From: an uncultured Spirochaetota bacterium
GTDB taxonomy: Bacteria > Spirochaetota > Spirochaetia > SZUA-6 > Fen-1364
DNA length: 64,000 bases
Reading direction: 5' to 3'
NCBI GenBank assembly: GCA_963768665.1
Contig: CAVYIU010000009.1
Span: 579,333-643,332, forward strand
The notes beneath the pieces are model-generated. The model saw only the letters and a list, made by a program, of their open reading frames with translations, was not told the origin of the DNA and did no database searches. The translations under genes were made by a program, and so were the position numbers. Positions 1 to 64,000 of this stretch are shown piece by piece; position 1 is the stretch's first letter, and each line of letters opens with the position of its first letter.

Positions 1-36
1 GAAGGCCTGAAGAGGTTCACCATCTGGAACAAGTAG
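1..36 (+). CDS. 3' end of an unidentified CDS entering the window (..EGLKRFTIWNK*)
   Basis: Frame 1 is open from the window edge to TAG at 34-36. A strong hairpin terminator follows. Only 11 codons are visible, so no product can be assigned. Confidence 0.3.
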   Translation, partial: EGLKRFTIWNK

Positions 37-58
37 CGCAAGCAGACCCGAGGGCATG

Positions 59-90
59 AAAAACGGCCGGGCGTTCACCCCGGCCGTTTC
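59..90. terminator. Bidirectional Rho-independent terminator between convergent genes
   Basis: Perfect 11-bp stem AAACGGCCGGG (61-71) / CCCGGCCGTTT (79-89) with a 7-nt loop. An A-run lies on the left and a T-run on the right. It sits between the + strand stop (36) and the ppdK stop (111). Confidence 0.75.
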
Positions 91-110
91 AATTCCCGCC
101 CTGGCGCGGC

Positions 111-2762
111 TCAGGCGTTCTTTCGCTCGATCATGATCTGCGCGATTGCCAGCTTTGAAAGCGGCACCTGGTACGGCGAGCAGGACACGTAGTCCAGCCC
201 CGCCTCCATGCAGAAGCGGATGTTTTCCGGGATTGCCCCGTGCTCTCCGCAGAGACCCACCTCGAGGTCCGGCCGCGTCATCCGTCCCCGCTTCACCGCG
301 AGGGCGATCAGCTCACGCACCTGCGGGTTGAGGTACTGGAACGGGTTTCCTTCCAGGAGGTCGAACTGGGTATAGTCGGGCATGAAGGAGTTGAAGTCGT
401 CCCGCGACAGCCCGATGGTGGTCTGGGTCAGGTCGTTCGTCCCGAAGGAGAAGAACTGGGCGTAGCGCGCGAGCTGGTCGGCGCCGAGCGCCGCCGCCGG
501 GAGCTCCACCATGGTCCCGATCTTGTAGGGAGCGGCCTTTGCCTTGAAGCTGTCCCGCACTTCCTTCTCCACGTCGACGAGACCGCGGATGTGCTTGCCT
601 TCGATCTTCTTCCCGTAGATGATGAGCTTCAGCTCGTTCTCATTCATGATGATGGGGATCATGATCTCGGGCTCGACCTTCACCCCTTCCTTCTTCAGGG
701 TGTAGACGGCCTCGAAGATCGCGCGGACCTGCATCTCGTAGATCTCGGGATAGGAGACGGCGATGCGGCAGCCGCGGTGCCCCAGCATGGGGTTGAACTC
801 GTGCATCGCTTCGCTGCGGGCGCGCACGTCCTTCTCGGAGACGCGCGCCGCCCCCTTCTTGCCGGTGTTCAGGTACTTCATGAACTTCTCGAGCTCCTGG
901 TCGTTGTGCGGCAGGAACTCGTGCAGCGGCGCGTCCAGCAGCCGGATGATGACCGGATAGCCCTCCATGATCTTCAGCAGCTTGTAGAAGTCCGCCTTCT
1001 GCATGGGGAGCAGCTTCGCCAGCGCCTTCTTGCGCTCCTCCACCGAGTCGGAGAGCACCATCTCGCGGAAGACGTTGATGCGCTTCTCGTCGAAGAACAT
1101 GTGCTCCGTGCGGACCAGCCCGATGCCCTTGGCGCCGAACTTGCGCGCCAGGGCGGCATCACGCGGCTTGTCGGCGTTGGCGCGGACGTGGAAGCCCGAC
1201 ACGAACTTCTCCACGAGGGCGAGGAAGTCGAGCATGCCCGACTCTTCGGGATCCGGCTCGATGAGCTCCGCCTTGCCGAGGTACATCGACGGCGCGCCGT
1301 AGAACGGGCACGTTCAGCGTGATGTAGTCCCCTTCCTTGATGACCTGGTCTCCCGATCGTGGCGCGGTTGCCCTTGATCTTCATGTCGGGCTTCACCAGG
1401 GAGACTTTCCCGTACTGGCGGGCAACGACCGACGCGTGCGCCGAGTAGCCGCCCTCCGTGGAGAGGACACCCGTGGCGACCTCGATGGCCTTCACGTCCT
1501 CCGCGAACGAGGAGACCAGGCAGAGGATCATCTTCGTGTCCTGCCCCTTCTGCTGGGCGAGCTTGTGCGCCTCCAGGAGGCCTTCCGTGGAGAAGAACAC
1601 CCGTCCGATCGCCGCTCCGGGGGCGCCGGTGATGCCGCCCGTGAGGCACGTCATCCCCTTCACGGAGGTGAAGTCGATGATGGGGTGCAGGATCTCGTTG
1701 AGCTGCCCCGGCTTGATCTGCTTGACGACGTAGGCGTCGTCCACGATCTTGCGCGCGTGCAGGTCCAGGAGCAGGCGGATGTCGGCCTGGGTGGACTTGG
1801 TCATGACCGAGCGCTGGTCGATCAGCCAGAGCCTCTTGTTCTCCACCGTGAAGCGGATGGAGCGGATCTCCTTGAAGTGGTCCTCCACCGTGCGCGCGAT
1901 CTTCTCCAGCTCCGCGTGGTAGTTCTTGGCGATGTTGGCGATGTCGGAGCCGCTCGTTCCGATGGCGTTGAACTTGTTCTGGAAATACTCGCCCTGGATC
2001 TCGCTTGTCACCCGTGACGATGTTGCGGGTGTAGAACTGGCCGTTGAGCGAATCCTTGCCGTAGTTACCGTACACCATGGGCTGGATGAGGAGCGCCGTG
2101 TCTTCCTGGTTCTGGTCGGTGATGGCAGAGCAGGTGGCTGATCCGCTTCAGCGCCATCTCCAGCTGGTCGAAGGGATCCGCGAAGTAGCCGTCCGGGAGC
2201 ATCTGCCTTGTAGCGCGCGACGCTCGCCTTGCGCTTCTTCGCGTCCATCTCGGAGTTCAGCTCCGCGTCCAGCTCCTTGATGGCCTGCTTGAGCGCCTTG
2301 GCCTCCTTGTCCTTGTTCTCCAGCTCCGCGATGGCCATCTCGATCTCGAGGCTGCCGCGCGTGAGGAACTGCTGCTCGTGCCAGCCGAAGTTCTCACCGA
2401 CGTAGTGCGTTGAAACCGCGCGAAGCGTCTTGTCGGTCAGCCCGAAGTTGTGCAGCGTGGGGTAGGATGCGATGACGAGGTTCGGGCTGACGACGATCTT
2501 CACCAGCATCGGGTTGTCCGTCGTCGCCGAAGGTCTTCCCCGTCAGCTTCGCCAGGCGGTCCATCCAGGGCCGCAGGGCGCCCCAGATGTCGAAGTCCTT
2601 GAGATGGGCGGCCACGTCGGCGTCGATGACGAACCCGGGAAGTATCGGCAGGTCAAGGTCGGCAAGCTCCATGGCCAGGCGGCCGCGGATGCCGATCCGC
2701 TCGAGGACCTGCGGCTTCACGTTGGCTTCTCCCTGGTCAAAGAAGTGGATGTTCTTCTTCAT
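111..2762 (-). CDS. ppdK: Pyruvate, phosphate dikinase (full length only after correcting >=4 frameshifts)
   Basis: ORF fragments 2394-2762, 974-2509, 1314-2078 and 111-1286 concatenate to a complete PPDK. Motifs seen: N-terminal MKKNIHFFDQGE, YGNYGKDSLNGQFYTRN, phospho-His swivel TEGGYSAHASVVARQYGK, and C-terminal barrel motifs GLVRTEHMFF, FFSFGTNDLTQ and LCGEHG. Frame changes lie near 2515, 2200, 2010 and 1300. Confidence 0.9.
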
Positions 2763-2785
2763 GCTGTGTCCTTCCCTTTCAGATC

Positions 2786-3876
2786 TCAGAACAGGTTCAG
2801 GATCGCGCCGACCTGCGCCTTGAGGAACGCCTCGAACATGTGGCTGGCGCCCTGCTTGAGGTAGCGCTGCAGCTTCGCCACGTCCTTGATGTCGTCACCG
2901 GCGACGGCAATCATGATGGCGCTGCCGTGCTTCACCTTCCCCCACTTGAACAGGGTATTGATGTCATGGATGCGTTCGCCCTCGTAGAACACGTAGACAT
3001 CCAGCCCGGGGTACTTGGTCGTATAGCTCTGGATGATCTTCTTCCATGCCTCCACGTTCCCGTTGTGGAACAGCTCGTTCGTGACGGGGATGGAGTACAT
3101 GGGCGTCATGCTCTTGGGAGCGCCGGGCGGCGCCGCGGGAGCCCGGGCTGCCGCCGGTGCGGGGGCTGCCGCCGCCGCGGTCGCGGTAGCGGACGGGTAC
3201 ACCGGCAGCGCCGACGCGGACGGCCCGGCAGCCGCCGCGTAATCGATGACCGCCGCCCGGGAGGCGTCGGCCGGCCGCCTTCTTCGTTCCGCGCGCCGCT
3301 GCCGGGGCCGGCGGCGCCGCGGGGGCATGCTTCTTGAACACGAACTGCCCTTGGTGAAGGCGGGAGGCGTCTTCACCTTTCCCTCCCTCGATCAGGGAGA
3401 TGAGGAGGGCGATTCCCTCTTCGTACTTCCTGTCGCCGTCGGTGTCGGCGAAGGCGCCGGCGAACACGGTCACCAGCTCGTTGCGCTTGAGGCTGCGGAC
3501 CACCTCCCAGTGATCCCGGTTCTTCGGGTTGACAACGACCACCCCGAGCTCCGGGTGGAAGTACGTCACCACGACATCGATGGCCTTCCAGCTGCCCACC
3601 GTCGTGGTGAGGCTGTCGAAGTCCTCGAAGTTCTCCGTCGATGTTGTGGGAGCGCGAGGCGTAGTGGTACTTGTCGACGAGGATTGCATTCAAAGTGGGA
3701 AGGACCTGGCGCGGCTCGATGGACTTGTCCGCCAGGCAGTCGCTCAGAGTGTCGGCAATGTTGCGCTTCCCCTCGAAATCCCCGATGACGCGCGAGATGA
3801 ACTTGAAATGGCGCAGCGAACGGTTGAAGCCGTCCCGCGTGGCCAACTCGTCGAAGGCATGGACTTGTTCCGGCAT
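2786..3876 (-). CDS. Conserved hypothetical protein with central Ala/Pro-rich linker (2 frameshifts)
   Basis: Protein-like segments from ORFs 3373-3876 (MPEQVHAFDELATRDGF..), 2964-3689 (..WKAIDVVVTYFHPELGVVVVNPK..) and 2786-3376 (..MYSIPVTNELFHNGNVEAWKKIIQSY..LNLF*) join collinearly. No family was recognised. It lies between ppdK and cfpA. Confidence 0.5.
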
Positions 3877-3911
3877 TTGTTTTCCCCTCTGACCTCACCG
3901 CGCTGGTAAGC

Positions 3912-3952
3912 GCTGAAAATGAAAATGGTGACCCCCGGAGGGGTCACCATTT
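3912..3952 (-). terminator. Rho-independent terminator of cfpA
   Basis: 13-bp perfect stem (3923-3935 / 3940-3952) with CGGA loop. On the minus strand it is followed by TTTTCATTTTCAGC. It lies 28 nt downstream of the cfpA stop. Confidence 0.8.
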
Positions 3953-3979
3953 CATGTCGCCGATAGCTTCAGATTTCTC

Positions 3980-6004
3980 TCAGCCCGACGTCCTGCGAGC
4001 CCTTGCGGGGCCGCCCCCTCCGGAAGCGCCCTTCGCGGGTCGGCCGCGGCGCCGGGGCGCAACGTCAACGACCCCCTGCTCCGCCTTTGCGTCGGCGGCG
4101 GGGACGTTGAGCATGTCGAGGTACTCGGATGACTTCTTGCCTTCCGGGGCCGCGGGCGCATTCTCGTCCGGGACCGTCGTGGCGAAGGACTGGGCGATGT
4201 CCGCCCTGACCGTCGAGCGGCGGCGTGAGAACGATGCGAATGCCGCGTCCTGGAATCCCTTGGACACGCCGTAGAGGAACTCGTTGAGCACGTTGGCCAT
4301 GCCGTCCAGGGTTGCCTTCTTCCTCTTGATGGAGGTGATGTTCACGTCCAGGAGGAGTCCGGGCTGGATGTGGTACGGGTTGATGAGGTACTCGAAACCG
4401 AGGAACTGCTTCTCGAGGAATGCGAGCCGTTCCTCGATGACGCGGCGCTGGATGGGATAGCGGAAACCGTACAGCTTCTGCAGCTGGTCACGCATCAGGA
4501 TGACGCGCTTCTTGATCTCGTCCTTCTCCGCGATGTACGTGCGGTTCATCCGCTCGACGTCGGTGTCGCCGGAGCGGACGAAAGTCACCTCGCTCCAGCT
4601 CTTCTCGATGTCCTCGTACAGCGGGTCACCGGTGCGGGCCTTGATCCTCCGCTTGATCTTCCCCTTGAGCCTCCTGGCGAGGTCGTTGAAGTCCACGACG
4701 CCCTTCATGAACTTCGAGTCCTCGTACACCATCTCCAGGACGTCCCAGAGATGCTGGATCTCGATCTCGAAGCTCTTGGCCTGGACGTCGTAGGACTTGC
4801 GCTCCTCGAGGAGCTGCGCCTGGTCGTAGTACTTCAGGCGGATGGCGTAGCGCTCGTCTGGGAGGTGATCGTAGTCGGTATCCTCGTACTCGCGGAGCAC
4901 CAGCTCGCGGGCGTTCTTGAGGTTCTCCACGTGCTGGTAGCCCATCTTGGAGGTGTCGAGGATGGACGTGATGGAGTTGATGGCCGTGTTGAAACCGCGG
5001 TTGCGGATGTTCTCGAGGTCCATGATCCTCTTCAGGTTCTCACGGATGTTGACGGGGTCATATTCCTCGGGATCGATCTCTGCGCGGAGGCCCTCGATCT
5101 TGTCCATGAGCGCCTTGGCGAAGTAGCTGTACCTCCTGGACCGGGGGTCGTCCTTGTCGTCCGAGGTGAACTTCTCCACCCTCTTCATCTTCTCGAAGAG
5201 GATCTCCCCGTCGCTCAACTCCTCGCGGCCTTCGTCCACGACAGCGTCCTTCAGCTTCTCGATCTCCTTGTCGATCAGGTCCATGATGTTCTTGGAGATC
5301 ATGTCCTTGATCAGGAACTCGACGGTGACCTGGTAGTGGAAGATGGGGCTGATGAGCTCCGAGTCGAGGATGTTCACGGACAGCTTCACGTCCGTGACCG
5401 TCTTCGGCTTGTTGGGGTTGTCCTTGAAGGAGCACTTCACGATGGAGTAGGCGTTCTCACCGCGGATGAACGCACCGACGTCCGTCTTCTGGCGAAGCAG
5501 GGAGTTGGTCACGTTCTCCAGGTCGTTGACGCCCCTCTGGATGTGGCCCTGGAGGTGCCCGTACATGTTGACGATGGATTTCTCGATTTCGCCGGTATTG
5601 AACTTGTCGATGCCGCCGACCTGGTCGAGAAGGGCCGCGATCTCCTTGGGCGTGTAGCGGGCGAGGGACTTCATTTCTTCCTTGTCAATGAAGTTCCTCA
5701 CCTTCTTCACCATTTCGTCTTCCGACGTCACGATGAAGCGGTTGAACATGTTCTGGTAGTTCTGGTTGAAGTAGTTGTAGAGCTTTTCCTTCATACCGCC
5801 CATGATGTCGACTTTTTCAGCGACTTCCTTGGGAAGCTTGGAGGTGATGTGGTTCATGACCTTGTCGACTTCCTCACTCATGAGGAGATCAACTTCGGCC
5901 TGCTGATCCCGGAACTCCTGTGCGAGTGAGTTTCGTGATCCAACGGCGCTCGGCTTTTCCGGATGGAACACATTCGGGCTTTTCGGAAGGTCTATAGCAG
6001 CCAT
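3980..6004 (-). CDS. cfpA: Cytoplasmic filament protein A (spirochaete-specific intermediate-filament-like protein)
   Basis: Intact 674-aa ORF with a charged, coiled-coil-like composition. Its size matches the ~78-kDa CfpA of Treponema, and it sits two genes from ppdK and next to a vWA gene, as recalled for T. pallidum. GGAG RBS upstream. The assignment rests on recollection and synteny, not on an alignment. Confidence 0.7.
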
Positions 6005-6086
6005 GTCAGTCTCCTTTTCTCAGTTTCTTCGGGCTCAGTGAAGCATAAACGCCCATCTCTGTAAAGCACTTTTTTTTCTCTCTTCC

Positions 6087-6115
6087 ATTTTATCCAATTC
6101 TGGTGCATCCTACAA
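6087..6115 (-). promoter_or_regulatory. Candidate sigma70-type promoter for cfpA
   Basis: Minus-strand TTGTAG (6110-6115), 17-nt spacer, TAAAAT (6087-6092), in the AT-rich divergent intergenic region 6005-6143. Confidence 0.35.
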
Positions 6116-6143
6116 GTAATTTATTCCAAAAAGGAGGGGCACC

Positions 6144-7589
6144 ATGAGAGCTTGCCATCGATTTCTCGCCGCCGCCGCCCTCGGCGCGATGCTGGCGCTT
6201 CCGGCCGCCGCGGATGTCCGCAAGGACAATATCGATGTGATCATAGCCTTCGACAAGTCCCTCTCCATGGTTGACAAGGTCAATGCCGTCAGGGACTGGG
6301 TCAACTCCGCGATAGTCGACCAGGTCATCATCCCGGGCGACACCCTCGTTGTCATCACGTTCTACGGCAAGGCCGACACCATCATTTCCCAGGTCATCGC
6401 GTCGGACGCCGACAAGGCGGCGGTAAAAAAGACCATTTCGCGGATCGTCGGAAATGGACATTTCACAGATATAGGCAATGCCCTGGATTCTGTCAAGGCA
6501 GAAATCGCAAAACGCGAGTCAGACGGGCGGGAGAAATACGTGCTCCTGCTTACCGATGGCATCCAGGAAGCTCCCCCGTCGAGCAAGTACTACTCCAAGG
6601 ACGGCTCGTTCAATCACGAGTTCCTCCTCAACACAAAGACGATTCCTGAAAAAGGCTGGAAGATCATGATCCTGGGGCTCGGCACCGGGACGGCCGCCCG
6701 TGAGCTCGCAGGAGAGCTGAAAGGATCGTATGCCGAGGTGCCGGTGAAACCTTCTGCAGGGGACAACGCGTCCGCCGGCACTTCCGCGGGCTCGTCCGGC
6801 CTCTCGGCCAATACCATTGCTGCCACGGCGAATACCCTCTTCTTCGCGACCACCCTGACGGATCCGGTGCGCGTCGCCCCCGTGCGCAAGGACGGATCGA
6901 GCAGTATCAGCCTGTCACTCAAGAGCACGGGTCTCCAGGGAGACGCGAAAGTGATCATAAGCGGAGTGTCGGCCCGTCTCGGGGATAGGACCATCCCGTC
7001 CCTGCTCGCCGCTCCCGTGACCCTCACGCTGAAGAGCAACGCCACGACCTCCGCCGGCTTCGCCGTGAAGTTCCCGCCTGATCTCCCCCGGGGCTCGGAG
7101 TGGGCGACCCTCACCTTCACCTTCGCGTCGCCGACGACGTTTGTCCCCGCTGCCACGGTGACAAGGGTCACGGTCAACGGCGCTCTGCAGAACAACGCGA
7201 TCCTGCTCGGCGCCGGCGTGCTCATTCTCCTTGCGCTGGTGGTCATCGTTCTCGTTATCGTCTGGCGGAGAACGAAGGGAAAACCGGTCCTCTTCGCGCT
7301 CCAGGTGGACGGGGAGACCGTTGGTGGAGGCACCATGGCACTGAAGGCCGGCCGCGAGCTCTATCTCAACGAGACGGCAGGCACGTTCGCTCTCCTTCCC
7401 CGCAAGAATCCGAAATCCTTCGCGCGGTTTTCCGCGCAGGGGGGCCGGCTCGTCCTGACGATCATCAAGCAGGACAGGTTCCCGCGGCTCAAGGATATAC
7501 CTCCCGACGTGCGAGGACGCTCGTTCACGCTGCGCACGGAGAACGGCCGCAGCGTCCCCATGAAGGTGCAGTCGAAGGAAAGGAAATAG
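6144..7589 (+). CDS. Secreted von Willebrand factor A (vWA) domain protein with C-terminal TM anchor and ~105-aa cytoplasmic tail
   Basis: Intact 481-aa ORF with AAGGAGG RBS. Signal peptide MRACHRFLAAAALGAMLALPAAAD. MIDAS DxSxS motif in IIAFDKSLSM and the LLLTDG motif. TM helix ILLGAGVLILLALVVIVLVIVW near residue 360. Confidence 0.8.
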   Translation: MRACHRFLAAAALGAMLALPAAADVRKDNIDVIIAFDKSLSMVDKVNAVRDWVNSAIVDQVIIPGDTLVVITFYGKADTIISQVIASDADKAAVKKTISRIVGNGHFTDIGNALDSVKAEIAKRESDGREKYVLLLTDGIQEAPPSSKYYSKDGSFNHEFLLNTKTIPEKGWKIMILGLGTGTAARELAGELKGSYAEVPVKPSAGDNASAGTSAGSSGLSANTIAATANTLFFATTLTDPVRVAPVRKDGSSSISLSLKSTGLQGDAKVIISGVSARLGDRTIPSLLAAPVTLTLKSNATTSAGFAVKFPPDLPRGSEWATLTFTFASPTTFVPAATVTRVTVNGALQNNAILLGAGVLILLALVVIVLVIVWRRTKGKPVLFALQVDGETVGGGTMALKAGRELYLNETAGTFALLPRKNPKSFARFSAQGGRLVLTIIKQDRFPRLKDIPPDVRGRSFTLRTENGRSVPMKVQSKERK

Positions 7590-7593
7590 AAGG

Positions 7594-8774
7594 CTGAGCG
7601 CGACCGCCGTCTACCTCCTCGACGTGGGACCTGCGCAGGCACTGCCGGGGTTCCCTTCCTCCTATGCATTCTCGCTTCTCCCCTTCTGGGGAGACTACTG
7701 TCTGGCGGATTTCATGCTGGCCAACGTCGGGGCGCGCCCCGAGGTCACCGTCACCGTGGTGTTGGACGAGGTGTCCCGTTCGGCGCAGCAGGTCCTCGCG
7801 GCGCGCTGGAAGAAGTCCTGCGCGCGCATCCACGTCCTCGAGGGCGGCACCGCGGAGCTGGCGCGGCTCATGGCGGCCTCGGGCGCGGCCACCATCGTGC
7901 TCGCGGCGTTGACGAGCGTCTTTGTCGTGGACAGCGGAGTGCTCCTCGATCGCGCGGCCGCGGCGGGCGGGCACCTCGTGAAGTTCTCGGTGGGCAGGAC
8001 TCCCGTGGAGGTGTTCGCCGCGGAGAGGCAGCGCCTCGTCAGCATCCTGGAGGCGGCCGGCTCCGCGGCACCGGCGAAGCCCCGTCCCGCCGCGTGCTCC
8101 TCGACGGCGCCATGCACGCTGCCATCGACCTGCTGGAAGACCTGCCAGGAGTGCTTCTCTTCCAGAACGATCTCATGGACTACTACCAGAACAACATGTG
8201 GCTCCTCGCCAACAGCACCAGCGAACCCTACCATCGCACGGTGGCGCGTCTGCCGGCCTTGAACGACAAGGGGGTGGAATCGCGCATCGCAGAGAAGGGC
8301 TTCGCCAACGGCAGCTGGATCGCGTCGGGGGTCGAGGTCGAGGGGACCGTGGAGAGCTCGGTCCTCTTTCCCAACGTCGTGGTCCGCAGGAATGCGGTCG
8401 TATCGCGGTCCATCGTGCTGAACGGGAACCGCATCGGCGCCGGCGCGGACATCCAGGGGGCGATGATCATGCCGTACGCGGCCGAGGCGCCGCGGTCGGC
8501 CGCCAACATCGGGGAGAACTGCTCGATCGGCGTGCATTCCTCCACCATGAAGAATGTCGACTATCCCGGTCACATCAGGGACGGGCTGGCCGTGGTCGGC
8601 ATGAACGCGGAGGTCCCCAGCGGTTTCAAGGCCGAAGGCGGGAGTTACATCGGACCCGGAACGTCTGCGGCCGTCCTGCGAAAGCTGAAGCTTCTCCGCC
8701 GCGGCACGAGCGTGTTCCCCGGCAGCTCCGGGCAGGACACCGATCGGGCGGGCGCGACGGAGGCCGCGGGATGA
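7594..8774 (+). CDS. Nucleotidyltransferase / left-handed beta-helix protein of the glucose-1-phosphate adenylyltransferase (GlgC/GlgD-like) family (1 frameshift ~8090)
   Basis: ORFs 7624-8262 and 8094-8774 join collinearly. The C-terminal half has hexapeptide-repeat character (VESSVLFPNVVVRRNAVVSRSIVLNGNRIGAGADIQGAMI). The N-terminus looks like a degenerate NTP-transferase fold. The start codon is uncertain (CTG 7594 or GTG 7624). Confidence 0.5.
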
Positions 8775-9748
8775 CCGAGCTGCAGCCCGCCATCGACTTC
8801 GTCACGCGCACCAGCCGCTTCATCATCACGGCGCACGAGACGCCCGACGGGGATGCCATCGGGAGCGAATGCGCCATGGCGGGGGCCCTCCGTTCCCTCG
8901 GCAAGGAGGCGCTCATCTTCAACGCGGACCCGACGCCGCGCAAGTTCGCGTACCTCGACACGACGCGGGCGATCTGCGTGCTCGAATCCCCCGAGCAGCT
9001 GCCCGCGGACATTGCCGAGTACTCCCTCCTCATGCTGGACACGAATGACACGCGCAACATCGGCCAGGTCGCCACGCACGTCCTCCCCCGGGTGAAGGAG
9101 CATTTCATCATCGATCATCACGAGAAGGAGCTCGCGCTCGCCGGGAACTGCATCCTGGTGAACGCCTCCTCCACGTGCGAGATCCTCTACCCTCTCTTTG
9201 TCGCTCTCGGCGCCCGCATCGACTTGGCCGTCGCCCGGGCGCTGTTCACGGGCATCGTCTACGACACGGGCTCCTTCGTGTACCCGAAGACCACGGCGCG
9301 GACTTTCGCCATTGCCCGCGACCTCGTGGAAGCGGGCGTCGAGCCCAACGACGTGTACGCGAGGATCTACGAGAGCAATTCGATCTCGGCGCTCGTGCTG
9401 CAGTCGCGGGTGCTTTCCACCCTCGAGCTTGCGTACGACAACCGCGTGTCGATATTGACAATGAGACGTCAGATGATCATAGATTCCGGCGGAAACTACG
9501 AGGAGGCGGACCAGCTGATCAATATTCCCCTGAGGAGCGAAGACATCCGGGTCTCGGTGTTTTTCAAGGAGAACCTCGACGGACTCCTGCGTTGCTCGCT
9601 GCGGTCGAAGGGGAACATCAACGTCGCTGAAATCGCGCAGGCTTTCGGCGGCGGCGGACACCGCACCGCTGCCGGTTTCAAGTGCCGTGACTCGCTGGAG
9701 TCCACCCGCGCGTTCATTCTCGAGAAACTGAGGTCACAACTCACGTGA
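8771..9748 (+). CDS. nrnA: DHH/DHHA1 family phosphoesterase (NrnA-like oligoribonuclease / pAp phosphatase)
   Basis: Intact reading from ATG 8771 (MTELQPAIDF..). Motifs: HETPDGDAIGS, FIIDHHEKE (DHH) and FGGGGHRTAAGF (DHHA1 GGGH). Confidence 0.85.
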   Translation: MTELQPAIDFVTRTSRFIITAHETPDGDAIGSECAMAGALRSLGKEALIFNADPTPRKFAYLDTTRAICVLESPEQLPADIAEYSLLMLDTNDTRNIGQVATHVLPRVKEHFIIDHHEKELALAGNCILVNASSTCEILYPLFVALGARIDLAVARALFTGIVYDTGSFVYPKTTARTFAIARDLVEAGVEPNDVYARIYESNSISALVLQSRVLSTLELAYDNRVSILTMRRQMIIDSGGNYEEADQLINIPLRSEDIRVSVFFKENLDGLLRCSLRSKGNINVAEIAQAFGGGGHRTAAGFKCRDSLESTRAFILEKLRSQLT

Positions 9749-11282
9749 TGAGACGCCCTGCGCTTTCCCTTTCGGCCGCCGGACTCCTTTCCGGCACGCT
9801 CCTCCTTGCCGGCTCGCAGCGGCGGGAGCGCCGGCAGCGGGACCGGGCGGGCTCATCATCCCCGTGCCGCTGGCGAGGTCCTCCCAGGCAGCCGCCGGGA
9901 CGCCCGCGCCCGAGCCGACGTCGGATTCCGCGGCAAACAGGCCGCGCATCGCCATAGACCCGTCCCTCTCCGTTCTCCAGGTGCTGACGGTCAACCTGGA
10001 CGCCGACCCGGAGGAGGAGCAGGTGATCGCGGTGAAGAAGCTTTCGGACGTCAGCTCACCGGTGCACATCCTCATTGCCGACGCGGACCCCGGCCAGGGA
10101 ACGTACTATTACCAGAGCTGGGAGGGAGAAACGCTGGCGACGGACACGCACGTGTTCTCGCTCTCCGTTATGGATGTGGTCGGCGACCACGGCGCGCAGA
10201 TCGTTGTGAACGGCATGAACGACGCGGGCAAGCTTACCCTGGACATCTTCCGCGCCGTGCCGTCCCGCACGACAAAGGGCCTCACCTACAAGCCCATATT
10301 CCAGCTCGTCGGGGACGAGATTTCGATCGAGGAAGTTGAACGTCCGGACTCTTACTCCACCGATCAGCAGCCCGGACCGAGCTTTCCCATCCAGGTCTAC
10401 CTCCGTGATCCCGACTCGACAAACGTTCTCGACCTCGTGAGCATCCTGTACACGTGGAAGGCGTCCGAGGGCCGCTACGTGCCCGGGCCCGCACAGAAAA
10501 TCCCGGGCGAGGATGTCCAGCAGGCCAAGCTCAAGGAGCTGTACCTGAGCGCCGGAGAGGATGCGTTCGAGCGCTTCATCGACGGATCCTGGGTGCAGGC
10601 CGACCCATCCTCGGGCGCCGCGGGCTTCACGTCCATCATCGATTTCGACACGCGCAACCGCACGATATCGGTGGCCACCGGCAACACGGCCGAGGACGTC
10701 TATGACTGGACCGAATCGCACCGGACAATCTACAAGACGCTGCGCGTGGTTGGTGAAAACCAGACCGTGCCGCTCATCAAGCTCATCCGCCGTTTCACCA
10801 TCACGGCCGACTCGCCGACGAGCATCACCGTCCAGGTGAACGGGGAAGAAACGACCGAGCAGATCACGACAGTCTACACGAAGGTGACCGACGAGATGCG
10901 TTCCCAGCTGCTCGAGCGCGCCGACGCTCATGTCGGGAACGCGGCGATGTCGCTGCAGGGCACCTACACGGGGCCCGGAGGGGTCGTGGTCGATTTTGGT
11001 GACGCCCGCCTGACGTGGTCAGAAGGCGGGCGGAAGGTCACGGAAAGCTACGTGCTGTTCTCCCTGGGGACCGCCACCATCCTGACCACCCGGGTCGCGG
11101 CAACGGAATCCTCGCCCGAGCAGACGAACTCGTGGCTCGTGGGGTACCAGGAAAGGAACGACACTTCCGTGATTACCCGCACGATCTCGCTGTCGTCTGT
11201 ACGCTTGACGGTTTCGGGCTACGAGGACTCCAACGGCTCCGACTACATGCTCACCCAGACGGCTGACGTGAAGAAGAAGTAG
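9745..11282 (+). CDS. Large secreted hypothetical protein, spirochaete-type (1 frameshift ~9850)
   Basis: Signal-peptide-like start MMRRPALSLSAAGLLSGTLLLAG (ORF 9745-9957) joins to the 472-aa ORF 9864-11282. No recognisable catalytic motifs. Confidence 0.5.
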
Positions 11283-12496
11283 CGTCTGCTTTCTGGGAAG
11301 CGACGAAGCCGCTGTAGCCGGCCTTTGCCAGCCTGAGGAGTACGGCCTGTGCCTGGTCATTCGTCAGTCCCGTGGCGGCAAGAACGCGGAATCGCTGTCG
11401 ACCCTGGACTGTTTCCTCGAGAATCGTCGCAGTGAACCCCTTCCGGTCGAGCTCCGCAACGAGATCATCCGCGTTTTCCCTGACCTGGAATGCTCCTGCC
11501 TGGACCATGTAGAGAACGGCCGCAGGACCGGGTGACAAGGGAAGCGCCGGGCAGATCATTCGGCGAGGCGCCTGCGGCCGACGTCCCCGCGGACGATGCG
11601 CTGCCCGTCGGATCCGCGGCGGGAACCGTTGCCGCGGTTGGCTCGCCCTGGACGGCAGGCGCGGGAGCGGCAGAAGCATCAGCCTCGGGCGAGCGGGCCG
11701 TTGCCGACGCTCCTGCCGCGGGTGCGTCGAGAGAGTCGATGAACGCGAGGGCGCCCGGTGTCGGTGAGAGGCGCACCGTGGGCGTGGTGCCGCCCTGGTT
11801 CGGGGCGCCGGCAGCCGTCGCCATGACCGCCTCGGGTGAACCGGCGAACCGGACACCGAGAGCGAGCCGGTCGCCGGGGCTGCCCCGGCGACCTGGAAAG
11901 AATCCACATCGCTTTCAGCGCGATATCGGGATCACCTGTTCGCGAAGCGAGGTCGACCAAACGCTTCGACGCCGAATCCCGGTCTCCCGACCGGTAAGTC
12001 GGCAAGGGCATCGAGGAGTGCAGTCGCCGCGTGTCCCTTGCCGCGCATGACGACGTCGGCGAATCCATCGGCATCATTCATCTCGACCGACAGCAGGCCT
12101 GCACACAGCAGCGACACGTCCGGCCCCTCCCTGTTCGAAGGCGAGGAGGTAGGCCGCTCGTGCGTCCTCCAGGCGGCCGGTGACGTCGAACAGGTGGGCA
12201 ATGCGCAGGAACTCGTCGGCGGCTCCCTTCAACCCGCGCCCCTCTTCAAGAAACCGGCCGGATTCGGCAAGGAGCGAGGGGAAATCACGCGCTGCAGAGA
12301 AGTAGGCATCGAACACGCGGGCTGCCCCCGGTGCGCTGCTGTTCGCGTGAAGCCACTGTGCGTAGAGCTCGGCGGCGACGGCCGGATTGCCCGATCCCTG
12401 GGCGGCCGCCGCATGCTTGAGCATCGGATCAGCGGGCGCCAGGAGAGTCGTCAGCAGGAAGGCAGCAGCCAGCGAAGCCGGGAAGGCAAACCTCAC
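11251..12496 (-). CDS. SPOR-domain (peptidoglycan-binding) protein with TPR-like N-terminus and Ala/Pro-rich linker (>=4 frameshifts)
   Basis: N-terminal signal MRFAFPASLAAAFLLTTLLA (ORF 12074-12496). Linker fragments lie in ORFs 11932-12201, 11679-12077 and 11465-11824. C-terminal SPOR fold: VLYMVQAGAFQVRENADDLVAELDRKGFTATILEETVQGRQRFRVLAATGLTNDQAQAVLLRLAKAGYSGF. Confidence 0.6.
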
Positions 12497-12578
12497 CTGA
12501 TTTCCTCCATCGTCCCTCAGAATATCGGCGACCGCGGAGGGCTGCGTTAGGAAGGCGACGACCGTCGAGGCCCGGAAA

Positions 12579-12915
12579 TCAGGAGCGGGACTTCAGTCCT
12601 CGGAAGAACTTCACGACTGACCAGATGCCTGCGCCGAGCAGCCCGATGCCGGGAATGAGCATGAGGATACGCAGCCCGGGAATCAGGGCCGAGGCGAGGG
12701 TGAGTATGCCCGCGGCTGCGGTCACGACGCCGGCGGTCTTCTCTAGATTTCGACCCGGAAAGGGCAAGGCCCACGACGGTGATAACGCCGCCCGCGACGA
12801 CCCCCAGCAGTCCATGAAAACCAGCGAGGACGAGCAGCCCGACTCCCCCTGCAATTGCGCCGACTGCCTTGACGCCGCTTTTCGACACCTGGCTGCGAGG
12901 CACGATATCACTCAT
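12579..12915 (-). CDS. Small multi-pass membrane protein, unknown function (1 frameshift ~12750)
   Basis: MSDIVPRSQVSKSGVKAVGAIAGGVGLLVLAGFHGLLGVVAGGVITVVGLALSG joins to ..TAGVVTAAAGILTLASALIPGLRILMLIPGIGLLGAGIWSVVKFF. This gives four Gly/Ala-rich hydrophobic helices. Confidence 0.45.
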
Positions 12916-12993
12916 CTGCTTCCCCCCTGGTAACGATGTACGCAGGCGCACGTGTGCCTGTCCAGAGACAAACGCGCCCGCGCTCACCGCGAG

Positions 12994-13022
12994 TTGACAT
13001 CGCCGCGGCACCCCACTAAAGT
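12994..13022 (+). promoter_or_regulatory. Sigma70-type promoter for the downstream LiaF-like gene
   Basis: TTGACA (12994-12999), exact 17-nt spacer, TAAAGT (13017-13022). Confidence 0.5.
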
Positions 13023-13066
13023 GTGACGACGCATCCCCTGGCCGCAGGATAGCCCTGCTCGTCTCG

Positions 13067-13883
13067 GTGTTTTCGCTGCTCACAGGGGTTTTTCTCCTCG
13101 GCTACAACCTGCGTCTCATCACGGAGGAAGCGCGGGGCGTGGCGTTGAATCTCTGGCCCGTCCTGCTCATAGGCGCGGGCATCCTCCTGGTCAGGGATTC
13201 GACGAAAAAGCGCGCATTCGCCACCGCCGCCCGGGCCGCGCACGGTCCAGTTCCCGCTTCCCACCTCGCCCTCGGCGACCGAGCTGACCTGCCGCGTGCA
13301 GTTCTCCTACGGGGAGCTGGTCACGGGGCCTGCGGAAGGACCGGCTCGCCTCGTCACCGAACAGGTCGGCCCGACACCCGCGCCGTCCATCCAGGAGCAG
13401 CTCGTCGGTGACCGCCACGAGGTGTCCATAGCGGTCAGTCAGCCCCTGTTCCCGGCTCACTTCCAGCTGCACAACACGTGGCGCCTCGAGCTGCCGAAGG
13501 CCATCACGCTCCACCTGTTTCTCCAGCTCCACGAGGCGGACCTTCGCATGGACCTGCGCCCGCTGGAAGTGGAATCCCTGGACCTGAAGGCGGAGTCGGG
13601 CGACCACAGGATCGTCCTCTGCCGTCCCCGGAAGAAGCTGTCGGCCCGCATCTACGCATCGGGCAGCAACCTGTCCCTCGTGCTTCCCGCGCGGGTCTTT
13701 GCGTGGGTCCGTCTCCTCAATCCTTTCTGCCGCGTCGACTACCCCCAGGGGGATCTCGAGAAGAAGGAAGACGGCTCGCTCATGACGGCGCGCGCCGCGG
13801 ACCCGCACGGGAGCGTGGACGTGGAGGTGGACGGCCCGCTGCGCACGCTGTACCTTGACATCGACGATTCCGTCGAAGCTTGA
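13067..13883 (+). CDS. LiaF-like / DUF4097-type membrane-anchored protein (1-2 frameshifts ~13220-13300)
   Basis: N-terminal TM helices (FSLLTGVFLLGYNL.., LWPVLLIGAGILLV). The C-terminal beta-rich domain has repeated 'L.L....G...I' strands (ORF 13296-13883). The family call is tentative. Confidence 0.4.
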
Positions 13884-14534
13884 AGAAGGCACCCGCGAGT
13901 GCTACGATTCCAGGAAACCGGGAGAAGAATGTGAAACGACGCACCACGCTTTTTTTCGCGGCTCTTGTCCTGTTCGCCTCAGGTCCCCTGTCCCTGTTTG
14001 CCGCGGACTCGCCCGGAAAGGAACCCTCGCAATACGGGCTGGGTGACCAGACCATGTCCATCGACGCCGGGACGTTCATCCCGCTCTTCCTGCTGCCGAC
14101 GGGTACTGCCCTCCTCGCGGATCGCCCCCGCACCTCACCCTCGGCGCCGTAGGCGGGCTCACCTGGGCGGCCTACGTGGCTCCGCAGATCCGGGGTTCGG
14201 CCTGGAGGTGGAGGGAGAGTATTTCTCCCAGTCGCCCAACGCTAACCCGCTCCTGATGCTGCCCTTGATTGCCGGGATCTACGTCTTCACCGCGTACCCG
14301 TTCGAGATTCCGCTCACCATGGGCGTGGGGATGAATATCGTGAAGTACGTCGCCATGACGACCATCGATCTCCTCCTGCGCCCCGGGGCGAGCGGCCTGT
14401 GGATCTACAACTCCTCGTGGTCCTTCGGCGTGAACCTCAACTGGTGGTTCGACATGCAATTCGCCCCAACGGCCGAGGATTCGCGGATCGGTAACTTCCT
14501 CGAGGTCTCCCTCACTGCGCTTTACCACTTCTAG
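13880..14534 (+). CDS. Small outer-membrane beta-barrel protein (2 frameshifts ~14100-14190)
   Basis: Signal peptide RRTTLFFAALVLFASGPLSLFAAD. Alternating hydrophobic strands. The C-terminus LEVSLTALYHF* ends in Phe, the typical OMP signature. Confidence 0.5.
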
Positions 14535-14543
14535 AGGAATCGG

Positions 14544-15728
14544 ATGAAAGCTTTCACCTTGTTTCGCCTCGCCCTTGCGGCAGCAGCGGCTGTCACGATT
14601 GCCGCGTGCACGCCCGACGGCGGCCTGATCTACAGCACCATAGAGACGGAGACCCAGGTAACGGATAATTCCCTCTCCAACACGCTCACCGTGGCAGACA
14701 TCGCCGTGCCGGCGACGGCACGTATTACGTGGCCGCGGGCACCATTTACCAGGGGGTCTTGAACACCGGCACGGACGTCGTCGCGTGGACGCCGAACCCT
14801 TCCGCGCCGGCACGCATCTACAACTCTCCGTCCGCTGATTCGATGGCGAACGCCCTTGCCTATTGCAACGGCGCTTTCTGGGGCGGCTTCTTCAACGACA
14901 AGACCATTCTCGGCCTGTACACCGCGGGGCCCACGCCGACTGCATGGACTGCGGTAAATGACTCGCATGTGGCCGGCAAGCAGGTGACGCTGCTCCAAGT
15001 TGCGGGCCCGACAACTCCGACGCCTAATCAGCACCTCTTCATGGTGGGAGCCACCTGGCCAGGGGGCAACGTGACGGGAAGCGCGGCGTCCTTCGAGCTG
15101 GATTTCAGCGCAACGGGCGCATCATCATGGAGCACGCTCGTGTACGGCCTCTCCCGCCCCATAGTCGGCGTGGTCTACTCGCCGGCGACCGCAAAGTATT
15201 ACATGGCCTCGGGGACGACGGTGTATTCGGACGCGGGAGCGCCTCCGACGGCGTTCGCCGCCACGGAGCCGCTGCCTGCTCTTGCAGCGGGCGACCAGAT
15301 CAACGCTCTCTACGCTGACACGGCCAACAGCCGTATCTTCGTCCTGACAAAGCTCGGGGGAATCTATTTCAAGGACGACGGGGCAGGGTCCGGGTGGGCA
15401 CAGGTGGCGGCGCCGGTCCTCAGCTCCGTAACAGTCTCCCTGCTCTGAAATGGCCGGGCCGATCGACTCCGCCGGCCCGAACGACGCCTATCTCGTAGGC
15501 TCGGACGGGTACGGGTATTTCTCCCTGTCATTCGCCGCTGCCAAGGCGAACTCCCCAACAACCTTTACGCAGTTCAGCGACAGCACGATCGCCCTGTACA
15601 CGGCGTCCGTGTCCAGGATCGTGGATGACAACGGCATGATCCTCATGGGCACGAACGGCGCGGGCCTCTGGCGGGCATCCTTCAACCCTGCCACCGGTGC
15701 CATTTCCTCGGCCTGGGACCAGGAGTGA
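14544..15728 (+). CDS. Lipoprotein, beta-propeller-like repeats (frameshifts ~14720 and ~15448)
   Basis: Lipobox MKAFTLFRLALAAAAAVTIAAC. Three collinear fragments (14544-14762, 14729-15448, 15450-15728) rich in G/T/S/Y/W strand-like repeats. Confidence 0.45.
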
Positions 15729-16087
15729 GCACGCGCACGGAGAGTATTCGTCGGCCCCGATGTCCCACCCCCGCGGCCGCCCCGTCGTCGTGAGCGGCTG
15801 GGCCGCGGTTCGCGGTCGGCCGGCGAAACCCTACCTTCTGTCGGTCCCGACGATGTTCGTGACGGGCCCCGTACTCGCAAGCCCCTGCGGCGCAGAGGGA
15901 GATCAGTGCCGGCGCCCAGGCCCAGCCATTCCCTGGCAACGCGGTAGCCTCCGCGCCCCCTGGAGATCGCCGCAAAATCGGTGGAGATGTTTCCCGACGA
16001 CGGTCCCGCGAACGGGTCCTGGTCAGCGCCGTTTGCGCGGGGATGAGACTCGCCGCCGCCGCGCCGGCAATCGTGTGCCCCGCGGGC

Positions 16088-16680
16088 TCAGAATATTCCG
16101 GTGAGCTCGGGGTCCTCTTCGTAGTAGTGCTCCTTCTTTTCCGACTCGCTCAGGCCCACCAGCTCGTGGCTCATGTAGTGGATCCAGAAATCGTCTTCCG
16201 GGGGTCGCGAGCTCGTGGAAGCGGCACCAGTAGTCCGGCTGCACGGGCAGCTGCTTCGCGAGGTAGCGGCGCAGCTTGTAGTCGTGGACGGCCACCCGCA
16301 CGTCTTCCCGCGGAATTCCCTTGTCCATGATGATCTCCACGAGGTGGTTGACCGTCCGCCCCGTGTCGAAGATGTCGTCCACCAGGAGAACCTTGTCACC
16401 GCTGCGCAGGTACTCGGGATCGTACGTCCAGCCGTCCACGCGCACGCGGTCCTGCAGCCCGACGTCCCGGTAGGAGCGCGCCACCACGGCCGCGTAGTAG
16501 ACGGGCCGCCGGTCCTTGCGCTTCATCTTGAAGAACTCGCTCATGACGTTGCCCATGTAGCGCCCCGCCGCGGAGCGAGACGTAGATGACGTCGGGATGG
16601 AATCCTTCGTTGTGGATGCGGTGCGCCAGCTTGATGGCGTTGTTCCGCACCGTCTGGTACGTGAGGAACTCCTTGCGCAT
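16088..16680 (-). CDS. Phosphoribosyltransferase (HPRT-like purine salvage enzyme) (2 frameshifts)
   Basis: PRPP-binding motif VLLVDDIFDTGRT. Fragments MRKEFLTYQTVRNNAIKLAHRIH.., ..YMGNVMSEFFKMKRKDRRPVYYAAVVARSY.. and ..FWIHYMSHELVGLSESEKKEHYYEEDPELTGIF* are collinear. Confidence 0.7.
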
Positions 16681-16693
16681 GTACCGGAGAGTC

Positions 16694-17446
16694 TAATGGA
16701 AAAGGGTGAGGATTTCCATGCGATCCCGGAGCACCGCCACGGTGTGCTCGAAATGCGCCGAATCGGCGCCGTCCGCCGTGACCACCGTCCAGCCGTCATC
16801 CAGCAGCTCGATGTCGCCGCGTGCCGGCGTTGATCATCGGCTCGATGGCGAGGACCATCCCTTCCTTGAGGCGCGGGATTGGGTCCGCCCCCGACGTAGT
16901 TGGGGATCTGCGGATCCTCGTGCATGGCAGAAGCCCGTGCCGTGCCCGCAGTACTCCCGGACGACGCCGAAGCCGTTGGCCACGGCGTGCTCGTACACGG
17001 CGCGGGAAATGTCGCTAATCCTGTTGCCCGGGCAGAGCCTGGGCCACTCCCCGCTCCAGGCATTCGCGCGTGACCTTCATAAGCCGCTCGCGCTGCCTGC
17101 TCGCCACCCCCACGCCGACAGTGATGGCGGCATCCGAGAAATACCCGTTGAGGTCCACGCCGAGGTCGATGCTGACGAGGTCCCCGGCAGCGAGCCTGCG
17201 CGGCCCGGGGATGCCGTGGATCACCTCGTTGTTCAGCGAGATGCAGAGGGAGGCGGGGTAGTTCATGTAGCCGAGGAACGCCGGGCGGCCCCCGTGACTC
17301 TCGATCCAGGACCGCGCAAAGGAATCCAGTTCGCGGGTGGAAATACCCTCCGCGACCATCTTCCTCAGCTCCTCCAGGGTCTGCGCGAGCAGGCGCCCCG
17401 ATGTCCGTATGCCGGCGATTTCCTTCTCGTTTTTCAGGCGGGTCAT
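16694..17446 (-). CDS. map: Type I methionine aminopeptidase (>=3 frameshifts)
   Basis: [23 protein letters not shown].., [25 protein letters not shown] and [10 protein letters not shown], then [10 protein letters not shown] in another frame. The C-terminal ..EILTLFH* ends 14 nt before the next gene. Confidence 0.85.
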
Positions 17447-17452
17447 GGCTTC

Positions 17453-17917
17453 CTACTTGCCCGCTTCTTCCTTGTCCCTGTCCCGCGCTTTTTCCTTCTT
17501 TTTTTCCTTCACGATGGCGGTGAACGCTTCTTCCGTCTCGGAGCCGAACGCTTCCTCGATGAGCTTGCGCGCGTCCTCGGTCTGCCCGGAGGTTATGGTG
17601 ACCTTTCCCTCGGTGATCACGCCGGGCTCCACGGTGAGCTTGGGCGTGACGATGTTTCCCAGCACCTTGCCCGTGTGCATGAGGCTCACTTCCTCCGAGG
17701 CGACGATATTCCCGATGAGGGTGCCCGCGATGGTCACCCGGCGCGCCTGGATGTCCGTCTTGACCTTCCCGGTAGGGCCCACGGTGAGCTGGTCGTCCGT
17801 GCGGATGTCCCCCTGGAATTTCCCTTCGATCAGGATCGACCCGTTCACAAAGAACCGGCCGTCGAAGATCGATCCCTCGCCGATCACGCAGTTTGTCGTA
17901 TCGTTCTTTCCCGCCAT
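17453..17917 (-). CDS. Bactofilin (polymer-forming cytoskeletal protein, DUF583)
   Basis: Intact from ATG 17917. Beta-helical repeats IGEGSIFDGRFFVNGSILIEGKFQGDIRTDDQLTVGPTGKVKTDIQARRVTIAGTLIGNIVASEEVSL. Lys/Glu-rich tail. Confidence 0.85.
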   Translation of the reverse strand: MAGKNDTTNCVIGEGSIFDGRFFVNGSILIEGKFQGDIRTDDQLTVGPTGKVKTDIQARRVTIAGTLIGNIVASEEVSLMHTGKVLGNIVTPKLTVEPGVITEGKVTITSGQTEDARKLIEEAFGSETEEAFTAIVKEKKKEKARDRDKEEAGK

Positions 17918-17960
17918 GGACACTCCTTCAAGTTTCCGGGACGCACGGGCCCGCATGCCA

Positions 17961-18003
17961 CTGCCCGGCCGCCGGGCCGCTGCCCGGCCGCCGGGCCGCT
18001 GCC
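17961..18003. repeat. 19-bp GC-rich tandem repeat (2.3 copies), each unit internally palindromic
   Basis: CTGCCCGGCCGCCGGGCCG occurs at 17961-17979 and 17980-17998, followed by CTGCC. Each unit contains GCCCGGC/GCCGGGC inverted arms. It lies in the 122-nt gap between the TPR gene stop and the bactofilin start. Confidence 0.8.
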
Positions 18004-18039
18004 TCATCACGGGCGCCTGTCCGCCCGGCACGATACCAC

Positions 18040-19692
18040 TTATGGGACTGTCCCGGCAAGTTTCCGCAGGACAAGCGAAGCGCGAAGGTTGGTGGGATCG
18101 AGGCGGAGCGATTGGGCGAGGGCGGTCTGCGCACCCCTCGCGTTCCCTCCCAGCAGGAGAGCCTCTCCCCGCACCTCCATGACACGCGACTGGAACGCGT
18201 CGCGAATGGCCGCGTCCCCTGCCCTGTCGAACTCGAGGGCGGCCATATCGACGGAGGAGACTGCGCCCCTCGTGTTGCCCGTGCTCAGGAGAACGAGGGC
18301 CATGTCGAAGCGCGCCTTCCCGTCGGGGCGCACGGCCGACGCCTTCTGGAAAAGGGCGACGGCTCGCGCGGCGTCGCCCTGCATCGCCGCAACAGTCCCC
18401 TGCAGGAGGAGGAGTCCGGCATCCGTTGCTCCGCCCGCCGCCTCCCGCTGGCGGAGGGCGATGGCAGCACCCTCCCAGTCCTGGACGGCAAAAAGCGCGT
18501 CCAGGAGAGACGAAAGCGCCCGGGAATCCACCGGGTTCACGTTGAACAGCTTCCAGAGGCGGGCGCGACGCGCCTCGGGTGAAAGCGAGGGGGACTGGAG
18601 ATCGAGCGCGAGCAGCGCAGCATCGACGTTCCCGGGGTCGGCCTTCAGGACAGGCTGGAGGATGGAAAGCGCTTGTCCCGGATCGCCGCGCTTCACCGCG
18701 AGCCGCGCCCGTGCCATCACGAGCTCCCGCGACCCGGGAAACCTGCGGAGGCCGTCGGAGATGTGCTCGTCGGCCTCGGCGTACCGGCCCTCCACCGCCG
18801 CGTCGTACGCGAGGTCGGCGTAGGGAATCCACGACAGGCCCGGGTCGAGGTCAACCCCCTCTGCAAGCCGCGCCGCCGATTCAGGGAAATGGCCTATGGC
18901 CTGCAGGGCATCGGCCGCGAGAAAGGAAGTCCGTGCGGTCTTTCCCCGAACCGCCTCGAGGGCCGAAAGCCGGCCCAGCGCACCGTTGTCATCCCCGGCG
19001 TCGTAAAGGATGGCCGCCGACGGCTCGGCGAACTGGGTGTCGTCGAGGCGTTCCTTCACCAGGGTGAGCGCCTGGTCCACACGGCCCGCCCCCATGGAAA
19101 GCAGCGCAGCGTCCAGAAACAGGCGCTGGTCGCCCGTGCGCAGCGCCGCGGACGCGTAGGCCGCCGCGTCGGTGCTCCGGCGCAGGGCGAGCAGGTCGCG
19201 CGTCAGTGCATCCGACCCCGTCCACGGGCTGCCGCGTCGAAGCGCAGCCTCGCCGCGGAGGAACTCTCCCGCCGACGGCGGAAGGCTGCCCGTCGAAAGC
19301 GTCTTCTCAGCCTCGGCGAGGCGCCCCGTTCTCAGCTGTGAATAGGCGGCGACCGCGCGGATATCGCGGCTCGACGGGCGGGACGCAAGGGCAGGGGCAC
19401 TCACTGCCTGAAGGACCGTCCAGTCGCCGCCGGCTCGGGAAACGGCAAGGGCCCTCTTCAGGATGCGCAGGATGTCGGCTTCCCCGCGGGGGAATGTCTT
19501 CAGGGCAAGCATCTCGTCACGCGCGGTGGAAAGCGATCCCTGCGCGAGATCGCCGTCGAGGCGCTCCAGGAGCGCCGGGACGTCGATTGCTGGCGGGAAC
19601 AGGACGCGGGGGAGAATGATGACGGCCGCGGCGGCAAGCGCCGCCAAGGCGCAGGCGGACAGGGCGAGAAGAGCGACGGCGCGCCGGCGCAT
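18040..19692 (-). CDS. Membrane-anchored TPR-repeat protein
   Basis: Intact 550-aa ORF. N-terminal TM MRRRAVALLALSACALAALAAAAVIIL, followed by Ala/Leu-rich TPR-like helical repeats. Confidence 0.7.
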   Translation of the reverse strand: MRRRAVALLALSACALAALAAAAVIILPRVLFPPAIDVPALLERLDGDLAQGSLSTARDEMLALKTFPRGEADILRILKRALAVSRAGGDWTVLQAVSAPALASRPSSRDIRAVAAYSQLRTGRLAEAEKTLSTGSLPPSAGEFLRGEAALRRGSPWTGSDALTRDLLALRRSTDAAAYASAALRTGDQRLFLDAALLSMGAGRVDQALTLVKERLDDTQFAEPSAAILYDAGDDNGALGRLSALEAVRGKTARTSFLAADALQAIGHFPESAARLAEGVDLDPGLSWIPYADLAYDAAVEGRYAEADEHISDGLRRFPGSRELVMARARLAVKRGDPGQALSILQPVLKADPGNVDAALLALDLQSPSLSPEARRARLWKLFNVNPVDSRALSSLLDALFAVQDWEGAAIALRQREAAGGATDAGLLLLQGTVAAMQGDAARAVALFQKASAVRPDGKARFDMALVLLSTGNTRGAVSSVDMAALEFDRAGDAAIRDAFQSRVMEVRGEALLLGGNARGAQTALAQSLRLDPTNLRASLVLRKLAGTVP

Positions 19693-19698
19693 TCTCTC

Positions 19699-20127
19699 CT
19701 ACTCCGCCCGGAGGCCGAGTGACTTGCGCACGCCGTCCAGCACGCCGTTGACGAACCGGTAGGAATCGGCCGTGCCGTAGGTCTTCGAGATGTCAACGGC
19801 CTCGTCGATTGTCACCGTCGGGGGGATGTCCTGCTGGTGGAGGAGACAGTAGACGCTCATGCGCAGCAGCGCCAGGTCCACCCGGTTGAGGCGCGTGAAA
19901 TCCCAGTTCTCCAGCTGTTTCTTGATGGTTTCGTCGATTTCCGGAAGGTTTTCGAGCGCGCCCTGGATCAGGAGCCGGGCGAAGTCGGTTGTTTCCGTTG
20001 GGTTCACCGACGGCTTGTCACTCTCCAGCCAGGAGAAATCGAGCAGCTCCTCCAGCGCCGCCCCGGAGAGGTCATAGCGATAGAGGGACTGGAACGCGAT
20101 GATCCTGCCCTTCCTGCGCGCGCCCAT
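19699..20127 (-). CDS. nusB: Transcription antitermination factor NusB
   Basis: Intact from ATG 20127: MGARRKGRIIAFQSLYRYDL..DFTRLNRVDLALLRMSVYCLLHQQDIPPTVTIDEAVDISKTYGTADSYRFVNGVLD. Confidence 0.9.
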   Translation of the reverse strand: MGARRKGRIIAFQSLYRYDLSGAALEELLDFSWLESDKPSVNPTETTDFARLLIQGALENLPEIDETIKKQLENWDFTRLNRVDLALLRMSVYCLLHQQDIPPTVTIDEAVDISKTYGTADSYRFVNGVLDGVRKSLGLRAE

Positions 20128-20159
20128 GTTCGTCCGTCGCGCCCGCGCCCCGCCAGCGC

Positions 20160-21216
20160 CTACCAGGTGAGGTTGTCGTCGAAGATCTTGATTTCCGCCG
20201 GTCTTCTTCAGGTCGGCGACGATCTCGGTCAAGGGCGGCCTGGCATGGCGTCGGTCTGCCGCTGCACGGCGATGGAGCTCTTGATGATCTCCCGCACCGT
20301 GTTCTTGTTCGTCGGGGGCACCTTGTCGTCCGAGCCCGAGGAGCTTCGCATCGAACCTGTCGGTGACCTGGACGATGTGGTAGCCGAGGTTGGACTGGAC
20401 GACGCCGCTCACGTCGCCCTTCTTCAGCTTGAAGACGGCATCGAAGAAGCTCGTCCCGTAGAGCTGCCGGCTGCTGGGCGTCCGAGCGGAGAAGACTGCC
20501 GAAGTCGCCGCCCTTGTACTTGGACTGCGTGTCGTCGGAGTACTTCATGACGAGGTCCGAGAACTGGGCTCCCGCCTTCAGCTCCTTCAGATGTCGTCGG
20601 CGCGTTTCGCCGCCTTGTCCTTGTCCTCCTGCGTGGTGAGCTGCCGCGTGTCGATGAAGATGTGGCGGAGGGTGACGATGTCATCGATGAAGTAGCTGGA
20701 CTTGTTCGCGTCGTAGAAGTCCTGGACGTCCTGGTCGGTCACCGGGGCGTTGCTGCTGCCGAGGTCTTGTTCTTGCAAGGGCGTAATCGATCAGGAGGAG
20801 GTTGTCCTTGAAGTTCTTCAGCCAGTCGTCCCAGTTGGCCCCGGAGTTCTTCACCTACTGCTGCAGCTCCGCGTCCGTCATGTCGCGGCCCAGGTTGAGT
20901 GCCTGCGACTGAGCCTTGCGGTACTCGGCGAGCTTCCCGTTCAGCTCGGCGTCCGACACGAACACCTTGTCGCGTTCCGCGGCCTGCTGGATCAGCACGC
21001 GCGCGATCAGGTCGTCGAGAACCTGCCGGCGCTCGTCCATCGTGAGCGTCGTCTTGGCCTGCGCTTCGATAGGCGCGATCTGCTTCTTCAGCTGCCTGAC
21101 GGTCACGACTCGGTCTCGTGAGCCTCACGGTTGCGGCCGGCTTGTCGAGGGCCTGTGCCCACGTCACGGCAACGGCGGCGATGAACATCACGGCAAGCGA
21201 CAGATGATCTTTTCAT
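20160..21216 (-). CDS. SurA/PrsA-like parvulin-type peptidyl-prolyl isomerase (>=5 frameshifts)
   Basis: Signal peptide fragment ..VMFIAAVAVTWAQA. Chaperone domain fragments (ORFs 20855-21106 and 20587-20778). Rotamase core KYKGGDFGSL.. and SGVVQSNLGYHIVQVTDR. C-terminus ..AEIKIFDDNLTW*. Confidence 0.75.
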
Positions 21217-21278
21217 CGTGGGATACTGCTCCTCTGCGTGTGCTCGCGGATTCGAAGCGAAGGTCAGTCAACGAGGCA

Positions 21279-22090
21279 TCACGAATTGTCAAGGCACACG
21301 GGGCACCCGATCCGCTCCATGAGCTTCTTCACCCCGGACAGCTTCCGGTCCAATTGTAGCCCCTTTTGAAGATAATGCAAAGCGACATCCTGCTGGCCGA
21401 GGGACGCGTAGACCTCGGCGAGCTTCTTGCAGAAGAACGCGTTGTCCTTGCGCGAGAAGTTCAGGCGCATCATTTCCTTCAGCCTGCCGACGGCATCCGC
21501 GGGCTCGAGCCCGGGCAGCATCTTGAAGCACAGCAGGGTGCGCAGCCGATCGATCACCTCGTCGATGAAATGGTGGAAGTAGGGCTTGTCGCGCTCGTAG
21601 AGGAAAAGCTTGCGGTACAGGTCGTACGCCTCGCCGTAGCGGCAGCGGGCCTCGAAGACCTCGGCGAGGAGGAAGGCGCAGTCCATGTAGTCCTCGCGCG
21701 AGAGGTAGCGCTCCAGCTCGAAACCGCGGCTGGCCGTCAGCCTTTCGTAGAGGTCGACGGCATCGTCCTGGTGGTTGGCAAGGAGGTCGTGGAAGATGAG
21801 CTTCGACTGGCTGAGGGGATCGTCGGTGCGCGGCGCAGGAACTCCCGGTAGTCGAAGCCCGCGCACCCGCAACGCGGCCTGCAGGGCGCGGTCGTACTCG
21901 TCGCGCTTCTCGATGTCGCTCGAGGACCTCGTAGGCGGCCAGGAGCAGACGCATCTCGTCGTCCGCCTGCTGCCCTTCGGATCGGACGAACATCGGGGTG
22001 TATCTCCTTGGCCCTCCTCCGGAACGACTTCTTGATTTCCTGGGCCGTGGAGTTCTGGGCGATGCCGAGGACCTCGTAGTAGTTGATCAT
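21279..22090 (-). CDS. DnaJ (J-domain) protein with helical-repeat C-terminus (2-3 frameshifts)
   Basis: J-domain MINYYEVLGIAQNSTAQEIKKSFRRRAKEIHPDV, which includes the HPD motif. It continues as ..DDEMRLLLAAYEVL.. and then into the 197-aa ORF 21279-21872. Confidence 0.75.
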
Positions 22091-22312
22091 CGTTGAATGC
22101 TGACTGAATGATAGTATCCGCCGCGTGCGGCTGTCAAGACTTTGAGAGTTTGACCAGCAATTCAGTCTGATCCGGTGGAGCGAAACCCCATTTTGCACGA
22201 CTCGCGGAGGGCCGCTTCGTGGCCCTTTCAAATGGTCCGATATCCTGGTGAAGGTGCGAAAGGGGATTCGCGGGAGTTTGACCAGCATGAAAAGCGTGAT
22301 ATCGTGCCATCC

Positions 22313-23087
22313 ATGTTCGGATTCCTCGTGAAAAAGGCCTTCTTCGACATGTGGGACAATATGTTCCGCATCATCATCATGAACCTCGGCTACATCGCTT
22401 GTCCTTGCCATTTCTTCCTGGCTGGCGCCGCTTTCAGCCTCGCTGCCGGTCCTGTCTTTCGCCATGCTCATCATGGGCGTCGCGCTCTTCGCGGTCTACA
22501 CGGGCGCGGTGAGCAGGATGTGCGCCGAGATCGCCGACTACCAGCAGCCCGGGTTTCGCGAGTTCTTCGGGTTCGTGAAGGAAAGCTTCCCGTCCAGCCT
22601 CCTCCTCGCGCTCGTCATCATCGCATACATCCTCGTGGTCTCGGTTGCCTTCCGGTTCTATGGCGGCATGAAGAGCCTTGCCGGGCCTCTCGCCGTGGCG
22701 CTGCTCTTCTGGGTTACGGTTGCCGGGCGTTTTCGCCAGCCAGTACTTCTTCCCCATCCAGTCCCGGCTGGACAGGAAGTTCCGCAAGATATTCCGAAAG
22801 ACATTCCTGGTTTTCTTCGACAACCCCGGGTTTTCCATCGGGCTGCTCCTGTGCGCCTTCATCGTGCTCGTCGTGTCGGTGCTTCACGGCGCTGCTCCTG
22901 CCGGGCATCGCCACGATCCTGCTCTGGTGGAACATCGCCTTCAAGCTCCGCCTGTACAAGTACGACTGGCTGGAGAAGAACCCGGGCAAACCGACGCCAC
23001 GTTCCCTGGGACGCGCTGCTGATCGAGGACCGCGAACGCGTGGGAAAGCGGACACTGAAGGGCATGATCTTCCCCTGGAAGGAATAG
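22313..23087 (+). CDS. Multi-pass membrane protein (DUF624/YesL-like) (3-4 frameshifts)
   Basis: MFGFLVKKAFFDMWDNMFRIIIMNLGYI start. Hydrophobic segments are spread over ORFs 22175-23386, 22464-23087 and 22678-23022. The family call is tentative. Confidence 0.4.
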
Positions 23088-23110
23088 AGACCCTCCCGTC
23101 CCCCGCCGTT

Positions 23111-23525
23111 CTACTGGATGTGCAGCCGCTTGCCGATCTCTTCCGCCTCCGTCGGCGAGCGCAGGATGTCGGAGGTCTTGATCACCATCCCCTCCCCTTC
23201 CATGCACTTCATCAGGGCGGCGAGCGACTTGGCGGCGCCGAACGGTCGCCTTCGGCACGAAGGCATAGGATTTTTCCCGGCCACGGTGCCGGCGGATGCG
23301 AGGAAGGTGCGCACCGTTTCGGGGATCTTTCCGCCGAAGGTGCCGACGGCCTCGGCGCCCACGACCGATGTACTGGTAGATCGTGAGCTTCACGTTCGGG
23401 TCACGCGCGCCGTCGAAGGTGTCGACCTGGTTTCCCTGCTTCTCAATGCCCCGCGCGACGGCCTTCGCGAGGCCCATGAGCTTGTCACGATTCCGCCCAG
23501 AGAAAAAGACTACCGCCACTCTCAT
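23111..23525 (-). CDS. Flavodoxin-like fold protein (1 frameshift ~23365)
   Basis: MRVAVVFFSGRNRDKLMGLAKAVARGIEKQGNQVDTF.. joins to ..GAEAVGTFGGKIPETVRTFLASAGTVAGK..MVIKTSDILRSPTEAEEIGKRLHIQ*. GGAGGAG RBS upstream. Confidence 0.55.
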
Positions 23526-24231
23526 CGTTTTTTTCTCCTCCGTGTCCGGTTGATTGAACAGATGTCGCAGTACCATCCGCGTGCGGCTCACGCAGAAGTA
23601 CGCGGTGAGCTCTCCGGACCCGGAACCGTTCCCGGCGGCGTTGGCACGGCCGTCCTTCACCAGAGCCGCGACCTCGGCCCGTTCCAGCAGGATCCGCGCG
23701 TAGCGGACCTGTCCCGCGCGGCTCTTCGTCACCGTCATCTCCAGGTACTTCTCGTCCGCTCGCGGAAGACCGGGATCTTCTCGTGCACGACCATGTTGCG
23801 GATCCAGCGGATCTCGTGCGCGAGGAGCAGCGTCCTCCCGTCCGTGATGATGCCCTCCGCGCGCGCCAGCTCCAGCATGTCCACCAGCTCGAGCTCCAGC
23901 AGGTCGTGGCGCGTCTGCAGCCACCGCTTTTCCCCGCCGTGCGCGAAGGGAAGCGGCCCGCTGCGGTCCAGCGCACATGCCGAGGCTGTAGATGAGACCC
24001 TGCTCCAGCAGCGTGCCCGAGAGGATGCAGGCGCTCTCCGAGAATCCGAAGTAGTAGGTCTGGTGCATCTGCGCCAGGAGGAACTTCACCCTCCCGCTCC
24101 CGGGCTGTCGCCCGATATGGATGCGCTGGTAGTTCAGGTGCGCCCGCCGCACGCGCCGCCTCCCGCAGCCGCTTCTCCCCGTAGCGCCGCCGGAGCGTCG
24201 CAAGATGTTCGTCGGTCCCGCCGGCTCTCAT
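23523..24231 (-). CDS. Hypothetical protein with HEPN-like Rx4H motif (DUF4145-like) (>=3 frameshifts; 3' end uncertain)
   Basis: Reconstructed sequence: MRAGGTDEHLATLRRRYGEKRL..HLNYQRIHIGRQPGSGRVKFLLAQMHQTYYFGFSESACILSGTLLEQGLIYSLG..LELVDMLELARAEGIITDGRTLLLAHEIRWIRNMVVHEKIPVF..YLEMTVTKSRAGQVRYARILLERAEVAALV. RNMVVH fits the HEPN R-x4-H motif. Confidence 0.4.
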
Positions 24232-24388
24232 GATGCGATTCGGCCGGAACGATCCTCACCGTCGACGGAGCGCCACGCCTTCTCGCGGCCCTCCCTGACG
24301 GCGTCGAATCTCCGACAGGGCAGGACGGGAATCGCCGTGCCTGTACACTCCCCGCGCATTCCCGGTAGTATACGTGGACTGAAAAACC

Positions 24389-25347
24389 ATGGTCAAGACA
24401 ACCGTTGCGCTTCCGCTCCTTCTCCTTGTCCTCCTCGCCGGCTGCGCCGGGCGCAGCCTGTGGACCTGCACCCGCAGACCCTGCGCATTTCCAACGGCGG
24501 CGTGGGCGCCGTCTCCCTCGTGCGCCTGGGTGACGCGCTCCTCGCCGTCTTCGCCCAGAGATCCACGGCGAGCTAGACTCGTTTCTCCTGCCCCTCGGGG
24601 AGAGCCTTCCCGCCGCTGCCCCCGCCGTCTCCGTGATCGACGTCGTCGACGTGGCGCCGCCCCTCTCCGCGAGGATTCGGCAGTCACGTCCTGCGCTCCA
24701 GCGGCGAAACGGCGATGCTCCTCTACGAGGACCGCATCAGCACAGAGGCAACGGCGTCCTGAAGGTTGCCACCCGTACCCCCGTGACGCGCAGTGGACCC
24801 TGGACATGCTGGATCCGCCCGGTGATCCTCTCCACGTCATGCCTTCGCTGTCAGGCGGCCTTGACGTGTTCTGGGCCGCGGGCGGCCTGCAGTGGAGGTC
24901 GCTGCCCGGTGGAGCGACGTCACCCTTCTCGTCCCGGCTTCCGTCCCGACGGGCTCACCGCGGACCTCGGCGGGGCCGGGTTTGTCGCGCGCGGCCAGGC
25001 CGACGGTGGTGCCCTGTACGCGGTCCAGCGTTCCGCGGGGTCGTTCGCCGCGCGTCCCGTTCCCGGCGCCGGCGGGTCTTCCTCCGCCTCTGGCCGCGGG
25101 CAACGGTTCGGTCTCGGTGCTGAGCTGGGACCCGCGGACCCGGCGGCTGGTCCTCGACGTCGAGACGTCACCCGGCGGCGCTGCCCGGCGGACGACGGTG
25201 ACCGTCTGCGACGGAACGGGCACGGTCGCGCTCCTGCCCGCGAGCGAAGCCGGCGATACCTGTTCCTGTTCGACGAGATCCGCCGCCGGCGCCGGGCGCG
25301 TCATGCACGACGTGTCCCTCATCGCCCCCGGGCGGCGCTCCGTGTGA
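24389..25347 (+). CDS. Putative lipoprotein, heavily frameshifted
   Basis: Clear lipobox start MVKTTVALPLLLLVLLAGC at ATG 24389. Downstream, protein-like stretches alternate among all three + frames (PVDLHPQTLRISNGGVGAVSLVRLGDALLAVFAQ, WTLDMLDPPGDPLHVMPSLSGGLDVFWAAGGLQW, VSVLSWDPRTRRLVLDVETSPGG). Minus-strand ORFs here are Arg-rich shadows. Confidence 0.3.
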
Positions 25348-25508
25348 GCGGGGACGGATACCGCAAGTCCATCCTCTACGGGACTGACAGCCTATCGAAG
25401 GGTTCGCGGTCGTCGAAACCCGGATGCCCTGTACGTTCTGGGTCCAGGGAGGGTGAAGCTCCTGCGCTCGGTCCGTGCCGCCGTGCAGGGTCCGCCGTGC
25501 CCCCGCGC

Positions 25509-26181
25509 CTAGTTGACGATCACGATCGTCGAGCCGAGCTGCTCGTAGACGAACCTGCGCCCAGCTCGCTCCACGAGCTGAGGCGGCCGGTGTCGCCGGT
25601 CGTCGCGATCCCGTGCCGCAGGAACTCGAAGAGGTCACGAGCTCCTCTCGCGTGATTCCTGTCTCAGGGCCCCCGCGCGGAACAGCGCCTCCGCGAGCGC
25701 GGCAATACCTGCCTCGGCTTCCAGCGGAAGGCCCTCGGAATCCGCGAGCTTGCGAAGCGATTCGCAGACCACGGCCTCCAGGATGCCCGCCGCCTTCTGG
25801 CACTCGCCGTGCGCGAGGAAGGATGCCGCCGCGCAGGAGGAAGGAGTTGAAAATGTTCACGCTGAGCATCAGGTCCTTGTGGTAGAAGTACCCCTTGCGG
25901 AGGTCGTCGCGCGCGCCCTGGAGGATTCCCAGGAAGAGGAGCGTCGAATTGTAATGGTCGAAAAACTTCAGGCTCGTGAAGCTGTCGTAGTGAGGGCTCG
26001 AGGTCCCGAAAGTGCTCTTCAGGAGCGTGAGACAGCTCGTGCGCCATGCCTCGAAGCTCTGCACGTCGATGGCCTTCTTGCTGCCCGCAAAATAGATCTT
26101 TTTGCATGCTTCCTTGATCAACTCGCCGCGCCCGATGAGCTCGTCAAAAAGCGCAATGACGTTTTTCGGAACATCTACCAT
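25509..26181 (-). CDS. Hypothetical protein, lower-GC 5' half (2-3 frameshifts)
   Basis: MVDVPKNVIALFDELIGRGELIKEACKKIYFAGSKKAIDVQSFEAWRTSCLTLLKSTFGTSSPHYDSF.. continues as ..FLAHGECQKAAGILEAVVCESLRKLADSEGLPLE.., then ..DLFEFLRHGIATTGDTGRLSSWSELG.. and ends FVYEQLGSTIVIVN*. No family was recognised. Confidence 0.4.
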
Positions 26182-26219
26182 CCCGTGACTTCTAGCGATT
26201 CAAACGAATGATGTCAATA

Positions 26220-26733
26220 TCACCATGACATTGATACTATCTCAAGCTTATAATCGAGCGGTAGATGATTGTCGATATCAGGTTCCTTCACGACAAGGAC
26301 CGAGCACTTCGCGTTTCGAAGGATCTCGCGGTGCTGGCGGCCCAGCACGTCGCGCAGGCTTGTCTGCCCTTCGAAGCCGCCGAGTAGGATCACGTTTGCG
26401 TTGTTCTCGTCCGCTGCCTGCAGGATCTCGGTGGAGACAGCCCCATGGCGCAGGACCTTCTCCACGGCAACGCCCTTCTTCTGCGCCATATCCGCCACAT
26501 AATCGAGATAGCGCTGCCCGTTGCTCTCCAGGCCCTGCTCGGTATTCCTCGCTCTCGTCCTCCACGAAGATCCGCGACATCAGGAGCTCTTTCAGCGTGG
26601 CGGTGTCCACGACGTACACGGCGACGAGCTTGCCGCGCGACGACTTCGCGAGAGCTATGCCATAGCGCGCCGCGTTGAGGGACTGCTCGGAACCGCTCAC
26701 GGCTACCACTATGGTCTGGAACATGGGCTTCAT
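26220..26733 (-). CDS. Universal stress protein (UspA family) (1 frameshift ~26530)
   Basis: MKPMFQTIVVAVSGSEQSLNAARYGIALAKSSRGKLVAVYVVD.. joins to ..VAVEKVLRHGAVSTEILQAADENNANVILLGGFEGQTSLRDVLGRQHREILRNAKCSVLVVK. Confidence 0.75.
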
Positions 26734-27359
26734 ACTCTGTCTCCCAGGAGGCGGCTCTTCAGGATCTTCTGCACGAAGAACACCTCCCGCTCCCTTTCCT
26801 CCAGCACCCCTTCTATGAATGACCGCGTCTCCAGGACGTCGGGGATCACGATCTTCTCCAGCGCGTTCACGCGGCGCTGGGTCTTGCGCACTTCCTTGGC
26901 CAGCCGCCACACCATGGTGCGGATCTCGGCCATGCGCGCCACGAGCTTCAGCAGCTCGTGGAACTCGCGCATCGTCGCGTCGCAGGAACTGTCGGCGCCC
27001 ATGAAGGAGTAGCGCAGCTGCAGCGCGGGCATCGTGATGTCGAGGCTGGGCAGCGGGATACCCATGAGCCTTCCGTTCTTCTCCTTTGTCGCGTACTCGA
27101 AGCTGATTCCTTCCGCGACGTTTCTCGCCTCGGTGCGGCCCATGCGCAGCAGCGTGCGGGTGAGGGCCCTGTACGCTGTCTGCACGCGCGCGTCGATATC
27201 GCGCTCCAGGAGCTTCACTTCCTCCACCATGCGCATGAGCTCCATGACGAGGATTTCCCGTTTCTGCTCCAGGAGCTCGTAGCCTTCCCGGGCGATGGTG
27301 AGCTGCGCCTTGACGGCGAAGAGCGATGATTTTGTCGGGGGAACGTCGTAGCGCGCCAT
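26730..27359 (-). CDS. atpD: V-type ATP synthase subunit D
   Basis: Intact from ATG 27359: MARYDVPPTKSSLFAVKAQLTIAREGYELLEQKREILVMEL..RRVNALEKIVIP. Confidence 0.9.
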   Translation of the reverse strand: MARYDVPPTKSSLFAVKAQLTIAREGYELLEQKREILVMELMRMVEEVKLLERDIDARVQTAYRALTRTLLRMGRTEARNVAEGISFEYATKEKNGRLMGIPLPSLDITMPALQLRYSFMGADSSCDATMREFHELLKLVARMAEIRTMVWRLAKEVRKTQRRVNALEKIVIPDVLETRSFIEGVLEEREREVFFVQKILKSRLLGDRV

Positions 27360-27360
27360 C

Positions 27361-28779
27361 TCAGCGTCCCCCCCCGCCGTCCTTTCCGGATCCCGCGGCC
27401 GCAGCTTGCTTTCCGAAGCGCTCGGCAAGGGTCTTCTCGCTGACCCTGTACAGCTCGCCGCGCGGCAGCGCAGTCAGGATTTTCCAGCCCAGGTCGAGGG
27501 TCTGGTCAATGCTGCGGTTCTCGTATTCGCCCTGCGCAAGGAACTCCTTCTCGAATCGATCGCCGAACTCGAGGTAGCTCCGGTCGAGCTCGGAAAGCTC
27601 CTCCTCCCCGATGACAGAGGCGAGGGACCGTATGCTGCGAACGCGCGAATAGGCGGCGAACAGCTGTGCCGCGAGCTCCTTGTGGTCGTCACGGGTCATG
27701 CCGGGGCCAATGCCGTCCTTCATGAGCCGCGAGAGCGACGGCAGGCCCGCCACAGGCGGGTAGATGCCCTTCTGGGAGAGCTCACGGTCAAGGACGATCT
27801 GGCCCTCGGTGATGTACCCCGACAGGTCGGGCACGGGGTGGGAGATGTCGTCGTTGGGCATCGTGAGGACGGGGATCTGCGTGATGGAGCCAGCCGACCC
27901 CTCGATCTTCCCGGCCCGCTCGTACAGCGAGGCAAGGTCCGAGTACAGGTACCCGGGGTATCCCTTGCGGGAGGGAATCTCCCCGCGGATGGTCGACACT
28001 TCGCGCAGCGACTCGCAGTAGTTGGTCATGTCGGTGAGGATGACAAGCACGTGCATCCCGCACTGGTAGGCAAGGTATTCGGCAGCCGTGAGAGCGCAGC
28101 GCGGCGTGATGAGCCTCTCGATGGACGGGTCATCGGCAAGGGACAGGAACAGGACGACGTTCCCGAGAACGCCGCTCTCCTCGAACGAATCGATGAAGAA
28201 CCGTGCCACGTCGTACTTCACGCCCATGGCCGCGAAGACCATGACGAACGGCTCGTCGGAGGTGAGGATCCGTGCCTGGCGGACGATCTGTGCCGCCAGG
28301 CGATTGTGCGCGAGGCCGTTGCCGGAAAAGATCGGCAGCTTCTGTCCCCTGATGAGGGTGTTCATGCCGTCGATGCAGGAAATCCCGGTCTGGATGAAGT
28401 CCCGCGGGTAGGTGCGCGCGTCAGGATTGATGGGAACGCCGTTGACGTCCAGCTGGAGCGAGCTGAACGAAGCGGGAAAGCCGTCCATGGGCTTCCCGAG
28501 GCCGTCATAGATGCGGCCCAGCATGTCCCGCGAGACACGCATCTCCAGGGGTTTCCCGGTGAACTCGACGGAGGACGACTCCGTGGAGAGACCCGTGTTG
28601 GTGCCGAAGATCTGCACGGCCACGGCCGCCTCGGAGATCTCGATGATCCTGCCGGCGCGCTCGCCCTTGCGCTGGTCGTAGATGCGCACGAGCTCCCCGA
28701 GCCCGACGTTCTCGGTGCGCTCGACGATGATGATCGGGCCGTCGACCTTGGTCAGGCCCCGGTACTCCAGCCCCTTCAT
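27361..28779 (-). CDS. atpB: V-type ATP synthase subunit B
   Basis: Intact from ATG 28779: [84 protein letters not shown]. Confidence 0.95.
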
Positions 28780-30537
28780 CTCCTGTAGCTCCTCTCCAGC
28801 TCGTCCATCTGCGACGACATGAGCGTCTCGATCTCCGTGAGCTTGTCCAGCTCCTCGTTGCGGATGGTCGACTTGGCGCGCACGATGCGCTCCATGCATG
28901 AAAGCTCGCGGATCTTCGGCAGCGGCGCCCCCAGTTCTATGATGGCAAGCGAGCGCGCGTAGAAGGTCCATGATCAGGCGGAGGATCCGGACCTGCTTCT
29001 CGGGAACGCAGAACATGTCGATGTCGTCATAGGCATTCTGCTGGAGAAAGCCGTTCTTCATCATCTCGGCGACCAGCAGGATCAGGCGCTGGTTGTCGGG
29101 CAGGGCGTCGGGCCCGATGAGCTTCACGATCTGGCTGAGCTTCTGCTCCCGCTTCAGGAGATCGAGCGCTCGTTCGCGGGTACCGCTCCATTCCGCGTTC
29201 ACCTTCTCCCACCACGGGCGCATCTCCTCGGCGTACTCGCTGTACGAATCGATCCAGGAGATGGCAGGGTAATGGCGCGCGTTTGCCAGTTCCCTGTCCA
29301 GCGCCCAGAAGCAGCGGATGAAGCGCTTCGTGTGCTGCGTGACCGGCTCGGAAAAGTCGCCGCCGGGGGGCGATACCGCCCCGATGACCGAGATGGAAGC
29401 CTCGTCGACCACCCAGGGCGCGTTCACCTTGCCGGCGCGCTCGTAGAACTCGGCCAGGCGCGTGGGAAGGTAGGCGGGGAACCCTTCGTCGGCGGGCATT
29501 TCCTCGAGCCGCCCGGAAAGCTCCCGCAGCGCTTCCGCCCACCGGGAGGTGGAGTCCGCCATGATGGCCACGTCGTAGCCCATGTCCCGGTAATACTCGG
29601 CGAGGGTAATGCCCGTGTAGATGGAGACCTCGCGGGCGGCAACGGGCATGTTGGAGGTGTTGGCGATGAGGATCGTCCGCTCCATCAGGGACTTGCCGCG
29701 TGCGCGGATCCTGGATCTTCGGGAACTCCGTGAGAACGTCGGTCATCTCGTTGCCGCGCTCGCCGCAGCCGATGTACACGATGATGTCGGCGTCGCACCA
29801 CTTTGCCAGCGCGTGCTGGGTCATCGTCTTGCCCGTCCCGAATCCTCCGGGGATTGCCGAGGTCCCGCCGCGGGAGATGGGAAAGAACACGTCGATGACG
29901 CGCTGGCCAGTGACAAGCGGCTCGTCCATCCCCAGCTTGCGATCGTACGGCCGCGGCTTGCGCACGGGCCAGTAGTGGGACATCGACATCTCCTGGCCGC
30001 CGACGAAGCGCACGACGGTCTGGGTGATGGTGTAGTCCCCTTCGGCGGCGACCCACTCGATGCGCCCCGCAGGGGTCTCGGGCACCACGACCACCTTGTG
30101 CATGATCGTGGCGGACTCCTTCACTTCTCCCACGATGGCCCCGGGACCGGCCGTGTCACCGGGCTTGCACGTCGGCACGAAATGCCACTTCTTCTCCTGG
30201 GGCAGAGGCGGGATCTTGATGCCCGGCTCGATGAACCCGCCCGCGATCTTCTTGATCTCCTCCAGCGGCCTCTGGATGCCGTCGTAGATCTCTCCGAGGA
30301 GGCCCGGGCCGAGGTGCACCGAGAGCGGCCTCTCGAGGGAGTACGGCGCTCTCCCCGATGCGCATCCCCGTGTTGTCCTCGTAGATCTGGATGGTGGCCG
30401 TGTCGCCTTCCAGGCGGATGATCTCACCGATGAGCCTCTTCTCGCCGATCTCCACGACGTCGTAGAGCCCGCTCCCTCCCAGGCCCGTCGCTCTTCACGA
30501 TGGGGCCGTTGATCCGGATGACCTTGCCTTCGATCAT
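28776..30537 (-). CDS. atpA: V-type ATP synthase catalytic subunit A (>=3 frameshifts)
   Basis: [14 protein letters not shown].. start at 30537. Walker [11 protein letters not shown]. ..[15 protein letters not shown].., [45 protein letters not shown]. The C-terminus shifts frame near 28960. The stop overlaps the atpB start (ATGA). Confidence 0.9.
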
Positions 30538-30553
30538 GTGTTCACGTCTTTTC

Positions 30554-31154
30554 CTAGAACGCCGTGATGAGCTCCTCGCGGCGCTCTTCCATGAGCTGTG
30601 TCGTCAGCTCCCCGATGGTCGCCCGCAGGCGCCGGCTCGCCGTCGGCACTGGCGACGATCAGCCCCTTGAGCGCGGCTGCCGCCTCCGCGGCGGGCATCT
30701 CCGCGACCGACTCCACGGCCACCCCGGGCAGGACGCCGCTCACGACCGATCGCGCCTGCGCGGCGCTCATTCCCGCCGTGAGCACGCTCACCGCGCGGCC
30801 GGCAAAAGCGGCTGCCGCGCGCGCGACCTGCGCGCCGATGATCCGCCCGACGGCCTCCGTCCCGAGCCCCGCAAAGTACGCGGCGAGCGCGGCGTCCAGG
30901 GTTTCCTGCAGGTACGAGAGGCGGGCGCGGCGGAAATCCAGCGGCAGCGATGCCTCGAGCTCCTTGCGGAGCGTGGCGAGCTCCCCGAGCCGGCGCTCGT
31001 CCATGCGGCGGCTTTCCTCGCGGAGGCGCGCCTCCCCGTCGGCGCGGATGGCGGCGATTTCCTTCTCCGCGGCATCGCGCAGGCGCCCCGCTTTCGCGCG
31101 GGCGTCCTCCAGTATCTGGGCTTCCAGCAGCTCCCCGTTCTTGACGACTTCCAT
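30554..31154 (-). CDS. atpE: V-type ATP synthase subunit E (1 frameshift ~30640)
   Basis: MEVVKNGELLEAQILEDARAKAGRLRDAAEKEIAAIRADGEARLREE.. is a coiled-coil N-terminus. C-terminus ..RRLRATIGELTTQLMEERREELITAF*. Confidence 0.7.
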
Positions 31155-31183
31155 ATGAGCGTGTTCCCCTGCCCGGGGCTCCT

Positions 31184-31490
31184 TCAGACGTGGAGTCCGA
31201 CCGCGTCGCGGATCGAGTCGATGAGGCTCGTGCGGTCCGACCGATGTCCCTCGATGCCCGGTATCTCGACCAGGAGCGGATAGGCCCCGCCCAGCTGCCA
31301 GTCCATGACGTCCCCGGGGATCAGCGGCGGTGACCTGCTCTGTCACGATGAGCACGCGGGCTACTCCCGCCGTCGTGACGGCGCGGAACGCCTCGCGGGC
31401 CTCATCCGCGGTGCGGACGACCGTCCCGGGGACGCCGACGAATCGGAACCCCACCACGATCTCCTCGCTCCCGATGACGTGAAACGACAT
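31184..31490 (-). CDS. atpF: V-type ATP synthase subunit F (1 frameshift ~31310)
   Basis: MSFHVIGSEEIVVGFRFVGVPGTVVRTADEAREAFRAVTTAGVARVLIVTEQV.. joins to ..DVMDWQLGGAYPLLVEIPGIEG..IRDAVGLHV*. Confidence 0.75.
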
Positions 31491-31500
31491 GATCCCCGCT

Positions 31501-31800
31501 CTAGGCGGACAGGATCATGAGCGCAACGATGAACCCCCAGAGACAGATTCCTTCGGCGAGACCGACGAACGGGATCGCCTTTCCCGAGAGATCCGGGTTC
31601 TCGTCATGGCGGCCATGGCGGCCGCGCCGATCTGGCCGACGGCGATTCCCCCGCCGAGTGTCGCCAGCCCGACGGCCAGCGCCGCGGCGATGTAGCGCAG
31701 GGCGGACCCCGCGGGCGCGGTCGTCGCTGCCTGCGCGAAGACCGCCGGCACGCGCGGCCACGAGGAACAGCCCGAGGGTCACAAGAATGCGTTTCTTCAC
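31501..31800 (-). CDS. atpK: V-type ATP synthase proteolipid subunit K (2 frameshifts)
   Basis: GTG 31800 preceded by GGAGG. VKKRILVTLGLFLVAA.., ..LRYIAAALAVGLATLGGGIAVGQIGAAAMAAM.. and ..NPDLSGKAIPFVGLAEGICLWGFIVALMILSA*. Confidence 0.7.
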   Translation of the reverse strand: MKKRILVTLGLFLVAARAGGLRAGSDDRARGVRPALHRRGAGRRAGDTRRGNRRRPDRRGRHGRHDENPDLSGKAIPFVGLAEGICLWGFIVALMILSA

Positions 31801-33793
31801 CTGTGAACCTCCCGAGATGCCAAGATTGAAAGGAGTGAACTGCTCTCCCGATTCCGTGAAGAACTTGGAGAAGAACTCGTAGTATTCGAGCCTCACGACC
31901 TGGATCGTCACGACGAGCCCTTCCAGCACGACGATGATCGAGTTGCCGATCAGGTAGATCAGCGCGGCGTAAAAGGGCCCGCCCGACGCCCGAGCCGACC
32001 ATGCCGGCGAGCAGGCACATGATCGCGCTGAGCACCGTGTGCGCAAGGCCGAACGCCGCGACGCGGAGAAAGGACACGGAATTGGAGACGTAGTAGATCG
32101 CCGATTCCAGGACCTCCGCGATGCCTTCCATGACGAAGCCGAACACCCCCTCCTTCAGCAGGGGCCGGTGGCCCTCCGCGAGGCGCAGGATGGGTTCGCG
32201 GAAGAACAGTGCCAGGAGAGGCAGCGCGATGATGGCGAAATCGAAGCCATGGACCTTGCCGCCCAGGACGATCCGCACGGCAACGGAAAGCGCGTACCAG
32301 AAGAAGAACGCACCGGCGATCCCGGTCTTCGAGAGAAGCGCGTTCTGCCAGTCACGCCGTCGCACGGTGTTCACGATGTTGATGACGAGGCCCAGCGAAT
32401 TGATCACCGCCCCGATGGCGATGGTGACGCCAAAGAAGACGATGATCCGCTGGAAGCCTTCCAGCGAGACAATCCGGTCGATCGGGGTGCCGAAGAGATG
32501 CCCCGTGAGAAAGCGGGTCGCGGGCACCAGCACGCCTTCGTTGGCGAATACCGAGCCGTAGAGCAGCCCCGCCACCATGGAGGCGGCACCGGCAAGGAGA
32601 AAGACGACGCCGAAGTGCCTCCGCCGATACTCGGCGAACGCCTTTACCCGGCCGCTGCTGATGGCCAGGCCCAGCAGGACTCCCACGAACCCCTGCCCGA
32701 CGTCACCGAACATGATGGCGAACAGGAGAACGAACATGACGGCAACGAAGGGGGTTGGATCGACGGTGCCGTACAGCGGGACGGCATAAGAAAAGACCAT
32801 GCGGCTGAACCCGCGCACCAGCTTCCCGTGCGGTGTTGAGACCGGCACGCGGGTCGCGCGTTCCTTGACCTCGGGCAGCTCTTCCGGGTCGTATGACTGC
32901 ATTGCCATGCATCCCTTCGTGATGGCATCCAGCTCCTGGGTGATGCGGGGGAAACGGCGCGCGGGAACCCACCCGGTGATCTTCTGCACGCTCCCCGTGG
33001 AGCCGAACCCCTGCTTCAGCGCGTCTATCGAAGCGTCAACACCCAGGTGCGCAAGCAGAAAGCGCGTCTCCTCCCTGAGAGATTCACGCGCGCCGGCCTT
33101 GCGCGCTTCCAGCTCCGAAAGCCGGGCATCAACGCCGGCACCTTCTGCCGTGATCGCACTCAGCATGTCTGACGGGAGTCCCCCGTTGCCGGTCGGTATC
33201 TTCCCTTCCTGGAAATCCAGGCGCTTCAGCTCGGAATCCAGCGCCCACCGGCCCTTCTTCGTGGTCACGGCGAGCAGCTGTCCGGGCCGCCCGAGGGGCA
33301 CGACGAGCGCGCGCTTGCGCAGTCGCGCGGCCAGGTCATCCAGTCGCTCCGGCGCAACCGAACCGGTTCGAATCGTGATCCAGGGCCGGTTTTCGAGGTC
33401 CTTCAGGGGGATATCCAGGGCGTTGAAGGAAGCGAGGTCTTCCGCCGCCTGCTTCATGCCCAGCTTGCGCTGGAGAAGCTGTGCTTCTTCCTCCACGAGG
33501 TCCTTCACGGACTCCGCCAGGGCCGCCGCCCGGCCACGCAGGGATTCGCGGGTCGGCGCAGGGGACAGCGGGATGCCTCCCGCCCGCTCGTCGATGCCGA
33601 GGAAACGCGCGATCGCCTGGACCTTGAGGTTCAGCTCCGAGGCTTCCCTCTCTTCGCCGACCGCCTCGGCCGCGTCACGGTCTTCCGAGATCAGCTGCAT
33701 GCAGCCTGCAAGTCCCAGGTGCCGCATGACAGCGTCCAGGTCGGTCTTGAGGACGTGGAGCTCGATCTTCTTCATCCGCTCGGGAAACAGCAT
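31801..33793 (-). CDS. atpI: V-type ATP synthase subunit I (1 frameshift ~32000; 3' boundary unresolved)
   Basis: MLFPERMKKIELHVLKTDLDAVMRHLG.. is the cytoplasmic domain. It is followed by multiple TM helices and ..YVSNSVSFLRVAAFGLAHTVLS.., then ..IIVVLEGLVVTIQVVRLEYYEFFSKFF.. in another frame. No stop codon is visible in that frame before the atpK start. Confidence 0.85.
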
Positions 33794-34823
33794 CAGCTCG
33801 GCGCCCCCGACGCGTTCTTTCCAGCGGCAGGCGAGGCGATACCCGCGAGGCCGAGAAGGTCCTTTTCCGGGACTCCCAGGGCGATGCCCTCCACCGCCGT
33901 CGTCAGGAGGGATGCCTCCTGCAGTTTCAGCGCGAAGTAGGCGACGAACGGGCAGAGCGAGAACGGGTGCTGGTGCAGGAGCTGGTGGGCGCGGACGAAC
34001 AGCCGCTGCGACATGCGCGCTTCCGCGGCGACCGGGTCAGGGGCGCGGAAGGACTCGCCGAGCTGGTCCTCCAGCAGCCAGCCGAAGCGCCAGCGCCGCC
34101 ACTCCTCGATGGAATCAGCGGGGATCTCGAAGGCACGCGCGTACGCCTTGCGCGCCGTGTCCCCGGTTCGTCCGATGAGGAGCGGTCGCGCCGCGGCCTC
34201 GTCGAGGCCGTACGAAAAGCGCAGGCGCAGCGCCCAGACGGCATTCGCCAGCGATACCTCGAGGTTGACGTAGCGCAGGACGCCAAGGCGGTCTTCGCCC
34301 CGCAGCGCACGCGCGAGGCGCAGGAGCTCCTCGTAGTACCGGCCGTCTGCCAGGTTCTCCACCTTCTCTCGGGAGGCGCCCTTCAGGGCTGCAAGGGTCC
34401 ACGCGTAGGGACTTGCCCGGAGCGCCTTCTCGACGTCGTGGACATCGCGCAGGCGCAGCGAGGCGTACCTTCCGAGGTCGACGATGCGGGCCGTGTCCAC
34501 GCGTCCCTCGGAAAGCCCGCGCAGCACGACCTTGAGGTTGCGGTATTCGAAGCGGCGCAGCATGTGGACGAGGATGTCCTGCGCGCCGAGCTGGTCGAGC
34601 ACGACTCAAGCGCATCGATGCATGAGCGCACGATGCGCTGCTCCATTTCCGACCGGCGCGACTGCTGCAGGGCTTCTTCCTGCCCCCTGGGCCAGAGCAG
34701 GTCGTGGAGATCGTTCAACGACTTCAGCCTCAGCAGCTCGCGGAAGTTCGCCCCCATGTACGAGTGCGCGACCGCGCCATACATGCGGGCGAGAAGGAAT
34801 ATCTGGCGGGAGGAACGTTTCAT
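33793..34823 (-). CDS. atpC: V-type ATP synthase subunit C (eukaryotic d homologue) (1 frameshift ~34605)
   Basis: MKRSSRQIFLLARMYGAVAHSYMG..SEMEQRIVRSCIDAL joins the 269-aa ORF 33793-34602 (..ILVHMLRRFEYRNLKVVLRGL..). The stop overlaps the atpI start. Confidence 0.75.
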
Positions 34824-35125
34824 GCGCCGCCTGATGTGACGAGCTCGGCAAGCGCGCGCGCGAGGGCGGCAGGGTCAGGGGGCTTTCCGGCGAGCTCGGC
34901 ACGGAAGGCGGCGATCCGCGTCTCGCGCTCGGTCGCCAGTGCGCGCCGCTCCGCTTCCAGCGCGGCAGCAGCTCGACTGCCTTAGCCTTCGCCACCTCTT
35001 CGTGCCTCTTCTGCGACCTCGGCGCGGGCACGCGCCGTGCGGCCGCGCGCTTCGACCTCGGCCTCCGCCACCAGGGCGGCGGCCTGTTTCTCGATCGAAA
35101 GGAGTTTCTTCAGCATATCGGACAT
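34820..35125 (-). CDS. Small coiled-coil V-ATPase stalk subunit (G/H-like) (2 frameshifts)
   Basis: MSDMLKKLLSIEKQAAALVAEAEVEARAAARRA.. ..EEVAKAKAVE.. ..ALEAERRALATERETRIAAFRAELAG..ELVTSGGA*. It is the first gene of the operon, and its stop overlaps the atpC start (ATGA). Confidence 0.4.
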
Positions 35126-35155
35126 GATTGCTCCGTTCTTTCCCCGCTCGGCGCC

Positions 35156-36893
<1,738 letters not shown>

Positions 36894-36900
36894 GCAGTTC

Positions 36901-38088
36901 CTACTTGTCCTGCAGGGCCACGACGCCCGGGAGCTGTTTCCCTTCGAGAAGCTCCAGGGACGCGCCGCCTCCCGTGGAGACGTGCGTGATCTTCTCGGCG
37001 AGACCGAACTGGTTGACAGCCGCTACAGAGTCTCCGCCGCCCACGACGGTCATGCCCTTGCAGTCGGCAACAGCCTTTCCGATCTCCATGGTGCCCTTCG
37101 CGAACTCGGGAAACTCGAAGACGCCCATCGGCCCGTTCCAAAGCACCGTTTTCGCCTTGAGGATGCGCTCGCGGAAGAGGGCTGCCGACTTCGGCCCGAT
37201 GTCCATGGACATCATGTCCTGCCGGTGATGTCCGCTCCGTCGACGATCTGGCCTTCGCCTTCTCCGAAAACTCCGCTGCTACGCGCTGGTCGACGGGAAG
37301 GAGTACCTCCACCCCCGCTGCCTTTGCCTTCGTCAAGAACGCGGAAGCGGTGCCGACGAGGTCCTCTTCGACGAGGGACTTGCCGATCGTCGTGCCCCTG
37401 GATCTTGAGGAACGTGTAGGTCATGCCCCCGCCGATGATCATCGTGGTGACGCGGGGAAGCAGCGCTTCCAGGACGGCGATCTTCGTGGAGACCTTGGCC
37501 CCGCCGATGATCGCGACGAACGGGCTTCGCGGGGTTCTCGAAGACGCCGCCAAGGAACTTGATCTCCTTCTCCATGAGGAATCCGGCGACACCCGGGAGG
37601 ATCTTCGCCACGCCTTCCGTGGATGCATGGGCCCGGTGCGCGGTGCCGAAAGCGTCGTTGACATACACGTCGCCCAGGCCGGCGAGCTTGCGCGCGAAGT
37701 CGGGGTCGTTCTTCTCTTCCTCCGGGTGGAAAGCGCACGTTTTCCAGGAGCACGACGTCCCCCGGCTTCATGGCCTTCACCACTGCCTTCCGCCTCGGGC
37801 CCGACGCAGTCCGGAGCGAGGGTGACCTTGCGGCCCAGCAGCTCCGACAGCCGCTCCGCCACGGGGGCAAGGCTGTTCTCCTTGTCCGGCTTCTTGGGCC
37901 GTCCGAGGTGGCTCATGAGGATGAGGGTGGCGCCCTTCTGGTCGAGGATGTAGTTCAGCGTCGGCAGCGCCGCGGTGATGCGCGTGTCATCCGTGATGCG
38001 CCCCTTCCTTCAGGGGCACGTTGAAGTCCACGCGCACAAGCACGCGCTTCTTCCTCAGATCAACGTCGCGAACGGTCTTCTTGGCCAT
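36901..38088 (-). CDS. pgk: Phosphoglycerate kinase (>=6 frameshifts)
   Basis: [72 protein letters not shown] and [28 protein letters not shown] are collinear across three frames. Confidence 0.9.
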
Positions 38089-38159
38089 ACGCATGCTCCT
38101 TGCACTGGCAATGAATCTCGCACGCTTTCAGCGAGATGGGATTGCCGAAATCACAAAAA

Positions 38160-38188
38160 AATATACGGGAAAGGGCCGGGAGTGTCAA
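38160..38188 (-). promoter_or_regulatory. Near-consensus sigma70 promoter of the pgk-tpiA-secG operon
   Basis: Minus strand TTGACA (38183-38188), exact 17-nt spacer, TATATT (38160-38165). It lies ~70 nt upstream of the pgk ATG. Confidence 0.6.
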
Positions 38189-38305
38189 CGGCGGAGGCCG
38201 TCCTGAGCACCCGGCGGGCTCGCGCGCCGCCGCGGCAGCCCCGGGCTGCTATCCCCCGATCCGGAAGAGCCGCGTCGAGGATGTTCCCGCTGCGCTGCGC
38301 CGGCG

Positions 38306-39040
38306 TCACGGTCGGCGGCGGCGTGTCTGCTGCACGGGATAGAGCACCTGGTCGCCGGCGTTGACGTAGTCGAAGTATCCGCGGCCCGCGACGGTTCCCT
38401 CCGAGACCCCTTCGTCGGCGCCGGTCACGGTGAAGTCGCCCACCACGTCCTTCTCGTCGTAGGTGAGCCCGGGCCGTCCGACTGAAGGCGCACACCGCCC
38501 TGGCGCACGATCACCAGCGTGTCGTCCTTCTTGACGCCCTGGAAGTGACCCGAGGTCGATCACGCCCTGGCCGAACTTCCGCACCAGCAGGCTTCCCCGC
38601 GGCCGAGCAGCAGGCCCGCGACACCTGCCGGCCAGCTTCATGAGCGAGTCCCGCACCCTGTCGTTTCCCGTGCGGAACGCCGCGAAGCTCGCGATGCGCC
38701 CGCCGGTCCGGGCAGAGATACAGGTCCGCAGTGGCGGAGAAGCTCCGGTCCGCCTCGTCGACGGCCAGGACGACGAAGTAGTCGGTGCCCGCGGCCCGGG
38801 CCGCGCGGAACGCGTCGTCGAAACCGGTGACGGCCGGCGGCGCGTCCGGCACGCTGATCGCGTCGAACCGGCCCAGCAGGGAGGCGAAATAGCGCGGCGA
38901 CGTCGTCGCTGGCCAGCGGATGGGTCAGGCGGTTTGCGCGGCGAGGGTGTAGACGGGAATGCGTGTAGCGGGTGCGCTCCAGGTTGTACTGGTCGTAGCC
39001 CCACGACCGGGAGACCGACTCCGGCCAGGCTGCTGTGTCA
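38306..39040 (-). CDS. Hypothetical protein (>=4 frameshifts)
   Basis: Collinear protein-like fragments: ..YFASLLGRFDAISVPDAPPAVTGFDDAFRAARAAGTDYFVVLAVDEADRSFSATADLYL.., ..IASFAAFRTGNDRVRDSLMKLAGR.., ..GLTYDEKDVVGDFTVTGADEGVSEGTVAGRGYFDYVNAGDQVLYPVQ. No family was recognised and the boundaries are approximate. Confidence 0.3.
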
Positions 39041-40262
39041 GCCCTCGATCTCGTCCTGCACGAAGGTGTCCTTCACGCCGAGCTTGGCGAGGACCTGCAG
39101 CTCGCTCAGGTACTTGGCCGGGAAACCGAGGGTCGATAGATCCGCGCGTATCCCACGCGGGCGTCCCGCGAGGTCGGGTCCAGGATCAGCGCCCGGCGGT
39201 ATTCGGCGAGCGCCTTTTCCAGGTAGCTCCTCTCTTCCTGGTCCTGTCCCTGCGCCATGTGGAACGAGGGCCATCTTCTTCCGCTGCGCATCGTCCATCG
39301 GGAGAGACTCGACGCGCGGTCGCCTCCTGCGCGATGCGGGCCATCTCGTCGTCCGGCCGCGCCTGCAGTGCGCGTCGCGAAGCTCGCGATTGCCTTCGCC
39401 GGGATCCCCTGACCTGCGGTACGCCAGGCCCAGGGCGTACCAGGCGAGCGCGTTGTCGCGGTTGGCGCTGACGACGTCCGGAAGCGACGCGATGGCGTCG
39501 GTGTAGCGCGCCGGTCTGCAGGTAGACCTGCGCCGAGGAGGATCTTGGCCCGTTCCAGGCCCGGCTTCAGGGAAAGCGCGATCTGCGCGTGCTTCTCCGC
39601 GGCTGTCGAAATCCCCGTGGAGGCATACCAGCCCGCCGCGGCGAGCTGCACCCGCGGGTCGGAGGAATGGCTCTTCAGGCGCGAGCTCGTAGTAGCGCGC
39701 CGCCCCGGCCGCGTCCCCGCGTCTCGTCGGAGAGCATGGCAAGGGAGAGAAGCGCCTTGCGTGCTTTCCGGGGCGAGCCTCAGGGTCTGCGTGTACTGCG
39801 GCCCAGGGCGTTCCTCGTCCTGCCCTCCGCGATGTCGGCCTCGGCCATGCCCAGCCGCGCCTCCACGTTGTTCGGCTGCTGGTGCGAGCACGCGCTGGCG
39901 AACAGCGCGCGCGCTGCCGGGACGTCCCCCTGCCCGATGCGGATCCTGCCCTCCAGCACGGCGAGGTCGGGGTTGTTCGCGGTCGTAGGTGCGCGCCATG
40001 GCCGCGTACCGCGCACGCCTCGTCGTACTCCTCCAGCAGGAGGAAGGACTCCGCCAGGCCCGACCATGGGCTCCAGGTAGGCGGGGTTCAGCGAGAGCGC
40101 CTCCTTGTACTTCTCCATCGCCAGCTCGTAGTCCTCGACTCCCTGCGCCGCGGCGCCGGCAAGGTACGCCGCCCGCGCATCGGCGCGCGACTGCAGTGTC
40201 CCGCCGCCGAGGACGAGGAACGAGAGAGCCACGCACGAGAGCCTGCCAAGGATCCGCGTCTG
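39038..40262 (-). CDS. TPR-repeat protein with signal peptide (>=6 frameshifts)
   Basis: RILGRLSCVALSFLVLGGG signal. TPR-type helices include AYLAGAAAQGVEDYELAMEKYKEALSLNPAYLEPMVGLAESFLLLEEYDEA.., NNPDLAVLEGRIRIGQGDVPAARALF, NALAWYALGLAYRRSGDP and SYLEKALAEYRRALILDPTSRDARVGYARIY. It ends ..VQDEIEG*. Confidence 0.6.
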
Positions 40263-40264
40263 TT

Positions 40265-40785
40265 CACAGCGTCTGCACCCTCCACGATGCGCTCTGTCTC
40301 GCAAGCTTCCCTCAGGAGACGCTTCCTGCAGGGCGAGCATCCGCCCGCCGTGCCCGCGTCCGTGGTCCATCCCGGCAAGGTGCAGGATCCCATGGACGGG
40401 AGCCTCTTCAGCTCCTCCTCCTCGGTGCACGCCGAATGCCGCGGCGTTCCGTCGCAGCATCCAGCGAAATGCGCAATGTCCCCGGCGAACGCCTGCCCTG
40501 GCGATCACGAGGGTCGTCTCTCGGGAAGGAGAGCACGTCCGTGGCGCCGTTCTTTCCCCGATAGCGCTCGTTCAGCGCGGCCATCCGCTCGTCGCCGCAG
40601 AGCAGGATCGAGAGGTCCCACTGCGCGAAGCCGGCCGTCGCCAGGACGCGGGCGCAGAACCGCGGAGACCGGGCCTGCCAGCGCGGCGGCCCGGACACCC
40701 GTCCACCGCGATTTCCACCTGCGCCCGGGACCTCGCGTCGGACCGTTCACGCCCGGTCCCTGCAGCCCCGTTCTGCGGCCCTCAT
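40265..40785 (-). CDS. ybeY: rRNA maturation endoribonuclease YbeY (>=3 frameshifts)
   Basis: WDLSILLCGDERMAALNERYRGKNGATDVLSFP and the zinc-binding motif HGILHLAGMDH. The start overlaps the stop of the upstream HD gene. The 3' end is approximate. Confidence 0.75.
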
Positions 40786-43007
40786 GCCTGGCTCCGCCTT
40801 CCGCGGACGAGCTTCGGGTACTCGATCCGCGTATGGAAGTACCCTTCCAGGATGTGGACGAAGCTCTTGCGGATGAGCTCCAGGTCACGCAGGGTGAGGA
40901 TCGAGTCGCCCAGCTCTCCCGAGGTGAACTTCTCCATGATCATGTCGTGCACGAAGGGCTCCAGGCGCGGCCTCCGTCGGCCTCTTCAGGGTGCGCGACG
41001 CGGCCTCCACCGTGTCGGCGAGCATGAGCACCGCGGCCTCCTTGGTCTGGGGCCGCACACCCGGGTAGGAGTAGTCATCGCGCGAGAGACGGGGGTTTTT
41101 CCCCTCTTTCACGGCGCGGTGGTAGAAGTACGTGATGAGGCCCCGCCATGGTGCTGCGCGATGATGTCGATGATCGCCTGCGGGAGGTTCAGCTCGTGCG
41201 CCTTCTCGATCCCGATGCGCACGTGGCTCTTGATGACGGCGACCGAGAGACTGGGGCGCATGTCATCGTGCTTGTTGTACGCCTTCTGGTTCTCCACGAA
41301 GTAGTCGGCCTGGTCGACCTTGCCGATGTCGTGGTAGTAGCGCGCTCACCCGGGCGAGAAGCGCGTTGGCGCCGATGGCCTCGCAGGCGGTCTCGGCGAG
41401 GTTCGCCACGCTGATGGAGTGGGTATAGGTGCCGGGCGCCTGGGAGAGCATCCGTTTGAAGATCGGCGAGTTCAGGTCCGAGAGCTCCATGAGCTTGAAC
41501 CGGGTGGGCGCGTTCAGGAGAAGCTCGAAGATCGGGAGGAAGCCCAGGGTGAGGATGCCGCAGAGAAAGCCGTTGGCGAGTCCCCCGACCACCATGGCCA
41601 GCACCATGCCGCGGCGCGTCGTTGGTGAGAAGACCGAGGAGCGCCAGGATCAGCGCATCCACCAGGGCGAGGAGCAGCCCTGCCCTGACAAGGTCGATAC
41701 GCTTCTGCGCCTCCAGGACGACCGCGGTCGCTGCCATGCCGCTGAGAAACGCGAAGAGAAAACCCTGCACGCCCATGGACGTCAGGAGCAGCAAAGCGAG
41801 GGAGACCACGAGAGAGAAGAAGACCCCGACGGGCGTGGAGATCAGGATGGCGACGAAGCATCGCCATGGCGCTGGTCGGGATGACCACCGCTGCCGGTAT
41901 CCAGTCAGGAAGGGCAACGAAGCGGACCACCAGGGCGCTGCAGAGGATGTGGCCGAGTCCCATTCCCAGCACCAGGAAGACCTGGGCCCGGCGCAGCGAA
42001 GGCCCGGCGCTTCGAAGCGTCAGGAGGTAGATGGCCGCCGAGAAAACCACGAGGAGAAACAGGATGCTGCCGAAGACGCGGTTCAGATCGACCGTGCGGC
42101 TGTAGGCGCCGAGGGACCTGATCCTCTGCGACGCGGCCTCCGAGATGATGTCCCCGCGGCGCACGAGGACCTGGCCGCGGGAAAGCTTCTCCGTGACGGG
42201 AACGACCTCGGCACGGGCGCGGTTGCGGTGCACCAGCGTCGTCTCGGCGTCGTAGAAGGCGTTGTCCGCCGCGAAGGCGACGACGAGGAACGCGGCCACG
42301 CGGCGCTCGGCGTCGCCAAGGGCCCCTTCCCGCACTCGCCCGTCGGCCCACGAGGCGAGGGAGTCCGTGGTGAGCACCTGGTCGAGGGGAACCTGCTCCG
42401 ACTGGACGCGCCCGTCGACCATGCTGCGCAGCTCCACGGCGCCAGCCCGCTCGGCCTCCTCGCGGTGGGCAATGAGATCCACCACGCCCCGCCCGAGCGC
42501 TCCGTCAAGCAGCCCGCGGCCGCGGTCCAGCGAGGCTGCGGGAAGCCGGGAGTTGAGGAGGAGATGCAGGTCCTGGCGGGTGACCCTGTCGGGGAAATCG
42601 ACCTGGACGGACTGGAAAATCCTGTCTTCCGAGGCTTCCTGGCGGACCTGCCGGAGAATCGACTGGGTGAACCGGTCGTAAGAGGCGAGCGTCGTCGAGG
42701 TGACCACCGGGTCCAGGGTGAACACCGGGGGAACGAGGTCGGCCTGGGCATCTCTCTTCAGCTCCGTCGAGGTCTCGTCCACGTACTGGAAGTCCCGCTC
42801 GACGACGAAGTCCTTGTCCGCGACCGACCCCGGGAGCCAGCCGTCCGTGCCGCGGAGGGAAAAGACCCGAGACTGGGTCGTCAGCAGGACCAGCACGCAT
42901 GCCGTCACGAACGCGCCGGCCGTGGCAATGGCGATCCATTTCTCGAGGCGCAGCCGCTGGTAGAGCTCCGCCGCGCGCGCGACGGAGGGGAAGCGGCTAT
43001 TCTTCAT
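40782..43007 (-). CDS. 7TM-receptor HD-domain phosphohydrolase (PgpH/YqfF-like) (>=5 frameshifts in 3' half)
   Basis: The 5' ~1.1 kb is intact (MKNSRFPSVARAAELYQRL.. extracellular domain). It is followed by 7 TM helices over ORFs 41514-43007, 41189-41917 and 41263-41607. HD domain: GTYTHSISVANLAE, YYHDIGK, IIAQHHG, MLADTVEAASR. It has the classical phoH-HD-ybeY operon position. Confidence 0.8.
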
Positions 43008-43956
43008 GCGCGGTTTCGTAGGCGTGCACGATCTTTCTCACGAGGGGGTTTCTCACGACGTCACGCTCCTCGAAAAAGGTGAAGCGTATTTCGCGGATCG
43101 GGGTGAGGATCGGGATGACGGTCAGGAGCCCCGAATCGGACTTTCGGGGAAGGTCGATCTGCGTGATGTCCCCGGTGACGACCGTGCGCGAGTTCTCACC
43201 GATGCGGGTGAGGAACATCTTCATCTGCTCCCGGGTGGTGTTCTGCGCCTCGTCGAGGATGATGAATGCCCCCGAGAGCGTCCGACCACGCATGTAGGCA
43301 AGGGGCGCGATCTCGATGGCCCCGCTCTCTTCCATCCGGCGGAACATCTCCATGGGAATGAGCGTCTCGATGGCATCATAGAGCGGGCGCAGATAGGGAT
43401 GGATCTTCTGGGAAAGGTCGCCGGGGAGGTACCCGAGGCTCTCGCCTGCCTCCACGACAGGCCGGGTCAGGATCAGCTTGCGCCTGTTCTGTCCGAGCAC
43501 CTGGCGGAGTGCCTGTGCGATGGCGAGGAATGTCTTCCCGGTTCCCGCGGGACCCACCCCGAAGACGATTTCCGAGCTCTCGATCGCCTCGAGATAGACG
43601 GCCTGGTTGTAGGTCCTCGGGTAGACTTTTTTCAGGCCGTTGGGGATGACGACATGGCTGCGCTTGAGGATGTCGGCCTTCTCATCCTCTCCCGCGACGA
43701 GGGAGCCGTGGATGCTGCGGATGAGGTCCGGACCGGGGAGCTGGCCGAGGCGTATATGGTCCTCCAGCTGCTGGAGAAGGCGCGTGAAAGTCTTCTGAAG
43801 GGTGTCGTCGGCCGAATCGAGGAAAATCTCGTTGCCGCGCGAAAAGACGCGGGCTCCCAGGAGCTCCTCCACCACCTTCAGGTTGCTGTCGTTCACGCCG
43901 CAGATTTCCGGCAGGATGGTCTGGTCGCTCACGACGACCGTCAGCGGTTTTGCCAT
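42997..43956 (-). CDS. phoH: PhoH-like ATPase (YbeZ)
   Basis: Intact 319-aa ORF. Walker A GVGPAGTGKTF and Walker B FIILDEAQN. ..VVTGDITQIDLP. Confidence 0.95.
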   Translation of the reverse strand: MAKPLTVVVSDQTILPEICGVNDSNLKVVEELLGARVFSRGNEIFLDSADDTLQKTFTRLLQQLEDHIRLGQLPGPDLIRSIHGSLVAGEDEKADILKRSHVVIPNGLKKVYPRTYNQAVYLEAIESSEIVFGVGPAGTGKTFLAIAQALRQVLGQNRRKLILTRPVVEAGESLGYLPGDLSQKIHPYLRPLYDAIETLIPMEMFRRMEESGAIEIAPLAYMRGRTLSGAFIILDEAQNTTREQMKMFLTRIGENSRTVVTGDITQIDLPRKSDSGLLTVIPILTPIREIRFTFFEERDVVRNPLVRKIVHAYETAHEE

Positions 43957-44008
43957 TCAACTCCCGTCCGCATCGTAGTAGAAACATCCGGCAGCGTCAA
44001 TTCAGGTC

Positions 44009-47000
44009 TCATCGCAGGGTGACTCCCGTGTACGTGCCCTGGATATTGCTTTTCACCTCGGGCACAGCGTTCCATTGCACGAGGATCGAGAATGTCGGTG
44101 TCCATATGAACTCCTGCCTCCCATCAGCCGGGTTGGTGCGAAGCTGGGGAGATCCCTGGTATTGGACGTTGAGGTCCCAGTCGGGGAAATGCTGGGTCGC
44201 GCTCAGGGACAGGGTCTTGATCTTGAATCCCGACGTCTGGCGGGCTGCCGTATTGAAGAAGTCGAATGAGTTGGCGAGATCCTGAAGGGGGTTTACCCAC
44301 GCTTCACCGACCGCATTCGCCCAACCGGGGATATACCGGTACGTTGTGCTGTTGGTCGAAAGAGAGCTGAACGTAAGGTCCAGCGCCTTGAATATGTTGA
44401 GGTTGAGCGCGAGCGAGAAATCGAAGAGGTTGTTCGTGAAGTTCTGCAGGTTCAGGGCCCAATGCGTCTTCAAAGACAGGTCCATCTTGACCCGGTCCTT
44501 CCAGAACCACCGGGGATTGCTGGCTGTTTCATAGCCCAGTTTCGCCGTGTAGGGCAGGAGCCCAAGGGTTCCCCCGGGAACCAGGTTTCCAAGCCCGTCA
44601 ACCGGGAGCATCCACTGGCCGACGAAGCTCCCTGAGAACGGGCCGGCCTGAATGGTCGAGGTTGCGCGCTGCAGCGTCGCGCTCGCGATGTCGTACTGCA
44701 GTTCCTCCCCCCCTGAGAAACCGTTTCCAAAATCGAACCCAAGGCTGCCGATGACCGGCTGGTACACCACCCCGCCGCTGGCGGGCTGCGACAGCCCTGC
44801 CTGGAGCTTTGCCCTGAGCGGGCCGACACCCGCGGCCGCCGAGCCGCTCAACGTCGGCGCGAGGGGAGGCAGCTGTGCGGCAAGGGAAAAAGTGTCCGTC
44901 GTCGAAGGGAGATTCACGCCCAGCGATGCAGTCAGCGAATGCTCCGCTATCGTCCCGGGATTCCACGCCAGCACCGGCGCCACGAAGGCGGGTGTCGCCG
45001 TGGACACCTGGTCCCAGGCGAGCTGGTAGACGTTGACGCCAAGCCGGTAGAGAAGCGTGGACGAGGAAAGGGCAGTCAGGCCGAGAAACGGCCGTACCGT
45101 GGTCTGCAGGGTTGAGCGGAGGTTCAAGTGATCCTGCTGGAGGTCCTGTGTGATCAACGACTGCCAGTCCGCGGATCCCGCTTCGCTCTGCGAAGGGTCC
45201 AACCTGTCCCGCCACAGCGTGTCCGTGGTGAGCCCGAGACTGATGTCAGCAAGCCTGTCCCACAGGGAAGCCGCGGCGGTGAGGCTCGTTGTGCCGCCCG
45301 CCTCCAGCGTCCGGTAGAGGATGCCGTAGTCGACCGCTTCGAGGCTCGTCCAGTTCGTCGTGTCGAAGGTGTGTTCGAGCGTGGTGTGCGGCTGAACCTG
45401 GTAAGAGATCTCGAGAGTCGAAGCGCCGCCCGCCGATGGTGCAGGGAGGTCAGGCTGCGGCGTCGGTATCCGGATGGGGACGCGGACCGCGGCTGCGGCG
45501 GCGGGCTTTCGCTGGGGAGGGGCGAGCGGGAAGCGAACGCCCTTCCCGGGGTCAGGGGACGGAGAGGGCGCGGGCGCAGTCGAGGGGACGGCCGCGGCCG
45601 GCGGTGGAGCCGTGGCCACGGTCGCCGCGGGATTCGCGGGCGCAGGCAGCGGGGCGGCAGCGGGAACGGCGGCCGGACGGCGGGGCGGCAACCGCAGGGG
45701 CTCCGGAAGTGGCAGCAGCAGGCGCTGCCGCGGAGGTCGAAGCCGTGCCGGCCTTCGGCCCGGCCTGTGGAGAGGCAGCCGGCGCGACGGACTTGCTGGC
45801 CGTGGCCGGAAGCTTCAGGAGGTCACCGGAGAGTGAAAACGTTATGTTGGGAGCCGTGATGCTCGTCGGGAAGTAGAACGAGCTCCCCGGGTCGTATTGC
45901 TGGACGAAATTGAGGGCGCTCGTTGCCGGCGTATAGCTTTGCCATGCCATGTGCGCTCCGATGACGGGAAAGCTGAGGCTCTGGGCGTAGGGCGAATTGA
46001 TCAGCCGGGAAAAATCCAGGCGCCCCGAGAGGTCCCACGAGAGGTTGGTCTGCGCGGGTATGGTCGTTGTGGCAGTTGTCGGTGAAGCGAGGTTGGCGAG
46101 GATACCGGCCTCAGAGCGGTTGTAGAAGTCGCTCGGGAACGACCGGGTTGGAGTAGTACTGGAACGCGCCGTTGAGGGCGTAGGGGCCGCCGGCGACGTT
46201 CACCGTGCCGTCAACGCCGTAGCGGAACGGCACCGTGAGTCCGAACAGTGACGAGTCGTTGGATACGGATTGGCCCAGCTCGTACCCCGGGACTTCCACC
46301 GGCAGGTAAGGGGTGTACAGTCCCCCGGTCACCGGATCCTGAAAAATGTCGCGGGAGAAGGCGATACCCGTGCGGAAAGTGCCGAACGACGCGAAGTTCC
46401 CTGCCACTCCCCCGTACACGCCCAGCCTCGAGTAGACGTCAAGCAGGACCTTCAGGGTGTCCTTGCTCTCCGCCTTCGTCGGGAGGGACGGCACCTTCTT
46501 GAGAAAGAGGCCATCCGGCTCCAGCTTGTACCCTTCGCTTCCGGCGCTCGAGAGCTGGAGAAACGAGAACGGGGCGTCCTGCGCGGGCTTGCGGCCGAGC
46601 AGGTAGGTCGTCGTCTGCAGGTAGGAGCCCACCCGGCTCTGGTACCCGACGTTCGGGTTGAACATGAACTCTTCCCCTGGCCAGAAGAATCCCGGGAGGT
46701 AGAGCACCGGGACATTGCCCAGCATGAGAAGGGCATTCTGCGCGGCCCACTCGCCAGGGGCCAGGAGCCAGGCCGTCGATGCCTGGATTGAAAACAGCGG
46801 GTTCTCGGGCGTCGTCGAGGTCGTGATGATCCCCTTCTCCAATATCACCGTGTCGTTGGTGAGCCGGGTGATCGTCCGACCCTCGAAGGTGTACGGCACG
46901 TCCTTCCCGCTCCGGTTCATGACCCGCGACGTCTTCCCGTCGTAGAAAACCGCCTGAGAGGAGTCCAGGTCGAATGCAAGACTGTCCCCTGTGAACGTGT

Positions 47001-47540
47001 CGGTCTGCCCCCCGTGGGTGAGCGTGTAGGTGACATTGCCCACCGCGCTGACCGTGCGCCGGGTCTGGTTGTACGTGATGGATGCGGCGTTGATCACCTG
47101 CGTGCTGTCGTTCCCCGTGTCCTTGATCTCCAGGACGACGTCCCCGCGGAGCTCGAGGTACTTCTCCTTCGACGCGTCATCCGTGCGGTAGGCGGACTCC
47201 CGCGCCGACTTGATGGTGACCGTCTTCACGCCCGCCTTCGGGGCCGACGGCGGCAGCGCCATCCCGAAATGCGCTGCCAGCCGCGCCTGCAGGTCGGGTC
47301 GCGCGCCGGCGTCATCCAGGCCGAGCTGGAGGCACCAGGCGACCAGCTCGTAGTAGCTTGCCGTGGCGATATCCTGCGGGAGCGAGGAAGAGAGGAGCTC
47401 GTCGGAGGTTTTCGGGGCAACGGGCGGGGCTGCCGGGGCAGCAGGCGTTGCAGCCGCGGCGGGCGCGGGGGATTGCGCAGCCTGCTGGGCGCCGGCGGTG
47501 CCCGCGGAGAGAAGGAAAAGGAGCGCCAGGAGCGCCGCGA

Positions 47541-47544
<4 letters not shown>
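44009..47544 (-). CDS. lptD: Very large LptD/OstA-like outer-membrane protein (~1,178 aa; >=3 frameshifts at ~46110, ~45950, ~45690)
   Basis: Signal peptide MIAALLALLFLLSAGTAGAQQ. OstA-like N-terminal beta-jellyroll (YLELRGDVVLEIKDTGNDSTQVINAASITYNQTRRTVSAVGNVTYTL..GDSLAFDLDS). A long beta-strand-rich C-terminal region ends ..QGTYTGVTLR*. A Pro/Ala-rich linker lies at ~45480-45800. The family call is by architecture, not alignment. Confidence 0.6.
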
Positions 47545-50362
<2,818 letters not shown>

Positions 50363-50366
<4 letters not shown>

Positions 50367-50659
50367 TTTTTCGTTTTCTTCTCTTCTTTCGCGTCGTCCT
50401 CGGGAGCTTGCCCGCGGTCAGGCCTCCGTCTTGGGGAAGGAGGGAGATCGTCCTCCGACTCGCTCTCCTCCCGGGGCGGCTTCGCGGGCGCCTTCCTTGC
50501 CGCTCCCCGCCCGGCGGCCGGGCGCGCGTGAACGGGCCTGCGCACCGGGGATCGAGCCGAGGCCACGAAGAAGACGAGGGGCAGGAGGAACATGAGCAGC
50601 AGGCACGAGGCGATCACTTGCCACGACGAGAGGATGTGGAGGAACTGGCCGGATTCCAT
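50363..50659 (-). CDS. Small membrane protein with acidic/basic tail, unknown function
   Basis: Intact 98-aa ORF with one TM ([19 protein letters not shown]). The stop overlaps the uvrA start. Confidence 0.4.
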
Positions 50660-50734
50660 CGCGCAATACTAACGTCGCGCCGGTGCGCTTTCAAGCCTCG
50701 CCGCGCGCAGCGTGCACGCCCCGCGGCGCCACGC

Positions 50735-51046
50735 TCACGACTTCAGTGTCACGATCGTCTTTCCGAATCCGCCTTCTTCCGGCGCAGAGAAGCGGAAGTC
50801 GCTCACGGCCTCAAGCCCGCGGAGGTAAGCGTGCACCGCCGTGCGAAGCCTGCCTTCTCCCTTGCCGTGCACAATGGCAAACTCGTGCAGGCCATGGAGC
50901 AGGGCGCTGTCGAGCTGTTTCTCCACCATGCGCATCGCCTCCTCGACCCGCATGCCGAGGATGTGCAGCTCCAGGACAGGAGGATCGACGGGCCCGGCCT
51001 GCGTGAAGCTGACGGAGAGGGGCGACGCCGGGTGAGCCCTCCGCAT
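50735..51046 (-). CDS. mutS2: Smr (small MutS-related) nuclease domain. Probably the 3' end of mutS2 whose 5' ~2 kb is missing at the junction; a stand-alone Smr protein cannot be excluded.
   Basis: ELHILGMRVEEAMRMVEKQLDSALLHGLHEFAIVHGKGEGRLRTAVHAYLRGLEAVSDFRFSAPEEGGFGKTIVTLKS matches the Smr pattern (LDLRG.R.EEA / HGKG.G.LR). No MutS ATPase region lies upstream. Confidence 0.7.
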   Translation of the reverse strand: MRRAHPASPLSVSFTQAGPVDPPVLELHILGMRVEEAMRMVEKQLDSALLHGLHEFAIVHGKGEGRLRTAVHAYLRGLEAVSDFRFSAPEEGGFGKTIVTLKS

Positions 51047-51191
51047 TCGCCGGCGGATACGGTGAAGCTGCGTTGCTCCAGGAGGTTGGGCCAGCCGGTG
51101 CAGGAATCACTGGTTGTCCTCCACGATCAGCAAAAGATCGCTCGCTGGGTAGCTCTCCTATTGATTTGGCGACGTCGTTCACTGACCGCAT
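51041..51191 (-). pseudogene. regR: 5' fragment (~50 codons) of a RegR/RegA/ActR-type response regulator, truncated at the lineage junction, with one frameshift and an in-frame TGA
   Basis: ATG 51191 lies 18 nt after the regS stop. MRSVNDVAKSIGELPSE / DLLLIVEDNQ*FLHRLAQ / LEQRSFTVSAGE parallels the recalled RegR start (..SLLIVEDDKPFLERL..ME.RGF.V). The receiver domain stops being recognisable at ~51045. Confidence 0.65.
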
Positions 51192-51209
51192 CCACGCTGT
51201 TGCCCTTGC

Positions 51210-52635
51210 TCAATTGCAGTTATCCCTTAACACCAAGAGATAGGTACGTTTCGACTTTACCCCCAGAATCGGCGCCTGGGAGGTTAACGGCCGCTCGAAC
51301 TCGTTGCGGGGCCAGCGCACCGTGATCATGGCGCCAGCGTCCGGGCGCCGAGCGGTTCTCGAAGCTGAGCGTGGCGCCGGAGCGCTCGAGCAGGGTCTTG
51401 GCGATGAAAAAGCCCAAGCCCGAGTCCGAGACCGGCGTCTCGTCGTCGTTGCGTCGGATCGCGCCGGCGGCTGGTGACATAAGGCTCGCCGATGCGGTCC
51501 ATGATGTCCGGCGCAAAGCCCGGGCCGTCGTCGCCGATGGTCACCTCGACGGTCGTCGTCGTTCCACTGCGCGCCGACCACCACGCGTTCGCGGGCGAAG
51601 TCGACGGCATTTTCCAACAGATTGCCGAGGCCGTAGAGGATCGCCGGATTGCGCGCGCCGACCGGCTCGGCGCTGCGCGTCGGGCGGCACGGTCACGTCG
51701 ATGGCGACGCCGAAATTGCGATGCGGCGCCACCACCTCCTCGATCAGCGCCGACAGCGGCGTGCGGTCGAACGGCTCGCCGCTCGCCGACAATTCGGTGA
51801 GCTTGGCCAGGATATCGCGGCAGCGCGTGCGCCTGCTCGCGCAGCAGCCGCACGTCGTCGCCATGCGGCGCGTCGGCGGCATCGCGTTCTCCAGTTCCTT
51901 GGCGATCACCGAGATGGTCGACAGCGGCGTGCCGAGCTCGTGCGCGGCGGCGGCGGCCAGTCCGTCGAGCTGCGAGAGATGCTGCTCGCGCGCCAGCACC
52001 AGTTCGGTGGCGGCCAGCGCGTCGGCGAGCTGGCGCGATTCCTCGGTGATCTGCCAGGCGTAGACGCCGATGAAGCCGATCGCGAGCAGGATCGAGAGCC
52101 AGACGCCGATCATGTAGATCGGCGGCAGTTGCAGCGGATCGTCGTTGTCCCAGGGCAGCGGATAATGCGCGAACACCAGCACGGTCGCGCAGGCCACCGC
52201 GAAGGCGCCGAGCATCAGCGTGAAGCGCGGCGGCAGCGCGGTCGCCGACAGCAGCACCGGGCCGAGGAACAGGAAGGCGAACGGGTTCTGCAGTCCGCCG
52301 GTCAGGAACAGCAGCACCGCCAGTTCGACGATGTCGAAGGCGAGCAGCCAGGCGGCGCGGTCGGGCTCCAGCCGCTGCGTCATGTGGAAGCGCAGGCGCA
52401 GCGCAATGTTGAGCCAGGCCGACAGCGCGATCACGGCGAGGCAGGCCCAGATCGGCAGCTTGAAATCGAGCCCGAAATGGACCACCAGCACGGCGGTGGT
52501 CTGGCCGATGATGGCGAGCCAGCGCAGCCGCACCAGCGTGTCGAGACGCACATTGCGGCGCGGATGATGTCTGGCTGAGGCCGAGCGGAAGGCATGGGCG
52601 GCAGTGTAACGCTGCGCCGGGCCGCGTTCAAACAT
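51210..52635 (-). CDS. regS: Redox-sensing histidine kinase RegS/RegB/PrrB family (>=4 frameshifts in kinase half)
   Basis: Six TM helices including the conserved quinone-site heptapeptide GGLQNPF. H-box [16 protein letters not shown] boxes: [45 protein letters not shown]. Start taken at MFERGPAQ (52635). Confidence 0.8.
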
Positions 52636-52702
52636 GGCGGATGCCGCCGAAACGTGCAGGGCTTGCGCTTCGCGCGGCGCGAGCGTCACATCTTGCCTCG
52701 CA

Positions 52703-53471
52703 ATGGACGCGCAGTACACCTCAGCCATTGCCGTCGATCGCCTGGTCAAGCTCTACAAGGGCGCGGCGCGCGGTCGACGGCATTTCGTTTCGCCTGCCGC
52801 CCGGCTCGATCACCGGGCTGCTCGGCGGCAACGGCGCCGGCAAGACCACCACCATCGCCATGATCATGGGCTTGGTCACGCCGACCTCCGGCACGCGTCG
52901 CGCGTGCTGGGCGCGCAGATGCCGAGAGAGCGCTACCGCGTCCTGCACCGGATGAATTTCGAAAGCCCCTATGTCGACATGCCGATGCGGCTGACGGTGC
53001 GGCAGAACCTGTCGGTGTTCGCCCAGCTTTATGCGGTCGCCGATATCGAGGAACGCATCGCCGAGTCTCGCCGCCGAACTCGATCTCACCGAGTTCCTCG
53101 ACCGGCCGACCGGCAAGCTGTCGGCCGGGCAGAAGACCCGCGTCTCGCTCGCCAAGGCGCTGCTCAACCGGCCGGAAGTGCTGCTGCTCGACGAGCCGAC
53201 GGCTTCGCTCGATCCCGACACCGCCGACTGGGTGCGCGGCCGGCTCGAGCGCTATCGCATCGAGCACGGCGCGACCGTGCTGCTCGCCTCGCACAACATG
53301 ACCGAGGTCGAGCGGCTGTGCGAGCGCGTCATCATCATGAAGAAGGGCCGCATCGAGGACGACGACACGCCGCGAGCGGCTGCTCGCCCGCTACGGCCGC
53401 GCAGACGCTGGAAGAGGTGTTCCTCGACGTCGCGCGCGGCCGCGGCACAGCATCGCGAGGCCGCGCAATGA
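52703..53471 (+). CDS. ABC transporter ATP-binding protein (ABC-2 exporter type) (>=4 frameshifts)
   Basis: [20 protein letters not shown], Walker [14 protein letters not shown], signature LSAGQKTRV, Walker [12 protein letters not shown] and H-loop LLASHNM. The stop overlaps the permease start (ATGA). Confidence 0.85.
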
Positions 53472-54287
53472 ACGGCGGCGACGCCGGCATGAACTTTTCG
53501 CTCAATCGCGTCTCCGCCATGGTGCGGCGCTATTGGTATCTGCTGCGCTCGTCGTGGCCGCGCATCCTCGACCTGATCTATTGGCCGACCGTGCAGATGC
53601 TGATGTGGGGCTTCCTGCAGCTTTACGTCTCGCAGCAACGGCGGCTTGTTCGCGCGCGCCGGCGGCGTTTTCATCGGCGCGGTGCTGCTGTGGGACATTC
53701 TGTTCCGCGGCCAGCTCGGATTTTCAATTTCGTTTCTCGAGGAAATGTACGCGCACAATCTCGGCAACCTGATGATGTCGCCGTTGCGGCCGGTCGAATT
53801 CATCGCCGCGCTGATGATCATGAGCATGGTGCGGCTGTCGATCGGCATGGTGCCGGTGAGCTTCCTCGCCATCGCGTTCTTCGGCTTCAATCTGTGGTCG
53901 CTGGGGTTCGCGCTCGCGGCCTTCTTCGTCAATTTGATTTTGACCAGCTGGTCGATCGGCATCTTCGTCGCCGGCCTGCTGTTGCGGAACGGCATAGGCG
54001 CGGAGAGTCTGGCCTGGACCATCATGTTCTTGTTCTTGCCGCTCACCTGCGTCTATTACCCGGTGGCAGTGTTGCCCGGCTTCCTGCAGTACGTGGCTTG
54101 GTCGCTGCCGCCGACCTACGTTTTCGAAGGCATGCGCGCCCTGCTGATCGACCATGTGTTTCGCGCCGACCTGATGGTTGAAGCGTTTATCTTCAATCTG
54201 ATTCTCTTCGCAGCTGCGTCGCTGGCCTTTTTGAAGCTTTTGCAGAGCGCGCGCGTTCAGGGCTCGCTGCTGCAGACTGGTGAATAG
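53468..54287 (+). CDS. ABC-2 type transporter permease (1 frameshift ~53640)
   Basis: [49 protein letters not shown].. joins the 213-aa ORF 53646-54287, which carries 5 further TM helices. Confidence 0.8.
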
Positions 54288-54373
54288 TCTGTAAAACCCC
54301 TTGTCATTACGTGATTTTTAGACAGTTCCTGTCTATAAGGCTGAGCATTAGGACATCTACGTATGTTGACCTC

Positions 54374-55799
54374 ATGACGGAAAAGCGACACTCTGCTGCG
54401 GTGCAGCAAGGGCCGGGGAACGAAGAAGAAGCAACGCCGATTGGCGAATTCGACGGAGCAGCGCGTCTGCCCGGCGACGCCGCTGGTTTGCTCGCGACTC
54501 CGTTATACTGGCTTTATGAGATGGGTCACGCTGCGCTCGATCCGGCGCGCGCCTTCGCCGACGCAACGCGGCTGTTCTATCGCAACCCGGCCAATCCGAT
54601 CGCGCACACCACCTTCGGCAAGTCGATGGCCGCAAGCCTGGAAGTGTTCGAGCGCGTGACGCGCCGTTACGGCCGTCCGGAGTGGCAGATCGAGTCCACC
54701 GTTGTTGGCGCCGAACGCGTGCCGGTCCACATCAACACGGTGTGGGAGCGTCCGTTCTGCCGGCTGTTGCATTTCGAACGCGCCTTCGATCGCGCGCCGC
54801 GCCGCCCGCAACCCAAGAATTCTGCTCGTGGCACCGATGTCGGGTCACTACGCGACCTTGTTGCGCGGTACGGTCGAGGCCTTCCTGCCCAACCATGACG
54901 TCTACATCACCGACTGGCAGAGCGCGCGCACGGTGCCGCTCGCAGAAGGTCGCTTCGATCTCGACGATTACATCGAATACATCATCTCGATGCTCCACAT
55001 GCTCGGCGGCGATGCGCATGTGGTCGCCGTGTGCCAGCCTTCGGTGCCGGTGATGGCGGCGGTGTCGATAATGGAGGCCGACAAGGACCCGTACGTACCG
55101 CATTCAATGGTTCTGATGGGCGGGCCGATCGACACCCGCATCCACTCCAACGCGGTCAACAAGCTTGCCGAATCGCGCGGGCTCGAATGGTTCCACAATC
55201 ACGTCATCACCAAGGTGCCGTTCCCGCATCCGGGTTTCATGCGCGACGTCTATCCGGGGTTCCTGCAGCTGCATGGCTTCATCAGCATGAACCTTGATCG
55301 CCACATCGACGCACACCACAGTCTGTTCATGCATCTGGTCAAAGGCGACGGCGATTCGGCGCAGAAGCATCGCGAGTTCTACGACGAATATCTCGCGGTC
55401 ATGGATTTGTCCGCCGAGTTCTATTTGCAGACTGTCGACACGGTGTTCATCAAGCATTTGCTGCCGAAGGGTGAGATGACCTATCGCGGCCGGCCGGTCG
55501 ATCCGGCGCAAATCAAGCGCGTGGCCTTGATGACGGTCGAAGGCGAGTTTGACGATATTTCCGCGGTCGGGCAGACCGAGGCGTCGCATCGGCTGTGCGC
55601 GAATATTCCGGCCGAGAACAAGGCGCATTACCTGCAGCCGGGCGTCGGCCATTACGGGGTGTTCAACGGCTCGCGCTTCCGCGCCGAAATCGCGCCGCGT
55701 ATTTCCGATTTCGTGCTGTCGCACAACAGCCGGCGCAGTCACCACGGCACCGGCGCCGCGCATCTCGCCGTCGTCAAGCCGGCAACCGTCAAGCACTGA
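54374..55799 (+). CDS. phaZ: Intracellular polyhydroxyalkanoate (PHB) depolymerase PhaZ (1 frameshift ~54820)
   Basis: ~474 aa reconstructed: LYWLYEMGHAALDPARAFADATRLFYRNPANP.., ILLVAPMSGHYATLLRGTVEAFLPNHDVYITDW, VVAVCQPSVPV, MVLMGGPIDTR, YPGFLQLHGFISMN, GHYGVFNG. This is the typical alphaproteobacterial intracellular depolymerase family. Confidence 0.8.
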
Positions 55800-55857
55800 T
55801 CTCGCGCGCACGCGCCCATTTGTGCCACACTGACCCGGAACCGATTCTGGGTTGACG

Positions 55858-56619
55858 ATGTCACTCCCGCTGCGCGCGCTGCTGTTCCGCCGGACAGCCG
55901 AGCCGACCACGATCAGCATCGCCTTCGATCGCGAGGTCTATCTGGTGCGCGTGCGCCGCCACGCGCAGGCGCGTCGCTACACGTTGCGCGTCCATGCCGC
56001 CACCCGCGAGATCGTGCTGACGATGCCGCCGCGCGGCAGCCTGAAGCAGGCGCGCGAATTCGCCGAAAAGCACGGCGGCTGGATCGCGGCGCGGCTCAAA
56101 TGTCTGCCGCAGTCCGCGCCCTTTGCCGACGGCACGCTGCTGCCGCTGCGCGGAACCCATCACCGCATCGTGCATCGGCGTGACGCGCGTGGGACCGTGT
56201 GGACCGAGGGCGAAGGTGAGGAAAGGCTGCTGTGCGTTGCCGGCCAAGCGCCGCACGTGCCGCGCCGGATGCGCGATTTCCTCAAACGCGAGGCCAAGCG
56301 CGACCTCGAGGCGGCCAGCCGCCGCGCGGCCGAAGCGCTCGCCGTCAGGATCAAGCGCGTATCGATCCGCGATCAATCGAGCCGCTGGGGGTCCTGCTCG
56401 ACCACCGGCGTGTTGTCCTATTCGTGGCGACTGATCCTGGCGCCCCCGTTTGTCCTGGACTATCTCGCGGTCCATGAGGTCGCCCATCTGATCGAGATGA
56501 ACCACAGTCGCGCCTTTTGGCGGCTGGTCGAACGCATCTGCCCGGACATGGATAAAGCGAAGGCCTGGCTCGATGCGCATGGCGCCGAGTTGCATCGCTA
56601 CGGCATGCAGGACGCTTGA
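55858..56619 (+). CDS. YgjP/DUF45 (M48-like) zinc metallopeptidase
   Basis: Intact. HExxH in LAVHEVAHLIEMNHSRAFW and SRWGSCS upstream. Start ATG 55858 (TTG 55852 is also possible). Confidence 0.8.
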   Translation: MSLPLRALLFRRTAEPTTISIAFDREVYLVRVRRHAQARRYTLRVHAATREIVLTMPPRGSLKQAREFAEKHGGWIAARLKCLPQSAPFADGTLLPLRGTHHRIVHRRDARGTVWTEGEGEERLLCVAGQAPHVPRRMRDFLKREAKRDLEAASRRAAEALAVRIKRVSIRDQSSRWGSCSTTGVLSYSWRLILAPPFVLDYLAVHEVAHLIEMNHSRAFWRLVERICPDMDKAKAWLDAHGAELHRYGMQDA

Positions 56620-57902
56620 CTGAATCGGTGGCGTTGCGGCGCCCGATGAGCTACGCCCGCCAGGTCTTATACGCCTGGAAATTCAGCCGCATGTTTCGCC
56701 CCGGTAATTTCGCGCTCACCGCATTGCTGGCGGCCATGACGGCGATCGGGCCGCTCACCACCGACATGTACCTGCCGTCGCTGCCGGACATCGCGCACAA
56801 GCTCGACGCCTCCACGGCGCAAGTGCAGCTCACCATCTCGTCCTACCTGATCGGCTTCGCATTCGGGCAGATCGTTTATGGTCCGGTGTCCGACCGGCAC
56901 GGACGCAAACCCGTCTTGATCGGCGCGGTCGCGCTGTATTGCGTGGCAACGCTCGCCTGCGCGCTGTCGACGTCGATCGAGATGCTGATCATCGGGCGCT
57001 TCGTCCAGGCGCTCGGCGGTTCCGGCGGCATCGTGCTGGCGCGCGCCATGGTGCGTGACCTGTATTCCGGCGCGCGCGCCGGGCGGGAGTTGTCGTTGAT
57101 CGGGGCGGTGATGGCGCTGGCGCCGGTGCTGGCGCCGTTGCTCGGCGGCGTGCTGCAGACCGGCTTCGGCTGGCGCTCGGTGTTTTTTACCCTTGCGACA
57201 GTGGGACTGGTCGGCGCCGCCACCGTGATCCCATTGATGCCGGAAACCCTGAGCCAGCGTGCGACCGAGCCGGTGTCGCTGCCGAGTATGCTCCGGTCCT
57301 ATCGCATCGTGGCGCGCAACCCGGCCTATCTCGCCTATCTCGGCCTCGCCTCGACCAGCTTTGCAGGGCTATTCGCCTGGATTTCCGGCTCGTCCTTTGT
57401 GCTGCAGTATCTTTACGGCCTCACGCCGTTCCAGTTTGGCGTCGCCTTTGCGGTCGGCTCGGTCGGCTACATGATCGGCACCACTTGGGCGGCGCGGCTG
57501 GTGATGCACCACGGCATCGACACGACGCTCGGCATCGGCAGCGCGGCGATGGCGGTCGGTGGCCTCGGCATGATGCTGGCGATTGTGCTTGGTTTGACCT
57601 CGTCCGCCTCGATCGTATTACCGATGGCGGTCTATCTCGGCGGCATGGGCATGGTGCTGCCGCAGGCGCTCGCCGGCGCCATGACGCCGTTCCCGGAGCG
57701 CGCCGGTGCGGCTTCGGCGCTGCTCGGCTTCATCCAGCAGACCGCGTCGGCTCTGAGCGGCGTGATTGTCGGCATACTGCTCGGCCGCAGCGCCTGGCCG
57801 CTGGTCGGCGCGGTGGCGGCGATGGGGTGCGCTTCACTGCTGCTGTGGGTTTCGACGCGCGCCATTCGCGCGCACGCAAGACAACAACTAACGCCCGAAT
57901 AG
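56616..57902 (+). CDS. Bcr/CflA family MFS multidrug efflux transporter
   Basis: Intact 428-aa ORF with 12 predicted TM helices. MFS motif A GPVSDRHGRKPVL. Alternative start ATG 56646. Confidence 0.8.
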   Translation: MTESVALRRPMSYARQVLYAWKFSRMFRPGNFALTALLAAMTAIGPLTTDMYLPSLPDIAHKLDASTAQVQLTISSYLIGFAFGQIVYGPVSDRHGRKPVLIGAVALYCVATLACALSTSIEMLIIGRFVQALGGSGGIVLARAMVRDLYSGARAGRELSLIGAVMALAPVLAPLLGGVLQTGFGWRSVFFTLATVGLVGAATVIPLMPETLSQRATEPVSLPSMLRSYRIVARNPAYLAYLGLASTSFAGLFAWISGSSFVLQYLYGLTPFQFGVAFAVGSVGYMIGTTWAARLVMHHGIDTTLGIGSAAMAVGGLGMMLAIVLGLTSSASIVLPMAVYLGGMGMVLPQALAGAMTPFPERAGAASALLGFIQQTASALSGVIVGILLGRSAWPLVGAVAAMGCASLLLWVSTRAIRAHARQQLTPE

Positions 57903-60023
57903 TTTGTCGACCAACCAGGCATCGAGGCTGGCGCTGTTGCGGGATGCCGGCGCGCTGGCGCTGGTGCCGATCGCAGCGGGCGGGATGGGCGCCTGGCCGA
58001 CGGTCGATCGTTCCGGCCCCGGCGAATTGCCGCTGAACAGGTTGGTAAACAGGCCGCCGCTGCTCGTGCTCGGCAATGCCGCAACCGGCACGCCCTGATG
58101 CGCGTCGCGCATCACCCGGCTCCAGATTTCGGTCGGCAGGCTGCCACCGGTGACCTTCTTGGTCGGTGTGCCGTCGTCGTTGCCGAGCCAGACGCCGGTG
58201 ACCAGCTTCGAGGTGTAGCCGATGAACCAGGCGTCGCGGAAATCCTGCGACGTGCCGGTCTTGCCGGCCGCCGGCCAGCCGGGCAGCGTCGCCTTGTGGG
58301 CGGTGCCGATGGTCAGCGTCTCCTGCATCATCGTGTTCATCATGTCGACGTAACGCGCTTCGATGATGCGGCCGAGCTGTTGCTCGTTGCGGGCGTAGAG
58401 CACTTTGCCGTTCTCGTCCTTGATGCTTTCGATCACATGCGGGACAACCGCGTAGCCGCCGTTGGCGAAGGGCGCGTAGGCGCCGACCAGTTCGAGCACC
58501 GAGACTTCCGAGGTTCCGAGCGCGATCGAGGCGTTCGGTTCGAGCAGCGAGGAAATGCCGAGCCGGTGCGCCGTGCGGATCACCGCCATGGGCGTGAATT
58601 CCATGGTCAGCCGCACCGACACCGTATTGAGTGACATCGCCAGCGCCTTGGTCAGCGTGACTGGCCCCAAATATTCGCGTCCGTAGTTCTCCGGCTGCCA
58701 GTTTTTGATCTTGATCGGCCTGTCCTCGCGGACGGTGTCGGGCGTGAGCCCGTGCTCGATCGCGGTGAGGTAGACGAAGGCCTTGAAGGCCGAACCCGGC
58801 TGGCGCTTGGCCGCGACCGCGCGATTGAACTGGCTGTCGGCATAATTGCGGCCGCCGATCAGCGCGCGGACCGCACCGTCCGGCGTCATCGCGACCACCG
58901 CGCCTTGGCTGACACCGTTTTTATCGCCCTTTTGCGTCAGCTCGTCGGTGAGCGCGCGCTCCGCACTCACCTGTATCGCCGAGTCGATCGTGGTCTGCAC
59001 GACGATATCTTCTTCGACATGGCCGAGCACGTCGTTGATGGCATCCATGACCCAGTCGGCGACGTAGTTGACCGAGCCGGTGTTGGTTTGCGCGACGATC
59101 TTCGGGGGCTTGGCCAGCGCGACCCGTTCGTTGCTCTCGTTGATGAAATGCAGCTCGGTCATCGCGGCCAGCACGATTTTGGCGCGCTGCTCGGCGGCGT
59201 CGAAGTCGCGCGTCGGCGCCAGACGCGTCGGCGACTTCACCAGCCCGGCCAGCATCGCGGCTTCGGCGACGCCGATCTGCCGGGCGGACTTGCCGAAATA
59301 ATGCAGCGAGGCCTGCTCGATGCCGTAGGCGCCGGATCCGAAATAAACGCGGTTGAGATAGAGCTCCAGAATCTGCGTCTTGGAGAATTTGCGCTCCAGC
59401 CACAGCGCCAGCATCGCCTCCTGCAGCTTGCGCGTCAGGGTGCGCTCTTGGGTCAGAAACAGATTCTTGGCGAGCTGCTGCGTGATGGTGGAGCCGCCTT
59501 GGCTCACCCCGCGATGCAGAATATTGGCGATCAGCGCGCGGCCGATGCCGAGCGGATCGACGCCATAATGCTGGTAGAAGCGTCGATCCTCGATGGCGAC
59601 GAAAGCGCGTGGAACGTAAGCCGGCATCTCCTTGAGCAACAACGGCGCGCCGGCGAGGTCGCCACGGCGCGCCAGTGCGCGGCCGTCCATGTCGACGATC
59701 TGGATCGACGGCGGACGCTTGGGAATTTCCAGCGACTGGATCGGCGGCAAATGCGCGCCGACATAGGCAACGGTGCCGATGCCGCCGATCGCCAGCCACA
59801 ACCCGAGCACCAGGCTCCAGTAGGCCAGCCGGCCGAGTATCGAACGTCGCTTGCCGCCGCCACCACTCTTGGATTTGCGTTTGCGCGGCTTGCGCCGCCG
59901 CGGCGGCGGACTGGAGGCCGGCGCGGCGCGGTCATCCGCGGCCACGCGCAGCTCCGGGCCGCCATCGAACACCGGCTCGCGGCGTCCGTCCGATTGTCCC
60001 CGTCCCGCCATGAAGCGACCCAA
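57888..60023 (-). CDS. mrcA: Penicillin-binding protein 1A (bifunctional glycosyltransferase/transpeptidase)
   Basis: Intact 711-aa ORF. GT51 motifs IEDRRFYQHYGVD, GGSTITQQLAKN and RKLQE. Transpeptidase motifs SAFK (SxxK), SLN and KTGTS. Confidence 0.92.
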   Translation of the reverse strand: MGRFMAGRGQSDGRREPVFDGGPELRVAADDRAAPASSPPPRRRKPRKRKSKSGGGGKRRSILGRLAYWSLVLGLWLAIGGIGTVAYVGAHLPPIQSLEIPKRPPSIQIVDMDGRALARRGDLAGAPLLLKEMPAYVPRAFVAIEDRRFYQHYGVDPLGIGRALIANILHRGVSQGGSTITQQLAKNLFLTQERTLTRKLQEAMLALWLERKFSKTQILELYLNRVYFGSGAYGIEQASLHYFGKSARQIGVAEAAMLAGLVKSPTRLAPTRDFDAAEQRAKIVLAAMTELHFINESNERVALAKPPKIVAQTNTGSVNYVADWVMDAINDVLGHVEEDIVVQTTIDSAIQVSAERALTDELTQKGDKNGVSQGAVVAMTPDGAVRALIGGRNYADSQFNRAVAAKRQPGSAFKAFVYLTAIEHGLTPDTVREDRPIKIKNWQPENYGREYLGPVTLTKALAMSLNTVSVRLTMEFTPMAVIRTAHRLGISSLLEPNASIALGTSEVSVLELVGAYAPFANGGYAVVPHVIESIKDENGKVLYARNEQQLGRIIEARYVDMMNTMMQETLTIGTAHKATLPGWPAAGKTGTSQDFRDAWFIGYTSKLVTGVWLGNDDGTPTKKVTGGSLPTEIWSRVMRDAHQGVPVAALPSTSSGGLFTNLFSGNSPGPERSTVGQAPIPPAAIGTSASAPASRNSASLDAWLVDKLFGR

Positions 60024-60231
60024 TGGCCGGCAGACGTCCGCCGGTCCCCAAACCGCACGCTAAGAGGGCCGGTTTAAGGGCTCGTTAAGCGGGGATTGGC
60101 GAGTAAATTCGGGGCCTTGCAGTGCGTCGCGATAGCCGTTGCGACAGGTCAATGCGCATCCGAATTATTTTCGAAACAATATCAAACAATTCGCTGCATT
60201 GGCCGGCGCACTTCTAATCTCTGCAAGACGA

Positions 60232-60902
60232 TGATCGTTGCCAAGGTACCTAGTAACAGCCTTAGCCGCCGTGCCGTTTGTGGCGGAGTGTGCATCCTGT
60301 TGGCCGGCTGCGCGAGCGCGCCGCAAAGTCTATTTTCACGCGCTCCGTCAAACGCTGATCCCTATGCATCGATCTACGGCCCCATCATGGATGGATCGAA
60401 TGCCATCCCGGCGCTCGATCTCGACCTGGCGGCCAATCAAGACTTGCTCCGCCAGGAGGTGACATATCCTGCGCGGTATGGCCCGGGAACTATCGTCGTG
60501 AGCATCTCTGAACGGCGTCTCTATCTCGTGCGAGCCGGTGGGCGAGCATTGCGCTATGCCGTCGGCGTCGGCCGCGAGCAGGCGCTTAATTTCCGCGGTT
60601 CAGCCGTCGTTGGGCGCAAGGCGGAGTGGCCGCGATGGATTCCCACCGCCGATATGATCAACCGGATGCCGAACTACGCCGCTTATGCGGGCGGCATGCC
60701 CGGTGGTCTCGAGAACCCGCTCGGCGCGCGGGCGCTCTATCTTTATGTCGGCGACCGCGACAGCTACTTCCGAATCCACGGCACCAATGAGCCGGCGACC
60801 ATCGGCAGCGCGGTTTCTAGCGGCTGCATCCGTATGTTCAATCAAGACGTCATCGATCTTTATAACCGCGTTCCCGTCGGTGCACCGGTGGTCGTGCTTT
60901 AG
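60232..60902 (+). CDS. L,D-transpeptidase (YkuD domain) lipoprotein
   Basis: Lipobox VCGGVCILLAGC. Catalytic motif HGTNEPATIGSAVSSGCIRM. Start taken at ATG 60232 within ORF 60096-60902. Confidence 0.85.
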
Positions 60903-60939
60903 CTCTTTGCGCGGTCGACTGCCGATAATGGAACCAACG

Positions 60940-61373
60940 TCAGTGCATGCGAGTCCAGATTTGAGTTTGGCCCAAAGTGGGGAGAAGAACGTAGGCGCGT
61001 ACGTGCAATGTGCCGTCGCCCTGGATTGTCATCAGGGCCTGATAATCCACGCCGTCGTCGGGATTGTAAATTTTACCGTCCCTCCACGTACCGTCGCCGG
61101 CGCTGCGCAGACCTCTGAGTACCGTGAGCCCCAGGAGCGGTCGTGTTTTCAGCGCGGGATTCTTATTCTTTAAGTCGACCAGGGCACACCCTGAGCGTCG
61201 TTGGGCCATTTGAACCAAACGATTTTCCCGCACATTCGGTCGCCGCAGGGAGCGATCGCCACCTGGATGCGCTTGTTCGCGTGCAGCCAGACGCCAACTG
61301 GCGTCGCGCTTTGTGCGCCGGCTGCCGTTACGGCAAGCAGCGCGAAGGTCAGAGCATATGCAAATCGACGCAT
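60940..61373 (-). CDS. DUF2147 domain periplasmic protein (1 frameshift ~61180)
   Basis: Signal MRRFAYALTFALLAVTAAGAQS. PVGVWLHANKRIQVAIAPCGDRMCGKIVW.. joins ..DLKNKNPALKTRPLLGLTVLRGLRSAGDGTWRDGKIYNPDDGVDYQALMTIQGDGTLHVRAY. Confidence 0.7.
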
Positions 61374-61598
61374 AAGCGTAAACTTCTTGCGAAGTCTTGA
61401 CCCGAAATTCGCCAAAAGCGGCGCGTAGATAGCATTTTCGTACAGGCCGCGAAAGTCACTCGGCGTCGTCCGGACACTTCCGAAACGGGCAACGTTTTTT
61501 GACTCATCTTAATGCACGTTATGCCAATTCTATATCATTTAGTATCTCTCATGTCGGCGCGAGCATCAGTTCACTGCTCCAGCGGCGCGAAGCAACCA

Positions 61599-61989
61599 AT
61601 GATTACGAAATCACACTTGCTTGTGGTTGCGTTGCTGCAAGTTGCTTTATTGGGACCGACGAACGCGGCCGACAGAAAGCCAGACGAGTGCGGTCTCGCA
61701 TCGTTCTATTCAAACGTGAGCGAAGAGACCGCGAGCGGAGAGGACACGCAGGCAGAAGATTTCACCGCAGCGTATCGGAAACTGCCGTTCGGCACGCTGG
61801 TCCATGTCAATAATCAAGATAACGGGCGCTACACGGTGATGCGGATCACCGATCGTGGTCCCGTTTGTCGCCGGAAGAATAATCGACGTATCGCAGGTCG
61901 CCGCACGCCAACTCGGCATTTCCGGTCTGACGCTGGTCTGTCTCAACATCACATGGGTTCCAGAAAGTCGATCCGTCAGGGAAAAATGA
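61599..61989 (+). CDS. rlpA: RlpA-like double-psi beta-barrel lipoprotein/lytic transglycosylase (1 frameshift ~61870)
   Basis: Signal MITKSHLLVVALLQVALLGPTNA. GLASFYSN..TASGE, FTAAYRKLPFGTLVHVNNQDNGRYTVMRITDRGPFVAGRIIDVSQVAARQLG after frame correction. Confidence 0.7.
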
Positions 61990-62003
61990 TTGTTGATCGC
62001 CGA

Positions 62004-63618
62004 TCAGGCCGGCTCGCGCACAACTGAGTCGTGGCGTGTCGATTGGACACGCCAGCGCTCGATTTCGGCGAGCTCGGCGTCCGGCCGGTCGACCGCGACC
62101 TGGCAGCGGCCGAGATGGATCGTCCCCCGTTCGCCGTCGATCGACAGCCAGTCGCCTTGTTTGATCGCGGCGGTGGCGAGCATTGCGCTATGGCCCGCGA
62201 CGTCGACGCTCAGCGCGGTGCAGCCGACGACGCAGGGCTTGCCCATCTGGCGCGCGACCAGCGCGGCATGCGCGGTACGCCCTCCGACCGCGGTGACAAT
62301 GCCGGCCGCGACCGCAAAGCCGGCGACGTCGGCGGTGCTGGTGTCGGGGCGGACCAGAATCACCGGGTCACCATTGGCGGCGAACCGCGCGGCACTGTCG
62401 GAATCGAAAGCCGCGCGCCCGACCGCGATGCCGGCCGAGGCCCCGATGCCGCACGCAATCGGCGCCGGGGCGTCGAGCAGACGCTTGCGCGCCAGGGCCT
62501 GCAAATCGATGCCCTGCACGCGTCGCAGCGCCTGCTTCGGCGTGATCAGTCCTTCGCGCACGAAATCGATGGCAAAGCGCAGCGCGGCGTTGGGCGTGCG
62601 CTTGGCGGCGCGCGTCTGCAGCAGCCATAATTTGCCGTCTTCGATGGTGAACTCGACGTCCTGCACGTCGGCGAATTCGCGTTCGAGCCGCGCCAGCACG
62701 TCGCGCAATTGCGTCGCCACCGCCGGCAGCGATTGCGCGATGGCCTCTTCGCTGTCCGGCGTGCGGGTGCCGGACACGACATCCTCCCCCTGGCGAGTCG
62801 AACAACACATCGATGACCGGCTCGCGTGCCCCGGTCGACGGGTCGCGCGAGAATGCGACGCCGGACCCCGAGTTCAGCCCGCGATTGCCGAACACCATCG
62901 CCTGCACCGTGACGGCGGTGCCTTGCAGGTCTTCGAGCTGCTGCAGCCGGCGATAGGCGCGCGCCCGTTCGCCCGACCACGAGCGATAGACCGCCAGCGC
63001 CGCGCTCTCGAGCTGCTCCATGGGATCGTCCGACACTGCGCCGTCATTGTCCTCTTCGATCGCCTGCAGGTAAGACGTCGCCAGACGCTCGACGCTCTCG
63101 CTGTCGAGCGATTGCTTGCCCGCGGCATTCGGCTGCGACGATTGTGGTGAGCCGGCTGGCAAAAACTGTCGGATCGAGGCCAAGCACGACCGTCGCGTAG
63201 CTTTGCAGGAAGCGCTGCCGGCAATCCCAGGCGAAACGCGGATGGCCGGTCATGCGCACCAGACCGTGCACCGCGGCTGCCGGTGCAGCCGACATCGAGC
63301 ACGGTGTCGAGCATTCCGGGCATCGAGCGCGCCGCGCCGGAGCGCACCGACACCAGCAGCGGCCGGCGGCGGTCGCCGAAGCGTTTGCCGGTGGCCGTCT
63401 CCAGGAAGGCAATGCCGTCGGCCAGGCCATCGCGCAGCTTCTGCTTGGCGTCGTGATCGCCCTTGACGATCGCCGCGCATAGCTTGATCGGCAGCACGAA
63501 GGCCGGCGGCACCGGCAGACCGAGCGCAGCCATGCGCGCGAGATTGGCCGCCTTGGCGCCGACGGTCTCGGCGGAATGTTGGTTCGCTCGCTCCGTTTCC
63601 GATCCGAACGATTTTCAT
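62004..63618 (-). CDS. PPDK-like PEP-utilising enzyme with ATP-grasp and phospho-His swivel domains only (>=4 frameshifts)
   Basis: MKIVRIGNG.., GAKAANLARMAALGLPVPPAFVLP, RPLLVSVRSGAARSMPGMLDTVLDVG, AVTVQAMVFGNRGLNSGSGVAFSRDPSTG, QGEDVVSGTRTP, DVEFTIEDGKLWLLQTR and swivel His GGRTAHAALVARQMGKPCVVG. The frame stops ~30 codons after ..LSIDGERGTIHLG, with no C-terminal PEP/pyruvate barrel. Confidence 0.7.
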
Positions 63619-63634
63619 GTCGCAACGCCTAGGT

Positions 63635-64000
63635 TTAAGCCGACAGATCGGCAAGGACGCGCTGGCGCAGCAGATGCCCGAAGCCCGCCAGTCGGTCGGT
63701 CGCCCGTTCGAGCGCGCGCGCGAGTTCGAGCGCGGACAGAGCGGTCTTGAGATCGAAATCGCCGCGCAGCACCACGGCGGTGAGCGCGCGTTCGGCGTCG
63801 TCGGCCGCGTGCTCGGCGTCGATCAGCCGGCCGACGGCCGCGAGCGCGTCCTCCGAATCGACGCGCTGTCCGTCCGGCACGTCGGCGGCGGCAGCGGCGC
63901 CGGCCGCGGCGCTGCCGGCGCCTGCCACGGCGGCGGCGGCAACTTCGGCGAGCGGATGCAGCAGTTCCTCGGCGATTTCGCTCGGCATCAGCGACGAGAT
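63635..64000 (-). CDS. 3' part of a CDS extending beyond the window; helical DUF47/PhoU-like protein (tentative)
   Basis: The frame is open to the window edge. ..LIDAEHAADDAERALTAVVLRGDFDLKTALSALELARALERATDRLAGFGHLLRQRVLADLSA* resembles the C-terminal helices of DUF47-type regulators. This is from memory only. Confidence 0.3.
   Translation of the reverse strand: MSSLMPSEIAEELLHPLAEVAAAAVAGAGSAAAGAAAAADVPDGQRVDSEDALAAVGRLIDAEHAADDAERALTAVVLRGDFDLKTALSALELARALERATDRLAGFGHLLRQRVLADLSA

Follow-up and report, generated by a model that had tools for sequence, protein, structure and literature searches.

A probable assembly chimera joins truncated mutS2 and regR genes of two bacterial phyla in a 654-kb metagenome contig

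Can the DNA on the two sides of ~51,040 in this spirochaete-assigned contig belong to a single replicon? We analysed the whole 64,000-nucleotide stretch, referred to here as the window, after an earlier note had proposed a switch of lineage at this point with a gene cut on each side. Synteny, domain searches and composition all bore out that proposal. We show that the two flanks come from two phyla, that the collinearity of each with its own lineage extends as far as the breakpoint, and that a gene is cut on either side of it. On the evidence of the sequence, the join is very probably an assembly artefact, that is, an inter-phylum chimera lying inside one public metagenome contig of 654,021 bp.

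Gene content and composition of the two flanks

Marker genes, synteny and homogeneous tetranucleotides identify the left block (1..51029) as the chromosome of a Treponema-like spirochaete with ~65% G+C. Its genes comprise ppdK, cfpA, a vWA gene, a gene for a pallilysin-like adhesin, a V-ATPase operon, nusB, ybeY/7TMR-HD/phoH, a gene for a protein of 1111 aa, uvrA and the tail of mutS2. The four on which the earlier note had based its spirochaetal assignment (cfpA, the V-type ATPase, ppdK and vWA) were all matched by profile searches: CfpA was recognised as an NCBIfam equivalog with 1162 bits, the pallilysin-related adhesin reached 298 bits against its NCBIfam model, and V-ATPase A, B and I were likewise matched. 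Using blastn, positions 40,590-51,029 were found to be syntenic with two spirochaete contigs (L001 and L002), and the MutS2 relatives of L002 carry the names Spirochaetia, Treponema or Rectinemataceae. The last complete large gene of this block is uvrA (47541..50366, minus strand), whose intact product of 941 aa aligns gap-free over residues 1-941 to the UvrA of L001 with 84% identity. Beyond the point equivalent to 51,029, the left relatives carry the body of mutS2 and then rsgA.

The right block (51048..64000), as judged from synteny and PCA, belongs to the chromosome of a Pseudolabrys/Undibacter-like soil alphaproteobacterium (Hyphomicrobiales) and keeps its native gene order. It runs on to the last position, 64,000, and the window thus contains one block boundary. 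The block carries the regR remnant, regS, genes for an ABC ATPase and permease, phaZ, a ygjP-like gene, an MFS efflux gene, the gene for PBP1A, ykuD, a DUF2147 gene, an rlpA-like gene and a ppdK. This side had been called Bradyrhizobiaceae-type; the alphaproteobacterial gene content was recovered but the family label was off, as the relatives are Pseudolabrys/Undibacter-like (NCBI Xanthobacteraceae, Hyphomicrobiales). The quinone box claimed for RegS is present as GGLQNPF, and the PhaZ, YkuD, DUF2147 and RlpA-like assignments were matched by the domains PHB_depo_C, YkuD, DUF2147 and DPBB/RlpA-like. RegS shares 83-96% protein identity with 80 loci named Pseudolabrys, Undibacter, Hyphomicrobiales or MFD alphaproteobacterial MAGs. 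Three relatives (L040, L046 and L029) are syntenic across 51,281-63,994 at 78-89% nucleotide identity, and the closest, L163, is 89.8% identical over 51,051-60,089 (9.1 kb). Past the breakpoint, these right relatives carry the rest of regR, followed by an MmcB-like gene and mtnA. The right block is an ordinary housekeeping chromosome segment in the gene order of its donor. Separate searches of the two flanks, which the earlier note had recommended, therefore returned spirochaetes on the left and Hyphomicrobiales on the right.

The tetranucleotide comparison proposed in the same note also revealed a switch at the join. The first principal component of tetranucleotide composition (44% of the variance) split 15/15 left chunks from 4/4 right chunks, and the correlation between left and right was 0.80, compared to 0.976-0.987 within the left block. 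A Markov likelihood-ratio change point, scored on sequence held out of training, peaked at 51,159 on a plateau spanning 51,050-51,200. The switch in composition is far beyond chance. The right block keeps the full tetranucleotide signature of its donor, with no sign of amelioration. As both partners have nearly equal G+C (~65%), simple GC screens overlook the join, and it is tetranucleotides and gene taxonomy that expose it.

The join and the two truncated genes

The breakpoint can be placed only within 51,030-51,047, a junction zone of 18 nt assignable to either lineage, where left homology ends and right homology begins without a spacer. The position given earlier (~51,040/51,045) falls within this zone but is finer than the zone allows. 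In blastn alignments, homology to the left relative L001 stops at 51,029 and homology to the right relative L163 starts at 51,051, the latter being traceable to ~51,036-51,048 in alignments A2/A4. The genes around the join are uvrA, the mutS2 tail, regR, regS and the ABC transporter genes.

The earlier note had reported no transposase, integrase, tRNA, direct repeat or spacer at the join, and our scans found none either. Within the 18-nt zone there is no spacer, tRNA, mobile-element gene, flanking repeat or adapter. A tRNA scan of the 64-kb window found none, an Rfam scan of the window matched no family, and domain searches detected no mobile-element domains in the genes flanking the join. Repeats around the join are short, imperfect and at chance level, and microhomology at the join is confined to GAAT/ATGCG-type matches of a few bases, again at chance level. 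A search at the join using a Nanopore adapter sequence gave no match. The exact 50-nt junction sequence had 0 matches in 185,579 species genomes and the JGI metagenome contigs; a reference containing both flanks, which the earlier note had suggested looking for, was thus absent from these genome and metagenome collections.

On the spirochaete side, the 3' tail of mutS2 (linker plus Smr domain; 50735..51046, minus strand) forms a 103-aa ORF beginning MRRAHPASPLSVSFTQAGPVDPPVLELHILGMRVEEA..., of which residues 29-102 match Pfam Smr with 79 bits. The suspicion that this Smr tail belonged to mutS2 proved well founded, as the ORF aligns to residues 706-795 of an intact 795-aa MutS2 in another contig (L083) and the ATPase region is missing from the window. 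Only the last ~95 of ~790 codons are kept and ~700 upstream codons are missing. The start codon and first codons of the ORF fall in or beyond the junction zone, and the tail is called as a 103-aa ORF for the sole reason that an ATG happens to fall there. A tblastn search using the MutS2 pieces of L001 found neither a MutS2 body nor a MutS domain V ATPase in the window. Measured against the MutS2 family (TIGR01069), the C-terminal Smr domain is present, and the upstream MutS domain V ATPase and core are absent. Of the MutS2 gene, the window contains no more than a truncated fragment.

On the alphaproteobacterial side, alignment with the regR genes of five relatives (L046, L040, L029, L006 and L163) identified a 5' remnant of regR (51048..51196, minus strand), which encodes a response regulator of the ActR/PrrA/RegA family. 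The first ~50 of ~190 codons are kept and read DLLLIVEDNQ*FLHRLAQ / LLEQRSFTVSAGE on the minus strand from ~51,196 to ~51,045. Three 1-nt insertions and a TGA break the remnant, which is consequently spread over three frames; its length and sequence are as the earlier note described, and the breaks are a correction to that account. Intact regR genes of the relatives match NF033791, the copies of L046 and L163 being complete, while the remnant, with only ~50 codons, falls short of this 173-position model of a complete receiver and C-terminal HTH. The adjacent regS (51210..52635, minus strand), identified by Pfam 6TM_PilS and HisKA, encodes a sensor kinase of the RegB/PrrB/ActS type that bears the GGLQNPF box. 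It is split into at least four frames by 1-nt indels, of which those at 51,336, 51,550, 51,676, 51,826, 51,878 and 52,567 are specific to the window. Its ORF does end at 51,210, as had been noted, but this lies ~50 nt beyond the stop used by relatives. Neither the 103-aa 'Smr protein' nor the 50-codon regR remnant has a function as such; both arose as by-products of the join.

Frameshifts and consensus quality

Frameshifts caused by 1-nt indels occur on both sides of the join, and the assembly is error-prone in the manner of long-read data. In the left block they affect the 1111-aa gene, the 7TMR-HD gene, ppdK and V-ATPase A, and clusters of indel errors are found at 41.1-41.9 kb, far from any join. 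A general rule in which the left is clean and only the right is frameshifted was therefore rejected, although a local asymmetry remains: the 3.5 kb to the left of the join are free of frameshifts, the 2.6 kb to its right contain ~15 one-base insertions, and the next 5.3 kb contain none. Since the same kind of frameshift strikes core spirochaete genes (ppdK, V-ATPase A and 7TMR-HD), the frameshifts are best read as sequencing errors and not as decay. Likewise, substitutions at conserved columns showed no excess, and the pattern looks technical, unlike gene decay. Consensus quality does differ across the join, which is suggestive of an artefact, but the indel clusters far to the left make this asymmetry weak evidence. 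As regards an origin of the insertions from two stacked strain alleles, gap placement is ambiguous in pairwise alignments.

For both flanks, the closest relatives belong to a single ENA batch with Flye-style names (ERZ25039480, ERZ25039537 and ERZ25039554). Related MFD MAGs were produced by metaFlye with a single Medaka round (PMC12313526). Metagenome assemblers, ONT/Flye among them, are documented to yield chimeric contigs, which are commoner at low coverage (PMC11261854).

Origin of the join

Where did the two sequences become connected? Public records assign both a protein identical to the 103-aa junction-spanning ORF (P0001) and a right-side protein (P0031) to a 654,021-bp contig, which places the join inside one deposited contig. 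As the junction ORF is already in a protein collection, the join predates gene calling, which excludes the scanning pipeline as its origin. Most likely, sequences of a Treponema-like spirochaete and of a Pseudolabrys/Undibacter-like alphaproteobacterium, two organisms that presumably shared one sample, were connected into one, probably via a chimeric long read or via a false overlap where coverage of a contig end was thin. The relatives suggest that the source was a Nanopore/Flye-type assembly.

The locus has much in common with inter-genome chimeric contigs, as known from assembler benchmarks (PMC11261854) and from GUNC-type MAG chimerism: taxon and composition switch abruptly inside one contig, genes are cut without biological junction features, and the source appears to be a long-read assembly of a complex community. 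It differs from them in that the partners belong to different phyla, no common repeat lies at the join, G+C is nearly equal, and the case is known from sequence alone. Chimeric Nanopore reads, formed by ligation or in silico and carried into a consensus, offer a second parallel. Blunt junctions of unrelated molecules at arbitrary intragenic points are characteristic of such reads, and the join here is of the same kind, although it has no adapter remnant and its Nanopore origin is suggested by the relatives only.

If the join is an artefact, it warrants a quality-control flag, as two phyla would be mixed in the 654-kb public contig and in every MAG based on it. False signals of inter-phylum gene transfer would follow, and a RegSR redox system, a PHB depolymerase and a second ppdK would be falsely credited to a spirochaete. 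The 103-aa 'Smr protein' already in protein databases would then be spurious.

The earlier note had left the choice between a chimeric join and an end-to-end placement of two contigs from a contaminated bin. In the latter case, a scaffolder, the depositor or a window-cutting pipeline would have concatenated the contigs after assembly without an N spacer. Both genes are indeed cut as they would be at contig ends, and the consensus of the right flank is poor next to the join, as is typical of contig ends. However, the exact 103-aa ORF and the right-side protein both occur on the 654,021-bp contig, which leaves only a joining by the depositor before submission; this favours a chimeric join over end-to-end contigs, and we regard concatenation as very improbable.

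If real, the join would record a large transfer of housekeeping DNA between phyla, of which documented cases are rare. A soil or sediment spirochaete would recently have taken 13 kb or more of chromosomal DNA from Hyphomicrobiales (regSR, phaZ, PBP1A and ppdK) into mutS2 by illegitimate recombination, inactivating that gene, and the block would now be decaying. The join is, after all, present in the deposited contig, the right block has many interrupted genes, which pseudogenisation could explain, and illegitimate recombination need not, in principle, leave any signature where it joins unrelated DNA. MutS2 is an anti-recombination endonuclease and, speculatively, its loss might favour uptake of foreign DNA. 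Yet the join has no integrase, transposase, tRNA or target-site repeat, the cargo consists of housekeeping genes in exact donor synteny, and the donor tetranucleotide signature is entirely kept. The interruptions also argue against decay: nearly all are +1 insertions clustered in 2.6 kb and followed by 5.3 kb of intact genes, they are not accompanied by substitutions at conserved sites, and the same type occurs in core spirochaete genes. Furthermore, the rsgA-mutS2-uvrA locus is intact in the related spirochaetes L001, L002 and L083, and among the best 120 homologues no MutS2 body lay on a contig of 654,021 bp, although this last point is a weak one. Like genomic islands and other horizontally acquired segments, the right block has a foreign composition and adjoins native sequence; unlike them, it comes without integrase, tRNA or direct repeats, carries housekeeping content in full donor synteny, truncates both boundary genes and sits at a locus that is intact in related genomes. 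We therefore judge a real transfer very improbable and retain the assembly chimera as the preferred reading.

Lastly, the possibility that the Smr ORF is a normal stand-alone small protein, with regR alone truncated, is negligible: several short database homologues (100-172 aa) do exist, some of them on large contigs, but they carry the KOW-like linker of MutS2 (...GKRWVVETETLRLSLLPGELRPA...), which the closest Smr homologues retain. In both L001 and L002, the short Smr ORFs immediately follow MutS_V fragments with matches to TIGR01069 positions 85-258 and 271-589, and these ORFs are thus frameshift pieces of mutS2. The UvrA-based scan of JGI metagenomes returned distant relatives only (at most 72% amino acid identity), of no use for calling indels in the left block; among them was L083, in which an uninterrupted MutS2 of 795 aa (794 bits) occupies the same position in the order rsgA-mutS2-uvrA. 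In all three contigs, the Smr sequence is the tail of mutS2.

Spirochaete and alphaproteobacterial flanks of the join

The earlier note had described a lineage switch at a truncated gene, and this held: a Treponema-like spirochaete block (1-51,029) and a Pseudolabrys/Undibacter-like block (~51,048-64,000) meet at 51,030-51,047, where both mutS2 and regR are cut. The left block was confirmed as spirochaete-type by NCBIfam matches to CfpA (equivalog, 1162 bits against a cut-off of 500), a pallilysin-related adhesin, V-ATPase A, B and I, NusB and ppdK, by a vWA protein (Pfam) adjoining cfpA, and by synteny with L001 (1.03 Mb) and L002 (598 kb), the contigs carrying the closest Smr homologues. Both are collinear with 40,590-51,029 at 67-79% nucleotide identity (YbeY, 7TMR-HD, PhoH, a 1111-aa gene, UvrA, Smr tail), and similarity ends at 51,017 (L002) or 51,029 (L001). 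At 114-11,279, this environmental spirochaete of 65% G+C has ppdK, cfpA, the vWA protein and then the adhesin (NF033751, 298 bits), an arrangement which we take to match Treponema pallidum TP0746-TP0751; that a free-living relative with high G+C encodes a pallilysin-like adhesin may be of interest to those who study treponemes.

With rising coordinates, the minus strand carries an intact uvrA (ORF list; 47541-50366, 941 aa), a 98-aa ORF without a Pfam match (50,363-50,659), the 103-aa ORF of linker and Smr domain (50735-51046; Pfam Smr at residues 29-102, 79 bits), the regR remnant (starting near 51,196 in three-frame translation) and the regS ORF (ORF list; ending at 51,210). The Smr ORF adjoins the regR remnant directly, without a spacer. 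The product of the 98-aa ORF, which separates uvrA from the mutS2 tail, is hydrophobic near its N terminus and ends in a charged tail rich in Pro, Arg and Glu; L001 has an equal gap of ~300 nt there, without a called gene.

Upstream of their Smr piece, L001 and L002 encode fragments matching positions 85-258 and 271-589 of TIGR01069 (endonuclease MutS2). In L083, a metagenome relative at greater distance, the mutS2 that lies between rsgA and uvrA is unbroken (795 aa, 794 bits); the Smr ORF aligns to residues 706-795 of its product. NCBI names homologues of the L002 MutS2 body as Spirochaetia, Treponema or Rectinemataceae; in L002 itself, uvrA and mutS2 are both in pieces. The L001 MutS2 pieces found no match across the whole window, in agreement with the reported lack of a MutS2 ATPase region. 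Given the relatives' MutS2 context and the missing body, the left boundary gene is a mutS2 lacking ~700 codons; a normal stand-alone Smr gene is ruled out by the context in L001, L002 and L083.

On the right, searching the N-terminal part of RegS against 185,579 species genomes gave 80 loci (83-96% amino-acid identity) named Pseudolabrys, Undibacter, Hyphomicrobiales or 'uncultured Alphaproteobacteria MFD…bin'. Separate flank searches thus returned a spirochaete on the left and an alphaproteobacterium on the right, as the earlier note had expected, but its attribution to Bradyrhizobiaceae has to give way to a Pseudolabrys/Undibacter-like partner, Pseudolabrys being placed in the Xanthobacteraceae (NCBI taxonomy). 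The stretch 51,281-63,994 is collinear throughout with such loci at 78-89% nucleotide identity, and the closest relative found, L163 (ENA ERZ25039480 contig_74242), aligns in a single piece over 51,051-60,089 (89.8%). Encoding regS, an ABC ATPase and permease, an intracellular PHB depolymerase, a YgjP-like peptidase, a Bcr/CflA efflux pump, PBP1A, YkuD, DUF2147, a DPBB/RlpA-like protein and a second ppdK, the right block is a Hyphomicrobiales chromosome segment with housekeeping genes of ordinary type.

The regR remnant is legible over three frames only (MRSVNDVAKSIGE / DLLLIVEDNQ*FLHRLAQ / LLEQRSFTVSAGE), with three single-base insertions and one TGA in ~150 nt relative to regR of four related genomes. 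Its loss after ~50 codons had been read correctly: in relatives this ActR/PrrA/RegA-family gene is complete (L163, 191 aa), and next to it come an MmcB-like gene and mtnA. At 51,210-51,265 the regS ORF overruns the relatives' stop codon (…FERPLTFAAP*) by ~50 nt and reads on for further residues, owing to a sequence difference near the native TGA. A 1.9-kb segment of lower G+C (0.55-0.60) at 60,123-62,049, with YkuD, DUF2147 (split across two frames near 61,200) and the DPBB/RlpA-like protein, is missing from the relatives L040 and L046, whose flanks there lie 48 nt apart; it looks like a variable spot within the alphaproteobacterial lineage.

The junction zone

Nucleotide homology to the left lineage can be relied on as far as 51,029, and that to the right lineage from 51,051 onwards, with a trace of the latter reaching ~51,036-51,048. 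The 18 nt at 51,030-51,047 are assignable to either lineage, and the ORF codons M-R-R-A are similar to 'MRPA' of the MutS2 linker as well as to 'ECGG' of regR in a shifted frame. While G+C is equal on both sides (~0.65), the proposed tetranucleotide comparison separated them: 15/15 left and 4/4 right chunks fell on opposite sides of PC1 (44% of variance), and the correlation was 0.80 between left and right versus 0.976-0.987 within the left. A Markov log-likelihood ratio trained on 1-46,000 and 55,001-64,000 turned over, in the held-out stretch between, at 51,050-51,200.

The described absence of mobile-element, tRNA or repeat marks and of a spacer also held, as no spacer or adapter was found at the junction, no tRNA by tRNA scan, no Rfam family, no mobile-element-related neighbouring gene and only short imperfect repeats, as chance predicts. 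Neither the species-representative genomes nor the JGI metagenome contigs contain the 50-nt junction sequence. Two frameshifted ppdK genes of different lineage occupy the window ends (114-2542 and 62,004-~63,600); the join lies away from them, so ppdK similarity did not mediate it.

Origin of the join

A protein 100% identical to the junction ORF, junction-encoded start included, lies on a 654,021-bp contig (NCBI, ENA), and a 100% identical copy of the right-hand YgjP-like protein lies on a contig of equal length, which places the join within a single deposited contig. Of the two origins offered earlier, a chimeric join is thus favoured, and an end-to-end joining of contigs after deposition is ruled out by the identical junction protein. 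The closest relatives of both flanks share one ENA accession run (ERZ25039480, ERZ25039537, ERZ25039554) with Flye-style contig names, and among the right-side relatives are numerous Microflora Danica MAGs, which derive from Nanopore reads, metaFlye assembly and one Medaka round (PMC12313526). We infer that the window shares this Nanopore/metaFlye-type origin.

As the flanks come from two phyla, each keeps its native synteny up to one point, two genes are cut there, the junction bears no features of its own, composition is of donor type, gene content is housekeeping and the join is found nowhere else, it is very probably an assembly artefact, in which a long-read assembly of a complex metagenome misjoined two genomes. 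Metagenome assemblers, including ONT/Flye, are documented to yield chimeric contigs, more of them at low coverage (PMC11261854). That depositors joined two contigs is improbable, and a real transfer by illegitimate recombination marginally more so: we found no positive support for it, and related spirochaetes keep an intact rsgA-mutS2-uvrA locus. The feature is not biological; its value is as a warning on the contig, on any MAG built from it and on a spurious 103-aa 'Smr' protein in databases.

Indel errors along the contig

Both sides carry frameshifts of 1 nt, which on the left affect ppdK (split, 114-2542), V-ATPase A, the 7TMR-HD gene and the 1111-aa gene, and also lie at sites 41,145, 41,340 and 41,857. 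An in-frame fusion links the C-terminal half of V-ATPase A with subunit B at 27364-29742; the 7TMR-HD gene (40,743-43,007) is broken into four pieces, and the 1111-aa gene (44,012-47,412) is spread over three frames. As core spirochaete genes are frameshifted too, the whole contig therefore carries indel errors, roughly 0.5 per kb.

Compared with 65-80 relatives, the right side has 13 window-specific indels of non-multiple-of-three length, 12 of them +1 insertions and all within 51,336-54,817, to which regR adds three further insertions; none occurs at 54,818-60,100, a stretch with four intact genes. Where 95% or more of the relatives agree on a column, the window is not enriched in substitutions (0/612 in 51,000-52,500), and the 3.5 kb left of the join (uvrA and Smr tail) align gap-free. 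At 51,045-53,640, ~15 single-base insertions fall in 2.6 kb, many of them at CG-rich sites (ACG[C]GT and GCG[C]GC, for example); deletions are almost nil and substitutions without excess. An insertion-only profile is unusual as raw long-read error, and the cluster may be an artefact of the polisher, or of a consensus drawn from a few reads whose strains were not identical. Overall, the indels look like a technical effect and not like decaying genes, and they fit a right-hand contig end with thin or heterogeneous coverage; since similar error clusters occur elsewhere, we count this asymmetry as no more than suggestive. Long-read MAGs of this kind often carry frameshift errors, which swell the tally of short 'Smr' and 'MutS_V' database proteins. 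In L046 (MFD02248.bin.2.61, a GTDB species representative), regR at 11,377-11,956 is likewise split into two frames.
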